Positions 1 through 52,361 of a DNA stretch of 52,361 bases are shown here, in pieces. The first letter of the stretch is position 1; every line of letters starts with the position of its first letter. Below the pieces are notes generated by a model. That model saw nothing but the letters and a program-made list of their open reading frames with translations. It ran no database searches and had not been told where the DNA came from. The position numbers were made by a program, and so were the translations under genes. Source of the DNA: a virus (lineage: Duplodnaviria; Caudoviricetes); the IMG/VR virus record IMGVR_UViG_3300046004_001366, positions 1-52,361 of that record; one strand, given 5' to 3'.

Positions 1-792
1 CTTGATGCTTTCTCCCGCATCCTGCCAGTTCACCGGACCGTGCGTGATGCCACCTTTGTCATCGAAGAACCGAAAGCTATCTCTGTCACCGTCACTGATG
101 CCTCAAAGGCGATTGTCATTGGAACATTTTTCCCATTTGGCGCTTATGCTTCCGCTTCTGACCTGCCGGGCCGGGGCGTCATCCTGGCCGGAGACACCAA
201 GCTGAATCGGTTGCTCTCCAGTACGGAGATGATCGAGCATTACATGGGCGCTTCTGGTTCCGTGTCCGCCATGCTTTACAGCGATGGCATACCCATTGGA
301 CACCGGGCTGACCAATTGGCCGGGATTCCCTATTTCACTCCATCGACCTCATCCCAAAGACACCACCTAATTCACGTTGATGATGCACGGTCATGGACTG
401 CAAACGCTTCCGTCCACACGGGCCAACCTGCTTATTGGTGGGTCGATCCGTTTGGCGGGAGTGATGCGCTGGCTACGTCGTGGCTTCTCCGGCTTCATCC
501 GCTGCCTACCGGGCGTGGGATTCTAAGCGTGCCAATGAAGCAGTTCCCGGCCAGTGTGACCCTGACAGATTTGCACATCACGCCGCGAGCTTTGCCCATC
601 CAAGAGCTTGAGGAAGGACACCTCGCCAACATCTGTGCTGCCTACCTGATTACCTGCCCACTCTGGAAGGAGACCGTCAATAAGGCTGATGTGCGCGCCA
701 AGGCTGACGATTCCCGCCGCGCCATGGAGGCACGATCCAATCACAACCCGTCTGGATTCCCTAACCGAGTTCACACCCGCCCCGGATACTGA
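1..792 (+). CDS. Virion structural protein, possibly head-tail adaptor (5' truncated)
   Basis: Frame is open from base 1 (LDAFSRILPVHRTVRDATF...). Lies upstream of the tail genes; function inferred from position only. Confidence 0.5.
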   Translation, partial: LDAFSRILPVHRTVRDATFVIEEPKAISVTVTDASKAIVIGTFFPFGAYASASDLPGRGVILAGDTKLNRLLSSTEMIEHYMGASGSVSAMLYSDGIPIGHRADQLAGIPYFTPSTSSQRHHLIHVDDARSWTANASVHTGQPAYWWVDPFGGSDALATSWLLRLHPLPTGRGILSVPMKQFPASVTLTDLHITPRALPIQELEEGHLANICAAYLITCPLWKETVNKADVRAKADDSRRAMEARSNHNPSGFPNRVHTRPGY

Positions 793-796
793 TTCT

Positions 797-1195
797 ATGC
801 TTGTCCCACTCTCCAAGCTCGACCACTACATTGCTGAGACAATTCTCGCGGTTCAACGCGCTCGCGCTCATGTGGCGGCGCAGTCGGTGCCGATTGATAC
901 CGACCCGCCCGAGTCGGTGCAGTTCAGTATCCAAGTGATCGACGACACCGCCCCGGCCATCAATGCCGCAGAGTCGCAGTCGATTGAACCAGAGACGACG
1001 CAGACGCAGACGCAGGGAACCGACTCCAGCACCAGCACGACGAAGCAACACGCCGTGACCACGGAGGAAACGCAAGTCAATGAGGTTGATACGACCGTAT
1101 TCAATCAACCCGGAGGTGGCAGCATATTGGTCAATGAACTGCATATGCAATACAATGGCCGAAACGTCACAACCACAACGGAGGAAACACTATAA
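797..1195 (+). CDS. Hypothetical Thr/Gln-rich protein
   Basis: ATG at 797, just after the previous stop; TAATG coupling to the next ORF. Confidence 0.6.
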   Translation: MLVPLSKLDHYIAETILAVQRARAHVAAQSVPIDTDPPESVQFSIQVIDDTAPAINAAESQSIEPETTQTQTQGTDSSTSTTKQHAVTTEETQVNEVDTTVFNQPGGGSILVNELHMQYNGRNVTTTTEETL

Positions 1196-1446
1196 TGGCT
1201 ACTTCATCGTCACAAAAACAGGGCGGTCAAGACTCAGCGGTAACCATTACGCCGAAGAAAACGACCACCAGCAAGCGGGTTCAGCCGGAGCAAGTCAGCA
1301 TTGTGACGCAGGTTGGACAACCCAAGACCAGCACCACGGTTATTGCCGCATCCACGAAGCGCAGCGTCCAAGTCGAAAAGGTGGGCTTCACTCTGTCTTT
1401 CGCCATCAAAATCAACAATTCCCTGCCGCCTAAACTCCTCTCCTGA
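1195..1446 (+). CDS. Hypothetical Thr/Ser/Lys-rich protein
   Basis: TAATG overlap with the upstream ORF; tight operon packing. Confidence 0.55.
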   Translation: MATSSSQKQGGQDSAVTITPKKTTTSKRVQPEQVSIVTQVGQPKTSTTVIAASTKRSVQVEKVGFTLSFAIKINNSLPPKLLS

Positions 1447-1448
1447 TT

Positions 1449-1757
1449 ATGTCCTTACTCTCTACCATCTCCGTCGATGATGGCACCCTGGCCGGTGTCG
1501 TTGAAATTGTGCCCGCCTTGCCGGTCGGCCAGTCGCGTAACTTCGTGATCCTTGGCCGGACAGACACGGGCACTGACAAGCTCGCGCTCAGTGTCGGTCT
1601 TCATAAATTCTCCTTCGGCGAGGCTGCGCTCTGGATTGCTGCGGGCGAACGACTCGTTTTCACCCCTGATGACGTGCTCTGGCCGCTCATCTCCCAAGGT
1701 ATCTTCGGCATCTGCGACACAGGTGTAACTGTCTCCGTCAACGTCCAACTCGGCTAA
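1449..1757 (+). CDS. Hypothetical virion protein
   Basis: Tightly packed 102-aa ORF in the structural operon. Confidence 0.6.
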   Translation: MSLLSTISVDDGTLAGVVEIVPALPVGQSRNFVILGRTDTGTDKLALSVGLHKFSFGEAALWIAAGERLVFTPDDVLWPLISQGIFGICDTGVTVSVNVQLG

Positions 1758-1764
1758 TACCATT

Positions 1765-2454
1765 ATGGGACTCGAAATTCACACAAAACCCTCATCTGGC
1801 GGAGGCGGCGGAGAGACCAACCTCGGCAGAACCCTTTCGGCAACGCAGGTTGTTGTCACCTCAGACACAGGAACGGATGCGACTATTCCAGCCGCAGACA
1901 CGACCAATGCGGGCGTGATGACCAAGGCAATGTATGACAAGCTCGCCGGCATCGAGGCAAGTGCGGATGTTACTGATGCGGGCAATGTTGGTTCGAGCAT
2001 TCATGGAGCAACGGCCAAGACAACGCCGGTCGATGCCGACACCGTTGGGTTGATCGACTCCGCTGCGTCCAACGTCTTGAAAAAGGTGACTTGGGCAAAC
2101 ATCAAGGCGACGTTGAAAGCCTACTTTGACAATATTTACGCGAGCACCGTTTACGCCAACACTGACATTGGTACAGGCACACTCACAGTCGATACGGCGA
2201 ACGGTCTTCGTCAAAAGGTCAACATGACTGGAAACATCACTGTTGCCGCTCCAGCAAATCCTGTCGCCGGAATGGAGTTGTCACTCGCATTGACTGCCAC
2301 TGGAGGGAGCGCACGCACGATCACTTTAGGTTCCATCACAGTTCCCACAGGATACACCTTCTCTGGCGTAGTTGCTTCCGGCAGCGTTCGTCGCTTGAAG
2401 GTCTATTACACCGGAAGCGCATGGCTGTTAACCTCTAACCTGGAGTTCACATAA
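1765..2454 (+). CDS. Tail fibre / fibre-associated protein
   Basis: Contains segments typical of phage fibres (IPAADTTNAGVMTKAMYDKLAGI; KTTPVDADTVGLIDSAASNVLKKVTWANIKATLK); Gly/Thr-rich. Confidence 0.7.
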   Translation: MGLEIHTKPSSGGGGGETNLGRTLSATQVVVTSDTGTDATIPAADTTNAGVMTKAMYDKLAGIEASADVTDAGNVGSSIHGATAKTTPVDADTVGLIDSAASNVLKKVTWANIKATLKAYFDNIYASTVYANTDIGTGTLTVDTANGLRQKVNMTGNITVAAPANPVAGMELSLALTATGGSARTITLGSITVPTGYTFSGVVASGSVRRLKVYYTGSAWLLTSNLEFT

Positions 2455-3296
2455 TGCCCCTCTACTTCTCCAATACGGCTGATCAAGATCCAAATAATGC
2501 TAATAACTGGTGGGATGGCATCGGTGGAACAGGGACAAATGGTATACCCCCGTCTGGCTCAGACAACTGTATTATCGAGGCAGGCCAGACTTGCTCGACT
2601 AGCAACTTCATTTATTCAAGTCTAACTGTAGAAGGAACGCTCACGCTCAATGACTCAGGTAAGACTGTTGCGAGTGTAAGCGGTGCCGTCACGGATAACT
2701 ACGGCACCATTTCATCAAATGTTGGGACTATCGTGACAAATGCAGTCGGTGGAACCGTTGGGGATAACTACGGCGTTGTTACGTATAACTATGGAGGTAT
2801 TAGTAATCGCCAATCAGGTGGATCGACGACTAATGAATACGAGATCGCAAGCATCCCATCCGGTTATACTGTGTTTTCTTTGGTGGCAAGTGATTCCGGT
2901 ATTATCAATAATGGCACGATTACAAACCTAAATAACGTAATCGGCACTAATAATGGAACAATCGTAGATATTGGTAACACAGGGCAGCTTGATAACAACG
3001 CTGGAGGAGTGACGGCGAATCATGGTTCGATTTCGTTTAACAGCGGTTCAGGAACGGTAACAACCAACTACGGGCAAGTCTATGAAAATTCTGGGACTGT
3101 TACGACTAATCACAGTTCAGGCACAGTAACCAACAACAACTATACTGGAACCATTGCTAACCAAAATGGGACATTGCGTATTGGCAACGTCACGGGTGGT
3201 TCTGGCAACCTTGCGGCGGCGTCTACCACAAATCTTTCCTCTCAGGCCGCAGGTGCAAACGTCACTCTTCCAACCGGTAACACTACTTGGTGGTAA
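2454..3296 (+). CDS. Asn/Gly/Thr-rich beta-solenoid protein, putative receptor-binding protein
   Basis: Repeating N-x-G-T-[VI]-T-x-N units; visibly more AT-rich than its flanks; TAATG-coupled to the fibre gene. Confidence 0.6.
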   Translation: MPLYFSNTADQDPNNANNWWDGIGGTGTNGIPPSGSDNCIIEAGQTCSTSNFIYSSLTVEGTLTLNDSGKTVASVSGAVTDNYGTISSNVGTIVTNAVGGTVGDNYGVVTYNYGGISNRQSGGSTTNEYEIASIPSGYTVFSLVASDSGIINNGTITNLNNVIGTNNGTIVDIGNTGQLDNNAGGVTANHGSISFNSGSGTVTTNYGQVYENSGTVTTNHSSGTVTNNNYTGTIANQNGTLRIGNVTGGSGNLAAASTTNLSSQAAGANVTLPTGNTTWW

Positions 3297-3313
3297 CTTA
3301 ATCTAAAACTCCT

Positions 3314-3601
3314 ATGATTCTTACATCACAGCCAATCACAGTCGGCAGCGTCACCGCAACCGAAACCACGGTCAACCTGATCCTCAACACTCAACTAGGT
3401 TCAGCGGGAAACAAAACCACTGCTAATATCATCGGTCAGCGCTTCATCCGCGACGGTTCCACCACAATCCCAATCGGTGTCGCGATCAATAAAGGCTACG
3501 CCGACGTCTTCGCAACTGCCGCAACTTCCCCGGCCATCGCTGCCGAAGTCCAAATCATCTTCGATTCCCTCGCCCGCCTTGCTCCTCTCCTCGGACTTTA
3601 A
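3314..3601 (+). CDS. Hypothetical protein (possible fibre chaperone)
   Basis: 95-aa ORF directly after the putative receptor-binding gene. Confidence 0.55.
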   Translation: MILTSQPITVGSVTATETTVNLILNTQLGSAGNKTTANIIGQRFIRDGSTTIPIGVAINKGYADVFATAATSPAIAAEVQIIFDSLARLAPLLGL

Positions 3602-3613
3602 TTCAACCGCTCT

Positions 3614-3928
3614 ATGTCTGACAAAGCTCTCAAATGGGTATTGACTGTCATCGGTGTCATCACCGGTCTTGGCACCATTGGCTCCAATGTCATCAGCCTT
3701 GGGGAAATCAAAGGCAGCATTATGACCATGCTCCAAGCGCATGAGAGACGACTCGAAGAGCACGCCAAGCAGTTTGAGCGCCAAGCAAATCAACTCTCTG
3801 CCGCCGAGCGGCAGATTGACCGCATCAAAGACCGTGTCGGTATCGCCAGCCTAAAACCTGACTCCTCCGCCACGGCGGCAAACCCTCCCCCCTGCACAGA
3901 AAACGAACCCGAACAACAAACACACTAG
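3614..3928 (+). CDS. Membrane-anchored coiled-coil protein (lysis-associated, holin-like)
   Basis: N-terminal hydrophobic helix (WVLTVIGVITGLGTI) followed by a coiled coil; first gene of the lysis cluster. Confidence 0.55.
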   Translation: MSDKALKWVLTVIGVITGLGTIGSNVISLGEIKGSIMTMLQAHERRLEEHAKQFERQANQLSAAERQIDRIKDRVGIASLKPDSSATAANPPPCTENEPEQQTH

Positions 3929-3934
3929 ATCCCC

Positions 3935-4105
3935 ATGCAAGCTATCAACTACGTCACCGGCCACTGGTCGGAAATTTGCTCCGGTGCCGCCGGATTTGTC
4001 ATCTTCGCCCGTGTCGTCGTCAAGCTGACGCCAACGCCAAAGGATGACACTGTCCTCGAAAAAGTGGTCAACTTTGTGAAGCACCTCGGTCTCCACATCA
4101 AATGA
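3935..4105 (+). CDS. Small holin-like membrane protein (56 aa, not in the ORF track)
   Basis: MQAINYVTGHWSEICSGAAGFVIFARVVVKLTPTPKDDTVLEKVVNFVKHLGLHIK: a TM helix followed by the TPTPKDD motif common in small phage holin-like proteins; ATGA overlap with the next gene. Confidence 0.65.
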   Translation: MQAINYVTGHWSEICSGAAGFVIFARVVVKLTPTPKDDTVLEKVVNFVKHLGLHIK

Positions 4106-4371
4106 CGTTCCTCGCCGCTCTCACTGCCGCCCTGCGTGCCTTCCCCTTGTGGCTGGCGTGGCAGGTGACAAGAGAGAGCGAGAGCCTCGTGAAAGAGATC
4201 ATCGCCCATGAAGCCGCCAATACTCCTACTGCTAGTCGTCTCGCTGACGAGTTGCGTATCAACCTCGCCTACCGTCGCCGACTCCATGACGCTCTATGCC
4301 CCGCCGTTCCTGCATATCGCGGCAGGGACGGTGGTGCAAACGTCACAAGGGCTGTACCGGTCGCAGAGTGA
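4102..4371 (+). CDS. Putative inner-membrane spanin (Rz-like)
   Basis: N-terminal hydrophobic segment plus helical region; overlapped in another frame by a lipoprotein ORF. Confidence 0.55.
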   Translation: MTFLAALTAALRAFPLWLAWQVTRESESLVKEIIAHEAANTPTASRLADELRINLAYRRRLHDALCPAVPAYRGRDGGANVTRAVPVAE

Positions 4372-4432
4372 CGAGGTGTGGCACTCTGACGCCGAGTACC
4401 AGCGCCGGGTGCGCGAGTCGCTCAAACCCTGA
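4208..4432 (+). CDS. Putative outer-membrane lipoprotein spanin (Rz1-like)
   Basis: Signal peptide with lipobox (MKPPILLLLVVSLTS-C); overlaps the Rz-like gene. Confidence 0.65.
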   Translation: MKPPILLLLVVSLTSCVSTSPTVADSMTLYAPPFLHIAAGTVVQTSQGLYRSQSDEVWHSDAEYQRRVRESLKP

Positions 4433-4445
4433 AACAATACCCACC

Positions 4446-4553
4446 ATGACCATGCTCGCCGCGCTCCTGTCTGATGCCGCTCTCGCCATGGGCATGGCAT
4501 CGTTCATCCTATTTTTGGTCATAATGATACCTCTAGCCATCTTCCGCTCATGA
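4446..4553 (+). CDS. Small single-TM peptide (35 aa)
   Basis: MTMLAALLSDAALAMGMASFILFLVIMIPLAIFRS; ATGA overlap with the endolysin. Confidence 0.4.
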   Translation: MTMLAALLSDAALAMGMASFILFLVIMIPLAIFRS

Positions 4554-5281
4554 CACCCATCGACTTCGTCAAAGAATTTCAGCGCCGTAACAAACTTGAA
4601 CCGGATGGCGATCCAGGTCGCGACACACTCGGAGCACTGAACCGACTGCTGCCCCAGCAACCAACCACAGTCATCCCGGCATCACAGACCGGCCTGAATC
4701 AATCACCCGCCGAGAAACTGGCCGCGTGCATCATTGCTGAAGCCAAACGCTTCTGCGGTTTGCAGGAAGTCAGGCCAAACCAGAATTGGGACAACCCTGC
4801 CACCAAAGGGCCGGATACCGCCATCGTCGCCGAACTCATCGCCGGAATGCGCCAGTCGCCTTGGGAGCCGGGATGGGCATACTGCGCGGCATTTGCCGAG
4901 GCGATGGTTGCCAAGGGGCTTGAGCAATTCGGCGCCACGCCTGCGCAGATTGCCAAATTCAGGGCGGTCATGTCTCCTCACTGCATGACCTCCGCAGCAG
5001 CATTTGCGCGCCTCAACCTGTTGTCATCCGCCCCGGTAGCAGGTGCTATCTGGCTGGCTCAACACGGCAGCTCGAACAACGGCCATGCCGGTATTTGCAC
5101 GCTGCCGCACTCGCCGAACATGGACACCATCGAAGCCAATACGGGCGGCAACGGCACCGGCAGTCAGCGCGAGGGCGATTGGATCACACACAAAATCCGG
5201 CCCATCGCTGGACCGGGAGACCTTCACACGAAGGGCTTTGTCCATCCTGTCGCCATTCTCAAAATCTGCGGTTTGGCTTAG
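4550..5281 (+). CDS. Endolysin: peptidoglycan-binding domain + CHAP amidase/peptidase
   Basis: FQRRNKLEPDGDPGRDTLGAL (PG-binding signature); CHAP motifs WAYCAAF, GHAGI and TIEANT. Confidence 0.85.
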   Translation: MTPIDFVKEFQRRNKLEPDGDPGRDTLGALNRLLPQQPTTVIPASQTGLNQSPAEKLAACIIAEAKRFCGLQEVRPNQNWDNPATKGPDTAIVAELIAGMRQSPWEPGWAYCAAFAEAMVAKGLEQFGATPAQIAKFRAVMSPHCMTSAAAFARLNLLSSAPVAGAIWLAQHGSSNNGHAGICTLPHSPNMDTIEANTGGNGTGSQREGDWITHKIRPIAGPGDLHTKGFVHPVAILKICGLA

Positions 5282-5338
5282 TTTCCAATATCCATTCCCA
5301 TCCTTTCCTGATAAGAAACCAAACACCCATAGCACCCC

Positions 5339-6016
5339 ATGAACATCACAGACGGAACCAAAGGCATTGCCTACAAAGCTAATATCCGCTTCTCCACTGA
5401 GGCGGCAGTCCATCAAGAAACCGACGACCACACGATTCTGGTTGATGCAACCTCCGCAGCCGCCGTGCTTTGGCTTCGGCAAGCTGAAGAAGGCCGCGTC
5501 ATCTGCCTGAAGAAGGTCGATAGCAGCGCCAACGCCATCACGATTCAATCATCGGCAGGCGAAACCATCAACAGCGCTGCAACACTGACCCTGAGCGGGC
5601 CGGGCCAGTCGGTCACGCTGCAAGGCCGTGACGGGTCGTGGGTGGTGATCTCCGAGCAAACCACGCTCACCGCTCCATCTGTCACCGTCGCCAACCACGC
5701 CACGCCCAACGGTAACGCCTACATCACCTTGCAGGCCGTTGACGCCCAGGGCAACGCGCTGGCAAAGCGTGTGCTCTTCAAGGTGTGGCTTGCCGCTACG
5801 GCGCACGCTGCTCCTGCGGACCTCGGCACCCTCACGGCGACCACCGGCACGATCCTGAAAGAGGACACTGACGACGCTCTTGCCACCGTGGCATCTGACG
5901 CCAATGGCACAGCCGTTCTTGTGCTCGATGTTGCTACCACTTCCGCCATTCACGCAATGGCCGAGTGCAATGGCATGGTCGGTACCAGTTCCGTTTCAGT
6001 GACCGCCGTCCCGTAA
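5339..6016 (+). CDS. Virion structural / fibre-like beta protein
   Basis: ILVDATSAA...GRVICLKKVDSSANAITIQ...ETI, a segment commonly seen in phage fibre/collar proteins. Confidence 0.55.
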   Translation: MNITDGTKGIAYKANIRFSTEAAVHQETDDHTILVDATSAAAVLWLRQAEEGRVICLKKVDSSANAITIQSSAGETINSAATLTLSGPGQSVTLQGRDGSWVVISEQTTLTAPSVTVANHATPNGNAYITLQAVDAQGNALAKRVLFKVWLAATAHAAPADLGTLTATTGTILKEDTDDALATVASDANGTAVLVLDVATTSAIHAMAECNGMVGTSSVSVTAVP

Positions 6017-6030
6017 ACCATCCCTCCACC

Positions 6031-6071
6031 GGATAGCGGGCGTTGCATCCATGCGCCCGCTATCCATTTCT
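6031..6071 (+). terminator. Stem-loop, probable intrinsic terminator
   Basis: 12-bp stem GGATAGCGGGCG/CGCCCGCTATCC followed by ATTTCT, directly after the stop at 6016. Confidence 0.55.
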
Positions 6072-6085
6072 ATCAATTACGGATG
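6061..6085. promoter_or_regulatory. TATCC-N15-GGAT(A/G) palindromic site, copy 1
   Basis: TATCCATTTCTATCAATTACGGATG, upstream of the 6124 ORF and the giant gene. Confidence 0.5.
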
Positions 6086-6123
6086 CACTTGGCGAGTCTC
6101 GCGCTACTCTTCCGAACACGATC

Positions 6124-7332
6124 ATGTCCGCCATCCTACTTAAAACGCTCCAGGGTTTGATGCAAAACGCCGCTGACAAACAGGCAACGGCTCAACCTGA
6201 TGTCACGCCAGCACAACCGGAAGCCGCGCAACCGGAAGCCGCGCAACCGGAAGCCGCCAACGATGGGTCTTCAGCATTCAGCCGCTTTTACAGCGAGCAA
6301 ATCGCCGGTTCGCGAGGGGTGAACAAATCTATGCGCGGAGGGAAGATTCTCGGCGGTCGATTCCACGGCAAAACGCCTGAGCAAGCCAGAGAACTCCTGC
6401 GCCAAGAGTTCGCCTCAATGGATGATGCGACCAAGGCCGATTACGCCAGTCGAGCAAGTGGTGCGGACCTGAAGCCCAATTCTTCGGCCCTGCCCTTCGC
6501 GCAATCACCTACCACGTCCATGACTGGCATGGATGGCAAAACCGTGAAGTTTGGGCAATCACCAAGCGCGCCAGCCCGTGCGGAAGCAATGCAGGCACAA
6601 ACCGCCGCAGCCTCACAGGCTGGCGCGGATGCTGTGAAGTATGCGCAAGCCGCCCAAGCTGCTGACCCGGTAGGTGTTGCCAAGCGGGCGCAAGCCGCCA
6701 AGTCTGCCGTTCTTGGCAAGGATGGCATCACCGACATGGGAGGCGGAACCATGGCGATGCAGAATCAGTACGGCTCGGGATTTGCTCAACAGATCGACGC
6801 AAGCAAGCCTCGCGCTCCCGGTCGTATCTTCGATGAGAAGGGCGAGGTTGATATGCCGATTATGATGGCAAAAAAAGGCCAACAGGTCGATGCCAAAGGC
6901 CGCGCTAACTCCATTCAGTACATGGAGAATGGGGGCGACGCTATCGGCGCGGGTGTCTCTGGCAATATCCAACAGAGCATTGCTGATGCTGCGCCCGGTA
7001 TGGAAGGGCGACGTTCGGCAGACATCGCAAGGTCTGCTGCCATTTTCTCTGGCGCTTTGCCTCCAGCATTCCGCCGACCCGATGACAATGCGCCAGGAAT
7101 TGCGCGCACTCCCGCCCCTGTGGACGATACACCCGGAGCCTCTGCCGCTGCTGCACATGCAGGCATGATGAGTATCAAGCCTGCCGCGCCTACTGTGACA
7201 GGGCAAGCCGTGGACTCTGCGATTGCCGGGCTTCCGCCATCTCTGCGTGTAGCGCAAATTGCCAAGGTTCAGCCTGCTGCCCGCCCCGGACCTCTCCCGC
7301 CAAGTTACGGCGTGCCCAAAATTACCCGTTAA
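6124..7332 (+). CDS. Ala/Gln/Pro-rich putative internal virion (ejection) protein
   Basis: ATG at 6124; low complexity; directly precedes the giant protein. Confidence 0.6.
   Translation: MSAILLKTLQGLMQNAADKQATAQPDVTPAQPEAAQPEAAQPEAANDGSSAFSRFYSEQIAGSRGVNKSMRGGKILGGRFHGKTPEQARELLRQEFASMDDATKADYASRASGADLKPNSSALPFAQSPTTSMTGMDGKTVKFGQSPSAPARAEAMQAQTAAASQAGADAVKYAQAAQAADPVGVAKRAQAAKSAVLGKDGITDMGGGTMAMQNQYGSGFAQQIDASKPRAPGRIFDEKGEVDMPIMMAKKGQQVDAKGRANSIQYMENGGDAIGAGVSGNIQQSIADAAPGMEGRRSADIARSAAIFSGALPPAFRRPDDNAPGIARTPAPVDDTPGASAAAAHAGMMSIKPAAPTVTGQAVDSAIAGLPPSLRVAQIAKVQPAARPGPLPPSYGVPKITR
6211..6258 (+). repeat. 15-bp coding tandem repeat x3 (AQPEA)
   Basis: gcacaaccggaagcc gcgcaaccggaagcc gcgcaaccggaagcc. 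Confidence 0.85.
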
Positions 7333-7361
7333 TCCCCCAACTCCCCTACCACATACCTCCT

Positions 7362-10300
7362 ATGGCTCTGCCTTTTGGAATCCCGAACGTCTCTTCTCGC
7401 CCTACCGGAACGCCTGCCCCAAGCCTACCTTTTGGTCCGCCTCCAAGCAAGTCTGACCCAATGAGCGCCACGAATATGGCGGCTCAAGGCGTGAATCCTC
7501 TCTATTACGGGGGAAGCGAAGCTTTGGCAGCAGATCACAACCGGGATGCAGCATGGAACCTCGAACGCGAGAACCATGATCGCGCAGTTGCTCAAGCTGA
7601 CAAGATGGCGAAGGACCGCCAAAGCGAGTTTGATGCCGCCGAAGCCGAGCGCGTGAAAGCTCGCGATGAACAGAACGAGCGCGATGTTGCGCAAGCATCT
7701 CTTGCGGAAGCGACTGCGCCCAAGACTCTCACGGACTCGCAACGTCGAGACGCGGAAGAGACGGCCAAGAAGAAGTCTGATGAAGCCAAGCGTGCCGCAA
7801 TTGGCGGTATGCAGACCAGTTTGGAACCCATCGCCTCCCAAACACAGGGCGGATTCCTTGGATTCGGGGCAGAGCCGACAGACGCAGCCAAGGAGGCAAC
7901 CGCCAAAATTCAGGCGCTCCAGAACCAAGAGGTCTCGGATGCCGACCTTGCCGAATATCGCAAAGCCCATCCTGAAACCTTTGCCGAGTTGGACAGAGTA
8001 CAGGCAACAATCACACAGGACGACGCTGCCCGTGCGGCTCGCAAGCCTGCCGAGGTGGCACTTGCACGCGCAAAGGCCATCAAGGCCGGTCTCTCTCCCG
8101 AAGAAGCGGACGCTCAACTTGCCTCACAGTCGCCACAAAGCGCAGATCCCAAGATTGCCGACATGCAACGTGTGGCAGCGTCAGGGCTGATGGAGCGTGA
8201 GCAAGCGCGTATCGGTGAACTCACGCAGCGCATCCAAGATCGACACAATAAATTGGCCGAGATTGACGCGGAATCGCAAAACATCGAGCAACGCCTCATT
8301 CAGGGCGGAACTGCCGCGCAGATTGGACCACTCACGCAGCGCAGGCATGAACTCATCGCCCAGCGCAAAGCCGAGCAGGTCGCTATTGCCAATGAGAGCG
8401 AAGCGGCCGCAGGCGCTCAACGGGCCATTGAGATTCGTCGCCAGCGCATCCAGGAGGCAGAAGCAATGCAGGGCAAGGGGGTGGATGCCCCAAGCGCTAC
8501 GGGCTACCTTCCAGCCAAAGACCCGGCCAAGGCAACTGAGGAAGTGCGTGCAGCCAAGAAGGCTGATGCAGAGAAAGCGATTGGCGTTCTCAGTGACCGA
8601 TCCAAGCAGCGTGCAGACGCCGCCCGCGCAGCAAGCGAGCAGGTCGAGGCGCAAGTCCGCACCGGTAAGATCACGCCGGAGGTTGGGGCGCAATTACGCG
8701 AGAAGGCCATCGAAAAGTCCATGCAGGACTTTGATGCGCAGTTCGACGAGGACAAGAGCACGCTCGCCGACAGTCTCGATGACTACGCGGCAGGCACCAT
8801 TGATGCGGATACCCTCAACTCCATCTTTCACGCCGCAGGAGCCGCAAAGTCTGGCGTGGAGTCATTTCGTGACAACGCTGACAATCTCAAAAAGAAGGAC
8901 GAGACCTTGGAGGCGCTTCAAAAAGTGGCTTTGGGCGATGACAACGGCAACAGCAATCCTTCTCTCAACGGTGAAGAGATGAGGCTTCTCAGTGAGATTG
9001 CCGGACACGAAAGCGACGCAAACAATCCCCTCAACTGGAAGGCTAAAGCAACGTCTGTGACTACCGACGAATATGGTCGTTCGCATGATGTGTTCTCGGA
9101 GGCTGATTATGAAAAGCTCCGGTCGCAGTCGAAACAAGCCGCGCTCGACGGGAAGAAACAACTCACTGAGCTTCGTGCAGCCAATCGCGCCAAGATGGTC
9201 GCTGAATTGGAGAAGCGCGGCATCACTGACCCCGGTGAACAGGCGCAACTCATTGTTGAGGCTGACCTGAAGGCGGCAAGCAAGGCGCGCCCAGGTATCG
9301 CCGCCAATGTCGCTGCCCGTGGTGGCATTGCTGCAACACTCGCGCAAAAACTGCCGTTCGCCGGGGGTGTTGTCGAGGCGAGCCGTATCCTGCCGTATGC
9401 AGCCACGGCGATTGCCTTGGAAGCCGGGCAGACTCCACCGGTCGAAGACTTGGAAGCGCTGGCCGCGTTTGCAAAGTTCGCGGGCACGGATTCAACTTTC
9501 TGGTCAAAGACGGCAGATGTCGTCTCGGCGCTGCCGGGTTTCGTAATCGAACTGAATACCACGGGTGGCATTGCTACCGCAGTGAAGAAAGTCGGTTTGG
9601 AGGGGATGAAGAAAGCCCTCACGGGTTTGGCATCTGTTCAGGGGCGCAAGCAACTCGCCGCCGCCATCGCACGCGCCAGCGCGGAGAACATTGGCAAACT
9701 CGGCTCCAAGAAGGTGCTGGCAATGCGCCTTGGCTCTGGACTCGCTCAAGAGGCGGTCCGCCTTGCCCCTGCCTCTGCCGGGCGCATCGCTTCCAAGTTC
9801 ACCCAAGACACGGCGCTGAGCGGTGTCAACCTTTCGCCCGTAGAGGGCAAACTCGCCGCCAGCATGAACATGGAGAACCGGCGCGGCTCTGGCGGTCGTC
9901 TTCTTGATGCCGTTGTGGACAGCTACATCGAGAACGTCTCGGAACGTAGCGGCAAATACGTCATGGGTGCCTTGGGCATGATTGGCAAGAAGGTGTTACC
10001 ACAAGCAGTTTCCGGCTTCTTTGCCAAGGCAGGCAATGCCGCTAAAGATGGGATGCTGCGCGCTGCTTTTGTGAAGTCGCTGATGGCGAAGAACCCAGGC
10101 ATTGAGCCGCTCAAGCTGCAACGCTACCTCAAGGGCGCGAACATTGGCGGCACCATCGAGGAAATGATGGAGGAACGAGTCGGAGGCGCAGCCCGTGATG
10201 CGTATGCCGCCATCACGACAGGCCGCGATGACAACAAGGTTCTCGGCTACATCACCAAGCCGACCATGGAAGACTTGCTTGTGGAGTTGGTCTCCTTCTC

Positions 10301-13300
10301 GGTTCCAAGCGGAATCAGCGCCGTGCAGACCAACCGCCACTTCAGCGGATTGGACAAAGCCATCGCAGGCAGCGATGCCGAGAGCACCGAGCGAATCAAT
10401 GACATTGACCTTAACCCGCAGGCGCACGCTGACCGGCTCACAGAGCTTGGCGGAACTCCTTTTGAGGCTTCAGACATCACCCGCGCCACCGATCTTGTCG
10501 GGAGCGTTGCGGGAGCCGATAGCATCCGCTCCTCTGACAAGACGCAAGCGGATTACATGGAGAGATCACGCGCAGCCATTGATGCGGGCGACCTCGACAA
10601 GGCATCCAAGCTCATGCAGATGGCATTGCAGCAGTCGCGCACGCGCTCAAGTCTGGCCGATCAGGAACTTGGACAGGCAGCACTCGCCGCCCAGCAGATC
10701 GAGCAGGCACGCGCAGGAGGCAAAACGGCGGCAGCGCAACTACGCCAACAGGCGCAAGACACTCTGGCCGCAGATCCGAAAGCGAAGAAGCAGGCGGAGA
10801 CCTTGGAAGCTCATGCCGCTGCGCTCGAAACCGTGGCTGACCGTGCGGCAGCAATCGTCAAAATTGCCCGTGGTCGTGGCGATACCCTCACAACCGCTGA
10901 AAAGAATGCTCTTGGCGATGCCGTGGTGAACGAAGGCCAAGGCATGATCATCACTGACGCAGCCCGCGAAGAGTTGGCTCAGATCGCACCCGCCGCAGCC
11001 CGTTACGTCAAGCAGACGGAAACGATGCGCCGAGAACAGCTTTCCCGAGATCAGGCACAAGCAGCAGGAGCCGCCGCACCAGTGAGCACGCCCGCCCCGG
11101 CTCCAACCGCAGCGAATCCACCTCCTGCCGCTTCGCCTGCCCGTGGGACATCCACCAATGCGGGTGGTGCGCCATCGGTTACTGGCGCAGTGACCGCCCA
11201 GGGTGCGGCAACGGCTCCGCCTGCCGGTGCCGCGCCCGCTGGTGGCAAACTGCCAAAAGACCTCGCTGGAGCCAACCCTCGCTACAACCACGGCTCAAAA
11301 GCATTTGAGGTCGAGTTTGAAAACGACATCGACAAGGCCGCATACATTGCCGCCCAAGAGAATCCTAGCAAACGAGACGCTGATTATGTCGCTTGGGCTG
11401 TGCAAGCCAGCGGCATGACTGAGGCGGAAGTTCGCGATCACGGCAAAAAGGTACGCGCCAAGCTCAAAGAGATCGGAGCAAAATCGAACTCAGGGAAGCT
11501 GAAGCTCAAAGACCAGATGCCGCAGGCTACCAATAGCCAGCCTCCGGCTAGCCAGAGTCCGGCTAAACCTGCCGCTGCCCCCGCTCCTGCCGCACAACCC
11601 GCCGCGAAGCCTGCCGTGTGGAAGGGTGTGGGTATCAGTGGCAAAACTGCCGAGATTCCAGCCGACGAAGCCGCAACTCAGGACGAGGCCGAAAAGAAGC
11701 TCATCAAGAAGCTTGGCGAGCCTCTGCGTTCAGGTGGCGTGACATCGCCCACCAAAGCCAAGGGTGCTCCAGCCGCTAAACCAACCGCTTCCGCTCCTGC
11801 CGCCGCCCCCGCCCAAACTCCCGCAGACAAGAAGCGCGACCGCCTCCGCACAGTGGGCGAGCAGATCGACGCCCTTCTTCCTTCCTACCGCGACGCCTTC
11901 ACGGGCATCGTGGAAGAGTCCGGCAAAGGTCGGCGCGCATGGCTCGACCCCAAGACCGGCGCTCTCCACCTGAACCGGCAGCAGTTCGCCGCACAGTCCG
12001 CCGACCTGGACGATGCCGCCCTCGCCGCTGAGATCGAGACAATCATCCGCCATGAGTGGATTCATGCAGGAACCGTTGCCGTGCGCAATGATGCCCAAGC
12101 CGCTGCATTCTGGACAGAACTCGGCAAAAGCAAAGCGGGCAAGGACATCCAAACTGCCGCGCTCCGCGCCTACAATGCACCATATGAGGCCAGAGGTGTC
12201 GTTCCTCCCGCGCTCACTGATGCGCAGTCGGGATACGAAGCCTACCGGATGCTTTATGAACTCGCCCGCGACGGCAAACTCTCCGAGACGACCAACATCC
12301 CCGAATCACTCGCCGCTGACATCCGCTCCTTCCTGCAAGGGCTGGTCGATTGGATGCGCGCACGTCTCGCAAAGTTGCCGAAGAAACTCCGCAGCCAGAT
12401 CGAAGCAGACATTGCCGAGATCGAGGGCGCTCTCAAGAAACTCACTCCTGCCGCTCCTGCCGCGAAGGCAAGCAAGCCCGCGCCGGTCAATGCCGCAGAT
12501 ACGCAATCGCTGACGATTGTTCGACTCAAGGACGGTCGTCTTGTGCATGTCCATGAGAAGGAACTCGCCAAGAATAGCGCACGGCTACGCATGTTCACGC
12601 CCGAGGGTGAACCGATCAAGGGGGCCGCTGGCGTGCTGGAGCGCTCTGACATCGACCTTTCTCCGATTGAGGGAGCCGCAAATAACGCCCCCGATACCGT
12701 AGATGCTGCCGCACACGAAGCCGCGACAAGCCCGAACAACGACAAAGCGCACCCAACGCCTGATGAGATCAAGGCGGGCAACTACGAGAAGGGTCACTTC
12801 ACCCTTGGCGGCATGGACATCTCCATCGAGAACCCGGCTGGAAGTGAACGCAGCGGCATCGACAAGGACGGCAAGAAGTGGACCGTCCCGATGAAGTCCC
12901 ATTACGGCTACATCAAAGGCACCGAAGGCAAGGACGGCGACCATATCGACATCTTCATCGCCGAGGGCACGCCCAAGGATTACGACGGCCCCGTATTCGT
13001 CGTGAACCAGATGCGTCCCGTGACGCTCGTTCAGTCCGACATCCGCACCGGCAAGAAAACGGAAGTGCCAGCAGGCAAGGAGTTCGATGAACACAAGGCT
13101 GTCACCGGAACCGGCATCACCACTGAGGCGGAGGCAAAGGCCGCATATCTCGCCAACTACTCGGAAGGATGGGATGGCGCAGGAAGCATTGTGTCTTTCG
13201 CGAACCTCGCAGCGTTCAAATCGTGGGCGATGGGGAAGAAGCGCGTTGGCGCACTGACGCAGAGCGCGGCAGACAGTCACTCGCGAGCCGCAAGTGCAGA

Positions 13301-16300
13301 AGCAGGAGAGGCAAAGCAAGCACCCCTCCCAGCGGAGCAGATTGCCAAGCTTACCGATGCGAACAAGCAACTCAGCCGGTGGTCGAGCAATAATAACGCC
13401 TCGGCTCGCCACCAGATCGCCATCAACAAGTATGCGAGTGGCGCATGGACATTGCAGGACACGCCTTCACCTGAAAAGACACTTGCCGACATCGAGCAGG
13501 AAACCGCAAAGGCGCGCACGGCGTGGATTGTCACTCACATGGGTTATATCAACCAGAAGAATGACGCGCTAGTGCAGGCATTGGCCGCAGATCCAAAGGT
13601 TGTCGCTATCGCAACCAATGAGAACAATGACGCCATGAACATGCGCGTCTATCTGGCGGACCGCATCAAGGCCCAAATGGTCAAGGATTTGAAGGCTAAT
13701 CTCTCGGGAGATTCCCGCTTTGGATTGTACTACGACTTCACGCAGGAACGCATCAAAAGCGCTGATTGGCTTGACCACATAGCCGAATCTTTGAAAAAGG
13801 CCATCAAGCCAGCGGTATCAAATGATACCAGCGCGCCAACCTTTGAGCGCGGCGACCGCGTGACGTGGACGAGCGGCAAGGAATCACTCTCCGGCACTAT
13901 CCGCAGCGTCTCCAGCGATGGAACGGCATCCGTGGACACCGATCAAATCTCTTTCGCTGGTGGTGTGCCCATTGGCCGCATCGAGACGGTTCAAATGAGC
14001 CGACTGAGTAAGGAGGGGGAAGCAAAGCCCGCGCCGAAACCAAAAGCCGAGCCTGCTCCAGCCCCCGCGCCCAAGGATGCTGCCGACGAAGCTCTCGCGC
14101 AGGCGTTCGAGGGTCTTTTCGCCGCAGACCGGCCTATTGTCGATCCGGTCGTTCAGGCTCTCCGTGTGCTATCGCAAAATGACGAGTTCTTCCGTTTTAG
14201 CATCGTTCCACAAGATGTGAAGTCTCTCACGGAGATTATGCAGCGCGTCGTTCCTGGCTCGACCTATAAAGGCGATGCCACGCGGAACAATGAGCCAGAC
14301 CTGACCGAAGCTTACAGCCGCCAGATGTTCGCCACCAAGAGCGGAGCGCCTTTCTTTGTCTTCCAAGGCTACCACGATGGCGAGAAAACCACATGGATTG
14401 ATGTCAGTGGACTTAAAGAGGGCGGTGGCGGATCGGCCATCTATGCAGCCGTTGGCAACTACGCATACAACAATGGACTCAAATTCATTGGCGACCCTGC
14501 TGGACTCTCGGAGGCAGCGGTCATGCGCAGGACAAGTCACCTTCTTTCGCTGGCGCTTCGCTACGGCACTACAAAGCACATCGCGCCATCCAGGGAGCAA
14601 TTAGACGGCGTGCCAGAAAAAGGTATTGCGCCCGTCCGTTGGGATGGTGATGATACGGCCAAGATTCGATCATTGATCGAGTCCTTCCTCGGCACACTCC
14701 AGAAACGCTATCCTGAAATCCTCAATGCACGCTACGACTTCGACGCTGGTCAGTTCCTCGACTCACAAGGAATGCCTATTCGCTTTGATCGTGCTAAGAA
14801 GCCAGCTATCGAAGCGGGTGACGAGAATTCTGCCGAGATGGGAATTGAGGCGCGAAAAAGCGGAGCGCGAGCGGGTGAGGCAACATTACGTCGAGGTATT
14901 TTCCTCAAGTCCCTTGTATCAGGCGAGGGCCGCGAAAGATCCGAACTTCTGGAGCAACTGGAACTCTGGAATCGTGCATATGTAACCTCGGGAAATCTGG
15001 ACGGCCTTTTCGCCGCAGACCGCCCCGTTGCTGACATCGAGCAAGCCGACCTGCCGAAAGATCGCCGAGCGGCCATGCTCAATGCGGCTGGCGCATTGAT
15101 TGACGCTGAAGTAAAGCGCCCCGATGAACTCGCCGCACGACTTGAGAAACTCGCCCCCGGTGGGCAGTTGCGCAAATACTCGCGCTCGTTCTGGCGCTTG
15201 ATGAGCGGCTTCGACTCCACACTCGCGGAGAATCCCGACTGGAACGCCATCTATGATGCCATTGACAACCCCACTACCGAGAAGGATACTTTAACAGATG
15301 AAACTCAAACCGACATTCGTCCGCAAGATTCGGAGGGGCTACCTCCAGTCGGAGGGTCGGACGGCTCCAACGGACTCGGGATTCCCGAGCCAGATCAAGC
15401 AGGCGCTTCAGGTCGGAGCGCCCAAGGTGGCGTCAATTCTGGAGAAGGAGGGGATTCTCCTCCAGTGGGCGAGTCTGATGGCGGACCAAGTTTGGGAGAT
15501 GGTAAAAAGCCGTCCAAAAGGAATCGAACCCCGCGAGGCGGAAAAGGAAGCTCTGCTGATGCTAATCCCATCGACGGAGGAGCAGCAGGGGCAGTGGATG
15601 AGCCAACACGTAGCCCAGGCCGCGAGAACTACTTCCTAAGCGACCCTGAGTCGATTGTCGGAGGTGGTCAAAAGACGCGCTTCAACAAGAACAAGCTGGC
15701 TCTCGAAACTCTCGAACTCATCCAAGAAGAGGGCCGCGACCCTACTCCCGCAGAGTTGGACATCCTCGCCGCTTATACTGGCTGGGGTTCACTCGCGCAG
15801 GAACTCTTTCAAGGCGGCACCTTCGAGCGCCACGCTGGCCCGCAGGACTGGAAAGATGAATCCATGTGGCTTCGTGAACGTCTCGGCAAAGAGGCGTGGA
15901 TGTCGGCATTCGACTCCATCCTCAATGCTCACTATACCGACCCGCCGACCGTAAAAGCCATGTGGGACATGGTACGTCGCCTTGGCTTCAAAGGTGGCCG
16001 CGCTTTGGAGCCATCCGAGGGTATTGGCAACTTTTGGGGACTCATGCCGAGAGATATGATGGCGCTGAGTATGTTGACCGGCATCGAGATGGACTCCACC
16101 ACGGCAGCGATTGCTAAGATGCTGTATCCACAGGTGAATCACCGCTTGATGCCTTACCAGCAGTCTCAGACATCAGACAACTTCTATGATCTAGTGATTG
16201 GCAACTGGCCGTTCTCCGCCAACGACAAGCCAGCAGATCCACGCTTTGACCACCTCAAGGCGACGGTTCACAATTTCTTCTTTGTGAAAGCCCTTCATCA

Positions 16301-19300
16301 GACACGCCCAGGCGGTCTGGTGATTGGTATCACGTCATCCAAGACGATGGACGGCAAAAGCTCGCTGGTGCGCAAGTATCTGGCTGCGCGTGGTGAACTC
16401 GTCGCCGCCTTCCGTTTGCCAACAGGAGCCTTCGGCAAGTACGCAGGCACCAAGGTTGTCACTGACATCATCATCCTCAAGAAGCGTGAGACTGTCCTAG
16501 AGCGCGATGCTGGGGGCGAGGGATGGATTAACACCGTTCGCGACACGGCCGGGCGCGACTTTGACATCAATGAATACTTCGTTGCCAATCCGCAGAACAT
16601 TCTTGGCGAGTTAGATTTTGGGCACGGCACCACCTTTAACCGTGAGGGCATGATCGTGAATCGGTTGCCGAATTACGAGCAAGTGCTGCCGCGCCTGTTC
16701 GAGCGCCTGCCCGAGAATGTGATGACGCCGTGGAATCCCGTCGGGCATGAGCGAATCATCAACAACACCACCAAAGAGCGCAGGCAGGGAGCCGCAGTAT
16801 TCGCCAATGACGACCTTTATGTCGTGGACGGCGAAAGCCTTGTTCCTTTGCAGGACCGCGCCAAATGGCAGACCAAGACAGGCACGGCGAAGCGTCTTGC
16901 CGAGGGTGTGTCACTCATCGCTATGCGCGACGCCTTCAACGCCGTGCTCGACGCCAACCGGCAAGGGTCGGACGGCGAGACACAGCGGAAAGCATTGCAG
17001 GAGGCTTATGCGTCCTTTGTGAAGGATCACGGCCCGCTTCACAAGTCGTTCATGCTTGGACGCTTCCGCAAGGCGGGCGACCAAAACGCCATTGACCTTC
17101 TGGCGCTTGTCGAGGTCGATGAAACGACCGGCGCGGAAAAGCCGCGCTCACTCATGCTGCGCAACACGATGCGCAGGACGCAACTCGACGCGAAGGGCAG
17201 CATCGCCGACGCCTACGCCTTGCACCGCTCCGAGACGCTCGACTTCGATGCGGCCGCAGTGGCGAAGCTGGCGGGCGACGACACCAGCCCGAACGATGTG
17301 ATCGCCTTCCTCCAAGAGAAGGGACTCGTCTTCAAAATGCCAGATGGCCGGTGGATGCCGAATGAAATCTATCTCGCGGGCAATGTCCGCCGCAAACTGC
17401 GCGAAGCCATCGCCGCCAAAGAGGACGGAGTTGAAGGCATGGACGTTAACATCGACGCACTGACGTCCATCATTCCCGAGGACATCCCGTATCACAAGAT
17501 CACCGTGCAGATGGGGGCGGCGTGGATTCCGACCTCCGACTATGAGCAGTTCATCACTGAACTACTCGGAGGCAATGCCGCCGATGTGCAGGTCGTCAAA
17601 GGCATGAGCGGCTACAATGTCCGAATCGGTGGGCGCACAGCGGACAGCCGCGACGCCCGCCAGACGTGGAACGTAGTGACTGAAGCTGGCCAATCGCTCC
17701 TTCACCCGAGCCGCATGTTCCAAGCCGCGATGAACGGCACCGAGTTAATCATCAAGCGGGAAGTTGAAGACGAGAACGGCAACAAGCGCGAGGAGGTGGA
17801 TGAGCCCGCCACCAGACGCGCTATCGCTATGCGCGACAGCATTCGTGACCGTCTCCAGATGTGGGTTTGGACGGATGAATCCCGCATTGCACGACTGACC
17901 TTGGACTACAACGAGATGAAGAACTCCGTCATCAACCCAGAGTTTGACGGCTCTCATTTACGCCTGCCGGGATTATCACTCACCTTGAGCGACAGCGGCG
18001 ACCCATTCGAGTTTCGTCAGCATCAGGTGAATGCCGTATGGCGTGGCATCCTTCAGAAGCAGGGCGTTTACGCCCATGAGGTCGGCACCGGCAAGACCTT
18101 CACTATGGCAGGCTTAGCAATTGAGGGCCGAAGACTCGGCTCACATCGCAAGCCGATCATCTTCGCTCACAACGCAAACGCCGCGAGCGTCGCCGCTGAC
18201 TTCCGTCTCGCTTACCCTGGCGCGAAGATCCTGTTCGTGGACAATCTTTCACCTTCCACCAAGGAGTTGACGCTTCGGCAGATCGCCACCGATGAATGGG
18301 ACGCCATCATTGTCCCGCACTCACTGGTGGACCGTTTCGGATTGAGGCCGGAAACTATGCGAGCGCTGGCACAACCAGAACTCGACCGCATTGAGTCTGA
18401 GTTCTGGGCAGAACTGGACGAGCTTGGCGTTGATTCCTCATCAATTGATTTGGATGACATGCGCGGCATGGGGCAAATCCTGAACCGTCTCAAAGGTTCA
18501 GCAACGGCCAAGGAACTCGCCAACGCTCGCCGCCGCATCATGACCCGCATCGAAAAGCAGGTCGCGAAATTCTCCGGCCCCGGTGTCGTGTACTTCGAGG
18601 ACATGGGTATTGATGCTGTGATTGTCGATGAGGCTCACGTCTTCAAGAAGATCAGTCTAGCGACGCGCAAGGTGATCAAGGGACTGAACAAAACCGAGTC
18701 AGGTAAAGGATTCCAACTCGGCCTGCTCACCGACTGGTTGAAAACACAGACAGGCGGCAAGGGCGTTCATCTCTTCACCGGCACACCAGTTACGAACACA
18801 CTCAATGAGGTGTTCAACATGATGCGCTTCGCGATGGATAAGGAAATGGGCGAGTCGGGCATCGACAACTTTGACGACTGGTATAACGATTATGCTGACG
18901 GATTCTCCGACACCGAGCCGACATCTGGCGGCACCTATGAAGAAGTTACCCGACTGAGGGGATTCCTCAATGTGCCAGAGCTTGCCCGCTTGGCAGGCCA
19001 AGCCTTTGATGTGGTGCGCGCCGACGAAATGCCAGAGTTCAAGCCCCGCGCTTCGCATGAGGGCATCACGGAAAAACCCATTGGACGACCGCACAAGCAG
19101 GTGCGCCCCATCGTGATTGAGCCGACATCCGTGGCGAAGCGACTCAAGGCGTGGATTCGTCAACGGTTCTTCTATTATCGCGGACTCTCTGGGCGTGAGC
19201 GCATGTTCCTGAAAAAGATGGGCGGAGATCAGCCCGTCGTCATGGATGGCGACGGTAAAGCGGGGGCGCTTGACCCGCGTTTCGTAAGCCCAACAGCCGA

Positions 19301-22300
19301 AGATGACGCAAACTCAAAAGTGAATTATGCGGTGCGTAACATCGTCGAGCACTACAACGAGCACGACCTCGCTACGCAGATGGTATTTGTAGAGCGTGGA
19401 GCAGGCGATTACACCGAGGCTGATGTTGCCGTTCGTGATGCCGAAGGGAAACCGCAATACGACAACGACGGCAACCGCGTCGAGGTCAAGGAGCGCCGGT
19501 TACAGTTCAATCTCCTGCGCGACATGGTTGAAAAGCTGGTCGCTGAAGGCGTGAAGCCGGAAGAGATCGCCGTTTTTCAAAACCTCAAACTGCTACCTCT
19601 GCCAGACGGCAAGGATGATATTCTTTTGAGAGTTCACCGTGTTAATGGGCCGGAAGACAAGGAGGAAGCGGCCAAACTGATGCGTGAGGGTAAAATCCGC
19701 ATCGCTTTTGGTGGCACCGAGACAATGGGCACAGGCGTCAACGCACAGACATGGATGCGCGCCATGCACCATCTGGACGTTCCTTACATGCCTGGAGAAC
19801 TTGAGCAGCGCAATGGACGCGGCTGGAGACAGGGCAATAAGTGGAACACCGTCTTTGAATATCGCTACACCGTTGAGGGTAGCCATGACGCGAAGATGTG
19901 GAGCACTCTGCTAAACAAGGTCCGGTTCATTGAACGGTTCATTGGGATGCTGCAAGGCAAGAACCTAAGTCGCAACTTGGAAGGCGACGGCGCAGATGCC
20001 GCCGACGACGAGGACGGCATGAGCAACGCGGACTTTGAACAGATGTTCTCGACTGCCGCAGGAGACCCGCGCCTTATCTTGCGTCTCTCCCTCGGCAAGA
20101 AGGTTGATCGCATCCAGCAGGCCAAGAACATGCATCTTCAGTTCATGGAGCAGACTCGACGCAAGAACGCCGCTATCGAGAACAATGAGATTCCGAGGTT
20201 GGAAGCTGCTGTTCGGCAGTTTGAGAAAGGCGACGAGCTTTATCAGCAGGTTGCTGGAAAACCATTCTCGGCAACTCTTCGCGGGGAAACTTATACAGAG
20301 CGCAAAGACTTCGATGAGGCTATGACACGCCTTCCGCGCTACTTGGATCGCAAAGAAATCGGCACCTACGGACCTTTCCGCATTTACATCCAACCAACAA
20401 TGGGCGGCGGTTATTACGAGCTATCAGGGCCGGATAACTTCAACGCGTCATTCATGAATCCAAGCATGGCTTCGCTTGAGGGCACGCTACGCGCCATGAA
20501 GAAAAAGGCAGAAGGCAAGGCCGAAGAAATTGCAACCCTTCAGAAGTCGCTCGTTCGAGCCAAGGATGAGATGTCGCGCCCATTCCCCAAGGAGGAGGAA
20601 CTCACCAAGGCTCAAAACGCGCTGGCAGTCATCGAGTCGGAGATTCGCATCAGCCCCTACCCGGCCCCCGGCTGGCTTCGAGTCGGAGCGCCCCAAGGCT
20701 CTCTCATGTACTTGAAGGAGAAGGGCAAATTGAACGCCTACGACGTGGAAGCGCATCGGTGGGATGAAAACAACTATTGGGCAATGATCAGCCGAGACGG
20801 CGAATTGTTCCCCATCCCCTACAATGAAATGCTGGACGCCACCGGGGCGCGCATCTTTGAAGATCACGACCACACGGCACCGCCCGAGGCTCCCCCAACA
20901 ACGGCAGACGGCCAACAAGGCTCATTCCCCGGTGTTGAAGTCGGACTCGATGCCGAGTTCGGTTATCGAACATTGATCGACCGAGTGACCGGCGAGCGCA
21001 GCATCGAGCACAAGTTCTACACGCGATACGCGACCGTCGCCGATGGCTTCTATAATGCCGCCGCAGGTGGCGGGCGACTGCCTGCCAATGCCGCCGACTA
21101 CCTTCCCAAGACTGTTGAAGAGCTTCAACGCCTGCTCGTCAGATCGGGCGCGGCGAGCGGTCTGTTCAATGGCAAAGATTGGAAGTTCCTCGCTCCCGGC
21201 GAAAGCGATGAGCTTTATAAGCCCACCGAGACATGGCGAGTATTTGCCCCTGGCGGATGGATGGTTGGCGAAGGAGCGTCCCCTCGCGAGGCATTCTTTG
21301 AGGCACGCAACCATGACCAGAACGGAGACACCTTCATGGACGCCATTCGTTATGCCGTGATGCAGTTGCCGGAATCTGAGGATGACATCAATGAACTCCT
21401 CAGAATCGCGTCCCAGCTACCCAGCGGTATTGAGTTCCAGATGATCGACCCTGGATTAGACGACCCCTTCGAGAGCGAAAACGATGATACCAACGTCTTC
21501 CGCCTCACAAGCGACGGCTACGGCATCTTAGGTAGTGGCGAAAGACGCGCATTCGCCCTTCGCGATGCGCTGACGCATGAGCGATTCGGACGCACATTCA
21601 AGGAGGCTCTCGCCATCTACAACGCGCCCCCAGCGAAAAACCCGCTGGAGCGACTTGCCGACGAATCACGCCTACTCGATACCGACCGCCGTAGCCGTGG
21701 GCTTTTCCGCCGTCGTGCCAAATTGCGCAAACTCCTCGATGTGATTGAGCGCCGACGCGCCGAGGTGGAAAGCAACGAGGACAGATACCGCAACCGTGAC
21801 GCGCAAGACGAGACGCTCCAAAGCCTCATTGCCCGCGAGAAGGCGCTGACCGAGAAACTCGCCGAGGTGGAGTCGTTCATCATTTACCGTGAGCGCACCG
21901 AGGAGCCTTTGCCTCTCGCTGCTGCGGACCGGCCAATGATGGACGCGGAGGAGTTCGCTGATGCGCTTGACGCCTTGAACTCCGACATGCCGAGCGAATC
22001 TGACCTGGACGACCTTCGCCAGCGCGCCGGTCTCGATTGGGGCCGCGAATACACAGACAGCGAGCTTGCCGGACTGTCTGGCGGTATGCGCGCAGGGATG
22101 CGGACCGCATACGATGACAAGCTTGACCGGCAGACGCACGAAGCTTGGAACGAAAAGGCTCACAAGCTCATTGATGAAGATCCTACCCGGGTGCTTGCCG
22201 ACTTGGTGAGCACGGCGACAGATCGCGGCTCCATCATCAACCCTGTTCAGGTCAAGGCATCGCAGATTCTTCTTCCGCAACTCATGCGCGAGGCAATCGC

Positions 22301-25196
22301 CAACCGTGATGCCAAATCCTTCCGCATGGCCGAAACTCTGACGTGGGCATACGACGCGGCAGGGACGGAAACAGCGCGAGGACTCGCCGCCCGCTGGCAA
22401 CCGCACCTTTCCCCCGAGGAGAGGCACCGCGAAGTCTTGGCGAAGATCATCTTCACGCCGGGCGCAAAGGACCGCGAGGACATCAAGCGCGCCCCGACAG
22501 ACCGCGCCCAGGCTGAGCGCATTGCTTCGCTGGAGAAAGAAATCGAGCGTGTGCGCTCTGAGGCGACCGAACGCGAGAAGGACATGCTACGCCAAGTGGC
22601 AGGCATGACGGAATCTCTACGCGAGGCACGCCGCAAGGATGCCGTTGCCCTGCGCGCCGAAGCCAAGAAGGAACTCGATGCCCTGCGCGCCGAGTTGAAG
22701 CGCGTGCAGGCACAGAAGACGCAGCTTCAGATGCTCCACGACATCAACACGGAGCGACTCGCCAAGATCGAGAAAGCCTTTGAGGAAATGGGCATCACGT
22801 ACCATGACATTTTCGTTTCCCGTGAGATTTCGATTGGTCTCAAGACCTCCAGCGTGGTGAAGAATGCCATGCAGCCATTCACGCCGAAGGAGCGCCAAGC
22901 TCTCCAGATGATGATGGATGGACGCAGCGACCGGCAGATTGCCAATAAAACGGGCATCAGTCGCAACAGCATGGCGGGAATTGAAGCGCGTTTTGACAAA
23001 GTGCTCGATGCCAAGCTCGAAGCGCTGGTCCGTCGCGGGTTTGACATCTCGAAGGCTGATGGCCTCGATGTGGACAAGCTCATCGACAAGGCCGGTAACA
23101 TCCTCGCCGCTGCCGACCGCCCGGTTGCGACGCTGACCGCCGAGGAGGTTAAAAAGCGCGTGGGTGAACTGCGTGCCATCATCAAGCCATCTCCTGACGC
23201 TCGAAACTCCGGCGCTCTCCGCCGTCTGAAGGGTGAAGAGTCCAAGGAGGCGCCGTACGGCTTCGACATCAGCCGTCCAGAGCACGCAGCCATGCTCATG
23301 CGCGCCATTCACCGCATGGACAGCAACCCAATGGACATGGTGTATGAATACTGGATCAACGGGCTTCTCTCCGGCCCTGCGACTCACACGGCCAACATTG
23401 CTGGCAACCTTGGCAGCGCTGGTCTGGAATACCTCATTCAGCGACCGATTGAGGCAATCACCAATGCCGTTCTCTTCCAAAACGTCGCAGGCGCAAGCCT
23501 TGGCGAATACCAGAGCATGACCAAGTATGCCGCCCGCGCAGCAAGCACCGCTTGGCGCTTCGCTCGCATTGCCTGGAACACCGAGGTTTCCCTCTTTGAT
23601 TCACAATGGCTCAACAAGCCGCTCGTCGTTTCCGGCAACAGCGGAGACAAGGGGCAGTTGGAGCGGTTTGCTATCCCTGGCACTACCGGCCGCGTCGTTC
23701 GGACTCCGACACGCTTCCTGCAATTCGCGGACGAATGGGCCAAGCATTTCTTCGGCATGATCGAGGCGGCAGCACAAGCGCACCGGTTGGTAAAGGCGGA
23801 CGGTCTAAAGCCCGGCAGCGCCGAGTTTGACGACCGGGTGGAACAACTCGTCGGCATTCCCGGCTCTCCTGCTTGGCTCGCTGCCGTCGATAAGGCGCAC
23901 CGGTTGACCTTCACGAACGATCTTCCTGCGCCATTGGCGAAAGCTCAAGAGATGCTTCACTCCCGCGCTAAAACGCCTTGGGGAGCCGTCGCTAAAACGC
24001 TTCTGCGCTTCGTGTTCCCATTCATTCGCACGCCATACAACATCTTTGCTACTGGTCTGCGTAAGACGCCTCTCGGATCTGCGCGTATGATTGGCAAAGG
24101 ATTGGCCGCATGGCACGGGAAACAGCCATTCTTCGACAGCTACCCACAGGCGGCACTCGCGACAGACATCGCCGAACAGCTTCTCGGCTGGTCTGCGGCA
24201 ATGATACTCTTCGCCATCGGCGAGGGAGACCCTGACGACGAAAAGAAGACGATCCTCATCACCGGCTCTCGCTCACGCAGCGACGACAGAGGCGAGGACC
24301 AACTTCTTGACCGCCTGCGCGGTGGCGAGACAACCATCCTCATCAAAGGCAAACCTGTTTTCAATTATGGACGCTACGAGCCTTTTGCGACGATCATCTC
24401 GACGCTGGTCGATGCTTCTCGCGACATGAAGAAGATCAAAGGCGGGCAGAAACCAAGCAAGGCAATAGGTGAAGCTGTGCGAGGTGTGCTCGATCAAGCG
24501 CGAACCAAGACGTTCCTGCAAGGTCTTGATGGCCTCATGCAGCTTATTGAAGGCCGCACTTCCACCACGATGCCTGAGCAACTGCGCAAGTTTATCGTGA
24601 CCGGCATTGTGCCGAACCTTGTCCGCCAGCCAATCCGTAACGCTGATGAGTTTGCCAGAGACACACGCAATGCGCCTTGGTATTACCATGCCATCCCTCT
24701 TGGTGGTCTCGCTGAACCGCTGTATGACCTTTACGGCCGACCAGTGGAGAAGATGGGCAATCCAGTCACGCGGGCGTTTATCAATACCCCTGTGCAGCCA
24801 AGCACTCCGACCAATCCGGCTGACCGTGCATTGCGCGTCTGGAACGACCGGAATCCCCTGCGTGGAGATGGCGACGGTATGGGATACTTCCCGACGAACG
24901 TCGATAAGAGCATGATGCGCTTCAAGGATGCCTCCAAAAAATGGCAGGACATGACACCACGCGAAGCCGCAGAACTCCGCCGCAAAGGTGGACAAATCAT
25001 GGATGCGGAAGCGCGGGCGGCAATCACCAACCCGACAAACCCGACTCAGGACGACATCGACAGGCTCAAGAAGGCGCGCAACAAGGCGTTCTCGAAGGCT
25101 AAAAGTGAGATGTTCTCGGGCGGTGTTCGTCCTGTGCTGCCAGCACGGCGACCTCCATCACTGAGCGAAATCTTCGGGCAAGTGCTGCGCAGGTAG
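7362..25196 (+). CDS. Giant (5944 aa) polyvalent/DarB-like virion protein: HExxH domain, inorganic pyrophosphatase-like domain, GNAT-like module, N6-adenine-type DNA methyltransferase, SNF2 helicase, HTH
   Basis: HEWIH (12051-12065); KAGNYEKGH...ISIENPAGSERSG...HYGYIKGTEGKDGDHIDIF (~12770-12960); MTase motifs LEPSEGIGNF (~16005) and GNWPF (~16200); SNF2 motifs HEVGTGKT (18075-18098), DEAH (18627-18638), TGTP, GTGVNAQ, QRNGRGWRQG. Confidence 0.9.
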   Translation: MALPFGIPNVSSRPTGTPAPSLPFGPPPSKSDPMSATNMAAQGVNPLYYGGSEALAADHNRDAAWNLERENHDRAVAQADKMAKDRQSEFDAAEAERVKARDEQNERDVAQASLAEATAPKTLTDSQRRDAEETAKKKSDEAKRAAIGGMQTSLEPIASQTQGGFLGFGAEPTDAAKEATAKIQALQNQEVSDADLAEYRKAHPETFAELDRVQATITQDDAARAARKPAEVALARAKAIKAGLSPEEADAQLASQSPQSADPKIADMQRVAASGLMEREQARIGELTQRIQDRHNKLAEIDAESQNIEQRLIQGGTAAQIGPLTQRRHELIAQRKAEQVAIANESEAAAGAQRAIEIRRQRIQEAEAMQGKGVDAPSATGYLPAKDPAKATEEVRAAKKADAEKAIGVLSDRSKQRADAARAASEQVEAQVRTGKITPEVGAQLREKAIEKSMQDFDAQFDEDKSTLADSLDDYAAGTIDADTLNSIFHAAGAAKSGVESFRDNADNLKKKDETLEALQKVALGDDNGNSNPSLNGEEMRLLSEIAGHESDANNPLNWKAKATSVTTDEYGRSHDVFSEADYEKLRSQSKQAALDGKKQLTELRAANRAKMVAELEKRGITDPGEQAQLIVEADLKAASKARPGIAANVAARGGIAATLAQKLPFAGGVVEASRILPYAATAIALEAGQTPPVEDLEALAAFAKFAGTDSTFWSKTADVVSALPGFVIELNTTGGIATAVKKVGLEGMKKALTGLASVQGRKQLAAAIARASAENIGKLGSKKVLAMRLGSGLAQEAVRLAPASAGRIASKFTQDTALSGVNLSPVEGKLAASMNMENRRGSGGRLLDAVVDSYIENVSERSGKYVMGALGMIGKKVLPQAVSGFFAKAGNAAKDGMLRAAFVKSLMAKNPGIEPLKLQRYLKGANIGGTIEEMMEERVGGAARDAYAAITTGRDDNKVLGYITKPTMEDLLVELVSFSVPSGISAVQTNRHFSGLDKAIAGSDAESTERINDIDLNPQAHADRLTELGGTPFEASDITRATDLVGSVAGADSIRSSDKTQADYMERSRAAIDAGDLDKASKLMQMALQQSRTRSSLADQELGQAALAAQQIEQARAGGKTAAAQLRQQAQDTLAADPKAKKQAETLEAHAAALETVADRAAAIVKIARGRGDTLTTAEKNALGDAVVNEGQGMIITDAAREELAQIAPAAARYVKQTETMRREQLSRDQAQAAGAAAPVSTPAPAPTAANPPPAASPARGTSTNAGGAPSVTGAVTAQGAATAPPAGAAPAGGKLPKDLAGANPRYNHGSKAFEVEFENDIDKAAYIAAQENPSKRDADYVAWAVQASGMTEAEVRDHGKKVRAKLKEIGAKSNSGKLKLKDQMPQATNSQPPASQSPAKPAAAPAPAAQPAAKPAVWKGVGISGKTAEIPADEAATQDEAEKKLIKKLGEPLRSGGVTSPTKAKGAPAAKPTASAPAAAPAQTPADKKRDRLRTVGEQIDALLPSYRDAFTGIVEESGKGRRAWLDPKTGALHLNRQQFAAQSADLDDAALAAEIETIIRHEWIHAGTVAVRNDAQAAAFWTELGKSKAGKDIQTAALRAYNAPYEARGVVPPALTDAQSGYEAYRMLYELARDGKLSETTNIPESLAADIRSFLQGLVDWMRARLAKLPKKLRSQIEADIAEIEGALKKLTPAAPAAKASKPAPVNAADTQSLTIVRLKDGRLVHVHEKELAKNSARLRMFTPEGEPIKGAAGVLERSDIDLSPIEGAANNAPDTVDAAAHEAATSPNNDKAHPTPDEIKAGNYEKGHFTLGGMDISIENPAGSERSGIDKDGKKWTVPMKSHYGYIKGTEGKDGDHIDIFIAEGTPKDYDGPVFVVNQMRPVTLVQSDIRTGKKTEVPAGKEFDEHKAVTGTGITTEAEAKAAYLANYSEGWDGAGSIVSFANLAAFKSWAMGKKRVGALTQSAADSHSRAASAEAGEAKQAPLPAEQIAKLTDANKQLSRWSSNNNASARHQIAINKYASGAWTLQDTPSPEKTLADIEQETAKARTAWIVTHMGYINQKNDALVQALAADPKVVAIATNENNDAMNMRVYLADRIKAQMVKDLKANLSGDSRFGLYYDFTQERIKSADWLDHIAESLKKAIKPAVSNDTSAPTFERGDRVTWTSGKESLSGTIRSVSSDGTASVDTDQISFAGGVPIGRIETVQMSRLSKEGEAKPAPKPKAEPAPAPAPKDAADEALAQAFEGLFAADRPIVDPVVQALRVLSQNDEFFRFSIVPQDVKSLTEIMQRVVPGSTYKGDATRNNEPDLTEAYSRQMFATKSGAPFFVFQGYHDGEKTTWIDVSGLKEGGGGSAIYAAVGNYAYNNGLKFIGDPAGLSEAAVMRRTSHLLSLALRYGTTKHIAPSREQLDGVPEKGIAPVRWDGDDTAKIRSLIESFLGTLQKRYPEILNARYDFDAGQFLDSQGMPIRFDRAKKPAIEAGDENSAEMGIEARKSGARAGEATLRRGIFLKSLVSGEGRERSELLEQLELWNRAYVTSGNLDGLFAADRPVADIEQADLPKDRRAAMLNAAGALIDAEVKRPDELAARLEKLAPGGQLRKYSRSFWRLMSGFDSTLAENPDWNAIYDAIDNPTTEKDTLTDETQTDIRPQDSEGLPPVGGSDGSNGLGIPEPDQAGASGRSAQGGVNSGEGGDSPPVGESDGGPSLGDGKKPSKRNRTPRGGKGSSADANPIDGGAAGAVDEPTRSPGRENYFLSDPESIVGGGQKTRFNKNKLALETLELIQEEGRDPTPAELDILAAYTGWGSLAQELFQGGTFERHAGPQDWKDESMWLRERLGKEAWMSAFDSILNAHYTDPPTVKAMWDMVRRLGFKGGRALEPSEGIGNFWGLMPRDMMALSMLTGIEMDSTTAAIAKMLYPQVNHRLMPYQQSQTSDNFYDLVIGNWPFSANDKPADPRFDHLKATVHNFFFVKALHQTRPGGLVIGITSSKTMDGKSSLVRKYLAARGELVAAFRLPTGAFGKYAGTKVVTDIIILKKRETVLERDAGGEGWINTVRDTAGRDFDINEYFVANPQNILGELDFGHGTTFNREGMIVNRLPNYEQVLPRLFERLPENVMTPWNPVGHERIINNTTKERRQGAAVFANDDLYVVDGESLVPLQDRAKWQTKTGTAKRLAEGVSLIAMRDAFNAVLDANRQGSDGETQRKALQEAYASFVKDHGPLHKSFMLGRFRKAGDQNAIDLLALVEVDETTGAEKPRSLMLRNTMRRTQLDAKGSIADAYALHRSETLDFDAAAVAKLAGDDTSPNDVIAFLQEKGLVFKMPDGRWMPNEIYLAGNVRRKLREAIAAKEDGVEGMDVNIDALTSIIPEDIPYHKITVQMGAAWIPTSDYEQFITELLGGNAADVQVVKGMSGYNVRIGGRTADSRDARQTWNVVTEAGQSLLHPSRMFQAAMNGTELIIKREVEDENGNKREEVDEPATRRAIAMRDSIRDRLQMWVWTDESRIARLTLDYNEMKNSVINPEFDGSHLRLPGLSLTLSDSGDPFEFRQHQVNAVWRGILQKQGVYAHEVGTGKTFTMAGLAIEGRRLGSHRKPIIFAHNANAASVAADFRLAYPGAKILFVDNLSPSTKELTLRQIATDEWDAIIVPHSLVDRFGLRPETMRALAQPELDRIESEFWAELDELGVDSSSIDLDDMRGMGQILNRLKGSATAKELANARRRIMTRIEKQVAKFSGPGVVYFEDMGIDAVIVDEAHVFKKISLATRKVIKGLNKTESGKGFQLGLLTDWLKTQTGGKGVHLFTGTPVTNTLNEVFNMMRFAMDKEMGESGIDNFDDWYNDYADGFSDTEPTSGGTYEEVTRLRGFLNVPELARLAGQAFDVVRADEMPEFKPRASHEGITEKPIGRPHKQVRPIVIEPTSVAKRLKAWIRQRFFYYRGLSGRERMFLKKMGGDQPVVMDGDGKAGALDPRFVSPTAEDDANSKVNYAVRNIVEHYNEHDLATQMVFVERGAGDYTEADVAVRDAEGKPQYDNDGNRVEVKERRLQFNLLRDMVEKLVAEGVKPEEIAVFQNLKLLPLPDGKDDILLRVHRVNGPEDKEEAAKLMREGKIRIAFGGTETMGTGVNAQTWMRAMHHLDVPYMPGELEQRNGRGWRQGNKWNTVFEYRYTVEGSHDAKMWSTLLNKVRFIERFIGMLQGKNLSRNLEGDGADAADDEDGMSNADFEQMFSTAAGDPRLILRLSLGKKVDRIQQAKNMHLQFMEQTRRKNAAIENNEIPRLEAAVRQFEKGDELYQQVAGKPFSATLRGETYTERKDFDEAMTRLPRYLDRKEIGTYGPFRIYIQPTMGGGYYELSGPDNFNASFMNPSMASLEGTLRAMKKKAEGKAEEIATLQKSLVRAKDEMSRPFPKEEELTKAQNALAVIESEIRISPYPAPGWLRVGAPQGSLMYLKEKGKLNAYDVEAHRWDENNYWAMISRDGELFPIPYNEMLDATGARIFEDHDHTAPPEAPPTTADGQQGSFPGVEVGLDAEFGYRTLIDRVTGERSIEHKFYTRYATVADGFYNAAAGGGRLPANAADYLPKTVEELQRLLVRSGAASGLFNGKDWKFLAPGESDELYKPTETWRVFAPGGWMVGEGASPREAFFEARNHDQNGDTFMDAIRYAVMQLPESEDDINELLRIASQLPSGIEFQMIDPGLDDPFESENDDTNVFRLTSDGYGILGSGERRAFALRDALTHERFGRTFKEALAIYNAPPAKNPLERLADESRLLDTDRRSRGLFRRRAKLRKLLDVIERRRAEVESNEDRYRNRDAQDETLQSLIAREKALTEKLAEVESFIIYRERTEEPLPLAAADRPMMDAEEFADALDALNSDMPSESDLDDLRQRAGLDWGREYTDSELAGLSGGMRAGMRTAYDDKLDRQTHEAWNEKAHKLIDEDPTRVLADLVSTATDRGSIINPVQVKASQILLPQLMREAIANRDAKSFRMAETLTWAYDAAGTETARGLAARWQPHLSPEERHREVLAKIIFTPGAKDREDIKRAPTDRAQAERIASLEKEIERVRSEATEREKDMLRQVAGMTESLREARRKDAVALRAEAKKELDALRAELKRVQAQKTQLQMLHDINTERLAKIEKAFEEMGITYHDIFVSREISIGLKTSSVVKNAMQPFTPKERQALQMMMDGRSDRQIANKTGISRNSMAGIEARFDKVLDAKLEALVRRGFDISKADGLDVDKLIDKAGNILAAADRPVATLTAEEVKKRVGELRAIIKPSPDARNSGALRRLKGEESKEAPYGFDISRPEHAAMLMRAIHRMDSNPMDMVYEYWINGLLSGPATHTANIAGNLGSAGLEYLIQRPIEAITNAVLFQNVAGASLGEYQSMTKYAARAASTAWRFARIAWNTEVSLFDSQWLNKPLVVSGNSGDKGQLERFAIPGTTGRVVRTPTRFLQFADEWAKHFFGMIEAAAQAHRLVKADGLKPGSAEFDDRVEQLVGIPGSPAWLAAVDKAHRLTFTNDLPAPLAKAQEMLHSRAKTPWGAVAKTLLRFVFPFIRTPYNIFATGLRKTPLGSARMIGKGLAAWHGKQPFFDSYPQAALATDIAEQLLGWSAAMILFAIGEGDPDDEKKTILITGSRSRSDDRGEDQLLDRLRGGETTILIKGKPVFNYGRYEPFATIISTLVDASRDMKKIKGGQKPSKAIGEAVRGVLDQARTKTFLQGLDGLMQLIEGRTSTTMPEQLRKFIVTGIVPNLVRQPIRNADEFARDTRNAPWYYHAIPLGGLAEPLYDLYGRPVEKMGNPVTRAFINTPVQPSTPTNPADRALRVWNDRNPLRGDGDGMGYFPTNVDKSMMRFKDASKKWQDMTPREAAELRRKGGQIMDAEARAAITNPTNPTQDDIDRLKKARNKAFSKAKSEMFSGGVRPVLPARRPPSLSEIFGQVLRR

Positions 25197-25235
25197 AGGC
25201 TGATATGGCATTGCGACACGACGTTATGGAAACAA

Positions 25236-25263
25236 TAAATCCCCGTATCGGGGCGGGGATTTA
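25236..25263 (-). terminator. Intrinsic terminator between convergent operons
   Basis: TAAATCCCCG/CGGGGATTTA stem, followed by TTGTTT on the minus strand. Confidence 0.65.
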
Positions 25264-25593
25264 TGCGTCACGCAGGACCAGCGGAGGGCGATTATCAACC
25301 AGCGTGCCAACAAGCTTGGCATCAAGCACGATTGCGCAGCCTGCGGCCACATGGCCCAAGTGATGCGCGCCACTCTCCGGGTCGATGTCTTCGCCGTCGA
25401 TGATGCAGTCGATGTGCCTCTTGAGTGCCCCAAGATAAGTCATCAACTCCACTTTGTTGTCTCGCCAATTCCAAGGGCCGTATTTTCTGGCACCAAGCGC
25501 CAAAGCCGCCGCTACCTCACGGTTGAGCACAGGCGGGATAAGTTGTAGTTGTGGCTTCTGCGCCCCGGCAATGCTCTTTGGGTCAAGACTCAT
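25261..25593 (-). CDS. dATP/dGTP diphosphohydrolase-like protein (DUF5664 type)
   Basis: KPQLQLIPP...LALGARKYGPWNWR...YLGALKRH...GEDIDPESGAHHLGHVAA. Confidence 0.85.
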   Translation of the reverse strand: MSLDPKSIAGAQKPQLQLIPPVLNREVAAALALGARKYGPWNWRDNKVELMTYLGALKRHIDCIIDGEDIDPESGAHHLGHVAAGCAIVLDAKLVGTLVDNRPPLVLRDA

Positions 25594-25901
25594 GGGAGGT
25601 GATCTTCGGGCAAATCGGTTCCAATGACTTGAGCCATTACCGTTGCCGCCCCCTGCTCCATCATCTCGATGTCAGTGAAGAGCGCTCCCTTGATTGCCCG
25701 ATAGCGGGCGATCTTGAGGCGGATTGCCATCATGTCGCCATCCAACGGCATTGTTTCAAGGATATCAGCGGCGAGCGCAGCAAGCTTGCCTTGTGCATCC
25801 GCTTGAAACCACTGCCAGCCGTGGCACCTCTTGAGCGACACGACAACGGCGGCATTCTTGAGGGCTTGACCCTGTGCAGTGATGGGTGGCGCGGTTATCA
25901 C
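25590..25901 (-). CDS. Hypothetical protein downstream of portal (possible head assembly factor)
   Basis: 4-bp overlaps with both neighbours. Confidence 0.6.
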   Translation of the reverse strand: MITAPPITAQGQALKNAAVVVSLKRCHGWQWFQADAQGKLAALAADILETMPLDGDMMAIRLKIARYRAIKGALFTDIEMMEQGAATVMAQVIGTDLPEDHLP

Positions 25902-28027
25902 TGTGCAACCGGTTGAGGCTGACTCGCGGCCATGAGTTGCTGCTCGGTGGGCAGGGTAAGAACGGTATCCACATCGCGGACTCCGTTCCCCTTGAGCCTT
26001 TGATGAAAGAGCGGAGCGAGATTCAGGCGAACTTCGGGAGGCAACTGATAGTACATTATCCCGGTTTGAATTGCCTGATCTGCCATAGCCACTTGCTGCT
26101 CGCCGTGCATACGGGTCAACTCAAGCCTGATTTGCCACTTGAATTGACGAAGGTCAGCGCCGGAAAGCTGCTTGATGAGTAGCGCGCCCTGGGGACCCAT
26201 GACATGAAATACCTCCTCGTCGCGAGCGTGAGCAACGGAGAGGTAGATGCAATCTTCAACCGCTTGAGCGATGCCAATCTCCAAGTGGGAGATGAGCGGG
26301 GCGAATTGTTCCTGTCCGCTGCGGTCGATGTTCTTCACGCCCGTAGCAAGCTTGGATGTGTCCAACCCGGCCATGGCGGCATCATTGGCATTCGCGACAC
26401 CAGAAAGGTTGGTCATCATCTGCTGCACGATGCCAAGCAACTCTTGCAGGGATGCGCCTTCAAAATCGTAGAGAGACACGACTTCGATGATATCCTCGAT
26501 GCGTGTCGTGGGATTGGCCTTGGTGTAAGTCTGCCCGCCATTCAGGACAAGCGCCGGATTGGCTGCGCCTTCCACGGTCAGTTTGGGATTCCAGCAAATG
26601 ACCTTGCCGGAGCGACTGGTGCTCATTTCCCATCGTGCAATCACCAAGTCGCTGAACCGCTGAAGTTGCCAGAAGGCACTAACGACGCTTTGACCATGCC
26701 AACGACCGTCCACCGGGTTCACGCGCACGGTGCGATACGGGCGGCGGCGGTTGCGATAGACGTTGGCAACATAGTCGATGAGGATTGGACGGTGCGTGTC
26801 CTTGTCGATCAAGACGACGATGTTCTCGCGCTGGCCGTCGTTGTTGGCATCAATCCACATGTGGCAGCGAATGGCATGTACCATTGCGTCACCACGCTGA
26901 GAGAGCTTCTCCATGCTGCTTTCTCCGAGAGATGCGCGGCCATCGCTGCCTTGGGCTTCTGTTTCGGTGGTGCGCCCGCTCACATCGCTCAAGAGAGCCA
27001 TGACCCGAGGATACTCCTTTTCATCCCACACGCCGATTTTCTCCAGCCTGCGAATGTAATCCTCGACGATCTCAATGGCCGGAATGTCGGTGTATTCGCC
27101 AATGAACTCCGCCTCGTCCAAGTTCTTGGCATTGAGAGGCACAAGCAAGTCGCGATGAGGAACGATCTCGATTTGTGGACCTGCATAAATGACGTTCTTC
27201 CGGCGCACCTTCGTTTCCAAGAAAGTGAGTTCTGCGAATGGCATTGGCGTTTCTCCATCGCGCTTGAGAACCATTCCCACTCCTTCAACAAGGGAGAACT
27301 CGTCTGTCTCGAAGATGTAATCACCATCATTCGCCAAAATTGGCTCTGCCGTGGTTGGATCAACGGCGACGTTGGCATAGGTCTCGTAATACTCGATGCG
27401 CTCGACTTCCTCGATGCGAAGCACGCACTCGCCACGGATGAAAGCTAACTCGACGGCTTTCTCGAACTGGCTCTTTGCCTGCGCTTCGTTGAGTTTGTAC
27501 TGTGCCCACTCATTCGCTGCCGTGGCAGTGTCCACGCTCAAGCCCTGCATTGAGGGAGGAACGGGGGAGGCTGCAACCCAGGGTTCACTTTGGAAAAAGT
27601 AGTTCTGCGCACGGGCGATCATCTGCTGAACAAAGCGCCGGGTGTGCGGTAGGTGGACGTTTTGCCCTTCGGCATAGATGCCGCCGACGAGACGCTTCCT
27701 CCAGTCAAATTTCTGGTGATAGACGAGATCCCACAAATCCCGCTGCGCCATGAACTTCATGCCCTCGACGCTCATGGGGTCTCCGCCTATGTCGTGCGTG
27801 AACTCAGGATCATCGAAACGACCACTGTTGCGCCCTGACTCGTTTTCTAGCTCAAGGGCAAAGTTGAGCGCTTTTTGGACAACAAACTCTTCCTGCTCTC
27901 GCGTGAGTTCAAGCCCACCTTGGAAGATGGCGATTGGCTCATGCGGATTTTCTTCCGTGGGAGTGTGGTCAGTGACGGGAACCCGTTGGAGAAACGCGGC
28001 GATCTGTGTGTCTGCGTTGTGGAGCAT
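25898..28027 (-). CDS. Portal protein (podovirus-type, 709 aa)
   Basis: Size and helical layout fit; contains RPY...NPVDGRWHGQSV...QLQ, MTNLSGV and SKLATGVK segments resembling P22/T7-like portals. Confidence 0.75.
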   Translation of the reverse strand: MLHNADTQIAAFLQRVPVTDHTPTEENPHEPIAIFQGGLELTREQEEFVVQKALNFALELENESGRNSGRFDDPEFTHDIGGDPMSVEGMKFMAQRDLWDLVYHQKFDWRKRLVGGIYAEGQNVHLPHTRRFVQQMIARAQNYFFQSEPWVAASPVPPSMQGLSVDTATAANEWAQYKLNEAQAKSQFEKAVELAFIRGECVLRIEEVERIEYYETYANVAVDPTTAEPILANDGDYIFETDEFSLVEGVGMVLKRDGETPMPFAELTFLETKVRRKNVIYAGPQIEIVPHRDLLVPLNAKNLDEAEFIGEYTDIPAIEIVEDYIRRLEKIGVWDEKEYPRVMALLSDVSGRTTETEAQGSDGRASLGESSMEKLSQRGDAMVHAIRCHMWIDANNDGQRENIVVLIDKDTHRPILIDYVANVYRNRRRPYRTVRVNPVDGRWHGQSVVSAFWQLQRFSDLVIARWEMSTSRSGKVICWNPKLTVEGAANPALVLNGGQTYTKANPTTRIEDIIEVVSLYDFEGASLQELLGIVQQMMTNLSGVANANDAAMAGLDTSKLATGVKNIDRSGQEQFAPLISHLEIGIAQAVEDCIYLSVAHARDEEVFHVMGPQGALLIKQLSGADLRQFKWQIRLELTRMHGEQQVAMADQAIQTGIMYYQLPPEVRLNLAPLFHQRLKGNGVRDVDTVLTLPTEQQLMAASQPQPVAQ

Positions 28028-28047
28028 AGGAGGTTATATTCCTTCAT

Positions 28048-28072
28048 TATCCGTTCCTATCAAGACCGGATA
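28048..28072. promoter_or_regulatory. TATCC-N15-GGATA palindromic site, copy 2
   Basis: TATCCGTTCCTATCAAGACCGGATA, 20 bp upstream of the portal ATG; TATAAC lies between them on the minus strand. Confidence 0.6.
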
Positions 28073-28079
28073 TTGAAGA

Positions 28080-28145
28080 GCCTGCCGCCGGTTCCAAGGC
28101 TCCTCTTGCGATGAGCCAAGCAGAGAAGGTGAACCAGCGGCAGGC
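28080..28145. other. Intergenic stem-loop
   Basis: GCCTGCCGC-CGGTTC ... GAACCA-GCGGCAGGC inverted repeat between the DUF2829 gene and the portal. Confidence 0.5.
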
Positions 28146-28152
28146 AAGGGGT

Positions 28153-28752
28153 TCATTCGATGATCTGCCAATCTTCAGCGAGCATGTCGGTTTGAGAGGC
28201 AAGCCAGCCGGTCAGCACCTTTTTATCCGCCGTGAACATTCGGATTGAGCCGAGTGCATCGAAGGTCTCGCCGCCAAGTTCAGATTCGATCACGGCTCGA
28301 AGCGCTGGATCGTGGATAACCTTCGTCGGAATGCCGTCACTGGCAGGCAGCAGGAACAGAAACATCCCTTTACCATTCCAGCCACTCCGAGCCACACGCT
28401 TGCCAAGTTTGAGGGCGACAATAGCTTCCCCGAAAGTGAGATGGCCGGAGATCGGGATGAGGGGCATGTATCCTTCCTCGAAAGCCTGCGCCGGGCTGAT
28501 GCTCATGTAACCGTCGTTGTAGCGAACGAAGTAATCCCCGACTTGAGGCTTGTGCTTGGACACAAATTCATCAGAGACGATGATAACAGGCGCGTTTGCG
28601 TCATCTCCAAGATACAGAGGAGTTTCACCAGTGATAACTTGAGGAGCGATGCCGGTGATTTTCTCAGCTTCAACAATCTTGTGGGACTTCCAACGGTGCA
28701 AAGGTCGGTGTATGACATTTTCAGGGATGGGGGGTGTGGATGTATCGTTCAT
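28153..28752 (-). CDS. DUF2829 / Tad2-like protein (putative Thoeris anti-defence sponge) with an extra N-terminal domain
   Basis: LTFGEAIVALKLGKRVARSGWNGKGMFLFL...GWLASQTDMLAEDW; N-terminal part contains GDYFVRYNDGYMSISPAQAFEEGY. Confidence 0.8.
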   Translation of the reverse strand: MNDTSTPPIPENVIHRPLHRWKSHKIVEAEKITGIAPQVITGETPLYLGDDANAPVIIVSDEFVSKHKPQVGDYFVRYNDGYMSISPAQAFEEGYMPLIPISGHLTFGEAIVALKLGKRVARSGWNGKGMFLFLLPASDGIPTKVIHDPALRAVIESELGGETFDALGSIRMFTADKKVLTGWLASQTDMLAEDWQIIE

Positions 28753-28823
28753 GGTGGTGCTTTTTGGTTCAGAGGGCGCAGGCGGAATTGCCTGTGATGC
28801 CCTCAAATTGGTTTCTGGTGAGT

Positions 28824-29657
28824 TCAAAAGTTGCTCGCCTCATCATCGTCGGTGCCGCGCATGGAATCCCATTCGCCGTAGCACAGAGCCACGCCACCGG
28901 AACGCAGCCGGTCAACGATACGACTGCCCAGCCACTTCTTGACTTCCGTAGCGATGGCATTGCCAAGGAGGATCGACGGCAACCCGTTTTTGTGGCGACG
29001 GTCCAAGATGGCGAAAAGAATCTCCTCGCCATCCTTGGGCAAGTCAGTGAGGCAAATCTCATCCAGCACCAGCAACGCAGCCGTTGCGTAGGTCCGCACA
29101 ATCGCCTCCGTGGTGTCGGTCTTGTAGGCGCGATGATAGTCAGCGAACAGGCGGGCGCATTCGGCCCAGGAGACGGACTTGCCCTTGACGATGTACTGAA
29201 TGGCTACCGCTGCCGCAAGGTGTCCCTTCCCTATCCCCGGAGTCCCGGCCAAGATCAAGTTGCGCAAGCCTCCTGCTGCAAAGATGGAGGTCTTCTCCAA
29301 GAACGTGCTCGGATGAGCATAGCCTTTGCCCTCTTTGACGTGATTACGCTCGATCAAGAAATTGCTGAGAGTCGCGTGCCTTACGTCGGCTGGAATGCCT
29401 GCGGCTATCACCCGCTTCTTGCAGCGCTCAAGGAATGCCTCATGCTCACAGGTGGCACAGACATAAACCAGTTTGCCCGCCTGCCATGATGCTTCCCGGT
29501 TGAGCGCATTGAGCATTCCGCCATGGATGCCGCAAGGCATGGCTGCGGGGGCTGCGTCGATTTCCTGCTCGAACGCTATGCTTCGGGCACGAACGATTTC
29601 AAGCAGTCGGTCAAGGCTGTGCAGGGAGAAGGCTGAATCTGGTATTTCGGTGGTCAT
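28824..29657 (-). CDS. DnaC/IstB-like AAA+ helicase loader
   Basis: Walker A GTPGIGKG, Walker B LLVLDEI, RIVDRL; Cys motifs near the N-terminus; follows the initiator gene. Confidence 0.85.
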   Translation of the reverse strand: MTTEIPDSAFSLHSLDRLLEIVRARSIAFEQEIDAAPAAMPCGIHGGMLNALNREASWQAGKLVYVCATCEHEAFLERCKKRVIAAGIPADVRHATLSNFLIERNHVKEGKGYAHPSTFLEKTSIFAAGGLRNLILAGTPGIGKGHLAAAVAIQYIVKGKSVSWAECARLFADYHRAYKTDTTEAIVRTYATAALLVLDEICLTDLPKDGEEILFAILDRRHKNGLPSILLGNAIATEVKKWLGSRIVDRLRSGGVALCYGEWDSMRGTDDDEASNF

Positions 29658-29661
29658 AAAT

Positions 29662-30420
29662 TTAGAATTTGCCGATTTCTTCCGGTGTTTTGCCGCGTGT
29701 GTGCGATTCTGCGTCATAGGCCGGGTGACGAGGCGGACGGGTGCCGCTGGCTTGTTTCTGGCTTGGAAGCCACTTCTGCGCTTTCCAGTTCCTCATGCCC
29801 GCCTGCCAGTCCTTGCTTGGGTTGCTGCCGTTCTTCCATCCGTTCGCCGTCCAGTGGTCGAACATCGCAGAGCCATCACTAGCCGGTTGACCTATTTCGA
29901 CGGCGAAGGCTTCGAGTTCCTCTCGCGTCCCCTTGGCTTTTGATTTTGCCAAAGGGATTACAGGGATAACTTCCGAAGGAAGTAATAGAGACTGAGACTG
30001 AGAAGAGACTGAGACTGAGAGCTTTTCCAATTGAAAGCCGTCGCTTTTCTTTTCGCTTAACCCATTAGAAAGCGGTGGGTTTATTTGGCTATCATTTGGC
30101 TTTTTCGGTCTGCCGCCTTTTTTTCCGTTCTCGCTTTGGGTTTTGCGATAGTCGTTCAACTCTTCGCGAAGTGACTCCATTCGTTGATTAGCAAGCGTTA
30201 AGCCATCTTCCGAGGTAACAAACTTGGCAATGACATCGACCAGTTTGGATGCCTTGATGCCCGTGATTCTCTCGATCTTTGCCGAGTTATTTGGGACGCT
30301 TCCTTGCTGCCACTGGTAGCAGAGTAGCCGGATATATGCGCCGACTTCATGCGCCTCCATGAGCATGGTGCCGCCAATAAAATCAGCGGGATAGAATTGG
30401 AATGATGGAGATGTCTTCAT
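29662..30420 (-). CDS. Phage replication initiator (DUF1376/YdaU-like)
   Basis: PSFQFYPADF...EVGAYIRLLCYQW...SENGKKGGRP; C-terminal FDHWTANGWK...KDWQAGMRNW. Confidence 0.8.
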   Translation of the reverse strand: MKTSPSFQFYPADFIGGTMLMEAHEVGAYIRLLCYQWQQGSVPNNSAKIERITGIKASKLVDVIAKFVTSEDGLTLANQRMESLREELNDYRKTQSENGKKGGRPKKPNDSQINPPLSNGLSEKKSDGFQLEKLSVSVSSQSQSLLLPSEVIPVIPLAKSKAKGTREELEAFAVEIGQPASDGSAMFDHWTANGWKNGSNPSKDWQAGMRNWKAQKWLPSQKQASGTRPPRHPAYDAESHTRGKTPEEIGKF

Positions 30421-30424
30421 AATT

Positions 30425-30643
30425 TTATCTGGCAAGCCTCCACCAAGAGCGCTGCTTGATGGTTGAGGTTCGATGCTCGATGTAACCTTTTTTGCACAAC
30501 GCTCGAAGGATCACACAGGCGTTGTTTTGACAGCATCCAAACCAACTGCTGATTTCTCGCGTGGTGGGAAGGCGGTCCTCTTGGTGATGGAAATCCTTCA
30601 AGAACTCGAGTACTGCCTCTTGGCGTGGCGTTAGTTCAGTCAT
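30425..30643 (-). CDS. LexA-type winged-HTH DNA-binding protein (no peptidase domain)
   Basis: LTPRQEAVLEFL...PTTREIS..FG...LRALCKKGYI. Confidence 0.8.
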   Translation of the reverse strand: MTELTPRQEAVLEFLKDFHHQEDRLPTTREISSWFGCCQNNACVILRALCKKGYIEHRTSTIKQRSWWRLAR

Positions 30644-30662
30644 GGTCAGCCCTTAAAATGGC

Positions 30663-30765
30663 GCTCCCCACACAGAACAGAGGTCGAAAACCGTATCGCT
30701 CGGTATTTCTCTGTTCTGGCGGGGAGCTTTTTGTTGTCTGACATTGCGATAATTCCGTTTCGACG
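30663..30765. other. Structured leader / cis-regulatory RNA element
   Basis: GCTCCCC..CAGAACAGAG / CTCTGTTCTG..GGGGAGC stem, plus an alternative GTCGAAA / TTTCGAC pairing. Confidence 0.45.
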
Positions 30766-30808
30766 CGGTGGGCTAAAATACTTGGAAGATTGACACTGCA
30801 AAGAGTTT

Positions 30809-30833
30809 TATCCGTTTTTGATGGTTCTGGATA
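30809..30833. promoter_or_regulatory. TATCC-N15-GGATA palindromic site, copy 3
   Basis: TATCCGTTTTTGATGGTTCTGGATA, upstream of the lexA-like/replication operon. Confidence 0.55.
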
Positions 30834-32528
30834 TTAGAAGCGGGCAGAAGCCGCCATTGAGCCGTCGTTGATGGTGGCAATACGAAGCATCTTCTGGCGT
30901 GTGCGATGAATCATCTTCTCGGTCATGCTGCCCGCTACGAAGGGGATAAACTGCTGACTGGCTGATTTGCCGCCAACACGGTCAACCCGTCCCGTGGCCT
31001 GCTCCATTTTGATAACGTGATCCGTTGGCATGATGTAGGAGACCCGTGCGCGCCAGCCATTGACATCGTGCAGCGAAACGGAAGCGCCCCCGGCTCCAAT
31101 GTTGTTGACGAGAACGTGTTGCCTGTCCGCCTGAAACTCCCGCTCCCAATACTGCCGCTTCTTCAAGGGCTGCCCACCATAGAACCCGGCAGAGGTGTTC
31201 AGCAGCTTCGACAGTCCAATGCGGGACTCATTGAAGTTCATAAACACGGCGACGCTTTTCCCGTCGCGCACGTCTTTCTTGATGCGGTCGGCCAGATACG
31301 GCACCAGCAGCATTTCACACTTCTTCCACATCTGCATGTGAGCCTGCTGCTCTTTGATGCGGAGTTGCGGAGCGCTCATTTGCAGGGCGAGACGACGAAG
31401 CATGTCCTCGGTGGCTTTCCATTCAGCTTCAACCTTCGCGGCTTCGGGAATATCGAATGGCAGCGTTTCAATGGTGGTCTCGGGGCATTCTTCGCCCAAG
31501 TCCTGCTTCCTAACGCGAGCGCCACGCCACGGGAAAAGCTGAGTGTTGATGCGCAACAGGTGGTGGTGCTTACCGTCCCACACATAGCTTTTCCCTTTGT
31601 TGTAACAGCCATGGTTCACAAGGAAGCGATGCCAATCGTCATCGCCCTTGTGCAATCCTGAAATGCGCCCGGCAAAGCGCATCTCAATCGGGGATGTTGC
31701 TATGGTGGCTGAAGCGACAATGATCGGTATGCCCTGGCGGACTGCCGCCGAACAACAGCGCACAGTCAACGTGTCGTCATGCCTCAATGCCTGCGCTTCA
31801 TCCAGAATGATCACGATTTCGCCCGGGTGCTTCCATGTGAATTTGCCCGTGGCATCCATGGTCGCGATGTGATCACGGAAACCACCGCGAACCGCTTCAT
31901 AAGTCGAGATGAAATGCGGAGTGATGCCGAAGTGCTCGCAGGCGCGTTGCCAGCCTGCCGCCCCGACAGTCGGGCAAAGGATAGCCGGGTCGCGCCCCGT
32001 GGCGATGGCGGCAGCGAGATCCTGATAGGTCTTGCCAATGCCCATGTCTGAGAAGTCCACAGCGCCGGGGTATCCCCATTCTGCCCGGCCCTGCATCAGC
32101 GCACGGTAAATCTGGCGGGTTGGTATCACCTGATACCCGCGCAACTTCGCCTCGATTTCGCTCGGCAGGTCAGGCAGCACGATTTGACGAGGCGCAGGAG
32201 CGCTTAACGCTAGGGGTTGATCGGTTGGTGCTTTCCCAAGTGCGATTATCTTCTCGCGGCCAACAGGAGTCAGGGTCAAGCCAGCGGGAGTCTCAAGGAG
32301 CCACTGACGCAAGAACCAAGCGCCGTTGAGTAGGCAGGTTGAAAAGCCGCGCTCCAACCATGCGCGCTTGTGCTTTACCCATGCCTGCTTGAAGGCAAAA
32401 TCATGGCTGATACCAATCTTGAGTTCACGAAACCGGCAGGTGCCGTCACGGGTCAGCTTTTGATGGAGCGGAGGCAAGGCTAGCCATTGCAACTCCACGG
32501 GTGGAGATGGGTCGGTAATGATGCTCAT
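30834..32528 (-). CDS. SF2 (SNF2-like) helicase
   Basis: SDMGIGKT, ILDEAQ, SAT, GGASVSLH, QATGRVDR; start overlaps the intI stop (ATGA). Confidence 0.85.
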   Translation of the reverse strand: MSIITDPSPPVELQWLALPPLHQKLTRDGTCRFRELKIGISHDFAFKQAWVKHKRAWLERGFSTCLLNGAWFLRQWLLETPAGLTLTPVGREKIIALGKAPTDQPLALSAPAPRQIVLPDLPSEIEAKLRGYQVIPTRQIYRALMQGRAEWGYPGAVDFSDMGIGKTYQDLAAAIATGRDPAILCPTVGAAGWQRACEHFGITPHFISTYEAVRGGFRDHIATMDATGKFTWKHPGEIVIILDEAQALRHDDTLTVRCCSAAVRQGIPIIVASATIATSPIEMRFAGRISGLHKGDDDWHRFLVNHGCYNKGKSYVWDGKHHHLLRINTQLFPWRGARVRKQDLGEECPETTIETLPFDIPEAAKVEAEWKATEDMLRRLALQMSAPQLRIKEQQAHMQMWKKCEMLLVPYLADRIKKDVRDGKSVAVFMNFNESRIGLSKLLNTSAGFYGGQPLKKRQYWEREFQADRQHVLVNNIGAGGASVSLHDVNGWRARVSYIMPTDHVIKMEQATGRVDRVGGKSASQQFIPFVAGSMTEKMIHRTRQKMLRIATINDGSMAASARF

Positions 32529-33541
32529 GCTACCCTCCTTTCAAAAGGCGTGATGTTTGGCGCGCTGTGATTATGTGCTTGGTCCATTGGGCTGGTTCTA
32601 CGTGTTGTCAGGCGAGGGAGGCAGTGAGCGTAAATTTGTGTCGTCGTGACATGCTTGTGACCCATCACCTCTTGAAGTTCCTGAATAGGCATTCCCGACA
32701 TAAGCATTTCGGTGGCAAAGGAGTGTCTCAATGAATGGACGGTGACACGCTGATTGCCGCTCCATAAGCGAACCGCTGCCGAGATGGCCTTGCCTAACGT
32801 ATCACGGTGGACATGATGCCTGCGCACAATGCCAGAACGCGGGTCGCGGCTCTCTGTATTACCAGCCCATACCCAAAACCAAGGCCAATCCTTGCCGGTG
32901 AACTTGGTAGATGGAACTTCAACACCAGGACGATCATTGCGGCGGTCATGCTCCCACACTGCCCGCATCCGCTGCTCCTGCTCTTTGAGCGCTGGAATAC
33001 ACGACTCAGGCAGGAATGTGACACGGTCCTTATCCCCCTTCCCTGATCTGATTACAATCTGCCGTTGCGCATAGTGAATATCCTTCCAGCGCAGGCTAGC
33101 AAGATCGTGACTGCGTAACCCGGAGCCATAGCCAATCTCCGCCATGAGCCGGTTTTGACCTTTCATGCAGGCAAGTAGCGCCATCATGTCCTCATGCGCT
33201 AACCACACGGGGAGTTTCTTGGGCCTGCGCGCCTTCGCCCAAGTCCCAAGATCACCTAACGGCTTCTCAATGACATGACGATAATAGAACACCAATGCAT
33301 TACGAAACAGGTTCTCGGAAGCGATTGACCAATGACGGGCCTTTGACTCCACGTACAGCCGCGCCAGTTCCTCGGGTGGCAGGGCCGCAAATCCCGGAAC
33401 TCTCACAGAAAAACGCATGAAGGCGCGGAGATGCCCTGTGTAACTGCTCTCCGTTGTGATTGCCCGTGCGCTCTTCGATGTCGCCATGACAACCCGCATA
33501 CGTTGAATGCGTTGCTCGATGATGTGTTCGTAGTTTGTCAT
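32525..33541 (-). CDS. intI: Integron integrase
   Basis: Tyrosine-recombinase residues are intact (YGSGLR, GKGDKDR, HSLRHSFAT, MGH, TTQIY). Contains the IntI-specific insertion W-x-WFWVW...SRDPRSGIVRRHH and RRPKKLPV; adjacent to an attC array. Confidence 0.93.
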   Translation of the reverse strand: MTNYEHIIEQRIQRMRVVMATSKSARAITTESSYTGHLRAFMRFSVRVPGFAALPPEELARLYVESKARHWSIASENLFRNALVFYYRHVIEKPLGDLGTWAKARRPKKLPVWLAHEDMMALLACMKGQNRLMAEIGYGSGLRSHDLASLRWKDIHYAQRQIVIRSGKGDKDRVTFLPESCIPALKEQEQRMRAVWEHDRRNDRPGVEVPSTKFTGKDWPWFWVWAGNTESRDPRSGIVRRHHVHRDTLGKAISAAVRLWSGNQRVTVHSLRHSFATEMLMSGMPIQELQEVMGHKHVTTTQIYAHCLPRLTTRRTSPMDQAHNHSAPNITPFERRVA

Positions 33542-33544
33542 ATT

Positions 33545-33579
33545 ATTGCGAAGTTCTTCCGTAGAATCATCTGTTCTGA
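33545..33579 (+). other. attI: attI-like recombination site (crossover G^TT at 33573/33574)
   Basis: GTTCTGAGAATC (33573-33584) is the exact reverse complement of cassette 1's R'' end GATTCTCAGAAC (33832-33843). No attC hairpin precedes it, and it lies about 30 bp from the intI start. Left boundary is uncertain. Confidence 0.75.
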
Positions 33580-33815
33580 GAATCCAAGACGCGGCGGGCT
33601 TCTTCCAGATACGTCCAGTTGATGCCTTCCCGGTCGGTGATGCGGATTGACGCGCCTTCCGCCCATAGAATCGCCTTGCGGAGAGCCTCTTTCAGTTGTT
33701 CGCGTGCGATGAAGTGATGCACGGCTTCTTCTTGGTGCGCAGTCAGCTCTTTTTTGAGTATGCTGTTTTCGTGTTCCAGCAGCTTGTTTTTCTCTTCTGG
33801 GGTGTATTGATACAT
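33567..33815 (-). CDS. Cassette 1 ORF, hypothetical 82 aa (stop codon lies in attI)
   Basis: MYQYTPEEKNKLLEHEN...LDSQNR*; the last codons cross the R' junction. Confidence 0.7.
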   Translation of the reverse strand: MYQYTPEEKNKLLEHENSILKKELTAHQEEAVHHFIAREQLKEALRKAILWAEGASIRITDREGINWTYLEEARRVLDSQNR

Positions 33816-33820
33816 GGTGG

Positions 33821-34192
33821 TTATTCGGGCTGATTCTCAGAACAAGCCGCGTCATCCGACGGCGATAACGCTCCGGTTTGTTTTCGGGCATCTGCGTCGC
33901 CGCGGATGCGCTCATCGTTGGGCGGCTCGGCTGGCGCTTCGGGTTGTTCGTCCATTGCCTGCTGCCGTTGCATTTCCGTGTAGTATTCTTCTTCGGACGG
34001 CTCTTGGGGCTTTGGCCGCTGTGCCCAAAGTTCAGCAGAGGCCGCGCTTTCAGCGTCCTGTCCGTTGTAGTAGCGGTCTTGCACTCGGTCTGGGTCTATG
34101 CGGTCAGTATTGCCACCGCTTCTCCACACCTCGTAGAAGACATCACTCTCGTATCTCCGTTGTTCTTCGCGTCTTTCTTCGTAGGATTTCAT
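33821..34192 (-). CDS. Cassette 2 ORF, hypothetical 123 aa (reads through attC1)
   Basis: MKSYEERREEQRRYESDVFYEVWRSGG...; the C-terminal ~30 aa (PPNDERIRGDADARK...CSENQPE) come from the attC1 bottom strand and the edge of cassette 1. Confidence 0.7.
   Translation of the reverse strand: MKSYEERREEQRRYESDVFYEVWRSGGNTDRIDPDRVQDRYYNGQDAESAASAELWAQRPKPQEPSEEEYYTEMQRQQAMDEQPEAPAEPPNDERIRGDADARKQTGALSPSDDAACSENQPE
33837..33923 (+). other. attC: attC site 1 (87 bp)
   Basis: R'' TCAGAAC, 5-bp spacer, L'' GCG(T)CATCCG pairing with CGGATGCGC, GGCGA/TCGCC stem, R' GTTGGGC. Confidence 0.88.
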
Positions 34193-34214
34193 ATTCGTTT
34201 ATCGTTGATTCGCC

Positions 34215-34306
34215 GCCCAACCAGTCACTTCAGCGAACCCGGCTGGGCGCTCTGGTTAGCAATCGGAGCGTCACTCGCGCCGGGTCGCTGAGTTCCATCG
34301 TTCCAC
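34215..34306 (+). other. attC: attC site 2 (92 bp)
   Basis: R'' GCCCAAC-CAGTC-ACT(T)CAGCG(A)ACCCGGC ... GCCGGGTCGCTGAGT-TCCATC-GTTCCAC; extrahelical bases in canonical positions. Confidence 0.92.
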
Positions 34307-34344
34307 CAAGAAAGGGATCGGCCCTTCCTTGGTGGCAGTTCGGT

Positions 34345-34632
34345 TTAGACGAGTTTCCGCCCTCCGTTTTCATCATCAGCGATCTTCACGCCGGGAACGA
34401 AGGTCAACGCCTCCGCCAGCGAATAGGTGCCGTCGATGTTCTTTTGCTGGGTCGTGACTTGGACGACGCAACCATGCGGTGTTTCCATCGCCTTAGTGCT
34501 TTTCATCCATCCCTCGTTTTGCGACGAGGCTTTGCATAGCAGCCGGAACGTGTCTCCGTTGCCGACGACTTTGATGTCTGGGACGTTTTGGCGAGCGCCG
34601 GAAACGTCTGAATTGTGCAGTGTCTTTTCCAT
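34345..34632 (-). CDS. Cassette 3 ORF, conserved phage-type hypothetical protein (95 aa)
   Basis: MEKTLHNSDVSGARQNVPDIKVVGNGDTFRLLCKASSQNEGWMKSTKAME...GCVVQVTTQQ...AEALTFVPGV; resembles a family I recall from phage genomes. Confidence 0.75.
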   Translation of the reverse strand: MEKTLHNSDVSGARQNVPDIKVVGNGDTFRLLCKASSQNEGWMKSTKAMETPHGCVVQVTTQQKNIDGTYSLAEALTFVPGVKIADDENGGRKLV

Positions 34633-34642
34633 AATATCAGAG

Positions 34643-34766
34643 GTGGAACAAGTAGCGGCAGACCAACCAGCGACCGCTCCGAGTTCCAAGTTTTCAGGTG
34701 TTAGTTTGGTTGGTGTGAGTATCGGCGCTCGCCCCCGTCGCTGTTGGCTGCGCATGGACGTTCGGC
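34643..34766 (+). other. attC: attC site 3 (124 bp)
   Basis: R'' GTGGAAC-AAGTA-GCG(G)CAG(A)CCAAC(C)AGCGAC ... GTCGCTGTTGGCTGCGC-ATGGAC-GTTCGGC. Confidence 0.88.
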
Positions 34767-34996
34767 TCAGTTTCGGGGATATAACAGACCATATGTTCCG
34801 GCACTCCGTACAGCACATTGCAGAGAGTCAGCGAGTTGCGCCATGTTGCGCGCTCCACCGTCGCAAGGCCGTTGCCAGTCGTGGACACTTCCACAGACTC
34901 GCCAGTTGCGAAGTTGCAATATTGTCCAGCCAGCGGAGCCGCAAGCCGAACAAATCGGATGCAGGCAACGGCTCGTATGGAGTTGGTAGCGTTCAT
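34694..34996 (-). CDS. Cassette 4 ORF, hypothetical 100 aa (starts in the attC4 remnant, ends inside attC3)
   Basis: ATG overlaps the TGA of the upstream gene (34993-34996); spans all of cassette 4. Confidence 0.55.
   Translation of the reverse strand: MNATNSIRAVACIRFVRLAAPLAGQYCNFATGESVEVSTTGNGLATVERATWRNSLTLCNVLYGVPEHMVCYIPETEPNVHAQPTATGASADTHTNQTNT
34945..34975 (+). other. attC: Truncated attC site 4 (R''-L'' arm only)
   Basis: GCCGAAC-AAATC-GGATGCAGGCAACGGC. AGCCGAAC complements GTTCGGCT at 34760. No matching right arm was seen downstream. Confidence 0.7.
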
Positions 34997-35232
34997 CCAA
35001 TAAGAAGAGTTTCCGGGATGGCGGACGTGATCTCGAAGATGAAGTCGTTCGCTGCCTTCTCCACGCCGTCGATGATGGCACCCTTGGCCATCACTAGTAC
35101 CTTCTCTGCCACATCGTCAGGCATGATCATTGTCGTCGTGGACTTGTCGCCGTTGATGGAGATTTCGGCCACAAGCTTGCCTTTGTTTTCGCCGTATTGG
35201 GCCACTTCAATCTTGAGCGATTTGAATTTCAT
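34993..35232 (-). CDS. Hypothetical protein
   Basis: 79-aa ORF co-oriented with the operon. Confidence 0.65.
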   Translation of the reverse strand: MKFKSLKIEVAQYGENKGKLVAEISINGDKSTTTMIMPDDVAEKVLVMAKGAIIDGVEKAANDFIFEITSAIPETLLIG

Positions 35233-35325
35233 ATCGGTGGTCTGAGGCTTGTTTTAGGGTTGCTGCTATCATTCTCATCGTTGGCAGAGAAGGGGTCGGA
35301 CCTTTCCCTGCCATTGTTTATTTCC

Positions 35326-35805
35326 TCAATCTTCCTTGGGAGATTCGCCAACTGCCTCTTCAGGCAGCAGGCTCATTTGACGCTCCTCACTGGTGATGTC
35401 CCGCACCTCAATGACTTCGAGTGTGTCACTGCGGACGAGTGTCTTTTTCTCGGGGTGGTGGATGCGCTCGCCGCTGGCGGTGTCAATGCCTGCGCATTCG
35501 TAGATCCAGTGGCATTCCACCGGGCGCTCTTCGCGGCCATCGCTCACAATGCCGCTCAAGCGAGATTGATCGACTTCGACGGTTTCAATGCGCGCCTTCC
35601 ATTGGCTTGCGGATGCCTTGGCATCGCGGGTCAGGTTGGCGATCTGCGGCACCGTCTCGGCGAGCTTGCGGGAGAACATGCTGAGTTCGTTCGTGTTCAG
35701 CACAACGAACAACGACCGGCGCTCGATTGATTCGGGCCATTCGTATTGCGGGACGGCAGGGGTATTGATGGTTTCATCTTGGGGGTCTTGCTTTTTGGTA
35801 GCCAT
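35326..35805 (-). CDS. Hypothetical protein
   Basis: 159 aa with a coiled-coil and an acidic tail; co-oriented with the operon. Confidence 0.65.
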   Translation of the reverse strand: MATKKQDPQDETINTPAVPQYEWPESIERRSLFVVLNTNELSMFSRKLAETVPQIANLTRDAKASASQWKARIETVEVDQSRLSGIVSDGREERPVECHWIYECAGIDTASGERIHHPEKKTLVRSDTLEVIEVRDITSEERQMSLLPEEAVGESPKED

Positions 35806-35830
35806 GTTGGTATCGGATTGTTACGGATGT

Positions 35831-36298
35831 TTATGTGTCCAGGCAGGTTATGCGGATGCGTGCGCCCGCTGCCTGATCGGTCGCCGCATAGTTTTTGCTG
35901 GTGCCACCAGAGCAAACTTGAGCGTCATCACGCCAGATTTGCAGTTCGTTGGCTCCAAGGGCATCGAGGATAGCCTTCTCGCAGTTGTCGCGATCCGGCT
36001 TCGATGTGTGGTAAGTGGGCGCGTCCTGCTTGATGCCGGACTTGCGAAAGTGTGCCTTCGGGCGTGGGAACCAAAGGGCGATGTCCACACGTAGCGGACC
36101 TGTGAAGATGGGGGCTGTAAGACCTGCCGGATTGATGCCAGCAGATAGCAGCGCATCCTTGGCGGCATGGCGAACGCATGATTTCCATGAGTCGGCTGTG
36201 CCGGGGTCATACATGCCTGCGCGTTTTCCGCGTATGCAGGCGCGTGGACGTGGTTGGCCTTTCGGTTCGCCCGTGATGTAAATTTCGAGCGACTTCAT
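35831..36298 (-). CDS. rusA: RusA-family Holliday junction resolvase
   Basis: GEPKGQPRPR; KPDRDNCEKAILDAL...WRDDAQV. Confidence 0.9.
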   Translation of the reverse strand: MKSLEIYITGEPKGQPRPRACIRGKRAGMYDPGTADSWKSCVRHAAKDALLSAGINPAGLTAPIFTGPLRVDIALWFPRPKAHFRKSGIKQDAPTYHTSKPDRDNCEKAILDALGANELQIWRDDAQVCSGGTSKNYAATDQAAGARIRITCLDT

Positions 36299-36585
36299 GG
36301 CAGGAGGTTGTGATGCTTTACGAGTTCAAGCCACTCTTGGCCCTGTTTGGTGATTGTGTAGTTGGCCTGCTCGCCATCGCGGACCAGTTCAACGAGCGAG
36401 TTCCTGATAAGCGGCCCCATGACTTGCAAAATCGCTGATGGGCTGTTGCCGCCGTACTTAACTCGTTTTTCCAAAGCGGCGGGCGACTTGGCGATCTCCG
36501 CAAGGGCAACGGCAGCGCTATATCCTACGTTGCGGCGGTGAATGCCAAGTTTTTGGGTGAGCAGTGTGAATGTGGGTGCGTCCAT
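36295..36585 (-). CDS. Winged-helix DNA-binding protein
   Basis: MDAPTF...LIRNSLVE...YTITKQGQEWL (MarR-like wing). Confidence 0.55.
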   Translation of the reverse strand: MDAPTFTLLTQKLGIHRRNVGYSAAVALAEIAKSPAALEKRVKYGGNSPSAILQVMGPLIRNSLVELVRDGEQANYTITKQGQEWLELVKHHNLLP

Positions 36586-36599
36586 TATATCATGTGGGT

Positions 36600-36776
36600 T
36601 TATGGTTTTGATGCCGACTGCTCTTGCTCCCGAGGCTCTTCTTTCGATGAGCCAAGCGGGACGAAGAAGACTTGAGCAGTCGGCAAATTCTGGCATTGGC
36701 ACGGCTTCAAGAGTCCGGTGCCTGCATTGGTGATGATTTTGCCTGTTCCGAGGCAGTGAGTACATGTCTTGCTCAT
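36600..36776 (-). CDS. Small zinc-finger protein (58 aa)
   Basis: MSKTCTHCLGTGKI...PCQC. Confidence 0.5.
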   Translation of the reverse strand: MSKTCTHCLGTGKIITNAGTGLLKPCQCQNLPTAQVFFVPLGSSKEEPREQEQSASKP

Positions 36777-36780
36777 GGCG

Positions 36781-37779
36781 TTAGTCGGCGAGCACCCACC
36801 GGCCTTTCTCACCGGCTTCGAGTTCATAGGCGGGCCAAATGCGGCGGATGACGGCAAAGTTTTCCGTCGTGTTCTCAGGGCATCCAGCCTCGATGTAGTT
36901 GCGTAGGCAGTCCAGAAAGGTATCAACTCGGGAAAAGCCTTCTGGAATGCCTAACGCTTTCCGGGCATTCTCGATGCCTTTGCAGATTGTCGCGTCCATT
37001 GGAACGTCGTAAACGCGGCACATTGCGGGACGTGGATATTTGGAATCATCCGCTTTGGATATGGCGACGAATGTAAATTTAGCGACGTGGAGGTTGAACC
37101 TTGCCATGAGCAGTTCGTGGAGGTCCGCATACCATGCGGCTTGCAGGAAATACCCGAATTGCCATGCGTCTTTGGCGAAGTCGGCGACGTGGCGCGATGT
37201 CGTCTTGATGTCCGACAGGTAGCGACCATGACGCGGCAGGATGTCCACGCGCCACTTAACCCAGCATTGCCAGCGTGGATGAAACACGAAACCTGACGCC
37301 TCGGTGTGAATATCATCAAGCTCGCTCATCGCGTCCGGGTTGGAGTGCAGGGCTCGCTGGAGATCCTTACAAACGAGCATGTAGTCGTGAAAGCTCTCTG
37401 GCGTGACAATGATACGGCCGGGATGCAAGGCTGACGCTTCCTGCCATGCTTCCGCTCCCTTTTTGGTATCCTTGCCGTAGGGTTTTTCGGTGCGTGGGTT
37501 GATCGGGATGTCAGCGACGGCGAACTTCTCCTGCCAAGATAACTCGGGTTCCAAGGCAACCATGTGGACGAGTGTGCCAATGGTCAGCGCGTCGGTGTCT
37601 TTGTGCTCTGCCGTGAGGCTGGCGAACATCTCGGCGGCAGTCCGGCACTTCATCAGACTCGCGTTGACCGCAGGGAAGGCGTGGTACTCGTCTGCTGATA
37701 CGTCTCGATAGCCATTGGCACCGGGTATTGGAGACCCAGGCAAAGCAAGGTTGGGGTTGGTGTAGTCGCTCCAGTTCAT
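36781..37779 (-). CDS. RecE/Exonuclease VIII-like PD-(D/E)XK nuclease (DUF3799-like)
   Basis: EYHA...S; IGTLVHMVALEP; KWRVD...SDIKTT; YFLQAAWY. Confidence 0.8.
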   Translation of the reverse strand: MNWSDYTNPNLALPGSPIPGANGYRDVSADEYHAFPAVNASLMKCRTAAEMFASLTAEHKDTDALTIGTLVHMVALEPELSWQEKFAVADIPINPRTEKPYGKDTKKGAEAWQEASALHPGRIIVTPESFHDYMLVCKDLQRALHSNPDAMSELDDIHTEASGFVFHPRWQCWVKWRVDILPRHGRYLSDIKTTSRHVADFAKDAWQFGYFLQAAWYADLHELLMARFNLHVAKFTFVAISKADDSKYPRPAMCRVYDVPMDATICKGIENARKALGIPEGFSRVDTFLDCLRNYIEAGCPENTTENFAVIRRIWPAYELEAGEKGRWVLAD

Positions 37780-38030
37780 TGTTTTACCTCCCGTGCTGCA
37801 ATCATGGCATCTGCGTATTCATAGGCACCGCTTGCTGTTTGCCGGTCAATCTCGCTGATGCCCACAAACTGCGTTTTAAGAGGAGATTTAGCGATGATGG
37901 CTTGCATTGCCTGCCCTGCGAATAAGTCGCGGAGGGTCATGCCGAATTCCATTGGTGCCATTGGCTCTCCTTGTGCGTTGAGTGGTTGGCAAGGGTGGAT
38001 TGGCCCGCCATCGTTGATTGGAGTGCTCAT
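37776..38030 (-). CDS. Conserved phage hypothetical protein
   Basis: INDGGP...GMTLRDLFAGQAM...AYEYADAMIAAR. Confidence 0.75.
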   Translation of the reverse strand: MSTPINDGGPIHPCQPLNAQGEPMAPMEFGMTLRDLFAGQAMQAIIAKSPLKTQFVGISEIDRQTASGAYEYADAMIAAREVKQ

Positions 38031-38332
38031 TCGGCACCTCCTTTCTTTGGCTCAGGCCGGAGATGACGAGCAATGTCGGCGATCTCGTTGCATAGCTTGT
38101 CGTGCGGTGACGCATCTGGCGCGCCGTCCGCGTAGCCTTCGGTCATGTCGTAAATACAGCCTAACGCCTCACGGAGAGGCTTGGCGGCGACATACGCGCC
38201 GTTTTCCCAAGCAATTTTTGTCATGCGGCGGACGTGTTGCTCTGCATCCTCGCTGGGCAAGGGTGCCATGGCGGAACCTTCGTTGTGCCACCACAATTCA
38301 AACGGAGTGTATGGAGTTGGGGCGCTCATTAT
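38027..38332 (-). CDS. Hypothetical protein
   Basis: MSAPTPYTPFELWWHNEGS...; overlaps both neighbours by 4 bp. Confidence 0.6.
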   Translation of the reverse strand: MMSAPTPYTPFELWWHNEGSAMAPLPSEDAEQHVRRMTKIAWENGAYVAAKPLREALGCIYDMTEGYADGAPDASPHDKLCNEIADIARHLRPEPKKGGAE

Positions 38333-39120
38333 GCGGCTCCTTTCCCCTTGAGGCTGCGGGCGAGAACATTGAGTTGCTCGCTGTGACATTCCTCGAACTT
38401 GGCAGGCAATCCAAGCTTGGGCAGGAAGCCAACCAACTCAGCCCAGCTTGTGATGCCGCTCTGTTCGGCGCGCTGACCGACAAGTTCAGCCATCCATCCG
38501 TCGATTCCGACAGATCGGGAACCGTGCAACCAGAGTTTGCCAATCGCGGCTTCCGACAAGTCTCCAAGCGTGCGCTGACCGGTCTCGTCGGACGGGTCGG
38601 CAAGCGCGGCCCATGTTCCAGCAGTTTCCTCCGTGCCAGCACCAAGGAGCGGCACATGGCAGAACTGTGACCAATGAGCGTCATCAGCGGCTTTCAGGCC
38701 AATGGTCTCGCGCATAGGCTGGCCGAGTCGCACGGCGTCATCATCATCACCCGTGATCAAATGGAAGTAATCAACGAGGGCGTAGCGCTTGCCGTAGGTA
38801 TGCGACATGCCTTGCCGCTGCGTGAGATTGACGCCGCGATTACCCTCGGGGAACAGGACTTCAAAAGGCACGAAAACGACATCTTCGCCGTGTGATACCT
38901 GCATGATGAGATGTTGTATCCATGCTTCACCGTCCTTGCGGATGGTGGAGGGGGCAAAACCAACGGCAATGTTTGCCTCATTGAGCGCGGGTTGCAGGAT
39001 GTCCATGACATCGGCATAGGACGCATAGGCAGAGTTGATGCCGGTATTCTTGGCCGTCTTGATGACGACGAGGCACTTGGAGCGGACCGCAGCAACTGCG
39101 GCGAGTAGGGAGGGAGGCAT
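38329..39120 (-). CDS. erf: ERF-family single-strand annealing protein
   Basis: KTAKN...YASYADV...PAL; QRQGMSHTYGKRYAL...GDDDDA; located near the RecE-like nuclease. Confidence 0.8.
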   Translation of the reverse strand: MPPSLLAAVAAVRSKCLVVIKTAKNTGINSAYASYADVMDILQPALNEANIAVGFAPSTIRKDGEAWIQHLIMQVSHGEDVVFVPFEVLFPEGNRGVNLTQRQGMSHTYGKRYALVDYFHLITGDDDDAVRLGQPMRETIGLKAADDAHWSQFCHVPLLGAGTEETAGTWAALADPSDETGQRTLGDLSEAAIGKLWLHGSRSVGIDGWMAELVGQRAEQSGITSWAELVGFLPKLGLPAKFEECHSEQLNVLARSLKGKGAA

Positions 39121-40373
39121 TATAGGGAGGATGTTTGGGTTTCAATCCATGTTGCGAATGATGCGACCTTGTGGGCGATCTCTGCGGCGACTCGCTTGCC
39201 GTCTTCGGTGGTTGCGGTTGGCACGGCAAGGCCGCGAACCTGATCGGCGAATGCCTTCAACTTGGTTTTGTCTGGTGCGCGTGCTGCTTTCGCTTCGGCA
39301 TCAGCTTTCGCTTTTGCTTCAGCAGCGATTCGGGCTTTTTCCAGTCTGATGCGCTCGGCTTCGGCTAGGCGCTCAGCTTCACGGGCGGCTTCACGGGCGG
39401 CGGCTTCACGGGCGGCGGCTTCGCGCTCCGCCTTGAGCAATGCTTCTTGTGCGCGCAGTTTTGCAGCAGCTTCAGCCTCTACCTTCTGGCGTTCAGCCTC
39501 CAGCTTCCGGCGCTCAGCTTCGCGCTCGGCGGCGATACGATCAGCTTCAGCTTTAGCGGCAAGGCGTTCAGCTTCGCGTTCCTCTTCAATCTTCCGGCGT
39601 TCTGCTTCGGCGGCAAGGCGTTCAGCTTCGCGTTCGGCAGCAAGGCGCTCTGCCTCAATGGCTGCGGCTGTCGCTTCGGCTCGAAGCCTCTCCATTTCGA
39701 GGCGGACACGCTCGCGCTCCGCTGCTTCTTCGGCTTCACGCAATGCCCTGGCTTCGGCTTCTGCTTTTTCCTTCGCAATGCGCTCCTCCTCGGCTTTGCG
39801 AGCAGCTTCAATCTTTGCCTCATGCAGCAGGCGATAGTCCGCTAGCAATTGGTCAAATCCTTCAGGAGTCAGAATATCGAAGGGTGGCAACGCTTGGCCC
39901 TCGGTGACGTATGGAGCCAAAGCGGCAGTACGCTCGATGATGATGCGCGCTTTTTGCTCGGCAAGCAGGCGAGCGGCGAAGTTCTCTTGTTCCTCAAGGT
40001 AGGTTTCAAGGGGAACGATTGCGGCGAGCAAAATGGCGTTGGTTCCGTCGATAGCGCGACCCATGAGGAGGCTTTCTTCCTTCAGCTTCTTCCGCACCTT
40101 CTCAGCCTCGACGCGGATTGCCTTGAGTTCGAGACGTGCCACGCGGGCGAGTTTCATGTCACCGGTTTGGTCGGCACTCGTCACCTTGATGGACATTGCC
40201 TTCTGTCTCCATTCGTCCGCCTTAGCAAATGCGGCGGCAAACCCATCTCGGATATTGGTCAGCATCGACGGGGCCAACTGGTCGGCATGAGGAATGGTGA
40301 TCTCGGTGGACTGCGCGCCAGTTGTTTCAGGCGGCAGGACTTCTATGGTGGGGGTAGTTTCAGTATCTTGCAT
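39120..40373 (-). CDS. Long coiled-coil protein with E/A/R-rich repeats
   Basis: MQDTETTPTIEV...; EAERLAA and EAAAR repeats; TAATG coupling to erf. Confidence 0.75.
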   Translation of the reverse strand: MQDTETTPTIEVLPPETTGAQSTEITIPHADQLAPSMLTNIRDGFAAAFAKADEWRQKAMSIKVTSADQTGDMKLARVARLELKAIRVEAEKVRKKLKEESLLMGRAIDGTNAILLAAIVPLETYLEEQENFAARLLAEQKARIIIERTAALAPYVTEGQALPPFDILTPEGFDQLLADYRLLHEAKIEAARKAEEERIAKEKAEAEARALREAEEAAERERVRLEMERLRAEATAAAIEAERLAAEREAERLAAEAERRKIEEEREAERLAAKAEADRIAAEREAERRKLEAERQKVEAEAAAKLRAQEALLKAEREAAAREAAAREAAREAERLAEAERIRLEKARIAAEAKAKADAEAKAARAPDKTKLKAFADQVRGLAVPTATTEDGKRVAAEIAHKVASFATWIETQTSSL

Positions 40374-40402
40374 ATGTGTGTTGGGGTGAGTTGAGTTCTG
40401 GT

Positions 40403-40780
40403 TCAGTCTTCTGCCGTTCCGGTGGTGTGGGCTTCTTTGTGCCAAGCGATGCGGTCCTTGTTCTCTCCGCAGAGGTATTCTTCGGCCTCGCTCCATAGCG
40501 ACTCCTTCAGGTATTCATCCACTCGGCGACCTTCGACGCGGAAGCCTTCAAGCTTCCATTCTCCTTCCTTGCCCGAGACTTCGAGGACGAGCGGAGAGTG
40601 TTCGGGCCAGTCAATCAGGTCGTGATTGCGTGCCAAAGCGTCATCACGCAGGTCAGAGCGACAGCCAAGCTTTTCAGCCCAAGATGCGATGTCAGTTGCG
40701 AGTGATCTCAGCACTTCCGGCATTGCCTCAAAGGATGATTGAGATTGCAAAGGCCGCGATAGGATATGTGCAGGGGTCAT
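40403..40780 (-). CDS. Hypothetical protein
   Basis: 125-aa ORF co-oriented with the early operon. Confidence 0.6.
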   Translation of the reverse strand: MTPAHILSRPLQSQSSFEAMPEVLRSLATDIASWAEKLGCRSDLRDDALARNHDLIDWPEHSPLVLEVSGKEGEWKLEGFRVEGRRVDEYLKESLWSEAEEYLCGENKDRIAWHKEAHTTGTAED

Positions 40781-40801
40781 AATGGTTCCGGGTTGTAATG
40801 G

Positions 40802-41086
40802 TTATTTAGTGACGCGCTTTTTCTTCTTGGTGGTCGTGGCACGAAGGAAATGCTGGCGGAGGCTGCGATACACACTCGGCACGTCCGCCTTGGTGATTTC
40901 GCCCTGCTCCGCTAACCACCTGATTGCAGGTCGCAACTGGAAGCCATTCCTCCTCAGTTGGATCACGACAGGCGCGAGATACAGCCACTTGGAATGCGAA
41001 GGCTTCGCGGGTAGCGCTGCGCTGGCTAACTCCAGTAAATTTAGTTTACGGCTCATGGGTGGGATTGCGTTGGGGTTACTAGCCAT
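40802..41086 (-). CDS. Hypothetical basic protein
   Basis: 94 aa with a Lys-rich tail; co-oriented. Confidence 0.55.
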   Translation of the reverse strand: MASNPNAIPPMSRKLNLLELASAALPAKPSHSKWLYLAPVVIQLRRNGFQLRPAIRWLAEQGEITKADVPSVYRSLRQHFLRATTTKKKKRVTK

Positions 41087-41258
41087 CGGCGCGATAGAGT
41101 GAATCCCTGCCGTCCTGCAAGCCTCTCAAATAGGCATTGCGGCGAATGTGGCGAACTAGGCGGTTATCAATCTGCGTCTGCCGGTAGGACAGCAGCAGGA
41201 AGAACATGGTTGCGACGAGTGAGCCGCACATCAAACAAAGGACATTGGATACGGTCAT
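41079..41258 (-). CDS. Small membrane protein
   Basis: MTVSNVLCLMCGSLVATMFFLLLSY...AYLRGLQDG. Confidence 0.5.
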   Translation of the reverse strand: MTVSNVLCLMCGSLVATMFFLLLSYRQTQIDNRLVRHIRRNAYLRGLQDGRDSLYRADG

Positions 41259-41269
41259 GGTGGTATCGG

Positions 41270-41539
41270 TTAGGAATGGATGTGTTGGGATGGGATGCCG
41301 CCTGTTCCGTTGCGACCTTTGCCATTGTTGGCGAGGCGCAACTTGCACTCGTAGGCGGCGAGGCATGAGCGGCGATGAGCCGCAAGACGGCGTGAGTTGC
41401 CCGCCATCTCTGCGAAACGACGCGCTTCAGGGTTTGCCATCAGTCGGCGCTTTTCAGCGGCGAACTCCTCGCGTGTCGGTTTCTTTTTGGCTGACTTGAA
41501 AAAGCCAAACGTTAGGGCGTTGAAAATACCGGAGATCAT
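41270..41539 (-). CDS. Hypothetical protein
   Basis: 89 aa; 4-bp overlap with the upstream ORF. Confidence 0.5.
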   Translation of the reverse strand: MISGIFNALTFGFFKSAKKKPTREEFAAEKRRLMANPEARRFAEMAGNSRRLAAHRRSCLAAYECKLRLANNGKGRNGTGGIPSQHIHS

Positions 41540-41742
41540 GGGTTGTGTGGGTGGGGGATGGAGTTGAGGAGAGTTTCGTTGTGCGCTGCGTCGTGCTTGG
41601 AGAGCGCGCCAACCGCATCGCCACGCACGACAGAGGCGCGGATGTAGATGATGGCAGAGCCGTCATTAGCGCGGACGGGTTGATGGTCGTCCGTGAGACG
41701 AGTCTCAGCGGCATAGAGCAGGATGGATTGCGGCTTGCTCAT
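41536..41742 (-). CDS. Hypothetical protein
   Basis: 68 aa; ATGA-coupled to the RHH gene. Confidence 0.55.
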   Translation of the reverse strand: MSKPQSILLYAAETRLTDDHQPVRANDGSAIIYIRASVVRGDAVGALSKHDAAHNETLLNSIPHPHNP

Positions 41743-41909
41743 GCGCGCTGACCTCCTTTCTTGGCTCTGGATGTCTTGGTCGTTTTCTTTCCGAAGTAAG
41801 CTACGAGAGCCTTGCGAGCTACGCTCGAAATGGGTCGGTCATCGTGCTTGGCTTCGGCTCTGAGTCGGTCGGCTAATACTGTGTCTAGTGTGAGGGTGAT
41901 GCGTTGCAT
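41739..41909 (-). CDS. Ribbon-helix-helix regulator, Cro-analogue (56 aa, not in the ORF track)
   Basis: MQRITLTLDTVLADRLRAEAKHDDRPISSVARKALVAYF...; first gene after the leftward promoter. Confidence 0.8.
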   Translation of the reverse strand: MQRITLTLDTVLADRLRAEAKHDDRPISSVARKALVAYFGKKTTKTSRAKKGGQRA

Positions 41910-41928
41910 GTGTATTATTTGTGTGTCA

Positions 41929-42011
41929 GGTGTCAGACACCCGGGTTCTACAAGGTGTCAGACACCCTGTCAAAATGAATTTGCATAAATATGTAAAGGG
42001 TGTATGACACC
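41929..42011. promoter_or_regulatory. Three palindromic operators GGTGT(CA/AT)GACACC
   Basis: GGTGTCAGACACC at 41929-41941 and 41954-41966; GGTGTATGACACC at 41999-42011. Confidence 0.85.
41945..41973 (-). promoter_or_regulatory. Leftward sigma70-type promoter of the early/replication operon
   Basis: TTGACA-17 bp-TAGAAC with an upstream TG; operator 2 sits in the spacer. Confidence 0.75.
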
Positions 42012-42013
42012 CC

Positions 42014-42220
42014 ATGGCCAACCAACGAAAAAAAGGAATTGAGAGGCTAACCCTTACTCTCCCGGATGAATTGCTCGCGAGTCTCGAAGCTGATGCGAGT
42101 GCGCGAGGCGTTGACCGTTTAGCGCTACTCCGCGAGATCCTTGCGGACTACCTCAACACCCAACACCCCAAGTCAACGAAGCGCGGGGTAAAACGAGCAA
42201 CGGCTCAGGGCGGTTTGTGA
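42014..42220 (+). CDS. Ribbon-helix-helix (CopG-like) repressor, CI-analogue
   Basis: RLTLTLPDELLASLEADASARGVDRLALLREILADYL; divergent from the Cro-analogue. Confidence 0.8.
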   Translation: MANQRKKGIERLTLTLPDELLASLEADASARGVDRLALLREILADYLNTQHPKSTKRGVKRATAQGGL

Positions 42221-42295
42221 TGTTCATGTGATCACCTTCGGCATATTGACGATTCGTGCAAATGCCCGCCTGTGTTACAGCGTTTGTGAATAACT

Positions 42296-42577
42296 ATGTC
42301 AGCCTCCAAAACGAAAACGATACGCCTCTCCCATGATCTCGCTGATGCAGGAAGCCTACGGGCCAAGGAGTTGGGTTACGAGTCTGTCACTGCACTTATT
42401 GAAGGTCTCCTGCGCTACGATTGCCTTTGTCGCTCAAGCCACGGAGTAACGACACAATGGGCGAAGCTCACAGGTGCGCAGCAAGACGAAATAGACGGCA
42501 AGATGCTGGCGCGAGTGCTTGAGCGAAAGGGCATGAAAGCTGCGGAAGCGGCTTCCGTGGACTGGCGGAAGCTGTAA
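42296..42577 (+). CDS. RHH-like DNA-binding protein
   Basis: KTKTIRLSHDLAD...RAKELGYESVTALIEGLLR. Confidence 0.6.
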   Translation: MSASKTKTIRLSHDLADAGSLRAKELGYESVTALIEGLLRYDCLCRSSHGVTTQWAKLTGAQQDEIDGKMLARVLERKGMKAAEAASVDWRKL

Positions 42578-42585
42578 ACAGGCTA

Positions 42586-43176
42586 TTACGGCACGATGAT
42601 GACTTGTTGAGTCGTGCCGTCCTTGTTTTGGATCATGTAGTGACCTGCGCCCTGGTGAATGATGGTGGCACCTCCTGCTGCTCCTCCGTGTGTGGTGAAC
42701 ACGCCTCCTGAGCCAGTGATGACAGTCGCCCCTGTGGATGGTTTGGGTGTAGCCCAAAATATCGGGTTCACGCCCTGTGCCGCCATGTTCTCGGGACTCA
42801 TGGGGTTGCTGTAAGGGTTGTATGAAGCTCTTGGAGTATTGGCGGCGGCAATCTGCGCGTTGAATGCTGCCGTGTCCCTAGCCCGGTCTTGGGCTTCCCT
42901 TGCTATTTGGGCCTTCTGCTCCTGAAACTCTCTCTCTATTTTAGCCATGCCTGCCTCCAACTTGCGTTGTCTCTCTTCTTCCTCTGCAACAAGCCGCTTG
43001 TGAGTAATCTCAGCTTCAGCCTTCACCTTCGCGTGATAAATCACGTTCGAGCGTTCCTGCGCCTCTTCCTTTTCAGCCTGGATTTGGGCAAAACGCTTTT
43101 GACGTTGAACCTTTATGGACTGGTCTAAAGCGTAAAACAGGGATGCGACAACAGCGATAAACAAGAAAGCCCTCAT
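42586..43176 (-). CDS. Membrane-anchored coiled-coil protein, candidate superinfection-exclusion factor
   Basis: N-terminal TM (MRAFLFIAVVASLFYAL) and coiled coil, then a motif shared with the giant protein's N-terminus; located in the lysogeny region. Start codon uncertain. Confidence 0.6.
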   Translation of the reverse strand: MRAFLFIAVVASLFYALDQSIKVQRQKRFAQIQAEKEEAQERSNVIYHAKVKAEAEITHKRLVAEEEERQRKLEAGMAKIEREFQEQKAQIAREAQDRARDTAAFNAQIAAANTPRASYNPYSNPMSPENMAAQGVNPIFWATPKPSTGATVITGSGGVFTTHGGAAGGATIIHQGAGHYMIQNKDGTTQQVIIVP

Positions 43177-43278
43177 GTTGAAACATCGCGTTTCCTCCAT
43201 GTCCCGCAAGATTTAATAAAGGTGAACGACGAGTGAACGACTATTGACATTCACGCCATATCCATTCCAATTAACCCC

Positions 43279-43530
43279 ATGGCAACCAAACAGACCGCAA
43301 ACAAGGGGCAGACCAGCATCAACATTCATCCTGGCATTCTCAAGCAGGGCCGGGCAATCGCGAAAGATGATCATCGCTCATTCTCCAGCTTCGTCGAAGC
43401 GTGCATTGCAAAGGAGATCCGCCGCTATGTCGCCATGAAGGCGCTCGATGCCGACTTAGCAAAGGAAGAGGAAGCTCAACGTCGCCGCGCTTTAGCCAAG
43501 GCACCGCGCAAGCTTTCAACTTCCCGGTGA
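43279..43530 (+). CDS. RHH-like DNA-binding protein
   Basis: QTSINIHPGILKQGRAIAKDDHRSFSSFVEACIAKEI; TTGACA at 43244. Confidence 0.6.
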   Translation: MATKQTANKGQTSINIHPGILKQGRAIAKDDHRSFSSFVEACIAKEIRRYVAMKALDADLAKEEEAQRRRALAKAPRKLSTSR

Positions 43531-44597
43531 GTGTATCGGCGCTGTATCTGAACGTCATCGTGATCGGTGACGAGCCGCGCCAACTCGCCGGACACGCCCG
43601 CAGAGGTTAGCCGTGTCGTCATGGAGTGCCGGTAGCTGTGGAAACTCTTCAGATGCACCACTCGAACGCCGCGCATTTTTGGCTGCGGGTCAATGCCACC
43701 TTTCCGCATGAACTGGATAAACCGCTCGCTGGCTTTCCCGTTCCGATTGTCAGCATGGAATATCGTCTTGAAGTTGCCCAAACGCGTGACCCGTAGCGCC
43801 AGCCAGTTCGGCAATGGTAAAACCACGGTCCTGCCGCCCTGCCTGCCTTTTTTCCGTGGCTGCAATGTCACCAGATCGCCAGATATGCTGGCGGCGGTCA
43901 CGTCGAGCAAGTCTTGCAGCCGGTGTCCTGTGTGCCAGCCAAGCGAACAAAGCGCCGTCCAGTCCTTCCGCTTCACCTTGCGGCACTGTCGCAGGATAAC
44001 GGCGTGCTCCGCCCGCGTTAGGTGAAGCTTCTCGACGGCATCAGGGGTTGCCCGCACAACTCCTGCACATGGGTTGCCCGCTCGATGTCCGTGGTTCATC
44101 GCCCGCCCGAACATCATCGACGCGAAATTGAGGTGATCCCCTGCCGTCGTGGCGCTGAACTTCTTCCGCGTAGCGTCGTAATAGTCCTGCATGTCCTGAA
44201 TCGTTATGTTCTGCACCGGCTCACTTGCGCGCTTGCCTGCCCATTTCGCTAGGCTCGTCCATTGAGCCGAGTACTTGCGGCGGGTGCCTGCGCTCACGTT
44301 CGCTGCATCCAGGAAGGCTTTGGCGCACTCGGCAAGCGATGGCACAGGGACAAGCTCAGAAATGCCCGCCAGACGCAAGATGTCGTTCACCATCTCCAAG
44401 GCTCGCTCTTTGGTCATGGTGCCAGCCTTCGCGGCCCCGCTTGCCTGCTCCAGTGTCGCGGCGATTCCTGCCGCCTGAGCTTTGTCAGTGACTCCAGTAC
44501 CTTTCTGCCTCCACACGTATTTCCCTTTCGCGGCATCCCAAACCCGGAATGCAGCGACCCAAGTATCAGAGCCGGATGGACGAAAGACAGTAGCCAC
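43476..44597 (-). CDS. int: Phage tyrosine integrase
   Basis: TGHRLQD (R), SFHSYRH (HxxR), TDH...RRY; N-terminal arm-binding-like region; probable GTG start at 44597. Confidence 0.88.
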   Translation of the reverse strand: MATVFRPSGSDTWVAAFRVWDAAKGKYVWRQKGTGVTDKAQAAGIAATLEQASGAAKAGTMTKERALEMVNDILRLAGISELVPVPSLAECAKAFLDAANVSAGTRRKYSAQWTSLAKWAGKRASEPVQNITIQDMQDYYDATRKKFSATTAGDHLNFASMMFGRAMNHGHRAGNPCAGVVRATPDAVEKLHLTRAEHAVILRQCRKVKRKDWTALCSLGWHTGHRLQDLLDVTAASISGDLVTLQPRKKGRQGGRTVVLPLPNWLALRVTRLGNFKTIFHADNRNGKASERFIQFMRKGGIDPQPKMRGVRVVHLKSFHSYRHSMTTRLTSAGVSGELARLVTDHDDVQIQRRYTHREVESLRGALAKARRR

Positions 44598-44812
44598 AAA
44601 GAATCCCACAAAATGCAAATATATGTTCACTTTGCATTCACTTTGTCGCAAAAACCGCAGAAACACGCCGAAACCTTGAGGAATAAGGCGAAAACGGATA
44701 TTCATGGGCACAAAAAAGCACCCGGCTAAGGGTGCTTTCGTGCCTTTGGGAACATCCCCTTAGCTCCACTTCACCAAGGGAGGATGGGTAAACCCACAAA
44801 GAAACCCATAAA
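44594..44812. other. attP: Putative attP: tRNA-Ala-like 3' core flanked by arm-type repeats
   Basis: Core ATCCCCTTAGCTCCAC (44754-44769); CCACAAAGAATCCCACAAA (44594-44612) and CCACAAAGAAACCCATAAA (44794-44812). Confidence 0.65.
44712..44738 (-). terminator. Intrinsic terminator
   Basis: Minus strand GCACCC-TTAGCC-GGGTGC-TTTTTT. Confidence 0.75.
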
Positions 44813-44822
44813 GGGTGAACGA

Positions 44823-45293
44823 CTATTTGCGGCTTGGTGAATGACCTGACAAATAGGTGAGCAGTATGGGTTGCAGCCATGCGGGCGGATGGCGAGGCGA
44901 GTTGGCGCGAGTCCATGAATAAGCCGTTGCTGCCGGGCACCCTAGCCGGGCGATGATTTCAGCGGGCGACCATGGGGCAATTTGTTCCTGCCAAGTCTGT
45001 GGTGTTTTTACCTTCGGGGGCATGGCCGGTGATGCTACCGTGCCAACATCACCTTTCAACGGTGTGATGATGAGATTCCAAAGGAAGTCGCGACGGATGA
45101 ACGGGCGGACTGCCTCAATGGCTTGAGCCTCGCTCGCGAAGATAATCCTCGCGGACTGGCATCGCTTCTCAGACATTCGGCCGAATCCGCCTAACCATGG
45201 CAAGATGGAGTCGAATGTGCTCAGGTGGTGCAATCCGAGTTGCTCGCTTTTGTGGTAAGCTTCCACGACGTAAAAGGTGGGTGTTGGTGGCAT
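44823..45293 (-). CDS. Hypothetical protein with C-terminal HTH-like segment
   Basis: WSPAEIIARLGCPAATAYSW; ATG at 45293. Confidence 0.5.
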   Translation of the reverse strand: MPPTPTFYVVEAYHKSEQLGLHHLSTFDSILPWLGGFGRMSEKRCQSARIIFASEAQAIEAVRPFIRRDFLWNLIITPLKGDVGTVASPAMPPKVKTPQTWQEQIAPWSPAEIIARLGCPAATAYSWTRANSPRHPPAWLQPILLTYLSGHSPSRK

Positions 45294-45304
45294 AAAATTG
45301 GTGG

Positions 45305-45556
45305 TTAAAATTCGCCGCCTACTCCAAAGCTTTCGCCGGTCTCTTCTCCCCATTGGTGCCGGGGGGCGAGTTGCGTGCCGGAGGAGTTGTATTCGGTGCC
45401 GCATCTGTCGCAGGTTTCGTCATAGCCAGGGGACCATGAGAGCAGGCATCCGCAGTCGCACTTGATGCCGACTGGACGCTCGTTGTTGTCGTATGCGGCT
45501 TCACTGGCGTAGCGAAGGCGGGTGGAGTCGTAGGGTTGATAGAGTTTGGTGGGCAT
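45305..45556 (-). CDS. Zn-ribbon hypothetical protein
   Basis: CDCG...CDRCGTEYNSSGTQLAPRHQWGEETGE. Confidence 0.65.
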   Translation of the reverse strand: MPTKLYQPYDSTRLRYASEAAYDNNERPVGIKCDCGCLLSWSPGYDETCDRCGTEYNSSGTQLAPRHQWGEETGESFGVGGEF

Positions 45557-45585
45557 AATGGTTTCAGGTGGGAATGGGTAATGAT

Positions 45586-46047
45586 TTAGAAGCGGCGATA
45601 GCCTGCGCCCCGCGTGTCGTTGCGTGGTTCCATGGCTGTTTCCTCGCAGATCGACCAAGAGGGGCGGCGAGCCGTGGAAGCGGCTAAAGGAGTCGGAAGC
45701 TGCGAACGGTAGGCAGCGGCGATCTTGCCCGCATACTGCGCGGCCAAGAATCCCATCACTGCATCGCGCAGGGTAAGACCGTCGCGGATCTCGACATCAG
45801 GCGGCGGCGAGTCGTGGTCGCTGCCACCTCCAGAGATGACGGTGAGCGAGTAAGTCGTCATGCGCGAGTGACGACCAATGCCAGGGAAGTCGTGAGCACG
45901 AAGCTCTAGCGCGTGATCGTCAGTGGATACCATCTCGCCCGAGTCGTTAGACGAATCAGGGCGAAGTGTGAAGTCAATCTTCCCGAAGGGGTCGAGAACT
46001 GCGGCTGTAGCGAGGACGGAGTTGTAAAGGCGGTCGATAGATTTCAT
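45586..46047 (-). CDS. Hypothetical protein
   Basis: MKSIDRLYNSVL...; co-oriented early gene. Confidence 0.55.
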   Translation of the reverse strand: MKSIDRLYNSVLATAAVLDPFGKIDFTLRPDSSNDSGEMVSTDDHALELRAHDFPGIGRHSRMTTYSLTVISGGGSDHDSPPPDVEIRDGLTLRDAVMGFLAAQYAGKIAAAYRSQLPTPLAASTARRPSWSICEETAMEPRNDTRGAGYRRF

Positions 46048-46090
46048 TATTGGCTTTGGATGGTGAAGGTTTGAATTAGCAGGATGTTGG

Positions 46091-46264
46091 TTAAATGGCA
46101 CTATCACGATGGGCGCATTCACAGAGTAGCCAGCCGAAGCCGAAGCCTCCCAGCAACGTGAGGCAGAAACCTCCGACGTGGTAAGGGTTGGCTCCCCCCG
46201 CAATAGCGGCAGCGGTGGGAAGGATGGCGCATGATGCACCAGAGATTGCATAGAGTATTTTCAT
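46091..46264 (-). CDS. Small two-TM membrane protein
   Basis: MKILYAISGASCAILPTAAAIAG...GFCLTLLGGFGFGWLL. Confidence 0.5.
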   Translation of the reverse strand: MKILYAISGASCAILPTAAAIAGGANPYHVGGFCLTLLGGFGFGWLLCECAHRDSAI

Positions 46265-46290
46265 AATTGGAATGGGTGGTAATGGATAAC

Positions 46291-46617
46291 TCAGGCAGTG
46301 GCAAAGGTAGGAAGTCGGGTTTCGAGTCCTGTTTGCTCGCGGAACAGGTCGCAGAGGTTGTCGCAATACACGCCTTCCCAGAGGGACACCCTGCGGCTGG
46401 TGAGTTTGCGAATGACGCAGAACTCCACGGTATAAACGTCGTCGGGGTCGAGTGTGATCTTAACGTAGTTGATGCGGTTGCGTGTCAGCGTGCCGGGAAT
46501 GCGAAACGATAGCCCGCGTTCAATGGCAGTGAGCATCTTTACCCCGCACATAAAGACGAATTTACGGCCCCCGAGTTGTTCGAGGATGGTTTGAGCGATT
46601 TGTTGGTTTTCAGTCAT
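46291..46617 (-). CDS. Conserved phage hypothetical protein
   Basis: IAQTILEQLGGRKF.FM.G...NYVKITLD.DD.Y.VEF...VYCD.L...F...TGL.T. Confidence 0.75.
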   Translation of the reverse strand: MTENQQIAQTILEQLGGRKFVFMCGVKMLTAIERGLSFRIPGTLTRNRINYVKITLDPDDVYTVEFCVIRKLTSRRVSLWEGVYCDNLCDLFREQTGLETRLPTFATA

Positions 46618-46696
46618 AGCAGTGTGTTCTTGTGTGTTGTGGTGGGCTTTTGCCCTCCCTGCTGCGCACTCCCGCGAGAATGCGCAGGGTGGGAGA

Positions 46697-46978
46697 TCAA
46701 GAGCAGCAACCGCAGCAGGGCGCATCCTCGCAGCGTCCACGGCGGTTTTGCGTCCACTCGCCACCACCGGCAAAGCGGGCATACTTTGAGCGTGTCTTGC
46801 GCGGTTCCCAAGCTGACTTGGGTGTTGCGTCAACCATGCGTTGCGCCTCACTGTGGCGATCCGCTGGAACAAACCACGTCTTCGCGGCTGCATTCCATGT
46901 GCCGCCCATCTCGCGAATACGTTCGCGGACGGGGTAGGTGTTGCCTGAGAGAGGAAGGGAGAGTGTAGCGGTTTTCAT
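46697..46978 (-). CDS. Conserved phage hypothetical protein with a Cys-rich tail
   Basis: GNTYPVRERIREMGGTWNAAAKTW...NRRGRCEDAPCCGCC. Confidence 0.75.
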   Translation of the reverse strand: MKTATLSLPLSGNTYPVRERIREMGGTWNAAAKTWFVPADRHSEAQRMVDATPKSAWEPRKTRSKYARFAGGGEWTQNRRGRCEDAPCCGCCS

Positions 46979-47012
46979 ATTGGTTTTTGTTGGGAATGGA
47001 TATGGACAGGGT

Positions 47013-47171
47013 TTAGAAGTTCCAAGGTTTCGCGCCGTGTTCGGCTGCGACTTTGCGAGCCTGCACTTTGCCCGTCACCGCGATGACCTTGACGGCATCG
47101 ACGGGGCGGATTGTGGGAGTGAGCGCCAGCAGGTAGCCGGACGATTCGCGGATGAGATGGGCGTAATTCAT
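47013..47171 (-). CDS. Small hypothetical protein (52 aa, not in the ORF track)
   Basis: MNYAHLIRESSGYLLALTPTIRPVDAVKVIAVTGKVQARKVAAEHGAKPWNF. Confidence 0.5.
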   Translation of the reverse strand: MNYAHLIRESSGYLLALTPTIRPVDAVKVIAVTGKVQARKVAAEHGAKPWNF

Positions 47172-47230
47172 GGCGGGAGAGTTTTATTGTTGTTTCCGCG
47201 TGTAGGATGCGCGGCCCCCGTGTCTGACTG

Positions 47231-47809
47231 TTATTCTTCTTCGATGCCTGCGGCTTGGCACGGCTCACACCAGCGACCATTGCCTTGCAGTTCGCGCAGG
47301 GTGAACAAGCCCCCGCAATCGCGGCACTTGCATTTGATCTCCGCAATCCAAGCATCAGGACCAGCACAAAGGCCCGCGATGTCCGCAGGGATGACTTGGT
47401 TGGATGGGGTAAGCTTCACGAACCGCTCGCCTGCCTCGTTCTTCAGGATGGTGTAACGTGGGTCTTTCTCCTTCTTCACCACTCCCGCAGGCTTTACCAA
47501 CTCAGCCGCGAGAGCCTCAAAGAGGTCATTTGCAAAACTATCGGTGCCTCCCCAACTCACCTCAAGAGGGTCAGCAAGTGCCACGCCAAAGAAGTCGGTC
47601 AGCACCATATCGAGAGACTCGCGCAGTTTGCCAAAGACAGAGTTGAAGCCTGCCCACTGCGGAAGATTGCCTTCCTCGTTCTCATACTCGCGACGGATAA
47701 CGCTATCAGCGCGATTAGCGATCTCCATCGCCTGAGTGATAGCATGAATGATGGCGCTCACAGGTTTCCAGGCTTGATGTAGTTCGAGGCGTGTTTTGTA
47801 TGTTTTCAT
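47231..47809 (-). CDS. Hypothetical protein with C-terminal zinc finger
   Basis: CRDCGG...WCEPC; first gene after the AT-rich region 47820-47900. Confidence 0.65.
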   Translation of the reverse strand: MKTYKTRLELHQAWKPVSAIIHAITQAMEIANRADSVIRREYENEEGNLPQWAGFNSVFGKLRESLDMVLTDFFGVALADPLEVSWGGTDSFANDLFEALAAELVKPAGVVKKEKDPRYTILKNEAGERFVKLTPSNQVIPADIAGLCAGPDAWIAEIKCKCRDCGGLFTLRELQGNGRWCEPCQAAGIEEE

Positions 47810-47950
47810 ATTGGTTTCAGATGGGATTGGATACTTCCCACTAATTACTACAATGTAACAAATACAAAGGCAACAACTATTTAATGCAATGTATAAAAGG
47901 AACCAAGGTCTCCACTTGCTGAGAGAGAGCTATGTTGTTCATTCGCCGGT

Positions 47951-48442
47951 ATGAGCGATACGCCTCCTTCCCCCGTCAAACCAAGGAAAGCCAAGCCCAA
48001 GGCTGATGACACCCAGCCCGGTGGGGATACTGCAAAAGGTGGCTCCTCGCGTGCGCCCGCGCTTAGCACCACTGGACTGGTGGACAAGGCAATCGCGCCT
48101 GTTTACACGCCGTCAACATCCTCGTCTCAAGCGATCACTGAGGCATTAGCGAGGAGGTTCGCCCCGGAAGAGCTATGCGACCGCATCCAGGAGGGGCTGG
48201 ACGCTGTTATCTCCATCACGACCAAGGATGGGAAGGTTCATGTCCGCGAGGACCACTCGACGCGGCTGCGGTTCCTAGAACTGGTGTTCGCCTACCAGAT
48301 CGGCAGACCTGTCGAGCGGCAGATGGTCATCACCTCGACTCCACCGGCTACACTGGACGACCTGATGGAGAAAGCGCGTAGCTCTCCAGTGTTCCGGCAG
48401 ACGTTCTTGCGACTGCTTCAGGATATGGACGAAGGCAAATAG
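47951..48442 (+). CDS. Putative terminase small subunit
   Basis: Basic N-terminus and helical core with ELVFAYQIGRPVERQ; adjacent to terL but convergent with it. Confidence 0.5.
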   Translation: MSDTPPSPVKPRKAKPKADDTQPGGDTAKGGSSRAPALSTTGLVDKAIAPVYTPSTSSSQAITEALARRFAPEELCDRIQEGLDAVISITTKDGKVHVREDHSTRLRFLELVFAYQIGRPVERQMVITSTPPATLDDLMEKARSSPVFRQTFLRLLQDMDEGK

Positions 48443-48512
48443 ATACTTGCGTGCCGTTTTATCTCCTGAATCGCGATCTGAGACCGCTTTTCGCGTATTA
48501 TTGTGATAAAAG

Positions 48513-50306
48513 TCACCAGTGACCACCTTTTGCGGGCCGTTCGTCGGGCATTCCCTCAATCCGTGGACGTGCAAGATGTGGCCGCGTGAAGGTCGTGGCG
48601 CTCGCTATGCAGGCAAGGCCAATGCCGGTCATCATCACGAAGTCATCGTGGCACCCTGCGAGCTTCATCGCGCCCTCGGTGCCGTCCTTGTGCCGCACGA
48701 AGGTTCTGCACTCCTTGAGAATCCACGGGAAGGCGATCAAGATTCCTGCGCCCGGCTTCTGGCACTCGCGGATGTGGCGCGCCAAGTTCTCGACGAGGTA
48801 GCGCTTCGATTCGGTGGTTGTCTGCCAACCCAGCAGGCCGGAATGCTCGCCGGAGTCGATTTCCACCCGCTTCCGCTCGCGCTCGAAGATCATCACGTTC
48901 TTGCGCCTCAACTCGGTAATGAGCAACTCGCCGCGATTCGCCTCGGGAACGGTCATGCACCGGCCATAGTAGCCGGACATGCACGCGACCACTTCGGCGA
49001 GTATGTCCTGATCCCATGCAATGCCGGGCATGAGAGACATGACCAACTCAGGAGCGCACCATTTGCCGCGATGATTGTAAAACCCATCCCGCAACACGGC
49101 GACGGCGTGCTTGTCCGGGTCTGCGCCTTGGACGAAGCTGCGCCCCTGGCTGTTGTCGGCTGGCGTGATGTATCTCCGCCCTTCCTCGGGTTCCTCCAGT
49201 AGCGCAACGGTTGCCTGCTCCATGGCGCACGGCTGAAAGCGGATGCGTTGATAAAACAAGTCGTCAGGCTCGCGAACAAGATTCCCGTAATGGATGTCAG
49301 TCGCCCGGCTTGCTGCGTATGCGTCCAGCACCTCCAGCGCGGCGAGATCGAAGCGCGAAGGTGACGAAGCCTTGAATCCATCCTCCTCGAACGTGGGATA
49401 CTCGCGATCCCGCTTCATCAGGTCTCCTCCGCACTCGGGGGCGTTCAGCTTGTTGTGATACCAAGCGATTTGCTCCGGCTCTAACTGCAACTGTGCCCAT
49501 ATCCGCAGCGCTTTCGTGTCACCGGCTAATCGGATGCGCTCGCGCAACGTCTCAGGCGTATCGGCTGTGTCCAGCCTGGCCCGGCACCGGTCGAACTTAA
49601 ACCAAGGGGCGAAAACCTTGATGTAACCGTTCCCCCACTGCCCGGCTGATGCCTGCGCAATGCTGACTGCGCCCTTCCATGTCTCGGGAAAGACGCCCTC
49701 CGGCCCTTGTGCCGTGCTTTCCATGATCACGGCTGTTCCCGGCCCGTCGCCAACGCAGTTCAAGACCGAGTTCAGCACGTCGGCCGCATTCTTCGCGCCA
49801 TCTGTCGGCCAACGCGCAACCTCTGTGGCGAGGATAGCGTGATAGTTGCCAGATCGTCCAGCTTCCTTGTCTCCTGCCGTCTCACGTTCCCACAATGTCC
49901 CGTTACTCACGGTGGCACGCTCCATGTTCGCGGTGAACTCGTTGCCCCATGCGCCAAACTTGTCGGTGTTCCCGTAGTAGCGGAGGATCTTCCAAAGGTT
50001 GTCGGTCTGCGATGCCTGCCCACCAATGACGAGGATCTTCATTTTCACGCACCGGCCAAGGACGTAGAGCACCTCGACGCTGATGGTGCTGCAACCCTGC
50101 TGGCGCGGTTTGTAGATGATGAGCCGGATTGGCCGTTTCTCTCTCAAGCACAGCGCGACGGCTTCACCCACCTGGACTTGGAGATAGTTCGCGTTCGGTG
50201 CGGCATCACTCGCGCCGACGTTCTTGCCTTCGATGCGCCCATAAAGCTCGAACCATGCGACGGGGTTGGCCTCGAATACGGCTCGCTCGATTTGTTCAGG
50301 ACTCAT
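48513..50306 (-). CDS. terL: Terminase large subunit
   Basis: YKPRQQGCST (Walker A), LATEVARW (Walker B), MESTAQG, REYP; nuclease motifs PADNSQG, PEAN, GWQTT, HDDFVM. Confidence 0.92.
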   Translation of the reverse strand: MSPEQIERAVFEANPVAWFELYGRIEGKNVGASDAAPNANYLQVQVGEAVALCLREKRPIRLIIYKPRQQGCSTISVEVLYVLGRCVKMKILVIGGQASQTDNLWKILRYYGNTDKFGAWGNEFTANMERATVSNGTLWERETAGDKEAGRSGNYHAILATEVARWPTDGAKNAADVLNSVLNCVGDGPGTAVIMESTAQGPEGVFPETWKGAVSIAQASAGQWGNGYIKVFAPWFKFDRCRARLDTADTPETLRERIRLAGDTKALRIWAQLQLEPEQIAWYHNKLNAPECGGDLMKRDREYPTFEEDGFKASSPSRFDLAALEVLDAYAASRATDIHYGNLVREPDDLFYQRIRFQPCAMEQATVALLEEPEEGRRYITPADNSQGRSFVQGADPDKHAVAVLRDGFYNHRGKWCAPELVMSLMPGIAWDQDILAEVVACMSGYYGRCMTVPEANRGELLITELRRKNVMIFERERKRVEIDSGEHSGLLGWQTTTESKRYLVENLARHIRECQKPGAGILIAFPWILKECRTFVRHKDGTEGAMKLAGCHDDFVMMTGIGLACIASATTFTRPHLARPRIEGMPDERPAKGGHW

Positions 50307-50317
50307 GCGCGGGTGTT

Positions 50318-50381
50318 ATGTAGTATGCAGTAGGCAGATGGCAGGATGCAGAGGGTAGAGATGCAGATGGTAGATGGCAGC
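50318..50381. repeat. Degenerate 7-bp tandem repeat (about 9 units)
   Basis: ATGTAGT ATGCAGT AGGCAGA TGGCAGG ATGCAGA GGGTAGA G ATGCAGA TGGTAGA TGGCAGC. Confidence 0.75.
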
Positions 50382-50397
50382 AGAACTTCGCGGGGGG

Positions 50398-50637
50398 TCA
50401 CTCCCGGGTAAAGACGGTTGAGTTCATCTCGCGTATCAGCCTCTCAACGTCTTGCTTCGGGTAGAGGTATGTGCTGCTGTTCATCTGGATGTGGACCAAG
50501 CGCCCCTTCGTCCGCCAGCGCATCAGCGTTACACGGCTTATTGGACGCAACGTCCCCGAAGCATCGACACGGCCAAAAAGGCGACGCACTTGGCCGGAGG
50601 ATAGACAGTCCCGAGGGAGAAAGGATGAAGCACTCAC
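50398..50637 (-). CDS. MerR/excisionase-like HTH protein
   Basis: LSSGQVRRLFG...ISRVTLMRWRTKGRL...YLYPKQDVERLI; probable GTG start at 50637. Confidence 0.7.
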   Translation of the reverse strand: MSASSFLPRDCLSSGQVRRLFGRVDASGTLRPISRVTLMRWRTKGRLVHIQMNSSTYLYPKQDVERLIREMNSTVFTRE

Positions 50638-50654
50638 GGGGCGCAGGTTTCGCC

Positions 50655-50679
50655 TATCCGTTCCTGATGGCAACGGATA
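50655..50679. promoter_or_regulatory. TATCCGTT-N9-AACGGATA perfect palindrome, copy 4
   Basis: Lies between the divergent HTH/terL and scaffold/capsid operons. Confidence 0.7.
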
Positions 50680-50764
50680 AAACGTTACGCATCCAATCTT
50701 GCGTATCCATGCGTTACCCTTGCTGGCATGGCTTTACGATTCCAGGTCAATCAAACTTTGGCCC

Positions 50765-51868
50765 ATGACCGCCGACGCACCTCCAGCCGCCCCTATCGAG
50801 CAAGTTGTCACCCAAGCCGAGACGCGAGACGCTCTCGCCGAGTATCGCCAGATGATTGCCGACTTGGCGAGTGCTCCGACTGAAGGCTATGTTGACCCGC
50901 ACGTTGCAGAGATCACGGCACAGATGCCGGATGAAGTTACCGGCCTTTCCGTCATCGACGATGTTGATCCCGGCTATCTCGGTGGTCCCTCTGATGCTGA
51001 ACTCGCTGCGGGTGATGATGTCGATGGACTTGGCTCCCCTTCTGCCGGTCTGCCCACCGAGGCGGACCTTGAAGCAGGCGACCGCGTGGACGATGTGGAA
51101 ACCAACGGCGACGATGCTCCTGCCACTCCTGCCGCTCCTGCGGTTGATCCTGTCGAGGCGCTGACAAAGACTCTCCGTGCTGCCAATCCCAAGCTGACGC
51201 TCGCGCAAGCCGCCCTCAAGGCGGAGGAGATCATTGGCGAAGGTGCCACCGCTCCCAATGAGGACGGAGAACCCGCCGCCGCTGCCGCTCCTGATGCTGA
51301 TCTTCCTTCGGCTGATGCACTCATGGCCGAACGCCGCGAACTCGACAAGGCATGGCGCAAGTCTGTCCGTGACATGGACGACGACGAGAAGATTGACGCC
51401 ATGGAACAGCGCATCGCTGAGATTGATGCCCTCATTCCTCAAGCCAAGGTCGCTGATGTCCAGCGCGTCGAAGCCGTCACCACTGCTTACGAAGCCGCCG
51501 CCCAAAAAGCGATTGCCGCTTATCCCGACGCGGCCAAGGAAGGCACGCCCCTTTACAACCGGATGGCCGAGATTCACTCGGACCTTGAAGCCTCCGGCGA
51601 CGCTCTCATTTCCGACCCGAACAAGGCGCTGATCATCGCACAGATGGCGGCGAAGGAACTTCTTATCGCCCCGCGCAAGGCTACTGCCTCTGCAAAGGTT
51701 ACTCCCCCTGGTCCGCGAGGCTCTGCCTCTGTGATGTCCGCCATGCCTGCGGCTGGCTCCCAACGCCGCACAACCGCCCCCGCAATTCCTGCGGTGGCCC
51801 AGCAAGTCGAGAAGATCGACTCACCGGACGCTTACAACAACTTCATCCGAAGCCTGAGCGGTCGCTGA
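50765..51868 (+). CDS. Capsid scaffolding protein
   Basis: Acidic, Ala/Pro-rich and helical; immediately upstream of the capsid gene. Confidence 0.7.
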   Translation: MTADAPPAAPIEQVVTQAETRDALAEYRQMIADLASAPTEGYVDPHVAEITAQMPDEVTGLSVIDDVDPGYLGGPSDAELAAGDDVDGLGSPSAGLPTEADLEAGDRVDDVETNGDDAPATPAAPAVDPVEALTKTLRAANPKLTLAQAALKAEEIIGEGATAPNEDGEPAAAAAPDADLPSADALMAERRELDKAWRKSVRDMDDDEKIDAMEQRIAEIDALIPQAKVADVQRVEAVTTAYEAAAQKAIAAYPDAAKEGTPLYNRMAEIHSDLEASGDALISDPNKALIIAQMAAKELLIAPRKATASAKVTPPGPRGSASVMSAMPAAGSQRRTTAPAIPAVAQQVEKIDSPDAYNNFIRSLSGR

Positions 51869-51911
51869 GTAGTTATTCCAATCCAAAACCAGCAACACCC
51901 CTTAAATCGTT

Positions 51912-52361
51912 ATGTCTGCCAATACCGCCTATTCCAGCCCGTCCTACACGGCTACTCCGATCACCGGAGACCGTCTCAAAGCCCTTGACGCCAATTCTGT
52001 CCGCCAGATTTGGAAGAAGGGTGTCGAAGTCCACGAACAAGCCGAGGACTTCTGGAAGCCTTTCATGGGTTCCGATCCTCTCTCGGTCATTCAGACTGAG
52101 ACTTCCCTCTCCACCGGTGCCGGTCAGAAGATGACCTTCACCAATCGCTCCGGTCTCTACTATGAGCCGCATCTTGGCGACCAGCGCTTCGACAACTCCG
52201 CGCACTACGAAGAGTTGCTCATCGGCTCGAACTCCCTGGAGGTCGATTGGTTCCGTCACGGTATCGAGTACACCGAACGCTCCGAGGAAGTCATGGGTAT
52301 GCGCGGCGAACTCCTCGCCGGTCTGCCTGACGAACTCGGCAAGTACTCCGGTCGTCTCTCC
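51912..52361 (+). CDS. Major capsid protein (N4-gp56/DUF4043-like), 3' truncated
   Basis: MSANTAYSS...VRQIWKKGVEVHEQAEDFWKPFMG...SVIQTETSLSTGAGQKMTF...LEVDWFRHGI; open to the window end. Confidence 0.75.
   Translation, partial: MSANTAYSSPSYTATPITGDRLKALDANSVRQIWKKGVEVHEQAEDFWKPFMGSDPLSVIQTETSLSTGAGQKMTFTNRSGLYYEPHLGDQRFDNSAHYEELLIGSNSLEVDWFRHGIEYTERSEEVMGMRGELLAGLPDELGKYSGRLS

Follow-up and report, generated by a model that had tools for sequence, protein, structure and literature searches.

The window, by which we mean the whole stretch of 52,361 nt that was analysed (IMG/VR record IMGVR_UViG_3300046004_001366), comes from a lake-water phage. On its minus strand, a phage DNA helicase gene (30834-32528; phrog_62 DNA helicase, E 1e-13) follows a gene for a 338-aa integron-type tyrosine recombinase, intI (32525-33541, minus strand). 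The two overlap by 4 nt (ATGA), with intI ending at 32525 and the helicase starting at 32528. Beside the 5' end of intI lie an attI site and an array of cassettes, followed by two small backbone ORFs without a family match, o79 and o159 (34993-35805, minus strand), and by the Holliday-junction resolvase gene rusA, the upstream phage flank of the operon (35831-36298, minus strand; PF05866 RusA, E 5.4e-21). The o79 stop overlaps the start of the outermost cassette gene, o100, in an ATGA inside the broken loop of the fourth attC. Phage genes stand on both sides of the array, with Erf, exonuclease VIII and RusA on one flank and helicase, primosomal protein, a DnaC-like loader and portal on the other; a separate integrase is encoded at 43476-44711. 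Both the overlap of the intI stop with the helicase start and the placement of the array between rusA and the replication genes, proposed in an earlier sequence-only reading, were borne out. No sigma-70-like promoter was found in 32400-41500, and the operon is therefore drawn from gene packing alone; within it, the cassettes would be co-transcribed with the phage early genes.

The recombinase and the attC sites

The best family match of the intI product is the TIGR02249 integron integrase (236.2 bits, compared with about 97 bits for XerC/D), at a score below the curated cut-off of 265. Its closest solved structure is VchIntIA (IntI4; PDB 2a3v, E 1.1e-36), where the IntI-specific insertion is matched in the alignment by the stretch WPWFWVWAGNTESRDPRSGIVRRHH. 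This agrees with the initial description of an intact IntI carrying that insertion. The insertion does not vary among 24 clade members (50-90% identity), nor do R143, K171, H269, R272, H295 and Y304 (24 of 24). In the phylogeny, which had been suggested as a check, all 85 IntI-like rows part from the 8 Xer-like rows with 100% support.

Three complete attC hairpins lie on the plus strand. The first, attC1 (33837-33923), has an R'' ending in CAGAAC, a 5-nt spacer, the stem GCG[T]CATCCG[A]CGGCGA (bulged bases in brackets), a second 5-nt spacer and the R' GTTGGGC. In attC2 (34215-34306), the R'' GCCCAAC is followed by a 5-nt spacer, the stem ACT[T]CAGCGA[A]CCCGGC, a 6-nt spacer and the R' GTTCCAC, and in attC3 (34643-34766), an R'' ending in TGGAAC is followed by a 5-nt spacer, the stem GCG[G]CAG[A]CCAAC[C]AGCGAC, a 6-nt spacer and the R' GTTCGGC. 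The single-base bulges are confined to the plus-strand 5' arm in all three; class 1 attC sites have their extra base in the top-strand 5' arm and spacers of 5/6 nt. Because the bulged top-strand bases are T and A in attC1, T and A in attC2, and G, A and C in attC3, canonical base identity does not hold throughout. Of the earlier claim of three full hairpins with canonical extrahelical bases, the completeness stood and the identity of the bases held only in part.

These sites were located with a structure scan whose grammar was drawn from canonical attC sites (AAC, 4-6 nt, 3 bp, a 1-nt bulge in the 5' arm, stem, 5-7 nt, GTT) and was drawn up after the window sites had been seen. Over both strands of the 52,361 bp it gave 3 matches, all on the plus strand and all within the array (15 bp and 2 bulges for attC1, 15 bp for attC2, 17 bp and 3 bulges for attC3), and with the threshold unchanged, 1,506,687 bp of other loci gave a background of 4 matches. 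With this grammar, class 1 attC sites were recovered in 3 of 3 cases, and three arrays from Alteromonadales yielded 8, 11 and 4 sites. Across 80 IMG/VR IntI loci, its upstream matches numbered 168 on the strand opposite intI as against 3 on the intI strand itself; downstream there were 16. The fold z-score of attC1 is -2.68, and the attC3 fold showed no improvement over shuffled sequences.

In the window, covariance model R1, built from 26 bacterial attC sites, gave no match with E <= 10. For model R2, the training set consisted of 41 sites of other loci, themselves detected by R1 and taken from loci selected via the window IntI; R2 ranks the window sites 1, 2 and 5, with ends and strand exactly as in the structure scan. 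The scan and this independent model single out the very sites noted in the sequence-only reading. The top R2 match in the window is attC2 (33.9 bits, E 1.9e-5); attC1 is borderline at rank 2 (17.0 bits, E 0.11 across the whole window) and attC3 is weak at rank 5 of 6 (8.5 bits, E 8.4). The fourth site, attC4 (34944-34975, plus strand), previously called a half-site, is a true, loop-truncated attC left half (R''-spacer-L''). Its 27-mer at 34949-34975 recurs exactly in 12 other IMG/VR contigs and in locus L085, where complete counterparts exist; a right arm and GTT are recognisable after it in at least 10 of the 13 copies and are absent in the window, where attC4 is broken within the loop.

attI and the cassettes

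The attI site (33543-33575, plus strand) carries the motif TTATTGCGAA-N12-AATCATCTGTT. Its GTT occupies 33573-33575, with the crossover between G33573 and T33574, and lies 32 nt from the intI ATG, close to the 30 bp first estimated. In minus-strand reading, the stop of the first cassette ORF (AGA-TGA) comes from this motif, as does the ATG of a short uORF. The motif is common to 11 loci, in which 8 different sequences directly follow the GTT. This indicates different first cassettes and repeated insertion between the G and the TT, and relatives with 67-86% IntI identity carry completely different cassettes at the same attI.

Cassette 1 (33574-33917, plus strand) comprises attC1 and o82 (33567-33815, minus strand), whose 5 database homologues share 64-98% identity with it. 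The cassette start, GTTCTGAGAATC, is complementary to the cassette's own R'' over 12 nt, or over 13 nt with a flanking T/A pair (33572-84/33832-44, a perfect repeat of 13 nt). Cassette 2 (33918-34300, plus strand) holds attC2 and the body of o123 (33821-34192, minus strand), an acidic protein whose tail runs into attC1; here GTTGGGCGGC pairs perfectly with its own R'' GCCGCCCAAC over 10 nt (33917-26/34212-21). Cassette 3 (34301-34760, plus strand) consists of a minus-strand Lockin gene and attC3, with GTTCCACC matching GGTGGAAC at 34300/34642, and the truncated cassette 4 (34761-34996, plus strand) consists of o100 (34694-34996, minus strand) and the left-half attC, with GTTCGGCT matching AGCCGAAC at 34760/34944. 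These last two pairs are 8 nt each, which by itself is chance level in 2 kb, and it is their positions that carry weight. Complementarity with the own R'' is 13, 10, 8 and 8 nt, as opposed to 3-4 nt with the adjacent R'; elsewhere, judged by eye, it is 8, 8, 9 and 7 nt in L007, 8 and 8 nt in L085 and 10 nt in L005. The claim that each cassette start matches its own R'' accordingly holds at all four cassettes (8-13 nt), of which three are complete rather than the four first counted. Since o123 and o100 cross cassette borders into the neighbouring attC, relocation would alter their tails, and the array may now be fixed.

Orientation and cargo of the cassette genes

Every cassette ORF in the window lies on the minus (intI) strand, antisense to the attC top strand, a point that the sequence-only reading had missed. 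In the window and 18 related viral arrays, 120 intI-strand ORFs match 48 PHROG families, and 138 opposite-strand ORFs gave 0 PHROG matches. In control arrays (four bacterial arrays and the Shewanella prophage M16-3), the sense ORF is the longer in 24 of 25 cassettes. As its genes are written on the bottom strand of attC, the array in its entirety would be read toward intI, with the phage early operon.

The gene of cassette 3 (34345-34632, minus strand; 95 aa) belongs to the Lockin family (PDB 9p8l 'Lockin', E 7.8e-31). It has 4849 homologues, with PF26760 in 120 of 120 among the matches listed, and Lockin clusters in the Atlas are a further basis for this assignment. A preprint describes the family as an anti-Thoeris sponge that inhibits bacterial anti-phage immunity (bioRxiv 10.1101/2025.07.12.664507). 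By homology to this family, some of the cargo at least is counter-defence, and related arrays carry DNA methylases, Mom and an Acb2/Tad1-like protein.

Residence in the phage and relation to known integrons

We consider it very probable that the window phage carries a true integron within its DNA-replication operon, a reading confirmed as an observation; this integron is probably genuine and resident in a temperate phage, and not a fragment of a host integron trapped at a prophage edge. An integron inside a phage early/replication operon, as the sequence-only reading had it, is supported by the site detection, the conserved attI, the phage context and the assembly. The layout recurs in relatives, in which intI is likewise followed at once by a phage primase or helicase gene: a primase, then gpA terminase and a lambda-type portal in L007, primase/DnaB and TerL in L239, a phrog_62 helicase in L190 and a primase in L238. 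IMG/VR contigs can contain non-viral DNA, and phage genes were examined in about 8 loci.

It is hardly credible that there is no integron here and that a Xer-like or phage recombinase for dimer resolution, integration or inversion lies beside hairpins acting as RNA or transcription signals. The TIGR02249 score under the cut-off, the lack of R1 matches in the window and the position of the hairpins at operon gene junctions, where they would fold in mRNA, fit such a view; however, every cassette obeys the own-R'' rule, 8 different junctions fall exactly at the GTT of a conserved attI, the one-sided bulges and 5/6-nt spacers are those of class 1 sites, R2 matches the same coordinates, and a further integrase is encoded in the window. 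Equally improbable are a host-phage assembly chimera and the recent, passive uptake by a prophage of part of a host chromosomal integron, of the kind that Qi et al. (2023) describe for Vibrio and Shewanella. Integrons are frequent in Verrucomicrobiota (IntI-like genes in 84 of the 301 genomes sampled), canonical IntIs are also present in the two MAGs that contain L007 and L006 (336-368 bits, compared with 225-238 bits for the phage type), and the phage cases published so far, as far as that source describes them, are captures (PMC9892861). Yet host IntIs are only 33-47% identical to the window IntI and fall outside its 34-row clade, the L007 genome being the only one among the 301 to exceed 47%. 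The integron is internal, with phage genes on either side and translational coupling to the helicase; its array-intI-primase/helicase layout recurs in diverged relatives, and its cassette genes are reversed relative to the controls. A 2,482-nt contig from run X4, which is not flagged as a possible source of the window's DNA, covers 32375-34856 with 0 differences, spanning helicase, intI, attI and cassettes 1-3, and its passage across the joins argues against the chimeric join that had been named as a possible refutation.

A fossil, once active in the lineage, whose array is now a set of fixed early genes and whose IntI moves no cassettes, is unlikely. The truncation of attC4, the weak score of attC3 and the extension of o123 and o100 across cassette borders speak for it, and contigs matching the array are all identical or from other contexts. 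No cassette-skipping joints or circles were seen in the assembled contigs of 4 runs, although assemblies drop rare forms. Against it stand the invariance of the catalytic residues and the insertion in the clade, the completely different cassettes at the same attI in relatives, and the full architecture of attC1 and attC2. From these sequence features, we infer that IntI, attI and attC may still recombine in the present-day phage.

The geometry of the platform is canonical, with intI on one strand, attI at its 5' end and attC top strands on the other strand running away from intI, each attC at the attI-distal end of its cassette. The early operon would read rusA, small genes, cassettes, intI, helicase, primosomal protein and DnaC-like loader, and upon its firing IntI would be made along with the replication genes. 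Folded attC bottom strands would be recombined by IntI with attI between the G and the TT, placing new cassettes directly upstream of intI, and cassettes would be excised by attC x attC recombination. Hypothetically, attI supplies the incoming gene's stop codon (AAC-AGA-TGA) as well as an overlapping ATG, whose short uORF would reach, or pass, the intI start. The ssDNA for the reaction might be provided by phage replication, as the sequence-only reading supposed.

Like canonical integrons (class 1 and the sedentary chromosomal integrons of Vibrio, Shewanella and Alteromonadales), the window has the IntI-specific insertion, an attI beside the intI 5' end with its crossover after the G of GTT, and attC sites with R''/L''/L'/R' boxes, 5/6-nt spacers, extrahelical bases in the R''-L'' arm and a top strand opposite intI, and its cassette starts complement their own R''. 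Unlike them, it has cassette genes on the attC bottom strand, read toward intI, an attI 32 nt from the intI ATG without room for or sign of a divergent Pc, an intI coupled translationally to a phage helicase, a phage as host element, and an IntI under the curated family cut-off. It also differs from reverse integrons (Treponema denticola type) in that intI is opposite attC and the array lies upstream of intI; what is flipped here is the genes inside the cassettes. The reverse-type loci L232 and L243, with attC downstream on the intI strand, belong to a different IntI clade.

To regard integrons as confined to chromosomes and plasmids is outdated: from 10,705 phage genomes, Qi et al. (2023) report 3 integrons that are complete and one In0 (PMC9892861), and in the complete ones, as in the window, the carrier is a phage genome. 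Their cases, Vibrio phage Va_90-11-286_p16, P1 phage-plasmid with class 1 integrons and Shewanella prophage M16-3, are, by the authors' description, either subsets of host chromosomal integrons located at the ends of prophages or class 1 integrons carried on transposons, with host-type IntIs (75% identical to V. cholerae IntIA; 95.3% to S. oneidensis IntI). In the window and its relatives, by contrast, IntI clade, attI and reversed cassettes alike are linked with phage replication modules in diverged phages; in the M16-3 locus, genes are co-oriented with attC and the sense ORF is longer in 4 of 4 cassettes. A phage-resident integron with reversed cassettes appears not to have been described in the literature searched.

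The array also resembles phage anti-defence or 'moron' early regions, with small, fast-changing early genes upstream of replication genes and counter-defence proteins among them (Lockin, methylases, Mom, Acb2/Tad1-like). Unlike in those regions, the variable genes are attC-bounded and lie beside a dedicated site-specific recombinase and attI, which would provide a defined exchange mechanism in place of illegitimate or homologous recombination. DNA methyltransferase genes were likewise noted in phage attC clusters by Qi et al. (2023; PMC9892861).

Integrase gene, its lineage and its phage setting

The integron lies in a linear IMG/VR virus record of 52,361 bp (completeness estimate 81%), inside a block of phage genes that are all on the - strand. 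Along that strand, genes for an Erf-like annealing protein (38329-39120), an exonuclease VIII-like protein (36781-37779) and RusA (35831-36298) are followed by small ORFs, then by intI (32525-33541, 338 aa), a helicase (30834-32528), a primosomal protein (29662-30435), a DnaC-like loader (28824-29717) and the portal (25898-28027). The helicase start overlaps the intI stop by 4 nt, as the sequence-only reading had it, and the presence of phage genes on both sides supports its interpretation of a complete integron built into a phage early/replication operon. A second tyrosine recombinase of the ordinary phage-integrase type (43476-44711, -; phrog_1, E 1.9e-26) is presumably the phage's own integrase; because this gene is separate from intI and a terminase-like gene is also present (48513-50306), we take the setting to be a temperate phage with its own integrase. 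A scan for promoters and terminators returned zero promoter-like sites and no more terminators than chance. The opposite strand carries a giant ORF of 5,944 aa (7362-25196, +) with Pfam matches to InPase (E 9.8e-41), to LPD37, a "large polyvalent protein associated domain" (E 1.6e-69), and weakly to SNF2; it looks like the giant polyvalent proteins of phages and conjugative elements.

The recombinase encoded by intI belongs with integron integrases. It matches TIGR02249 (integron integrase) across positions 12-314 of 315 at 236.2 bits, below the curated NCBIfam cut-off of 265 bits, and TIGR02249 is its top family by a wide margin over XerA (117.6 bits), XerC (97.8) and XerD (97.2); the XerC and XerD equivalog cut-offs, 335 and 330 bits, are both missed. 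Related loci L005, L006 and L007 score 225-238 bits against the same family. The metagenome-assembled genomes (MAGs) containing L007 and L006 have canonical IntIs as well, which reach 336-368 bits compared with 225-238 for the phage type. The closest PDB structure is 2a3v (IntI4, VchIntIA; E 1.1e-36), and the alignment runs through the IntI-specific insertion in the I2 helix region, residues 219-243 of the query pairing with the 2a3v insertion, including DP.S and RRHH. Identity to IntI1 is 39.5%. Six residues (R143, K171, H269, R272, H295 and Y304) do not vary among 24 clade members of 50-90% identity, and neither do four of the insertion (W221, P234, H242, H243), which we take to contact extrahelical bases. 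The earlier claim of an intact IntI with the integron-specific insertion is thus borne out by the structural alignment and by a TIGR02249 score far above those of the Xer families.

A quick tree was used for the IntI phylogeny. The window protein falls in a clade of six rows (100% support) inside a larger clade of 34 (96%) made up of 27 IMG/VR rows, six near relatives and one MAG contig (L008); host-type IntIs, and all bacterial IntIs other than L008, lie outside the larger clade. Had the protein been a XerC/D-like enzyme it should have grouped with the Xer-like rows, and it is split from them with 100% support. The mostly viral make-up of the 34-row clade does not prove a phage-only lineage, because the viral loci in the tree were fetched by their likeness to the window IntI. 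In a survey of Verrucomicrobiota, 84 of 301 genomes carry IntI-like genes, and identity above 47% is found only in the genome that holds L007.

Phage genes also follow intI in several relatives. In L007 it is succeeded by a primase, a gpA terminase and a lambda-type portal; in L239 by a primase/DnaB gene and then TerL; in L190 by a phrog_62 helicase, in L238 by a primase and in L225 by a ParB-like gene, and in L193 TerL lies ~2 kb downstream. The ORF downstream of intI in L196 matches only PHROG families of unknown function, and those of L242, L171 and L176 have no PHROG match. Three further IMG/VR contigs, L199, L200 and L201, cluster together, and the match statistics of their integrase to the query equal those of IntI1 from L165, which carries a class 1 integron; class 1 integrons therefore exist among records filed as viral.

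Recombination sites and cassette borders

The canonical attC layout, taken from class 1 sites and read on the top strand, consists of an R'' box ending in AAC, a 5-nt spacer, L'', L', a 6-nt spacer and GTT, with a single extra base after 3 bp of L''. We turned this layout into a scanner, which was written after the window sites had been seen. Over the whole window and both strands it gave three hits, all on the + strand and less than 1 kb from intI: attC1 (33837-33923), attC2 (34215-34306) and attC3 (34643-34766). These are the only window sites with the full architecture, that is R''/R', an L''/L' stem, the spacer and extrahelical bases on the R''-L'' arm. At the same threshold its background over 1.5 Mb of unrelated loci was four hits, rising to 84 when the threshold was loosened, and it recovered three of three class 1 attC sites used as a positive control. 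In three Alteromonadales arrays it found 8, 11 and 4 sites, all on the strand opposite intI. Across 80 IMG/VR IntI loci, 50 of which have at least one canonical hit, 168 upstream hits lay on the opposite strand versus 3 on the same strand, with 16 hits downstream.

Because the scanner postdates sight of the sites, covariance models were built too. The first, R1, was trained on 26 bacterial attC sites, mostly from Alteromonadales, and gave no match in the window at E <= 10; in 42 related loci it found 41 sites, 40 opposite the intI strand and one on it. Since the scanner detects far more than these 41 sites in the same loci, we read the null in the window as low sensitivity of R1 and not as refutation. 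The second model, R2, was trained on R1's 41 sites from the other loci and run unfiltered over the window (104 kb searched). It placed all three sites with exactly the scanner's ends and strand, attC2 at 33.9 bits (E 1.9e-5), attC1 at 17.0 bits (E 0.11) and attC3 at 8.5 bits (E 8.4, rank 5 of 6); in L007 it found four sites upstream of intI (E 0.0013-0.022). The three hairpins with extrahelical bases described from sequence therefore stand as architecture found by the scanner, while their fit to an attC model is mixed, R2 recovering the same coordinates and R1 none. Rfam over 30000-38000 at E <= 1 gave no attC-like family, its sole match, cyano_tmRNA, being a chance one (20.1 bits against a gathering score of 70).

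A fourth site (34944-34975) had been described as a half-site, and in the window it is indeed the left half of an attC type that is complete elsewhere. Its 27-mer occurs exactly in 12 other IMG/VR contigs and in L085; the right arm and GTT are recognisable after it in at least 10 of the 13 copies, and in the window they are replaced by the 3' end of the backbone ORF o79. This attC type (27-mer at 34949-34975) is nearly identical across the 12 contigs (L252-L263), which come from different samples, and L085. In most copies its loop carries CAT/ATGA, a gene-strand start and stop, so the site would encode a shared N-terminal peptide and its loop would act as a translational coupling joint.

The borders of the cassettes carry a further signature. 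Each cassette start had been said to match its own R'', and in the window the starts do complement their own R'' over 13, 10, 8 and 8 nt, compared with only 3-4 nt for the adjacent R' (the AAC/GTT core and at most one further nt). The same rule is found in L007 (8, 8, 9 and 7 nt), L085 (8 and 8 nt) and L005 (10 nt). Judged from these borders, it is most readily the footprint of circular cassettes cut at G/TT.

Beside the intI ATG lies the attI motif TTATTGCGAA-N12-AATCATCTGTT, common to six relatives with 67-86% IntI identity and found by pattern search in five further IMG/VR contigs. After its GTT the sequences are unrelated, with eight different continuations in 11 loci, so that the attI-like GTT first noticed near the intI start proves to be a conserved motif with a common insertion point at G/TT. 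Comparison by tblastn of the window with L005, L006, L007, L085 and L086 recovered intI as the only shared gene, in line with the predicted variability of cassette content among relatives.

On the gene strand attI reads AAC-AGA-TGA-TT (within 33538-33575), as it does in L085, L005, L086, L006, L007, L247 and L250. In all eight distinct junctions its TGA ends the ORF of the first cassette as ..N-R-stop. The frame that ends there is open upstream for 28-221 codons (two reach the contig end) and is the longest of the three in six of the eight. The ATG within AGATGA opens a short uORF (MIL.K.FAI..), which in the window encodes MILRKNFAII and has a stop that overlaps the intI ATG; in seven of the eight junctions, and in five of six near relatives, the uORF differs in length or lacks such an overlap.

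Reversed cassettes and a proposed role

That the + strand is the attC top strand follows from three independent marks, namely which arm bears the bulges, where attI sits, and the placement of each attC distal to its cassette start. All four cassette ORFs lie on the intI (-) strand and are thus antisense to the attC top strand; the usual integron arrangement, in which promoterless cassette genes follow the top strand and depend on Pc, divergent from intI, is absent here. We reject the alternative polarity, in which the - strand would be the attC top strand and the array would run toward intI: the bulges occupy the 5' arm of the + strand, as they do in class 1 attC, attI adjoins intI, and each attC is distal to its cassette start.

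With the + strand as attC top, the coding strand was tested on ORFs of at least 45 aa in the arrays of 18 related viral loci and the window, using PHROG matches at E <= 1e-5. The 120 ORFs on the intI strand match 48 PHROG families, whereas the 138 on the opposite strand match none. Pfam assigns to the former C5, N6/N4 and Dam methylases, Mom, RNA ligase, DUF3850, HTH_3, a DnaG zinc ribbon and the Acb2/Tad1 hairpin domain. This comparison supersedes one of longest ORFs, for which a GC content of 54-63% is a source of noise: antisense was the longer in 77 cassettes of the IMG/VR arrays and sense in 31, counts that exclude 25 control cassettes from four bacterial arrays and the array of Shewanella prophage M16-3, in which sense was longer in 24. 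Codon-position GC gave no decisive signal for the cassette ORFs. The L239 array is tiled by intI-strand ORFs whose 4-nt overlaps fall inside attC sites.

The ORF of cassette 3 (o95, 34345-34632) is, by sequence, assigned to the Lockin family (PF26760). This protein of ~95 aa matches PDB 9p8l, "Lockin", over residues 2-85 (108.9 bits, E 7.8e-31). The Atlas clusters into which it falls bear the name Lockin and are mostly viral, and its 4849 homologues measure ~96-100 aa, with PF26760 on 120 of 120 among those listed. Lockin proteins are reported to sequester the Thoeris signals 3'cADPR and His-ADPR (bioRxiv 10.1101/2025.07.12.664507). Five of 68 IMG/VR Lockin loci (three distinct) have an attC ending 41-53 nt upstream, and one of the 68, L304, has an IntI-like gene just downstream. 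In L304 (1792-3158) the attC ends 53 nt upstream of Lockin, and the IntI-like gene, only 32% identical to the window IntI, lies ~290 nt further on and shares the Lockin strand, so that Lockin takes the first position, again reversed, in an integron of another lineage. The flanks of the IMG/VR attC-Lockin loci do not align with those of the window, so movement of one and the same Lockin cassette cannot be claimed. The ORFs of cassettes 1 (o82) and 2 (o123) have no PDB match; o82 has five homologues only and no family, and o123 no usable Atlas match. Immediately within the start border of cassette 3, and ~10 nt beyond the gene-strand stop of Lockin, there is a 14-bp hairpin (34303-34335; 93% paired, 5-nt loop, no T-run after it).

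Integrons are bacterial tools for stockpiling and shuffling genes, including those for antibiotic resistance and anti-phage defence. Two described systems bear on the window. Among 10,705 phage genomes, Qi et al. 2023 (PMC9892861) report one In0 and three complete integrons, which that paper presents as captured host or transposon integrons. Treponema-type reverse integrons resemble the window in that intI and the cassette genes are co-oriented, but in the window intI (-) is opposite the attC top strands (+), the array is upstream of intI, and the helicase starts at the intI stop. Our search for phage-resident or reversed-cassette integrons yielded these two, neither matching as described in those sources, and no account of a canonical platform with flipped cassette genes in phage replication operons. 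The Treponema-type reverse layout itself, in which attC-like hits share the strand of intI and lie downstream of it, appears in the IMG/VR loci L232 and L243 (also L230 and L215); L231, L232 and L243 form their own IntI clade, beside an IntI of the MAG that contains L006.

The data directly support the parts of the integron, their polarity, the coding strand and the repeated insertion of different cassettes at a single attI, and we consider it likely that this is a true phage-resident integron. In the arrangement that we envisage, the early operon would transcribe cassettes, intI and replication genes together; with the cassettes built in reverse, a phage early promoter would read all of these as one unit. 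IntI would act on folded attC bottom strands, here the gene-sense strand, and incoming cassettes would land directly upstream of intI; attI and many attC loops may double as stop/start coupling joints. The integrase would then be produced exactly when replicating phage DNA offers single strands, and co-infecting phages or prophages could therefore swap anti-defence cassettes, with Lockin, Acb2/Tad1-like sponges, methylases and Mom as candidates. That this is a phage-native lineage, widespread in freshwater phages and serving as a counter-defence gene exchange system, is a proposal for which we judge the chances to be even.

If it is correct, such counter-defence integrons would be the phage counterpart of bacterial integrons in which cassettes for anti-phage defence are reportedly stored (PMC12614218), and phages that keep their own integrons in replication operons would share one recombination machine with the other side of the arms race. 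Part of the fast turnover of phage early genes would then have a defined mechanism, and reversed cassettes beside intI would be a sequence signature for new anti-defence genes, with every uncharacterised cassette a candidate. Cassettes reversed in this way are also a natural experiment in how attC and attI tolerate translation and use as translational coupling signals.

The array in lake-water runs

Parts of the region occur in 13 lake-water runs, half or more of it in six. Run X4, which carries no flag as a potential source, yields a 2,482-nt contig that equals 32375-34856 with 0 differences and joins the helicase, intI, attI and cassettes 1-3, which speaks against the possibility of a chimeric join raised in the sequence-only reading. 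Among Logan contigs of four runs there were no cassette-skipping joints in the array, a result that, coming from assembled contigs, is neutral as to present activity. Cassette 4 starts at 34760, and an X4 contig departs from the window sequence just to the left of that position; a 148-nt contig over 34827-34974 has a depth of 113x versus ~10x for the phage. Both are no more than hints that cassette 4 occurs in other contexts.

In four lake metagenomes the summed contig depth over 34806-35072 and 37743-38000 is far above that of the rest of the phage, reaching 377 and 44.8 in X4 against ~9-15 in most other bins, and many contigs break off at 34943/34944, 34974-34980, 37776 and 37943/37944. Both are conserved segments that recur in many other genomes.

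Follow-up and report, generated by a model that had tools for sequence, protein, structure and literature searches.

Can a phage carry an integron whose cassette genes run against their own recombination sites? Integrons are gene-capture devices of bacteria, where intI is placed under an SOS-controlled promoter. The question is raised by the viral record IMGVR_UViG_3300046004_001366, which was analysed over its whole length of 52361 bases (called here the window) and contains an integron array together with its integrase gene at about 32525-35053. The parts found are an intact intI gene on the minus strand, an attI site, three strong attC sites on the plus strand and a degenerate fourth attC. 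The locus therefore contains what defines a complete integron: an intI gene and an attI site, accompanied within a few kb by one or more attC sites that are divergent from intI. By contrast, it departs from the canonical arrangement in which cassette ORFs lie on the attC top strand, as the ORFs called here A, B and C are found on the opposite strand. The cassette genes point towards intI, in the same direction as the flanking phage genes. This reversal of the coding strand relative to attC, which an initial annotation of the DNA had proposed, is confirmed by the results reported below. The explanation that we favour, and that we hold to be likely when taken as a whole, is that the locus is a complete integron inserted in the early (replication/recombination) operon of a temperate phage.

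The intI gene (32525-33541, minus strand) encodes an integron-type tyrosine recombinase of 338 residues, 39.5% identical to IntI1. The best family for this protein is TIGR02249, whose profile of 315 positions is covered from 12 to 314; the score of 236.2 bits does not reach the curated cut-off of 265, and a relative in G009 scores 294.5 on the same profile. An extra domain between conserved patches is the defining trait of integron integrases. The closest solved structure, VchIntIA (2a3v, E 1.1e-36), aligned without a break through residues 195-245, which form the IntI-specific insert, and the catalytic residues R143, K171, H269, R272, H295 and Y304 do not vary among 34 relatives. The protein thus combines the IntI-specific extra domain with the catalytic residues of tyrosine recombinases and is predicted to be active. 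It should be noted that the phage encodes a separate integrase of its own (phrog_1, 43476-44711), so that IntI would not be needed for lysogeny.

The attC sites were located with two covariance models, R1 and R2, built in this analysis from canonical integrons and distinct from that of IntegronFinder; their seed structure is 87.1% paired, a value equalled by none of 500 shuffles. Model R2 placed attC1 (33837-33923; 42.6 bits, E 2.8e-8, full model length; R' box GTTGGGC), attC2 (34215-34306; 56.9 bits, E 9.7e-12) and attC3 (34643-34766; 34.5 bits, E 2.6e-6; R' box GTTCGGC) on the plus strand. The minus strand scored 7.5 bits at best at the same three sites, in agreement with the initial annotation, which had assigned the attC top strand to the plus strand. 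With model R1, attC2 reached 44.1 bits on the plus strand versus 9 bits on the minus strand. Each of the three sites has an imperfect hairpin, AAC/GTT boxes, an unpaired spacer and two extra bases in one arm, the 5' arm in attC1. The fourth site does not: this remnant (34945-35053, plus strand) has good R'' and L'' boxes but a degenerate 3' half lacking GTT, and scored 12.7 bits with R1 (E 0.68). Four cassettes had been annotated; three are intact, and the fourth is truncated, its attC giving only 8.3 bits with R2 (E 5.6). The next-best R2 match in the whole window has an E-value of 0.92.

The strand calls of the model were compared with canonical loci. All 135 attC hits (E<=0.01) in 35 control loci were on the strand divergent from intI, as were 112 of 114 hits in a first pass, and in the class 1 control L013 the aadA, qacE-type and sul1-type genes share the strand of the attC hit. 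Simpler searches were blind to the array. A strict search for RYYYAAC and GTTRRRY boxes 50-150 bases apart yielded three pairs in the window, all outside 33542-35325, and a relaxed AAC/GTT search combined with a folding heuristic yielded three candidates in the window and none in the array. These motif searches missed the attC sites because, within an array, the boxes on either side of an attC belong to different cassettes, so that pairing between them is not required. No match was obtained with Rfam at gathering thresholds, and simple repeat finding revealed no evident array.

When boxes are paired by cassette, the R'' box of each site is complementary to the R' remainder that starts its own cassette, with exact 7-mers in all four cases (attI/attC1, attC1/attC2, attC2/attC3 and attC3/attC4). 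In the attI core (33542-33579), the crossover falls between G33573 and T33574 within GTTCTGA on the plus strand, a sequence exactly complementary to the R'' box of attC1, TCAGAAC. Cassette 1 (33574-33917, plus strand by the polarity of attC1) extends from this crossover to the G of the attC1 R' box. Cassette 2 (33918-34300, plus strand) starts with TTGGGC, complementary to its own R'' box GCCCAAC at 34215-34221, and cassette 3 (34301-34760, plus strand) starts with TTCCAC, complementary to GTGGAAC at 34643-34649. The truncated cassette 4 (34761-35000, plus strand), whose attC is degenerate, starts with TTCGGC, complementary to GCCGAAC at 34945-34951. The intact cassettes measure 344-460 bases and are filled by an ORF and an attC site.

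Homologues corroborate these junctions. The attI block is kept from the intI ATG to GAAC in four loci and diverges completely beyond, and for ORFs A and B the point of divergence between homologues coincides exactly with the GTT crossover. This divergence shows that the cassettes move, and it sets the polarity of attC independently of the covariance model. In the alignment of ORF A (11 rows), the sequences agree through N81, encoded by the AAC complementary to GTT 33573-33575, and then end in differing tails. Similarly, the attC1-encoded tail of ORF B is common to three unrelated proteins and is absent from 24 homologues of B. Both tail patterns place the crossovers at the R' boxes of the plus strand. 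Judging from such footprints, namely G|TT junctions and a conserved attI boundary, this IntI may recombine folded attC bottom strands with attI.

ORF A (33567-33815, minus strand) encodes 82 residues predicted to form a long helix (AlphaFold2 model, mean pLDDT 84.2) and has five homologues of 64-98% identity; its last two codons and its stop codon lie within attI. ORF B (33821-34192, minus strand) encodes 123 residues, with a four-helix core (residues 1-85) in cassette 2 and a tail (about residues 93-123) contributed by attC1. Its 202 representative homologues (E<=0.001) match only about residues 1-92, and its model has a pLDDT of 94-98 over residues 1-80 that drops to about 55 in the tail; no fold match was obtained at E<=0.001 in PDB or BFVD. 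ORFs A, B and D cross cassette junctions, and A and B have no stop codon within their own cassette. ORF D (34694-34996, minus strand; 100 residues) starts in the attC4 remnant, with an ATG overlapping the stop of phage gene E, and ends in attC3. Its codon score favours the minus strand; it has no relatives in viral contigs, no family and only chance-level matches in the protein atlas, where its model has a pLDDT of 0.43. The initial annotation had counted four cassette ORFs on the minus strand, which stands for A, B and C, true genes by their sequences, and is doubtful for D, which lacks a detectable family.

Cassette 3 had been suspected of carrying a phage-type gene, and its ORF C (34345-34632, minus strand) indeed belongs to the Lockin family of anti-Thoeris sponges. 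This ORF of 95 codons, which starts with an ATG 10 bases away from the R'' box of attC3, matched the Lockin structure 9p8l in PDB with an E-value of 7.8e-31 over 84 residues. It has 4849 homologues, and PF26760 is present in 120 of 120 of the matches listed, according to their precomputed annotation; by sequence, ORF C is a member of Lockin (PF26760). The copy of Pfam used gave no match to ORF C, the PF26760 model being apparently missing from that copy. The protein atlas gives the name Lockin to the cluster of ORF C, and its Lockin clusters are 82-100% viral. In the available part of the Lockin report (bioRxiv 10.1101/2025.07.12.664507), members of the family assemble into a hexamer and block Thoeris, with 3'cADPR or His-ADPR as the sequestered molecule; ORF C may act as an anti-Thoeris sponge, a function reported for other members of the family. 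The Lockin gene occurs as an integron cassette in the present array and also in 10 of the 68 related viral loci, whereas the words 'integron' and 'attC' are absent from the available text of that same report. A GC-rich hairpin of 14 bp (34303-34335) lies just downstream of the Lockin stop codon, at the left end of cassette 3; the region 34195-34344 has a folding z-score of -3.8, and no U tract follows the hairpin on the minus strand.

The array is embedded in phage genes of the same direction. Genes E (34993-35232, minus strand) and F (35326-35805, minus strand), for which no family was found, lie directly upstream in the same operon. Directly downstream of intI is a DNA helicase gene (30834-32528, minus strand; phrog_62, E 1e-13), the start of which overlaps the intI stop and which has no relatives in viral contigs. 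Packing is tight: A and B are separated by 5 bases, and E and D share an ATGA overlap. As claimed initially, intI is on the minus strand and only 25 bases (33542-33566) separate the stop of ORF A from the intI ATG; the accompanying view that no room is left for a separate intI promoter also holds, the crossover being 32 bases from this ATG. A candidate early promoter is found in the divergent switch region (41910-42013, minus strand) located between two ribbon-helix-helix genes (RHH_1 and RHH_5 matches), about 8 kb upstream of the array. This region holds TTGACA (41973-41968), a 17-base spacer and TAGAAC (41950-41945), a weak -10 element, as well as two GGTGTCTGACACC repeats. The TTGACA-17-TAGAAC motif named in the initial annotation (41945-41973) is thus present on the minus strand but is not listed by the promoter scan, which returned 2 promoter-like sites compared to a shuffle mean of 6.1. 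The same scan listed no promoter-like site on either strand of 33400-35300, attI region included.

Read-through from an upstream phage promoter would fit this anatomy, with its packed genes and its short crossover-to-ATG distance. Early transcription of the phage would then proceed from genes E and F through the cassettes and intI to the helicase gene, and the cassette genes and the integrase would be expressed together during infection or induction. As the initial annotation had further proposed, the gradient of expression along the array may be the reverse of the classical one, and recombination may be tied to induction. Any RNA from a canonical Pc directed outwards from intI would be antisense. 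Both the promoter and the co-transcription are proposed on the basis of sequence and gene arrangement. Alternatively, the reversed cassettes could be driven by their own internal promoters instead of read-through of the early operon, with IntI driven by the first cassette. We judge this unlikely: internal promoters have been reported for some chromosomal cassettes, antisense promoters in cassettes are described in a review (in the part of PMC8876359 available), no plausible phage promoter lies closer than 8 kb and a strong hairpin follows the Lockin gene, but the gaps of 5 bases between A and B and the ATGA overlap of E and D are too small, the scan of 33400-35300 listed no promoter-like site, and cassettes of just 344-460 bases are taken up by ORF and attC. 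Read-through from the early operon is the reading that we retain.

To what extent is the reversal peculiar to this locus? The strand of the cassette genes was assigned by a codon log-odds classifier and by a Pfam test, which replaced a longest-ORF strand test found too crude in GC-rich DNA. With the codon classifier, which is about 81% accurate (260-262 of 321), 50 cassettes of bacterial arrays were called same-strand, 15 opposite and 18 ambiguous (n=83), compared to 3, 40 and 6 in arrays labelled viral in IMG/VR (n=49), a label that may include bacterial DNA. In the window, the three calls were all opposite, with none same-strand and none ambiguous. The difference between bacterial and viral cassettes has a Fisher p of 1.2e-13, to be read with the caveat that cassettes within one array are not independent; counted per locus, same versus opposite was 18 to 2 for bacterial and 1 to 13 for viral loci. 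Several viral loci had been recruited through homologues of B and C, and selection through IntI alone gave 2 same versus 29 opposite. In the Pfam test (E<=1e-5), same-strand ORFs of bacterial cassettes matched 39 families for 80 ORFs and opposite-strand ORFs 3 for 73, whereas viral cassettes gave 0 for 39 same-strand and 4 for 47 opposite-strand ORFs. Among the products of reversed cassettes in related viral arrays are Mom and a C-5 DNA methylase (Dcm-type). In other viral contigs, homologues of B and C adjoin opposite-strand attC sites in 32 of 32 and 5 of 5 hits, respectively, in line with the phage-type cassette pool that the initial annotation had suggested.

In a quick, midpoint-rooted tree of IntI, a clade of 17 rows (SH-aLRT 91 in this tree) groups the window with the classified reversed arrays L025, L007, L008/L012 and L010, and 14 of 14 forward rows fall in the other clade. 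The reversed arrays L019 and L172 lie outside the 17-row clade, on long branches alongside the unlabelled L048. Members of the phage-associated clade adjoin primase and terminase genes. Synteny of the window with its closest IntI relatives (L002, L005, L023, L024 and L025) is restricted to the integrase. By these sequence comparisons, the reversed arrays track a separate IntI clade and the window is not a one-off.

This recurrence bears on a second alternative, in which the phage passively picked up a fragment of a bacterial chromosomal integron, or the contig was mis-assembled, the reversed ORFs being accidental and without function in the phage. Capture of parts of a host chromosomal integron has been documented in Vibrio anguillarum phages (in the portion of PMC9892861 available), and the present record is a contig from a metagenome with a completeness rating of 81%. 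Yet the cargo is phage-specific, as the mostly or wholly viral Lockin clusters of the atlas (82-100%) show; the same reversed arrangement is seen again in independent viral contigs and follows an IntI clade whose members lie near primase and terminase genes; and phage genes are overlapped on both sides, the helicase gene by intI and gene E by ORF D. In addition, the cassette proteins are recorded on 4-6 contigs, which reach 57702 bases in length. We therefore regard passive capture or mis-assembly as very improbable and keep to an integron that is part of the phage operon.

Least credible of all is a mis-called attC polarity, with sites truly on the minus strand, ordinary forward cassettes and an integrase alone oddly placed as in the 'inverted integrase' group, since, even though attC is near-palindromic, the model is home-made and not that of IntegronFinder, and integrons with intI and attC on the same strand exist (PMC4889954, as far as its available text goes) and were observed here in L036, L068, L081 and L101, the strongest site scores 56.9 bits on the plus strand against 7.5 bits on the minus strand, the model chose the strand divergent from intI in 135 of 135 control hits and matched the coding strand in the class 1 control, and the homologue tails join at plus-strand R' boxes and not at R'' boxes. 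According to the available part of the report by Cury et al. 2016 (PMC4889954), the inverted integron-integrase group, found in Treponema and others, resembles the present locus in that intI and the cassette genes share one direction. In that group, however, intI is on the attC strand, whereas here intI is on the minus strand and attC on the plus strand; the genes alone are flipped, and the cassettes are upstream of intI, not downstream.

Compared with canonical integrons (class 1 and sedentary chromosomal), the locus has the same IntI insert, attI at the 5' end of intI, attC array, two extra bases in one hairpin arm, G|TT crossover and attC top strand divergent from intI. Cassettes are exchanged at the canonical crossover, in the canonically divergent IntI/attC geometry. 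It differs in that its genes are opposite to the attC top strand and face intI, so that a Pc would give antisense RNA, that the 32 bases between crossover and ATG leave no space for PintI, that the element lies within a phage operon and that some ORFs end in attI or in the neighbouring attC. Kieffer et al. are said to have described integrons, in 2025, as banks of anti-phage defence cassettes. In the available part of Darracq et al. (bioRxiv 10.1101/2024.07.02.601686), such banks likewise involve integron cassettes in the phage-bacterium arms race; here, by contrast, the carrier is a phage, the cargo is counter-defence (Lockin, Mom, Dcm-type methylase) and gene polarity is opposite.

Integrons in phages are known, and our literature search found no report of reversed cassettes. 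The survey of 10,705 phage genomes by Qi et al. 2023 counted 3 complete integrons, 1 In0 and 17 CALINs; the three complete integrons corresponded to captured elements, of host origin or of class 1, and cassettes were described with the orientation of bacterial arrays (available part of PMC9892861). That survey and the present locus share phage-carried integron parts and DNA methyltransferase cargo, and differ in that the available part of the survey contains no mention of attC-reversed genes, Lockin or a phage IntI clade (PMC9892861).

Taken together, these results suggest that phages run the integron machinery for counter-defence with the cassette genes flipped; this cargo comprises Lockin in the present array and, in related ones, Mom and a C-5 DNA methylase. 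More tentatively, and with slightly less than even confidence, we propose a mirror-image cassette economy run by phage integrons. In it, a distinct IntI lineage, found in phages that probably have Verrucomicrobiota as hosts, would accumulate counter-defence cassettes (Lockin, Mom, DNA methylases) antisense to attC, expressed only towards intI from early promoters and silent in bacterial integrons, and vice versa, and the integrase and shuffling would be coupled to early transcription. If so, there would be two cassette pools, neither expressible in the platform of the other, and a route for fast exchange of anti-immunity genes among phages; integrase expression would follow phage early transcription and not an SOS-controlled promoter. 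The small uncharacterised genes of reversed viral cassettes, such as A and B, are candidate anti-defence proteins. Finally, in the direction of transcription, attC precedes the gene in these cassettes, and such a class constrains models of cassette origin.

The intI gene (window 32525-33541, minus strand) encodes a 338-residue protein whose best family is TIGR02249 (integron integrase), matched over profile positions 12-314 of 315 with 236.2 bits, a score below the curated cut-off of 265. This protein is 39.5% identical to IntI1; among solved structures, it is closest to the Vibrio integron integrase 2a3v (E 1.1e-36), with an alignment that runs unbroken across the insert that separates IntI from Xer proteins. 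An alignment of 34 relatives shows no variation at the catalytic R, K, H-x-x-R, H and Y. The intI stop codon overlaps the start of the helicase gene.

An Rfam search of the window gave no attC match, and neither a strict search for RYYYAAC/GTTRRRY boxes nor a relaxed folding heuristic returned a candidate in 33542-35325. The strict search missed the sites of the array because the two boxes flanking one attC come from different cassettes. We built a covariance model (R1) from 21 attC sites of canonical integrons found beside IntI relatives, on the strand divergent from intI; their shared structure was 87.1% paired with strong covariation, a value reached by none of 500 shuffles. Over 100 loci (1.1 Mb), R1 returned 114 hits at E<=0.1, 112 of them on the strand divergent from intI, and a second model (R2) was rebuilt from these 114 hits. 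As a control, all 135 R2 hits (E<=0.01, 35 loci) were on the divergent strand. On 66 further loci, 25 R2 hits were divergent and 7 lay on the intI strand, all seven from four loci in which intI shares the attC strand (L036, L068, L081 and L101). These loci are of Desulfobacteraceae type and have their attC sites mostly downstream of intI, which is the known 'inverted integrase' layout, recovered here unprompted. In the class 1 integron L013, aadA, qacE-type and sul1-type genes share the strand of the attC hit, showing that the model strand is the cassette coding strand in this textbook case.

With the filters off, R2 detected three sites on the + strand of the window, attC1 (33837-33923; 42.6 bits, E 2.8e-8), attC2 (34215-34306; 56.9 bits, E 9.7e-12) and attC3 (34643-34766; 34.5 bits, E 2.6e-6), the next-best hit across the whole window having an E value of 0.92. 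A fourth + strand candidate (attC4, 34945-35053) is a remnant with a good 5' half and a degenerate 3' half without GTT (R1 12.7 bits, R2 8.3 bits). In an integron array, each R'' box is expected to complement the six bases that start its own cassette, and this complementarity was exact in all four pairs: attI/attC1 (GTTCTGA at 33573-33579 with TCAGAAC), attC1/attC2 (GTTGGGC with GCCCAAC), attC2/attC3 (GTTCCAC with GTGGAAC) and attC3/attC4 (GTTCGGC with GCCGAAC). Cassettes 1, 2 and 3 span 33574-33917, 33918-34300 and 34301-34760, respectively, and a truncated cassette 4 begins at 34761. When the region upstream of intI was aligned between the window and three relatives (L023, L024 and L025), conservation extended from the ATG to a GAAC, complement of GTTC at 33573-33576, with no similarity beyond it, as would be expected from the sequence of an attI joined to different first cassettes. 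The distance from the attI crossover to the intI ATG is only 32 bases.

The minus-strand genes of the cassettes carry footprints of recombination. Eleven proteins of the ORF A family (cassette 1) agree up to N81 and then bear at least eight different C-terminal tails; the N81 codon, AAC, is the complement of GTT at 33573-33575, so that break and crossover coincide exactly. Similarity in the ORF B family (cassette 2) stops by an asparagine whose codon is the complement of GTT at 33917-33919. The 31-residue tail of ORF B beyond that asparagine is read out of attC1, is common to three otherwise unrelated proteins (72-91% identity) and was present in none of 24 B homologues. In both families the breaks are at + strand R' boxes and not at R'' boxes, which fixes the polarity of attC independently of the covariance model and indicates that the cassettes have moved. 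Together with the R2 scores (34.5-56.9 bits on the + strand versus 7.5 bits at best on the minus strand at attC1-attC3), these breaks bear out the initial annotation, which had placed the attC top strand on +.

Neither A nor B has a stop codon inside its own cassette, A ending in attI and B in attC1. The first-cassette ORF ends with N-R-stop, the TGA being provided by the conserved attI block (window 33567-33575; L023:640-651). An own stop codon is often absent from reversed cassette ORFs (lying opposite to the attC top strand); 23 of the 45 longest opposite-strand ORFs of viral arrays cross a junction. Five end precisely where the cassette does, on the complement of the adjacent R' box; a TAA stop could be formed there if this box begins with GTTA.

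Four cassettes with minus-strand ORFs had been proposed. Three of them are intact and carry real genes (A, B and C), whereas the fourth attC is degenerate and ORF D (34694-34996, minus strand), which has no detectable relatives, is doubtful. ORF A (33567-33815, minus strand) has five homologues with 64-98% identity. At E<=0.001, 202 representative homologues were found for ORF B (33821-34192, minus strand), which lies five bases away from A, and a core some 60 residues long is conserved; the predicted model of B shows four helices, confident over residues 1-85. The start of D overlaps the stop of the upstream phage gene E. On the + strand, the long ORFs (33814-34539 and 33878-34291) would encode arginine-rich products and had no match in the fetched loci. 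Cassette 3 was already thought to hold a phage-type gene, and ORF C (34345-34632, minus strand) indeed belongs to the Lockin family: it matches the solved Lockin chain 9p8l (E 7.8e-31) and has 4849 homologues, PF26760 being found on all 120 homologues listed. Lockin proteins are described as sponges with which phages trap the Thoeris signals 3'cADPR and His-ADPR (bioRxiv 10.1101/2025.07.12.664507). Directly after the Lockin stop, a strong 14-bp hairpin (34303-34335) overlaps the first bases of cassette 3; the lack of a U tract makes an intrinsic terminator unlikely.

The initial annotation had also suggested a phage-specific cassette pool, and this proposal is strongly supported and can be generalised, the reversed polarity being found in related viral arrays. 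Among 68 fetched viral loci with Lockin homologues, 10 carried attC and all 32 hits were opposite to the Lockin strand; among 19 viral loci with B homologues, three carried attC and all five hits were opposite to the gene. In one Lockin record with attC (G009), the gene immediately downstream of Lockin, in the same orientation, encodes an IntI of 294.5 bits, above the family cut-off. A codon log-odds strand classifier, trained on 356 long ORFs and correct in 260-262 of 321 held-out segments, called the 83 cassettes of arrays on bacterial genome contigs 50 same, 15 opposite and 18 ambiguous, and the 49 cassettes of IMG/VR arrays 3 same, 40 opposite and 6 ambiguous. The three cassettes of the window were all called opposite, as were two cassettes of L025 (a 67% IntI relative), a third being ambiguous. 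Fisher's exact test gave p 1.2e-13 for bacterial versus viral cassettes and p 3.4e-11 when viral loci were recruited through IntI only (2 same versus 29 opposite), both values being indicative only since the cassettes of one array do not count as independent. By locus majority, the same-to-opposite split was 18 to 2 in bacterial and 1 to 13 in viral arrays. Annotation with Pfam families (E<=1e-5) agrees with the classifier: bacterial arrays showed 39 families in 80 same-strand ORFs and 3 in 73 opposite-strand ORFs, and viral-type arrays none in 39 and 4 in 47, respectively. Of the latter four, a C-5 cytosine DNA methylase (L012:7407-8336, +; E 4.5e-34) and a Mom-family protein (L010:1193-1885, +; E 5.8e-24) both come from reversed cassettes of arrays in the IntI clade of the window; the other two are DUF4326 and HTH_17. 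Phages classically use Mom and DNA methylases against restriction. It should be noted that the four attC sites of L025 (8702-9731), upstream of its intI, are only 267-346 bases apart, leaving little room for genes in such very small cassettes.

In an IntI tree of 88 rows (quick search, midpoint root), the window falls in a 17-row clade (SH-aLRT 91) with L023-L025, L002, L005-L012, L026, L027, L029 and L030. All rows of this clade labelled for orientation are reversed (the window, L025, L007, L008/L012 and L010), and all 14 forward rows are in the other, 71-row part of the tree. The reversed L019 and L172, together with L048, form long branches at the base of that part, where their placement is unsure. 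The class 1 integrons L013-L018, although on IMG/VR contigs, group with bacterial IntI1 and the L013 genes next to the attC hit are forward, so that reversal follows the integrase lineage and not the 'viral' label. Two loci from bacterial bins, unlabelled in the tree, were also called opposite: L030 (Verrucomicrobiota, in the 17-row clade; 1 of 1 cassette) and L048 (Gammaproteobacteria, beside L172; 3 of 3); these contigs may be prophages or phage contigs within bacterial bins. Genome-bin rows of the clade have Verrucomicrobiota labels, except L023; this locus, the nearest relative with an 84% identical IntI, has a Flavobacteriaceae label and is possibly a stretch of phage DNA placed in the wrong bin. 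Judged by eye from motifs in the sequence, clade relatives have primase-like or terminase-like genes after intI on the same strand.

Single cassettes in reverse orientation occur in chromosomal integrons, often as toxin-antitoxin pairs that have promoters of their own; what appears to be new is the reversal of entire arrays in association with a lineage of integrases. Defence cassettes in bacterial integrons have been reported previously. A survey of 10,705 phage genomes found three complete integrons, one In0 and 17 CALINs, with cargo that includes a methyltransferase and cassettes described, in the text available, as oriented as in bacteria (PMC9892861, Qi et al. 2023). The layout of the window differs from that of the 'inverted integrase' group, in which intI is described on the attC strand (PMC4889954). 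Full-text literature searches returned no report of phage-integron genes reversed relative to attC or of Lockin as a cassette, and the available text of the Lockin preprint mentions neither integrons nor attC; supplementary tables, such as Table S4 of the preprint and the supplements of Qi et al., could bear on these points.

Taken together, these results confirm the initial observation, with the corrections made to the fourth cassette, and partly support its interpretation: the geometry of IntI, attI and attC is canonical, with cassette genes facing intI, and the promoter, the expression gradient and the coupling to induction are inferred. Minus-strand transcription from phage early promoters would run through the cassettes into intI; the cargo would be produced along with the integrase, at an early stage of infection or upon induction, and the most recently inserted cassette would lie at the promoter-distal end. 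A minus-strand operon with small intergenic gaps extends from about 41909 down to 25261. It starts at a divergent region (41910-42013) between two ribbon-helix-helix, repressor-like genes, where two near-palindrome GGTGTCTGACACC copies overlap or flank TTGACA-17-TAGAAC (41973-41945, minus strand). From its sequence this region looks like the genetic switch of the phage, and the motif, a candidate early promoter, is sensibly placed for that role. However, a promoter scan did not list it, and promoter-like sites in the region are no commoner than in shuffles.

The window covers the whole of a linear IMG/VR virus record (52361 bases) with an estimated completeness of 81%. Its genes include those for a portal protein, a DnaC-like helicase loader, an exonuclease VIII homologue, an Erf-like annealing protein, a terminase, RusA and a helicase. 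Besides IntI, the phage has another tyrosine recombinase, an integrase of the conventional phage type (phrog_1, E 1.9e-26) encoded at 43476-44711 on the minus strand, so IntI is not needed for lysogeny. About one third of the record is occupied by a single + strand ORF of 5944 residues (7362-25196).

Follow-up and report, generated by a model that had tools for sequence, protein, structure and literature searches.

We found that a small protein encoded in the lysogeny region of a phage genome very likely carries the third element of the N-terminal module of giant DarB-like proteins, in the variant of its own phage's sub-clade. The motif common to this predicted membrane protein and the phage's own giant is, judging from sequence, very probably real and maintained by selection; its conservation in two homologues of the small protein (P0005 and P0006) and in the giant family, a profile test and the differing codons all argue that it has been kept. 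The initial annotation had read the small protein as presenting a decoy of the giant's docking peptide. That interpretation is partly supported: a peptide-level copy of the giant's N-terminal element is upheld by the analysis, and the decoy role is plausible only.

The DNA analysed, referred to here as the window, is the linear IMG/VR virus record IMGVR_UViG_3300046004_001366 (52,361 bases, estimated completeness 81%). It is near-identical to contigs from at least six lake-water metagenome runs, three of which are possibly its own source, and contigs of four lake-water runs are almost identical to it over positions 34001-52361. The window encodes replication and recombination proteins (Erf-like, exonuclease, DnaC-like and primosomal proteins and a helicase) and a structural and lysis set consisting of a portal-like gene, a weak terminase match, a tail-fibre-like gene and an endolysin-like gene; two tyrosine-recombinase genes are present as well. 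The features that bear on the shared motif are collected in Table 1.

The motif shared by the giant and the small protein

Translation of the plus strand at 7452-7508, the position at which the giant's motif had been reported, yields SDPMSATNMAAQGVNPLYY (residues 31-49 of the giant). The counterpart in the small protein had been placed at 42751-42810; these 20 codons do encode SNPMSPENMAAQGVNPIFWA on the minus strand, whereas their plus-strand reading is unrelated. Likewise, the peptide described as an 18-residue motif is indeed shared, but the shared stretch measures 19 residues. Thirteen of the 19 residues are identical in the two proteins (two of these are Met), and translation confirmed that the nine residues NMAAQGVNP occur unchanged in both, as had been stated. 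The flanks agree too, with S-[ND]-P-M-S before the core and two aromatic residues after it. In a BLASTP comparison of the giant with the small protein, a single significant segment was obtained (15/31 identities, composition-adjusted E 1e-5). The motif lies in a predicted disordered segment in both proteins: pLDDT is below 50 in the small protein, and residues 1-50 of the giant are Pro/Gly-rich, as read from the sequence.

Codon comparison reproduced the synonymous pairs that had been named (aat/aac, gct/gca, caa/cag, cct/ccg). Apart from the two Met, 11 identical motif residues leave a choice of codon, and eight of these are specified by different codons and three by the same one. Within the 27-nt core, 22 nucleotides are identical and all five differences are synonymous. 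The nucleotide similarity is no more than the peptide imposes, so the pair is not a recent DNA copy, and the earlier argument for similarity at the level of the peptide holds.

Table 1. Positions of the genes and protein segments discussed in the text.
Feature	Position	Strand	Basis or remark
DarB-like polyvalent protein gene (P0003), 5,944 aa	7362-25196	plus	ORF, Pfam, PHROGs
Pro/Gly-rich N-terminal module of the giant, residues 1-49: MALPF, LPFGPPP, motif SDPMSATNMAAQGVNPLYY	7362-7508	plus	alignment of 12 N-termini
Small-protein gene (P0004), 196 aa from ATG	42586-43176	minus	ORF list, sequence; identical database protein
Small-protein gene, alternative in-frame starts	ATG 43200; TTG 43209	minus	TTG form of 207 aa
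Hydrophobic N-terminal segment of the small protein, residues 3-17, AFLFIAVVASLFYAL	43126-43170	minus	predicted signal anchor/transmembrane helix
Charged helical stalk of the small protein, residues 18-112, rich in E, K, R, Q, A	42841-43125	minus	AlphaFold2 model
Motif in the small protein, SNPMSPENMAAQGVNPIFW, residues 123-141	42754-42810	minus	translation, BLASTP, codon comparison
Gly/Thr-rich C-terminal beta domain of the small protein, residues ~151-196	42589-42726	minus	74-87% identity with P0007, P0008
Arc/ribbon-helix-helix-like regulator gene	42014-42220	plus	phrog_6506 Arc-like repressor, E 3.2e-4
Second small gene, convergent with the small-protein gene	42296-42577	plus	no family found
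Small gene, divergent from the small-protein gene	43279-43530	plus	weak YlcI/YnfO_N match, E 0.0034
Tyrosine integrase gene	43476-44711	minus	phrog_1 integrase, E 1.9e-26; Pfam Phage_integrase match weak

That two Ala/Gly/Pro-rich disordered segments should have come to resemble each other by chance appears most improbable. NMAAQGVNP is the only 9-mer common to two proteins among the 43 ORF products of the window (15,760 residues); the only 8-mers so shared are its own two sub-words, and the next longest common words are two 7-mers. Both the uniqueness of this word in the window proteome and the BLASTP E-value speak against coincidence. In Smith-Waterman comparisons, the observed score was reached in 2 of 400 trials when the whole small protein was shuffled, a result on the side of chance; whole-protein shuffles attain this score because the coil composition of the small protein resembles that of the giant's coils. 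When the shuffling was confined to residues 113-196, the score was reached in 0 of 400 trials (Gumbel P 1.9e-4). Chance is further favoured by the very large number of windows scanned and by the presence of MAAQGVNP in two unrelated IMG/VR phage proteins (L003, 722 aa; L004, 554 aa), which were rejected as further carriers: they are without the NPxS flank, and their number is, by a rough estimate, about that expected by chance.

A 9-mer match of this type is expected by chance now and then when many windows are scanned. For this reason independent support, from conservation in homologues and from a profile test, matters.

The giant protein and its N-terminal module

By sequence, the giant belongs to the known DarB-like polyvalent kind, and the small protein has no family. 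In Pfam, the giant exceeds the curated cut-offs of two families, LPD37 (E 2e-69) and InPase (E 2.7e-40). Two halves of a region of ~1,770 residues match phrog_10089, DarB-like antirestriction (E 6.7e-124 and 5.3e-284), and a further match is to phrog_11801, DNA methyltransferase (E 1e-89); the protein carries a methyltransferase and an SNF2-type helicase. Its InPase region also matches PHROGs named virion structural protein and minor head protein. The phrog_10089 match, LPD37 and InPase ally it with P1 DarB, the Bcep22-like gp75 and gp69 of phage JC1. A tblastn search of GenBank with the giant's core found 97 phage records at 28-39% identity, 70 of which cover at least 80% of the core. Unlike this core, the giant's first 1,000 residues had no match in 50,697 GenBank phage records, and its N-terminal module, described below, is restricted to a closer clade; in both respects the window's giant differs from its DarB-like kin. 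Depositors label some relatives' giants lytic transglycosylase/helicase/methylase, a naming which implies that the giant acts in the periplasm on entry. For one related giant, P0009, Pfam families PF28553-PF28555 are listed.

The giant had been called a virion protein, and its match to the DarB-like PHROG assigns it to a type that virions are known to carry. An account of purified virions of the Bcep22-like podovirus JC1 reports the 4,515-aa DarB-like gp69 by mass spectrometry with 51 unique peptides (PMC9144972). InPase-bearing polyvalent proteins are moreover predicted to be packaged in the account of Iyer et al. (PMC5512222). By analogy with JC1 gp69, it is a reasonable inference that the window's giant is a virion protein delivered with the DNA. 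The gene order is similar as well: in the window, a plus-strand block that includes tail-fibre-like and endolysin-like genes ends with the giant gene, after which come two small genes on the minus strand, and in the JC1 genome, as described, the giant likewise lies on the plus strand ahead of two small minus-strand genes (PMC9144972).

To define the N-terminal part, we used HMMER to search 1.84 billion representatives for matches to residues 1-1,200 of the giant, and 100 proteins matched at E ≤ 0.001. N-termini were read in 11 of these 100 matches, chosen for reaching or coming near the query start, and in P0009 and the L007 giant; P0026 was left out (no similarity by eye), and the remaining 12 N-termini were aligned. 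In these 12 giants the module comprises three elements, which precede an acidic, Gln-rich coil. The first is M[AP]LP at the extreme start (11/12 giants; MALPF in 7/12) and the second is LPFxPP. The third is [ND]P-x-S-x3-hydrophobic-x-A-x-G-x(2-5)-aromatic, summarised as NPxSATx-hydrophobic-AAxG-aromatic; examples are RNPGSFQKLQAAGVRHF, LNPTSATNFVAAGGRADW and, in the L007 giant, the variant SNPYSATRLAAMGATEF. Its hydrophobic-x-A-x-G core was found in 11 of the 12 giants and the preceding [ND]P in seven.

As judged from this alignment, NMAAQGVNP is the window phage's version of a clade-wide element of giant N-termini. The exact 9-mer is not fixed, and the giant's motif drifts: P0010, which of the related giants is the closest (76% identity in the first 100 residues), has NMAQQGVNA, with two of the nine core residues changed, and the more distant P0009 has LAAAGSTEF at the motif. 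The MALPF/NPxSAT module was seen only in the closer clade, whose members are at least 38% identical across residues 1-1,200. A search with the conserved domain 640-1000 of the giant reached two metagenome contigs (L007 and L008) and 16 IMG/VR loci; the module was absent from all 14 distant IMG/VR loci checked, a check that did not extend to L006 and L008, and also from the giants of USP_18 and Mwe-JY07. Pseudomonas phage USP_18 had been considered as a possible analogy, for its giant starts with DQKPWESF twice, and was rejected since its 63-kb genome holds no further copy. The AlphaFold2 model of domain 640-1000 has a mean pLDDT of 63 and gave nothing at E ≤ 0.001 in a Foldseek search of the PDB; an ESM Atlas query with the giant's first 1,200 residues indicated no host.

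We then compared the small protein with the motif columns of the giants, using a profile built from 10 giants from which the window's own giant (P0003) and P0010 were excluded. Of the 140 sequences (184,833 residues) searched with this profile, the small protein came out on top at an E-value of 5.2e-4, the next best being 0.025. When the window, L007 and L008 were searched as 1,586 six-frame segments, the small protein was again the best match outside the training set (E 0.01). That a profile free of the window's giant still ranks it first, and that the flanks agree, counts against a chance resemblance; the link drawn in the initial annotation is strengthened, in that the motif belongs to a clade-wide giant module which the small protein matches even when its own giant is withheld. 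The homologues P0005 and P0006, both without the SxxNM half, were not significant against the giants' profile (E 0.98 and 5.3 respectively).

Gene, family and predicted architecture of the small protein

The assignment of the small gene to a lysogeny region was borne out by its surroundings, which include genes for an integrase and a ribbon-helix-helix (Arc-like) regulator. The integrase gene lies 300 nt away. The Arc-like product also has weak NCBIfam matches of the ribbon-helix-helix antitoxin type, and the product of the divergent gene, separated from the small gene by 102 intergenic nt, may be a candidate ribbon-helix-helix regulator, as read by eye. Both plus-strand genes of the 42014-42577 interval are convergent with the small-protein gene, which forms a single unit. 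In the lake-run contigs the gene shows a single difference, 42698 A>T in X5; it falls outside the motif, so this variation is uninformative on selection.

Family searches with the small protein gave no match in Pfam, PHROGs or NCBIfam and only noise in PADLOC (E 0.05), and these four collections place it in no described exclusion or defence family. It had no match among GenBank phages and nothing usable in the ESM Atlas; a sequence search of the PDB returned weak coiled-coil noise alone, and Foldseek against BFVD nothing at E ≤ 0.001. Among 5.8 billion protein clusters, five matches were obtained, namely the identical P0004 and four homologues. P0005 (65% identical) and P0006 (44% identical) keep the hydrophobic N-terminus, P0006 starting with MRAFLF like the small protein itself, and both retain NPMA[AV]QGVNPRFWATP[KP]P; stalk and remaining linker diverge. 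Columns invariant in P0004, P0005 and P0006 are M131, A132, Q134-P138, F140-P144 and P146, that is, 13 within residues 131-146 vs six within 96-130, and in the two homologues that have retained the motif no other part of the linker is as well conserved. The other two, P0007 and P0008, are without the motif and have the C-terminal domain alone in common with the small protein. No relative was found in viral contigs, which were scanned with the small-protein alignment and separately with residues 1-400 of the giant, or in metagenome contigs scanned with the small-protein alignment. The stretches of L007 (19 kb) and L008 (11 kb) examined contained neither a second motif copy nor a small-protein homologue; the likely lysogeny regions of these phages lie outside them.

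The family is visibly mosaic, P0006 having another C-terminal domain and P0007 and P0008 another N-terminal two-thirds, and, with five matches, it is tiny. Both traits would suit a remnant of module shuffling, in which a piece of the giant's N-terminus recombined into a mosaic small gene and persisted there without a function linked to the giant. We regard such an origin as quite improbable. Synonymous sites are near saturation and the peptide has been kept, and the motif stands out as the best-conserved linker part at 44-66% overall identity; an unselected motif should have decayed.

The AlphaFold2 model of the small protein (m039bf60eed59; mean pLDDT 72) consists of one helix at residues 2-112, with a pLDDT of 84-94 per ten-residue block, followed by a disordered linker at 115-169 (pLDDT below 50), which contains the motif, and by C-terminal strands at 171-176, 179-183 and 189-194. 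A membrane location is suggested by the 15-residue hydrophobic N-terminal segment, which sits inside the confidently predicted helix (pLDDT above 85) and is near-identical in P0006. In line with the earlier description of a transmembrane plus coiled-coil protein, the model has a hydrophobic segment at the N-terminus and a long helix behind it, with the motif in the disordered linker.

Two lines of evidence on orientation disagree. There is one positive charge ahead of the hydrophobic segment and there are four just behind it, so that the positive-inside rule would leave the K/R-rich stalk in the cytoplasm. In contrast, the N-termini of P0007 and P0008 look like signal peptides that would be cleaved (MK and a hydrophobic run leading to TQA or LPA, with the cut before Q; two Cys), and because these proteins carry the same C-terminal domain behind them, this domain would work outside the cytoplasm. 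On the analogy with P0007 and P0008, and against the charge rule, we consider an N-in/C-out orientation likely, and the motif would then probably be displayed outside the cytoplasm.

The opposite orientation would accord with a different role, in which the module is a cytoplasmic signal for capsid targeting or processing, bound by portal or scaffold or cut by a maturation protease, and the small protein, its stalk in the cytoplasm, titrates or regulates packaging or hinders the assembly of relatives. Besides the charges, this is favoured by the strong conservation of the giants' extreme N-terminus (M[AP]LP and MALPF, as above), as for a targeting signal, and by a recurrent linker motif of the giant, GLFAADRP or LAAADRP, which is present in four copies vs 0.03 expected from shuffling, shares a hydrophobic-A-A core with the module and is a possible marker of cleavage sites. 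The account of Iyer et al. considers autoproteolysis of polyvalent proteins ahead of packaging (PMC5512222). A capsid-directed role nevertheless seems unlikely to us: P0007 and P0008 set the same C-terminal domain behind signal-peptide-like N-termini, a membrane-anchored protein would be an odd carrier for such a signal, and neither a protease nor a scaffold gene could be recognised among the genes of the window.

Possible roles of the small protein

To our knowledge, little is known of how giant polyvalent proteins exit the capsid and cross the envelope, and the N-terminal module, being conserved and disordered, offers a tangible candidate for the signal by which the giant's exit and crossing begin. 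Our main reading of the small protein is superinfection exclusion by peptide mimicry, to which we assign a probability of roughly 0.3. Under this reading, the giant's disordered N-terminus would bear a docking signal that is used on leaving the virion and would engage a partner in the envelope or some component of the conduit for entry. The small protein, expressed from a separate transcription unit among the integrase and regulator genes, would hold the same peptide out in the periplasm on an anchored helical stalk of ~95 residues; it would compete for the giant's partner, and entry of DNA and protein would be blocked for phages with the same module. Extended to the clade, the proposal would be that its temperate phages guard their lysogens by a membrane-anchored decoy of the docking peptide of their own injected giant, saturating its first envelope partner, and in this full form it is doubtful. 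What we infer, in contrast to the motif, its selection, the family context and the predicted architecture, is the topology, that lysogens express the protein, that a partner exists and that exclusion takes place.

Exclusion by mimicry would join known prophage routes of exclusion, and two inner-membrane proteins that act on ejected proteins, P22 SieA and HK97 gp15, are its precedent. P22 SieA is an inner-membrane exclusion protein, and escape mutations are described as mapping to the ejection proteins gp16 and gp20 (PMC10883804). Like the scheme above, SieA involves a prophage-encoded membrane protein that is proposed, in that account, to interfere with virion-leaving proteins that build the entry path. 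It differs in having no detected sequence similarity to the small protein (Pfam, PHROGs, PADLOC, NCBIfam) and in that the account cited reports no copy of a target peptide in SieA, whereas the small protein is linked to its target by a shared linear motif. HK97 gp15, described as a small, single-pass inner-membrane exclusion protein from an independent prophage transcription unit, blocks genome entry in a manner that depends on tail features of the incoming phage (PMC3594210). The small protein would resemble gp15 as a small protein with one predicted membrane segment and a putative transcription unit of its own. However, gp15 is kin to the host YebO family and is encoded in the tail operon, whereas the small protein is encoded beside the integrase, has no family, and possesses the ~95-residue stalk, the disordered linker and a beta domain. 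As far as the two accounts report, neither SieA nor gp15 shares sequence with its target. Our search of the literature found no report of exclusion by mimicking a peptide of an ejected protein, which is weak evidence of absence.

Were the decoy mechanism true, it would be a new form of superinfection exclusion, by viral short-linear-motif mimicry, adding molecular mimicry of a phage linear motif to the prophage exclusion routes already known. It would also reveal the entry signal of a polyvalent virion protein, the first to be identified, and provide a genetic handle made up of peptide, competitor and phenotype. Should exclusion be wrong, the sharing of a motif by a virion protein and a membrane protein would still point to a common partner, which could be retrieved with the 19-residue peptide.

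Such a partner might be bound for another purpose, with the small protein serving the phage's own cycle as a membrane tether or timer when the cell is lysed or the phage leaves it, or by helping to condition the envelope. Rz-type i-spanins are anchored in the membrane by their N-terminus and continue as a long helix, and the predicted anchor, the long, presumably periplasmic helical segment and the C-terminal domain of the small protein recall them. An own-cycle role would also fit the conservation of the motif in the small family and the lack of a sign of expression in lysogens: a scan with the sigma-70 consensus found no promoter or terminator near the small gene, and the stretch is absent from runs recorded as RNA. 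The null result of the scan means little, because the genome hardly uses Shine-Dalgarno sites either. Unlike i-spanins, the small protein is not encoded in a lysis cassette, has no PHROG lysis-family match and is without a partner lipoprotein gene. Specifically, its gene is 37 kb from the sole endolysin-like gene of the window (4550-5281); no ORF overlapping 42000-44000 has a lipobox-bearing frame, and the ORF list contains no lipoprotein ORF embedded in or adjacent to the small gene. A single unit between regulators and integrase is, in addition, the usual site of lysogenic-conversion genes, and on these grounds we judge a role in the phage's own cycle rather unlikely.

With regard to exclusion by mimicry, a last observation concerns the residue that follows VN[PA]. 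The two proteins of the window have I/L at this place, whereas P0005, P0006 and the giant P0010 have R; the latter are unpaired sequences, and the pattern is at most a hint on co-variation between the two motifs.

Repeats, neighbours and possible N-terminal signals of the giant proteins

The DarB-like giant protein contains four copies of a GLFAADRP/LAAADRP-type motif (see table), against 0.03 expected from shuffled sequences. Three copies each, in forms such as GLF[AS]APRP, were found in the relatives P0009 and P0016, and a single copy was found in P0013; the same pattern returned no match in five further relatives (P0011, P0012, P0014, P0023 and P0026). These repeats could be linkers or sites of proteolytic processing. 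The four copies in the giant sit at what look like domain boundaries. On reading the sequence, we also noted an HExxH motif (HEWIH) close to giant residue 1564.

The 429-aa gene directly upstream of the giant is kept beside the related giant of L007, a metagenome contig (33% identity, E 1e-15). In JC1, a Bcep22-like phage, the protein encoded upstream of the DarB-like giant is described as virion-associated (PMC9144972). The giant may have a partner or chaperone in this 429-aa product.

The closest GenBank giant, that of Pseudomonas phage vB_PaeM_USP_18, has a core 39% identical to that of the window's giant; its N-terminus opens with a different motif, a tandem DQKPWESF with both copies inside 27 residues. 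Beyond this pair, no copy of DQKPWESF was found elsewhere in the USP_18 genome. Each clade of such giants may carry its own N-terminal linear signal. MAAQGVNP, part of the peptide common to the window's giant and the small membrane protein, was also encountered in long Gly/Pro-rich phage proteins on two unrelated IMG/VR contigs, L003 and L004. These were set aside: by rough estimate their frequency is about that expected by chance, and the flanks differ.

Coordinates of features (window positions unless another sequence is named)
Feature	Position	Strand	Remarks
GLFAADRP(I/V), giant	14115-14138		residue 2252
GLFAADRP(I/V), giant	15006-15029		residue 2549
LAAADRP, giant	21915-21935		residue 4852
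LAAADRP, giant	23103-23123		residue 5248
429-aa gene	6043-7332	+	counterpart on L007, 5409-6578
DQKPWESF pair, USP_18 giant	L023 15561-15680
MAAQGVNP	L003 5135-5157	-	inside 722-aa protein
MAAQGVNP	L004 7503-7525	-	inside 554-aa protein
ORF preceded by ACCTCCT/CCTCC	35831-36298
ORF preceded by ACCTCCT/CCTCC	38329-39120
Second tyrosine-recombinase-like gene	32525-33541	-	phrog_216 and phrog_1, E about 1e-31
High-depth bin	34614-35226
High-depth bin	37679-38291
High-depth bin	46261-46873

Translation starts

Within the 25 nt preceding the ORF starts of the window, a Shine-Dalgarno-like GGAG, GAGG, AGGA or AAGG occurs in only 10 of 42 cases. In several ORFs, among them the giant, the portal-like gene and the two tabulated examples, the start codon is immediately preceded by a C/T-rich sequence instead, ACCTCCT or CCTCC, which is the Shine-Dalgarno complement. 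The host may use an unusual signal to initiate translation, and this sequence may reflect it.

At the start of the small gene (43184-43200), a GGAGG lies 7 nt ahead of an out-of-frame ATG at 43186, which begins a 36-codon frame overlapping the start of the gene, and 17 nt ahead of the homologue-supported ATG at 43176. Starting at the in-frame ATG at 43200 would add the N-terminal extension MEETRCFN and alter the charge balance of the small protein, which is relevant to its topology.

A second recombinase-like gene and possibly shared modules

In addition to the integrase (43476-44711), the window carries a second recombinase-like gene amid the replication genes. Among lake-water metagenome contigs, three bins showed a summed depth 3 to 40 times that of their neighbours, together with divergent variants and loose ends; this combination suggests short modules common to many other phages or elements of the same waters.
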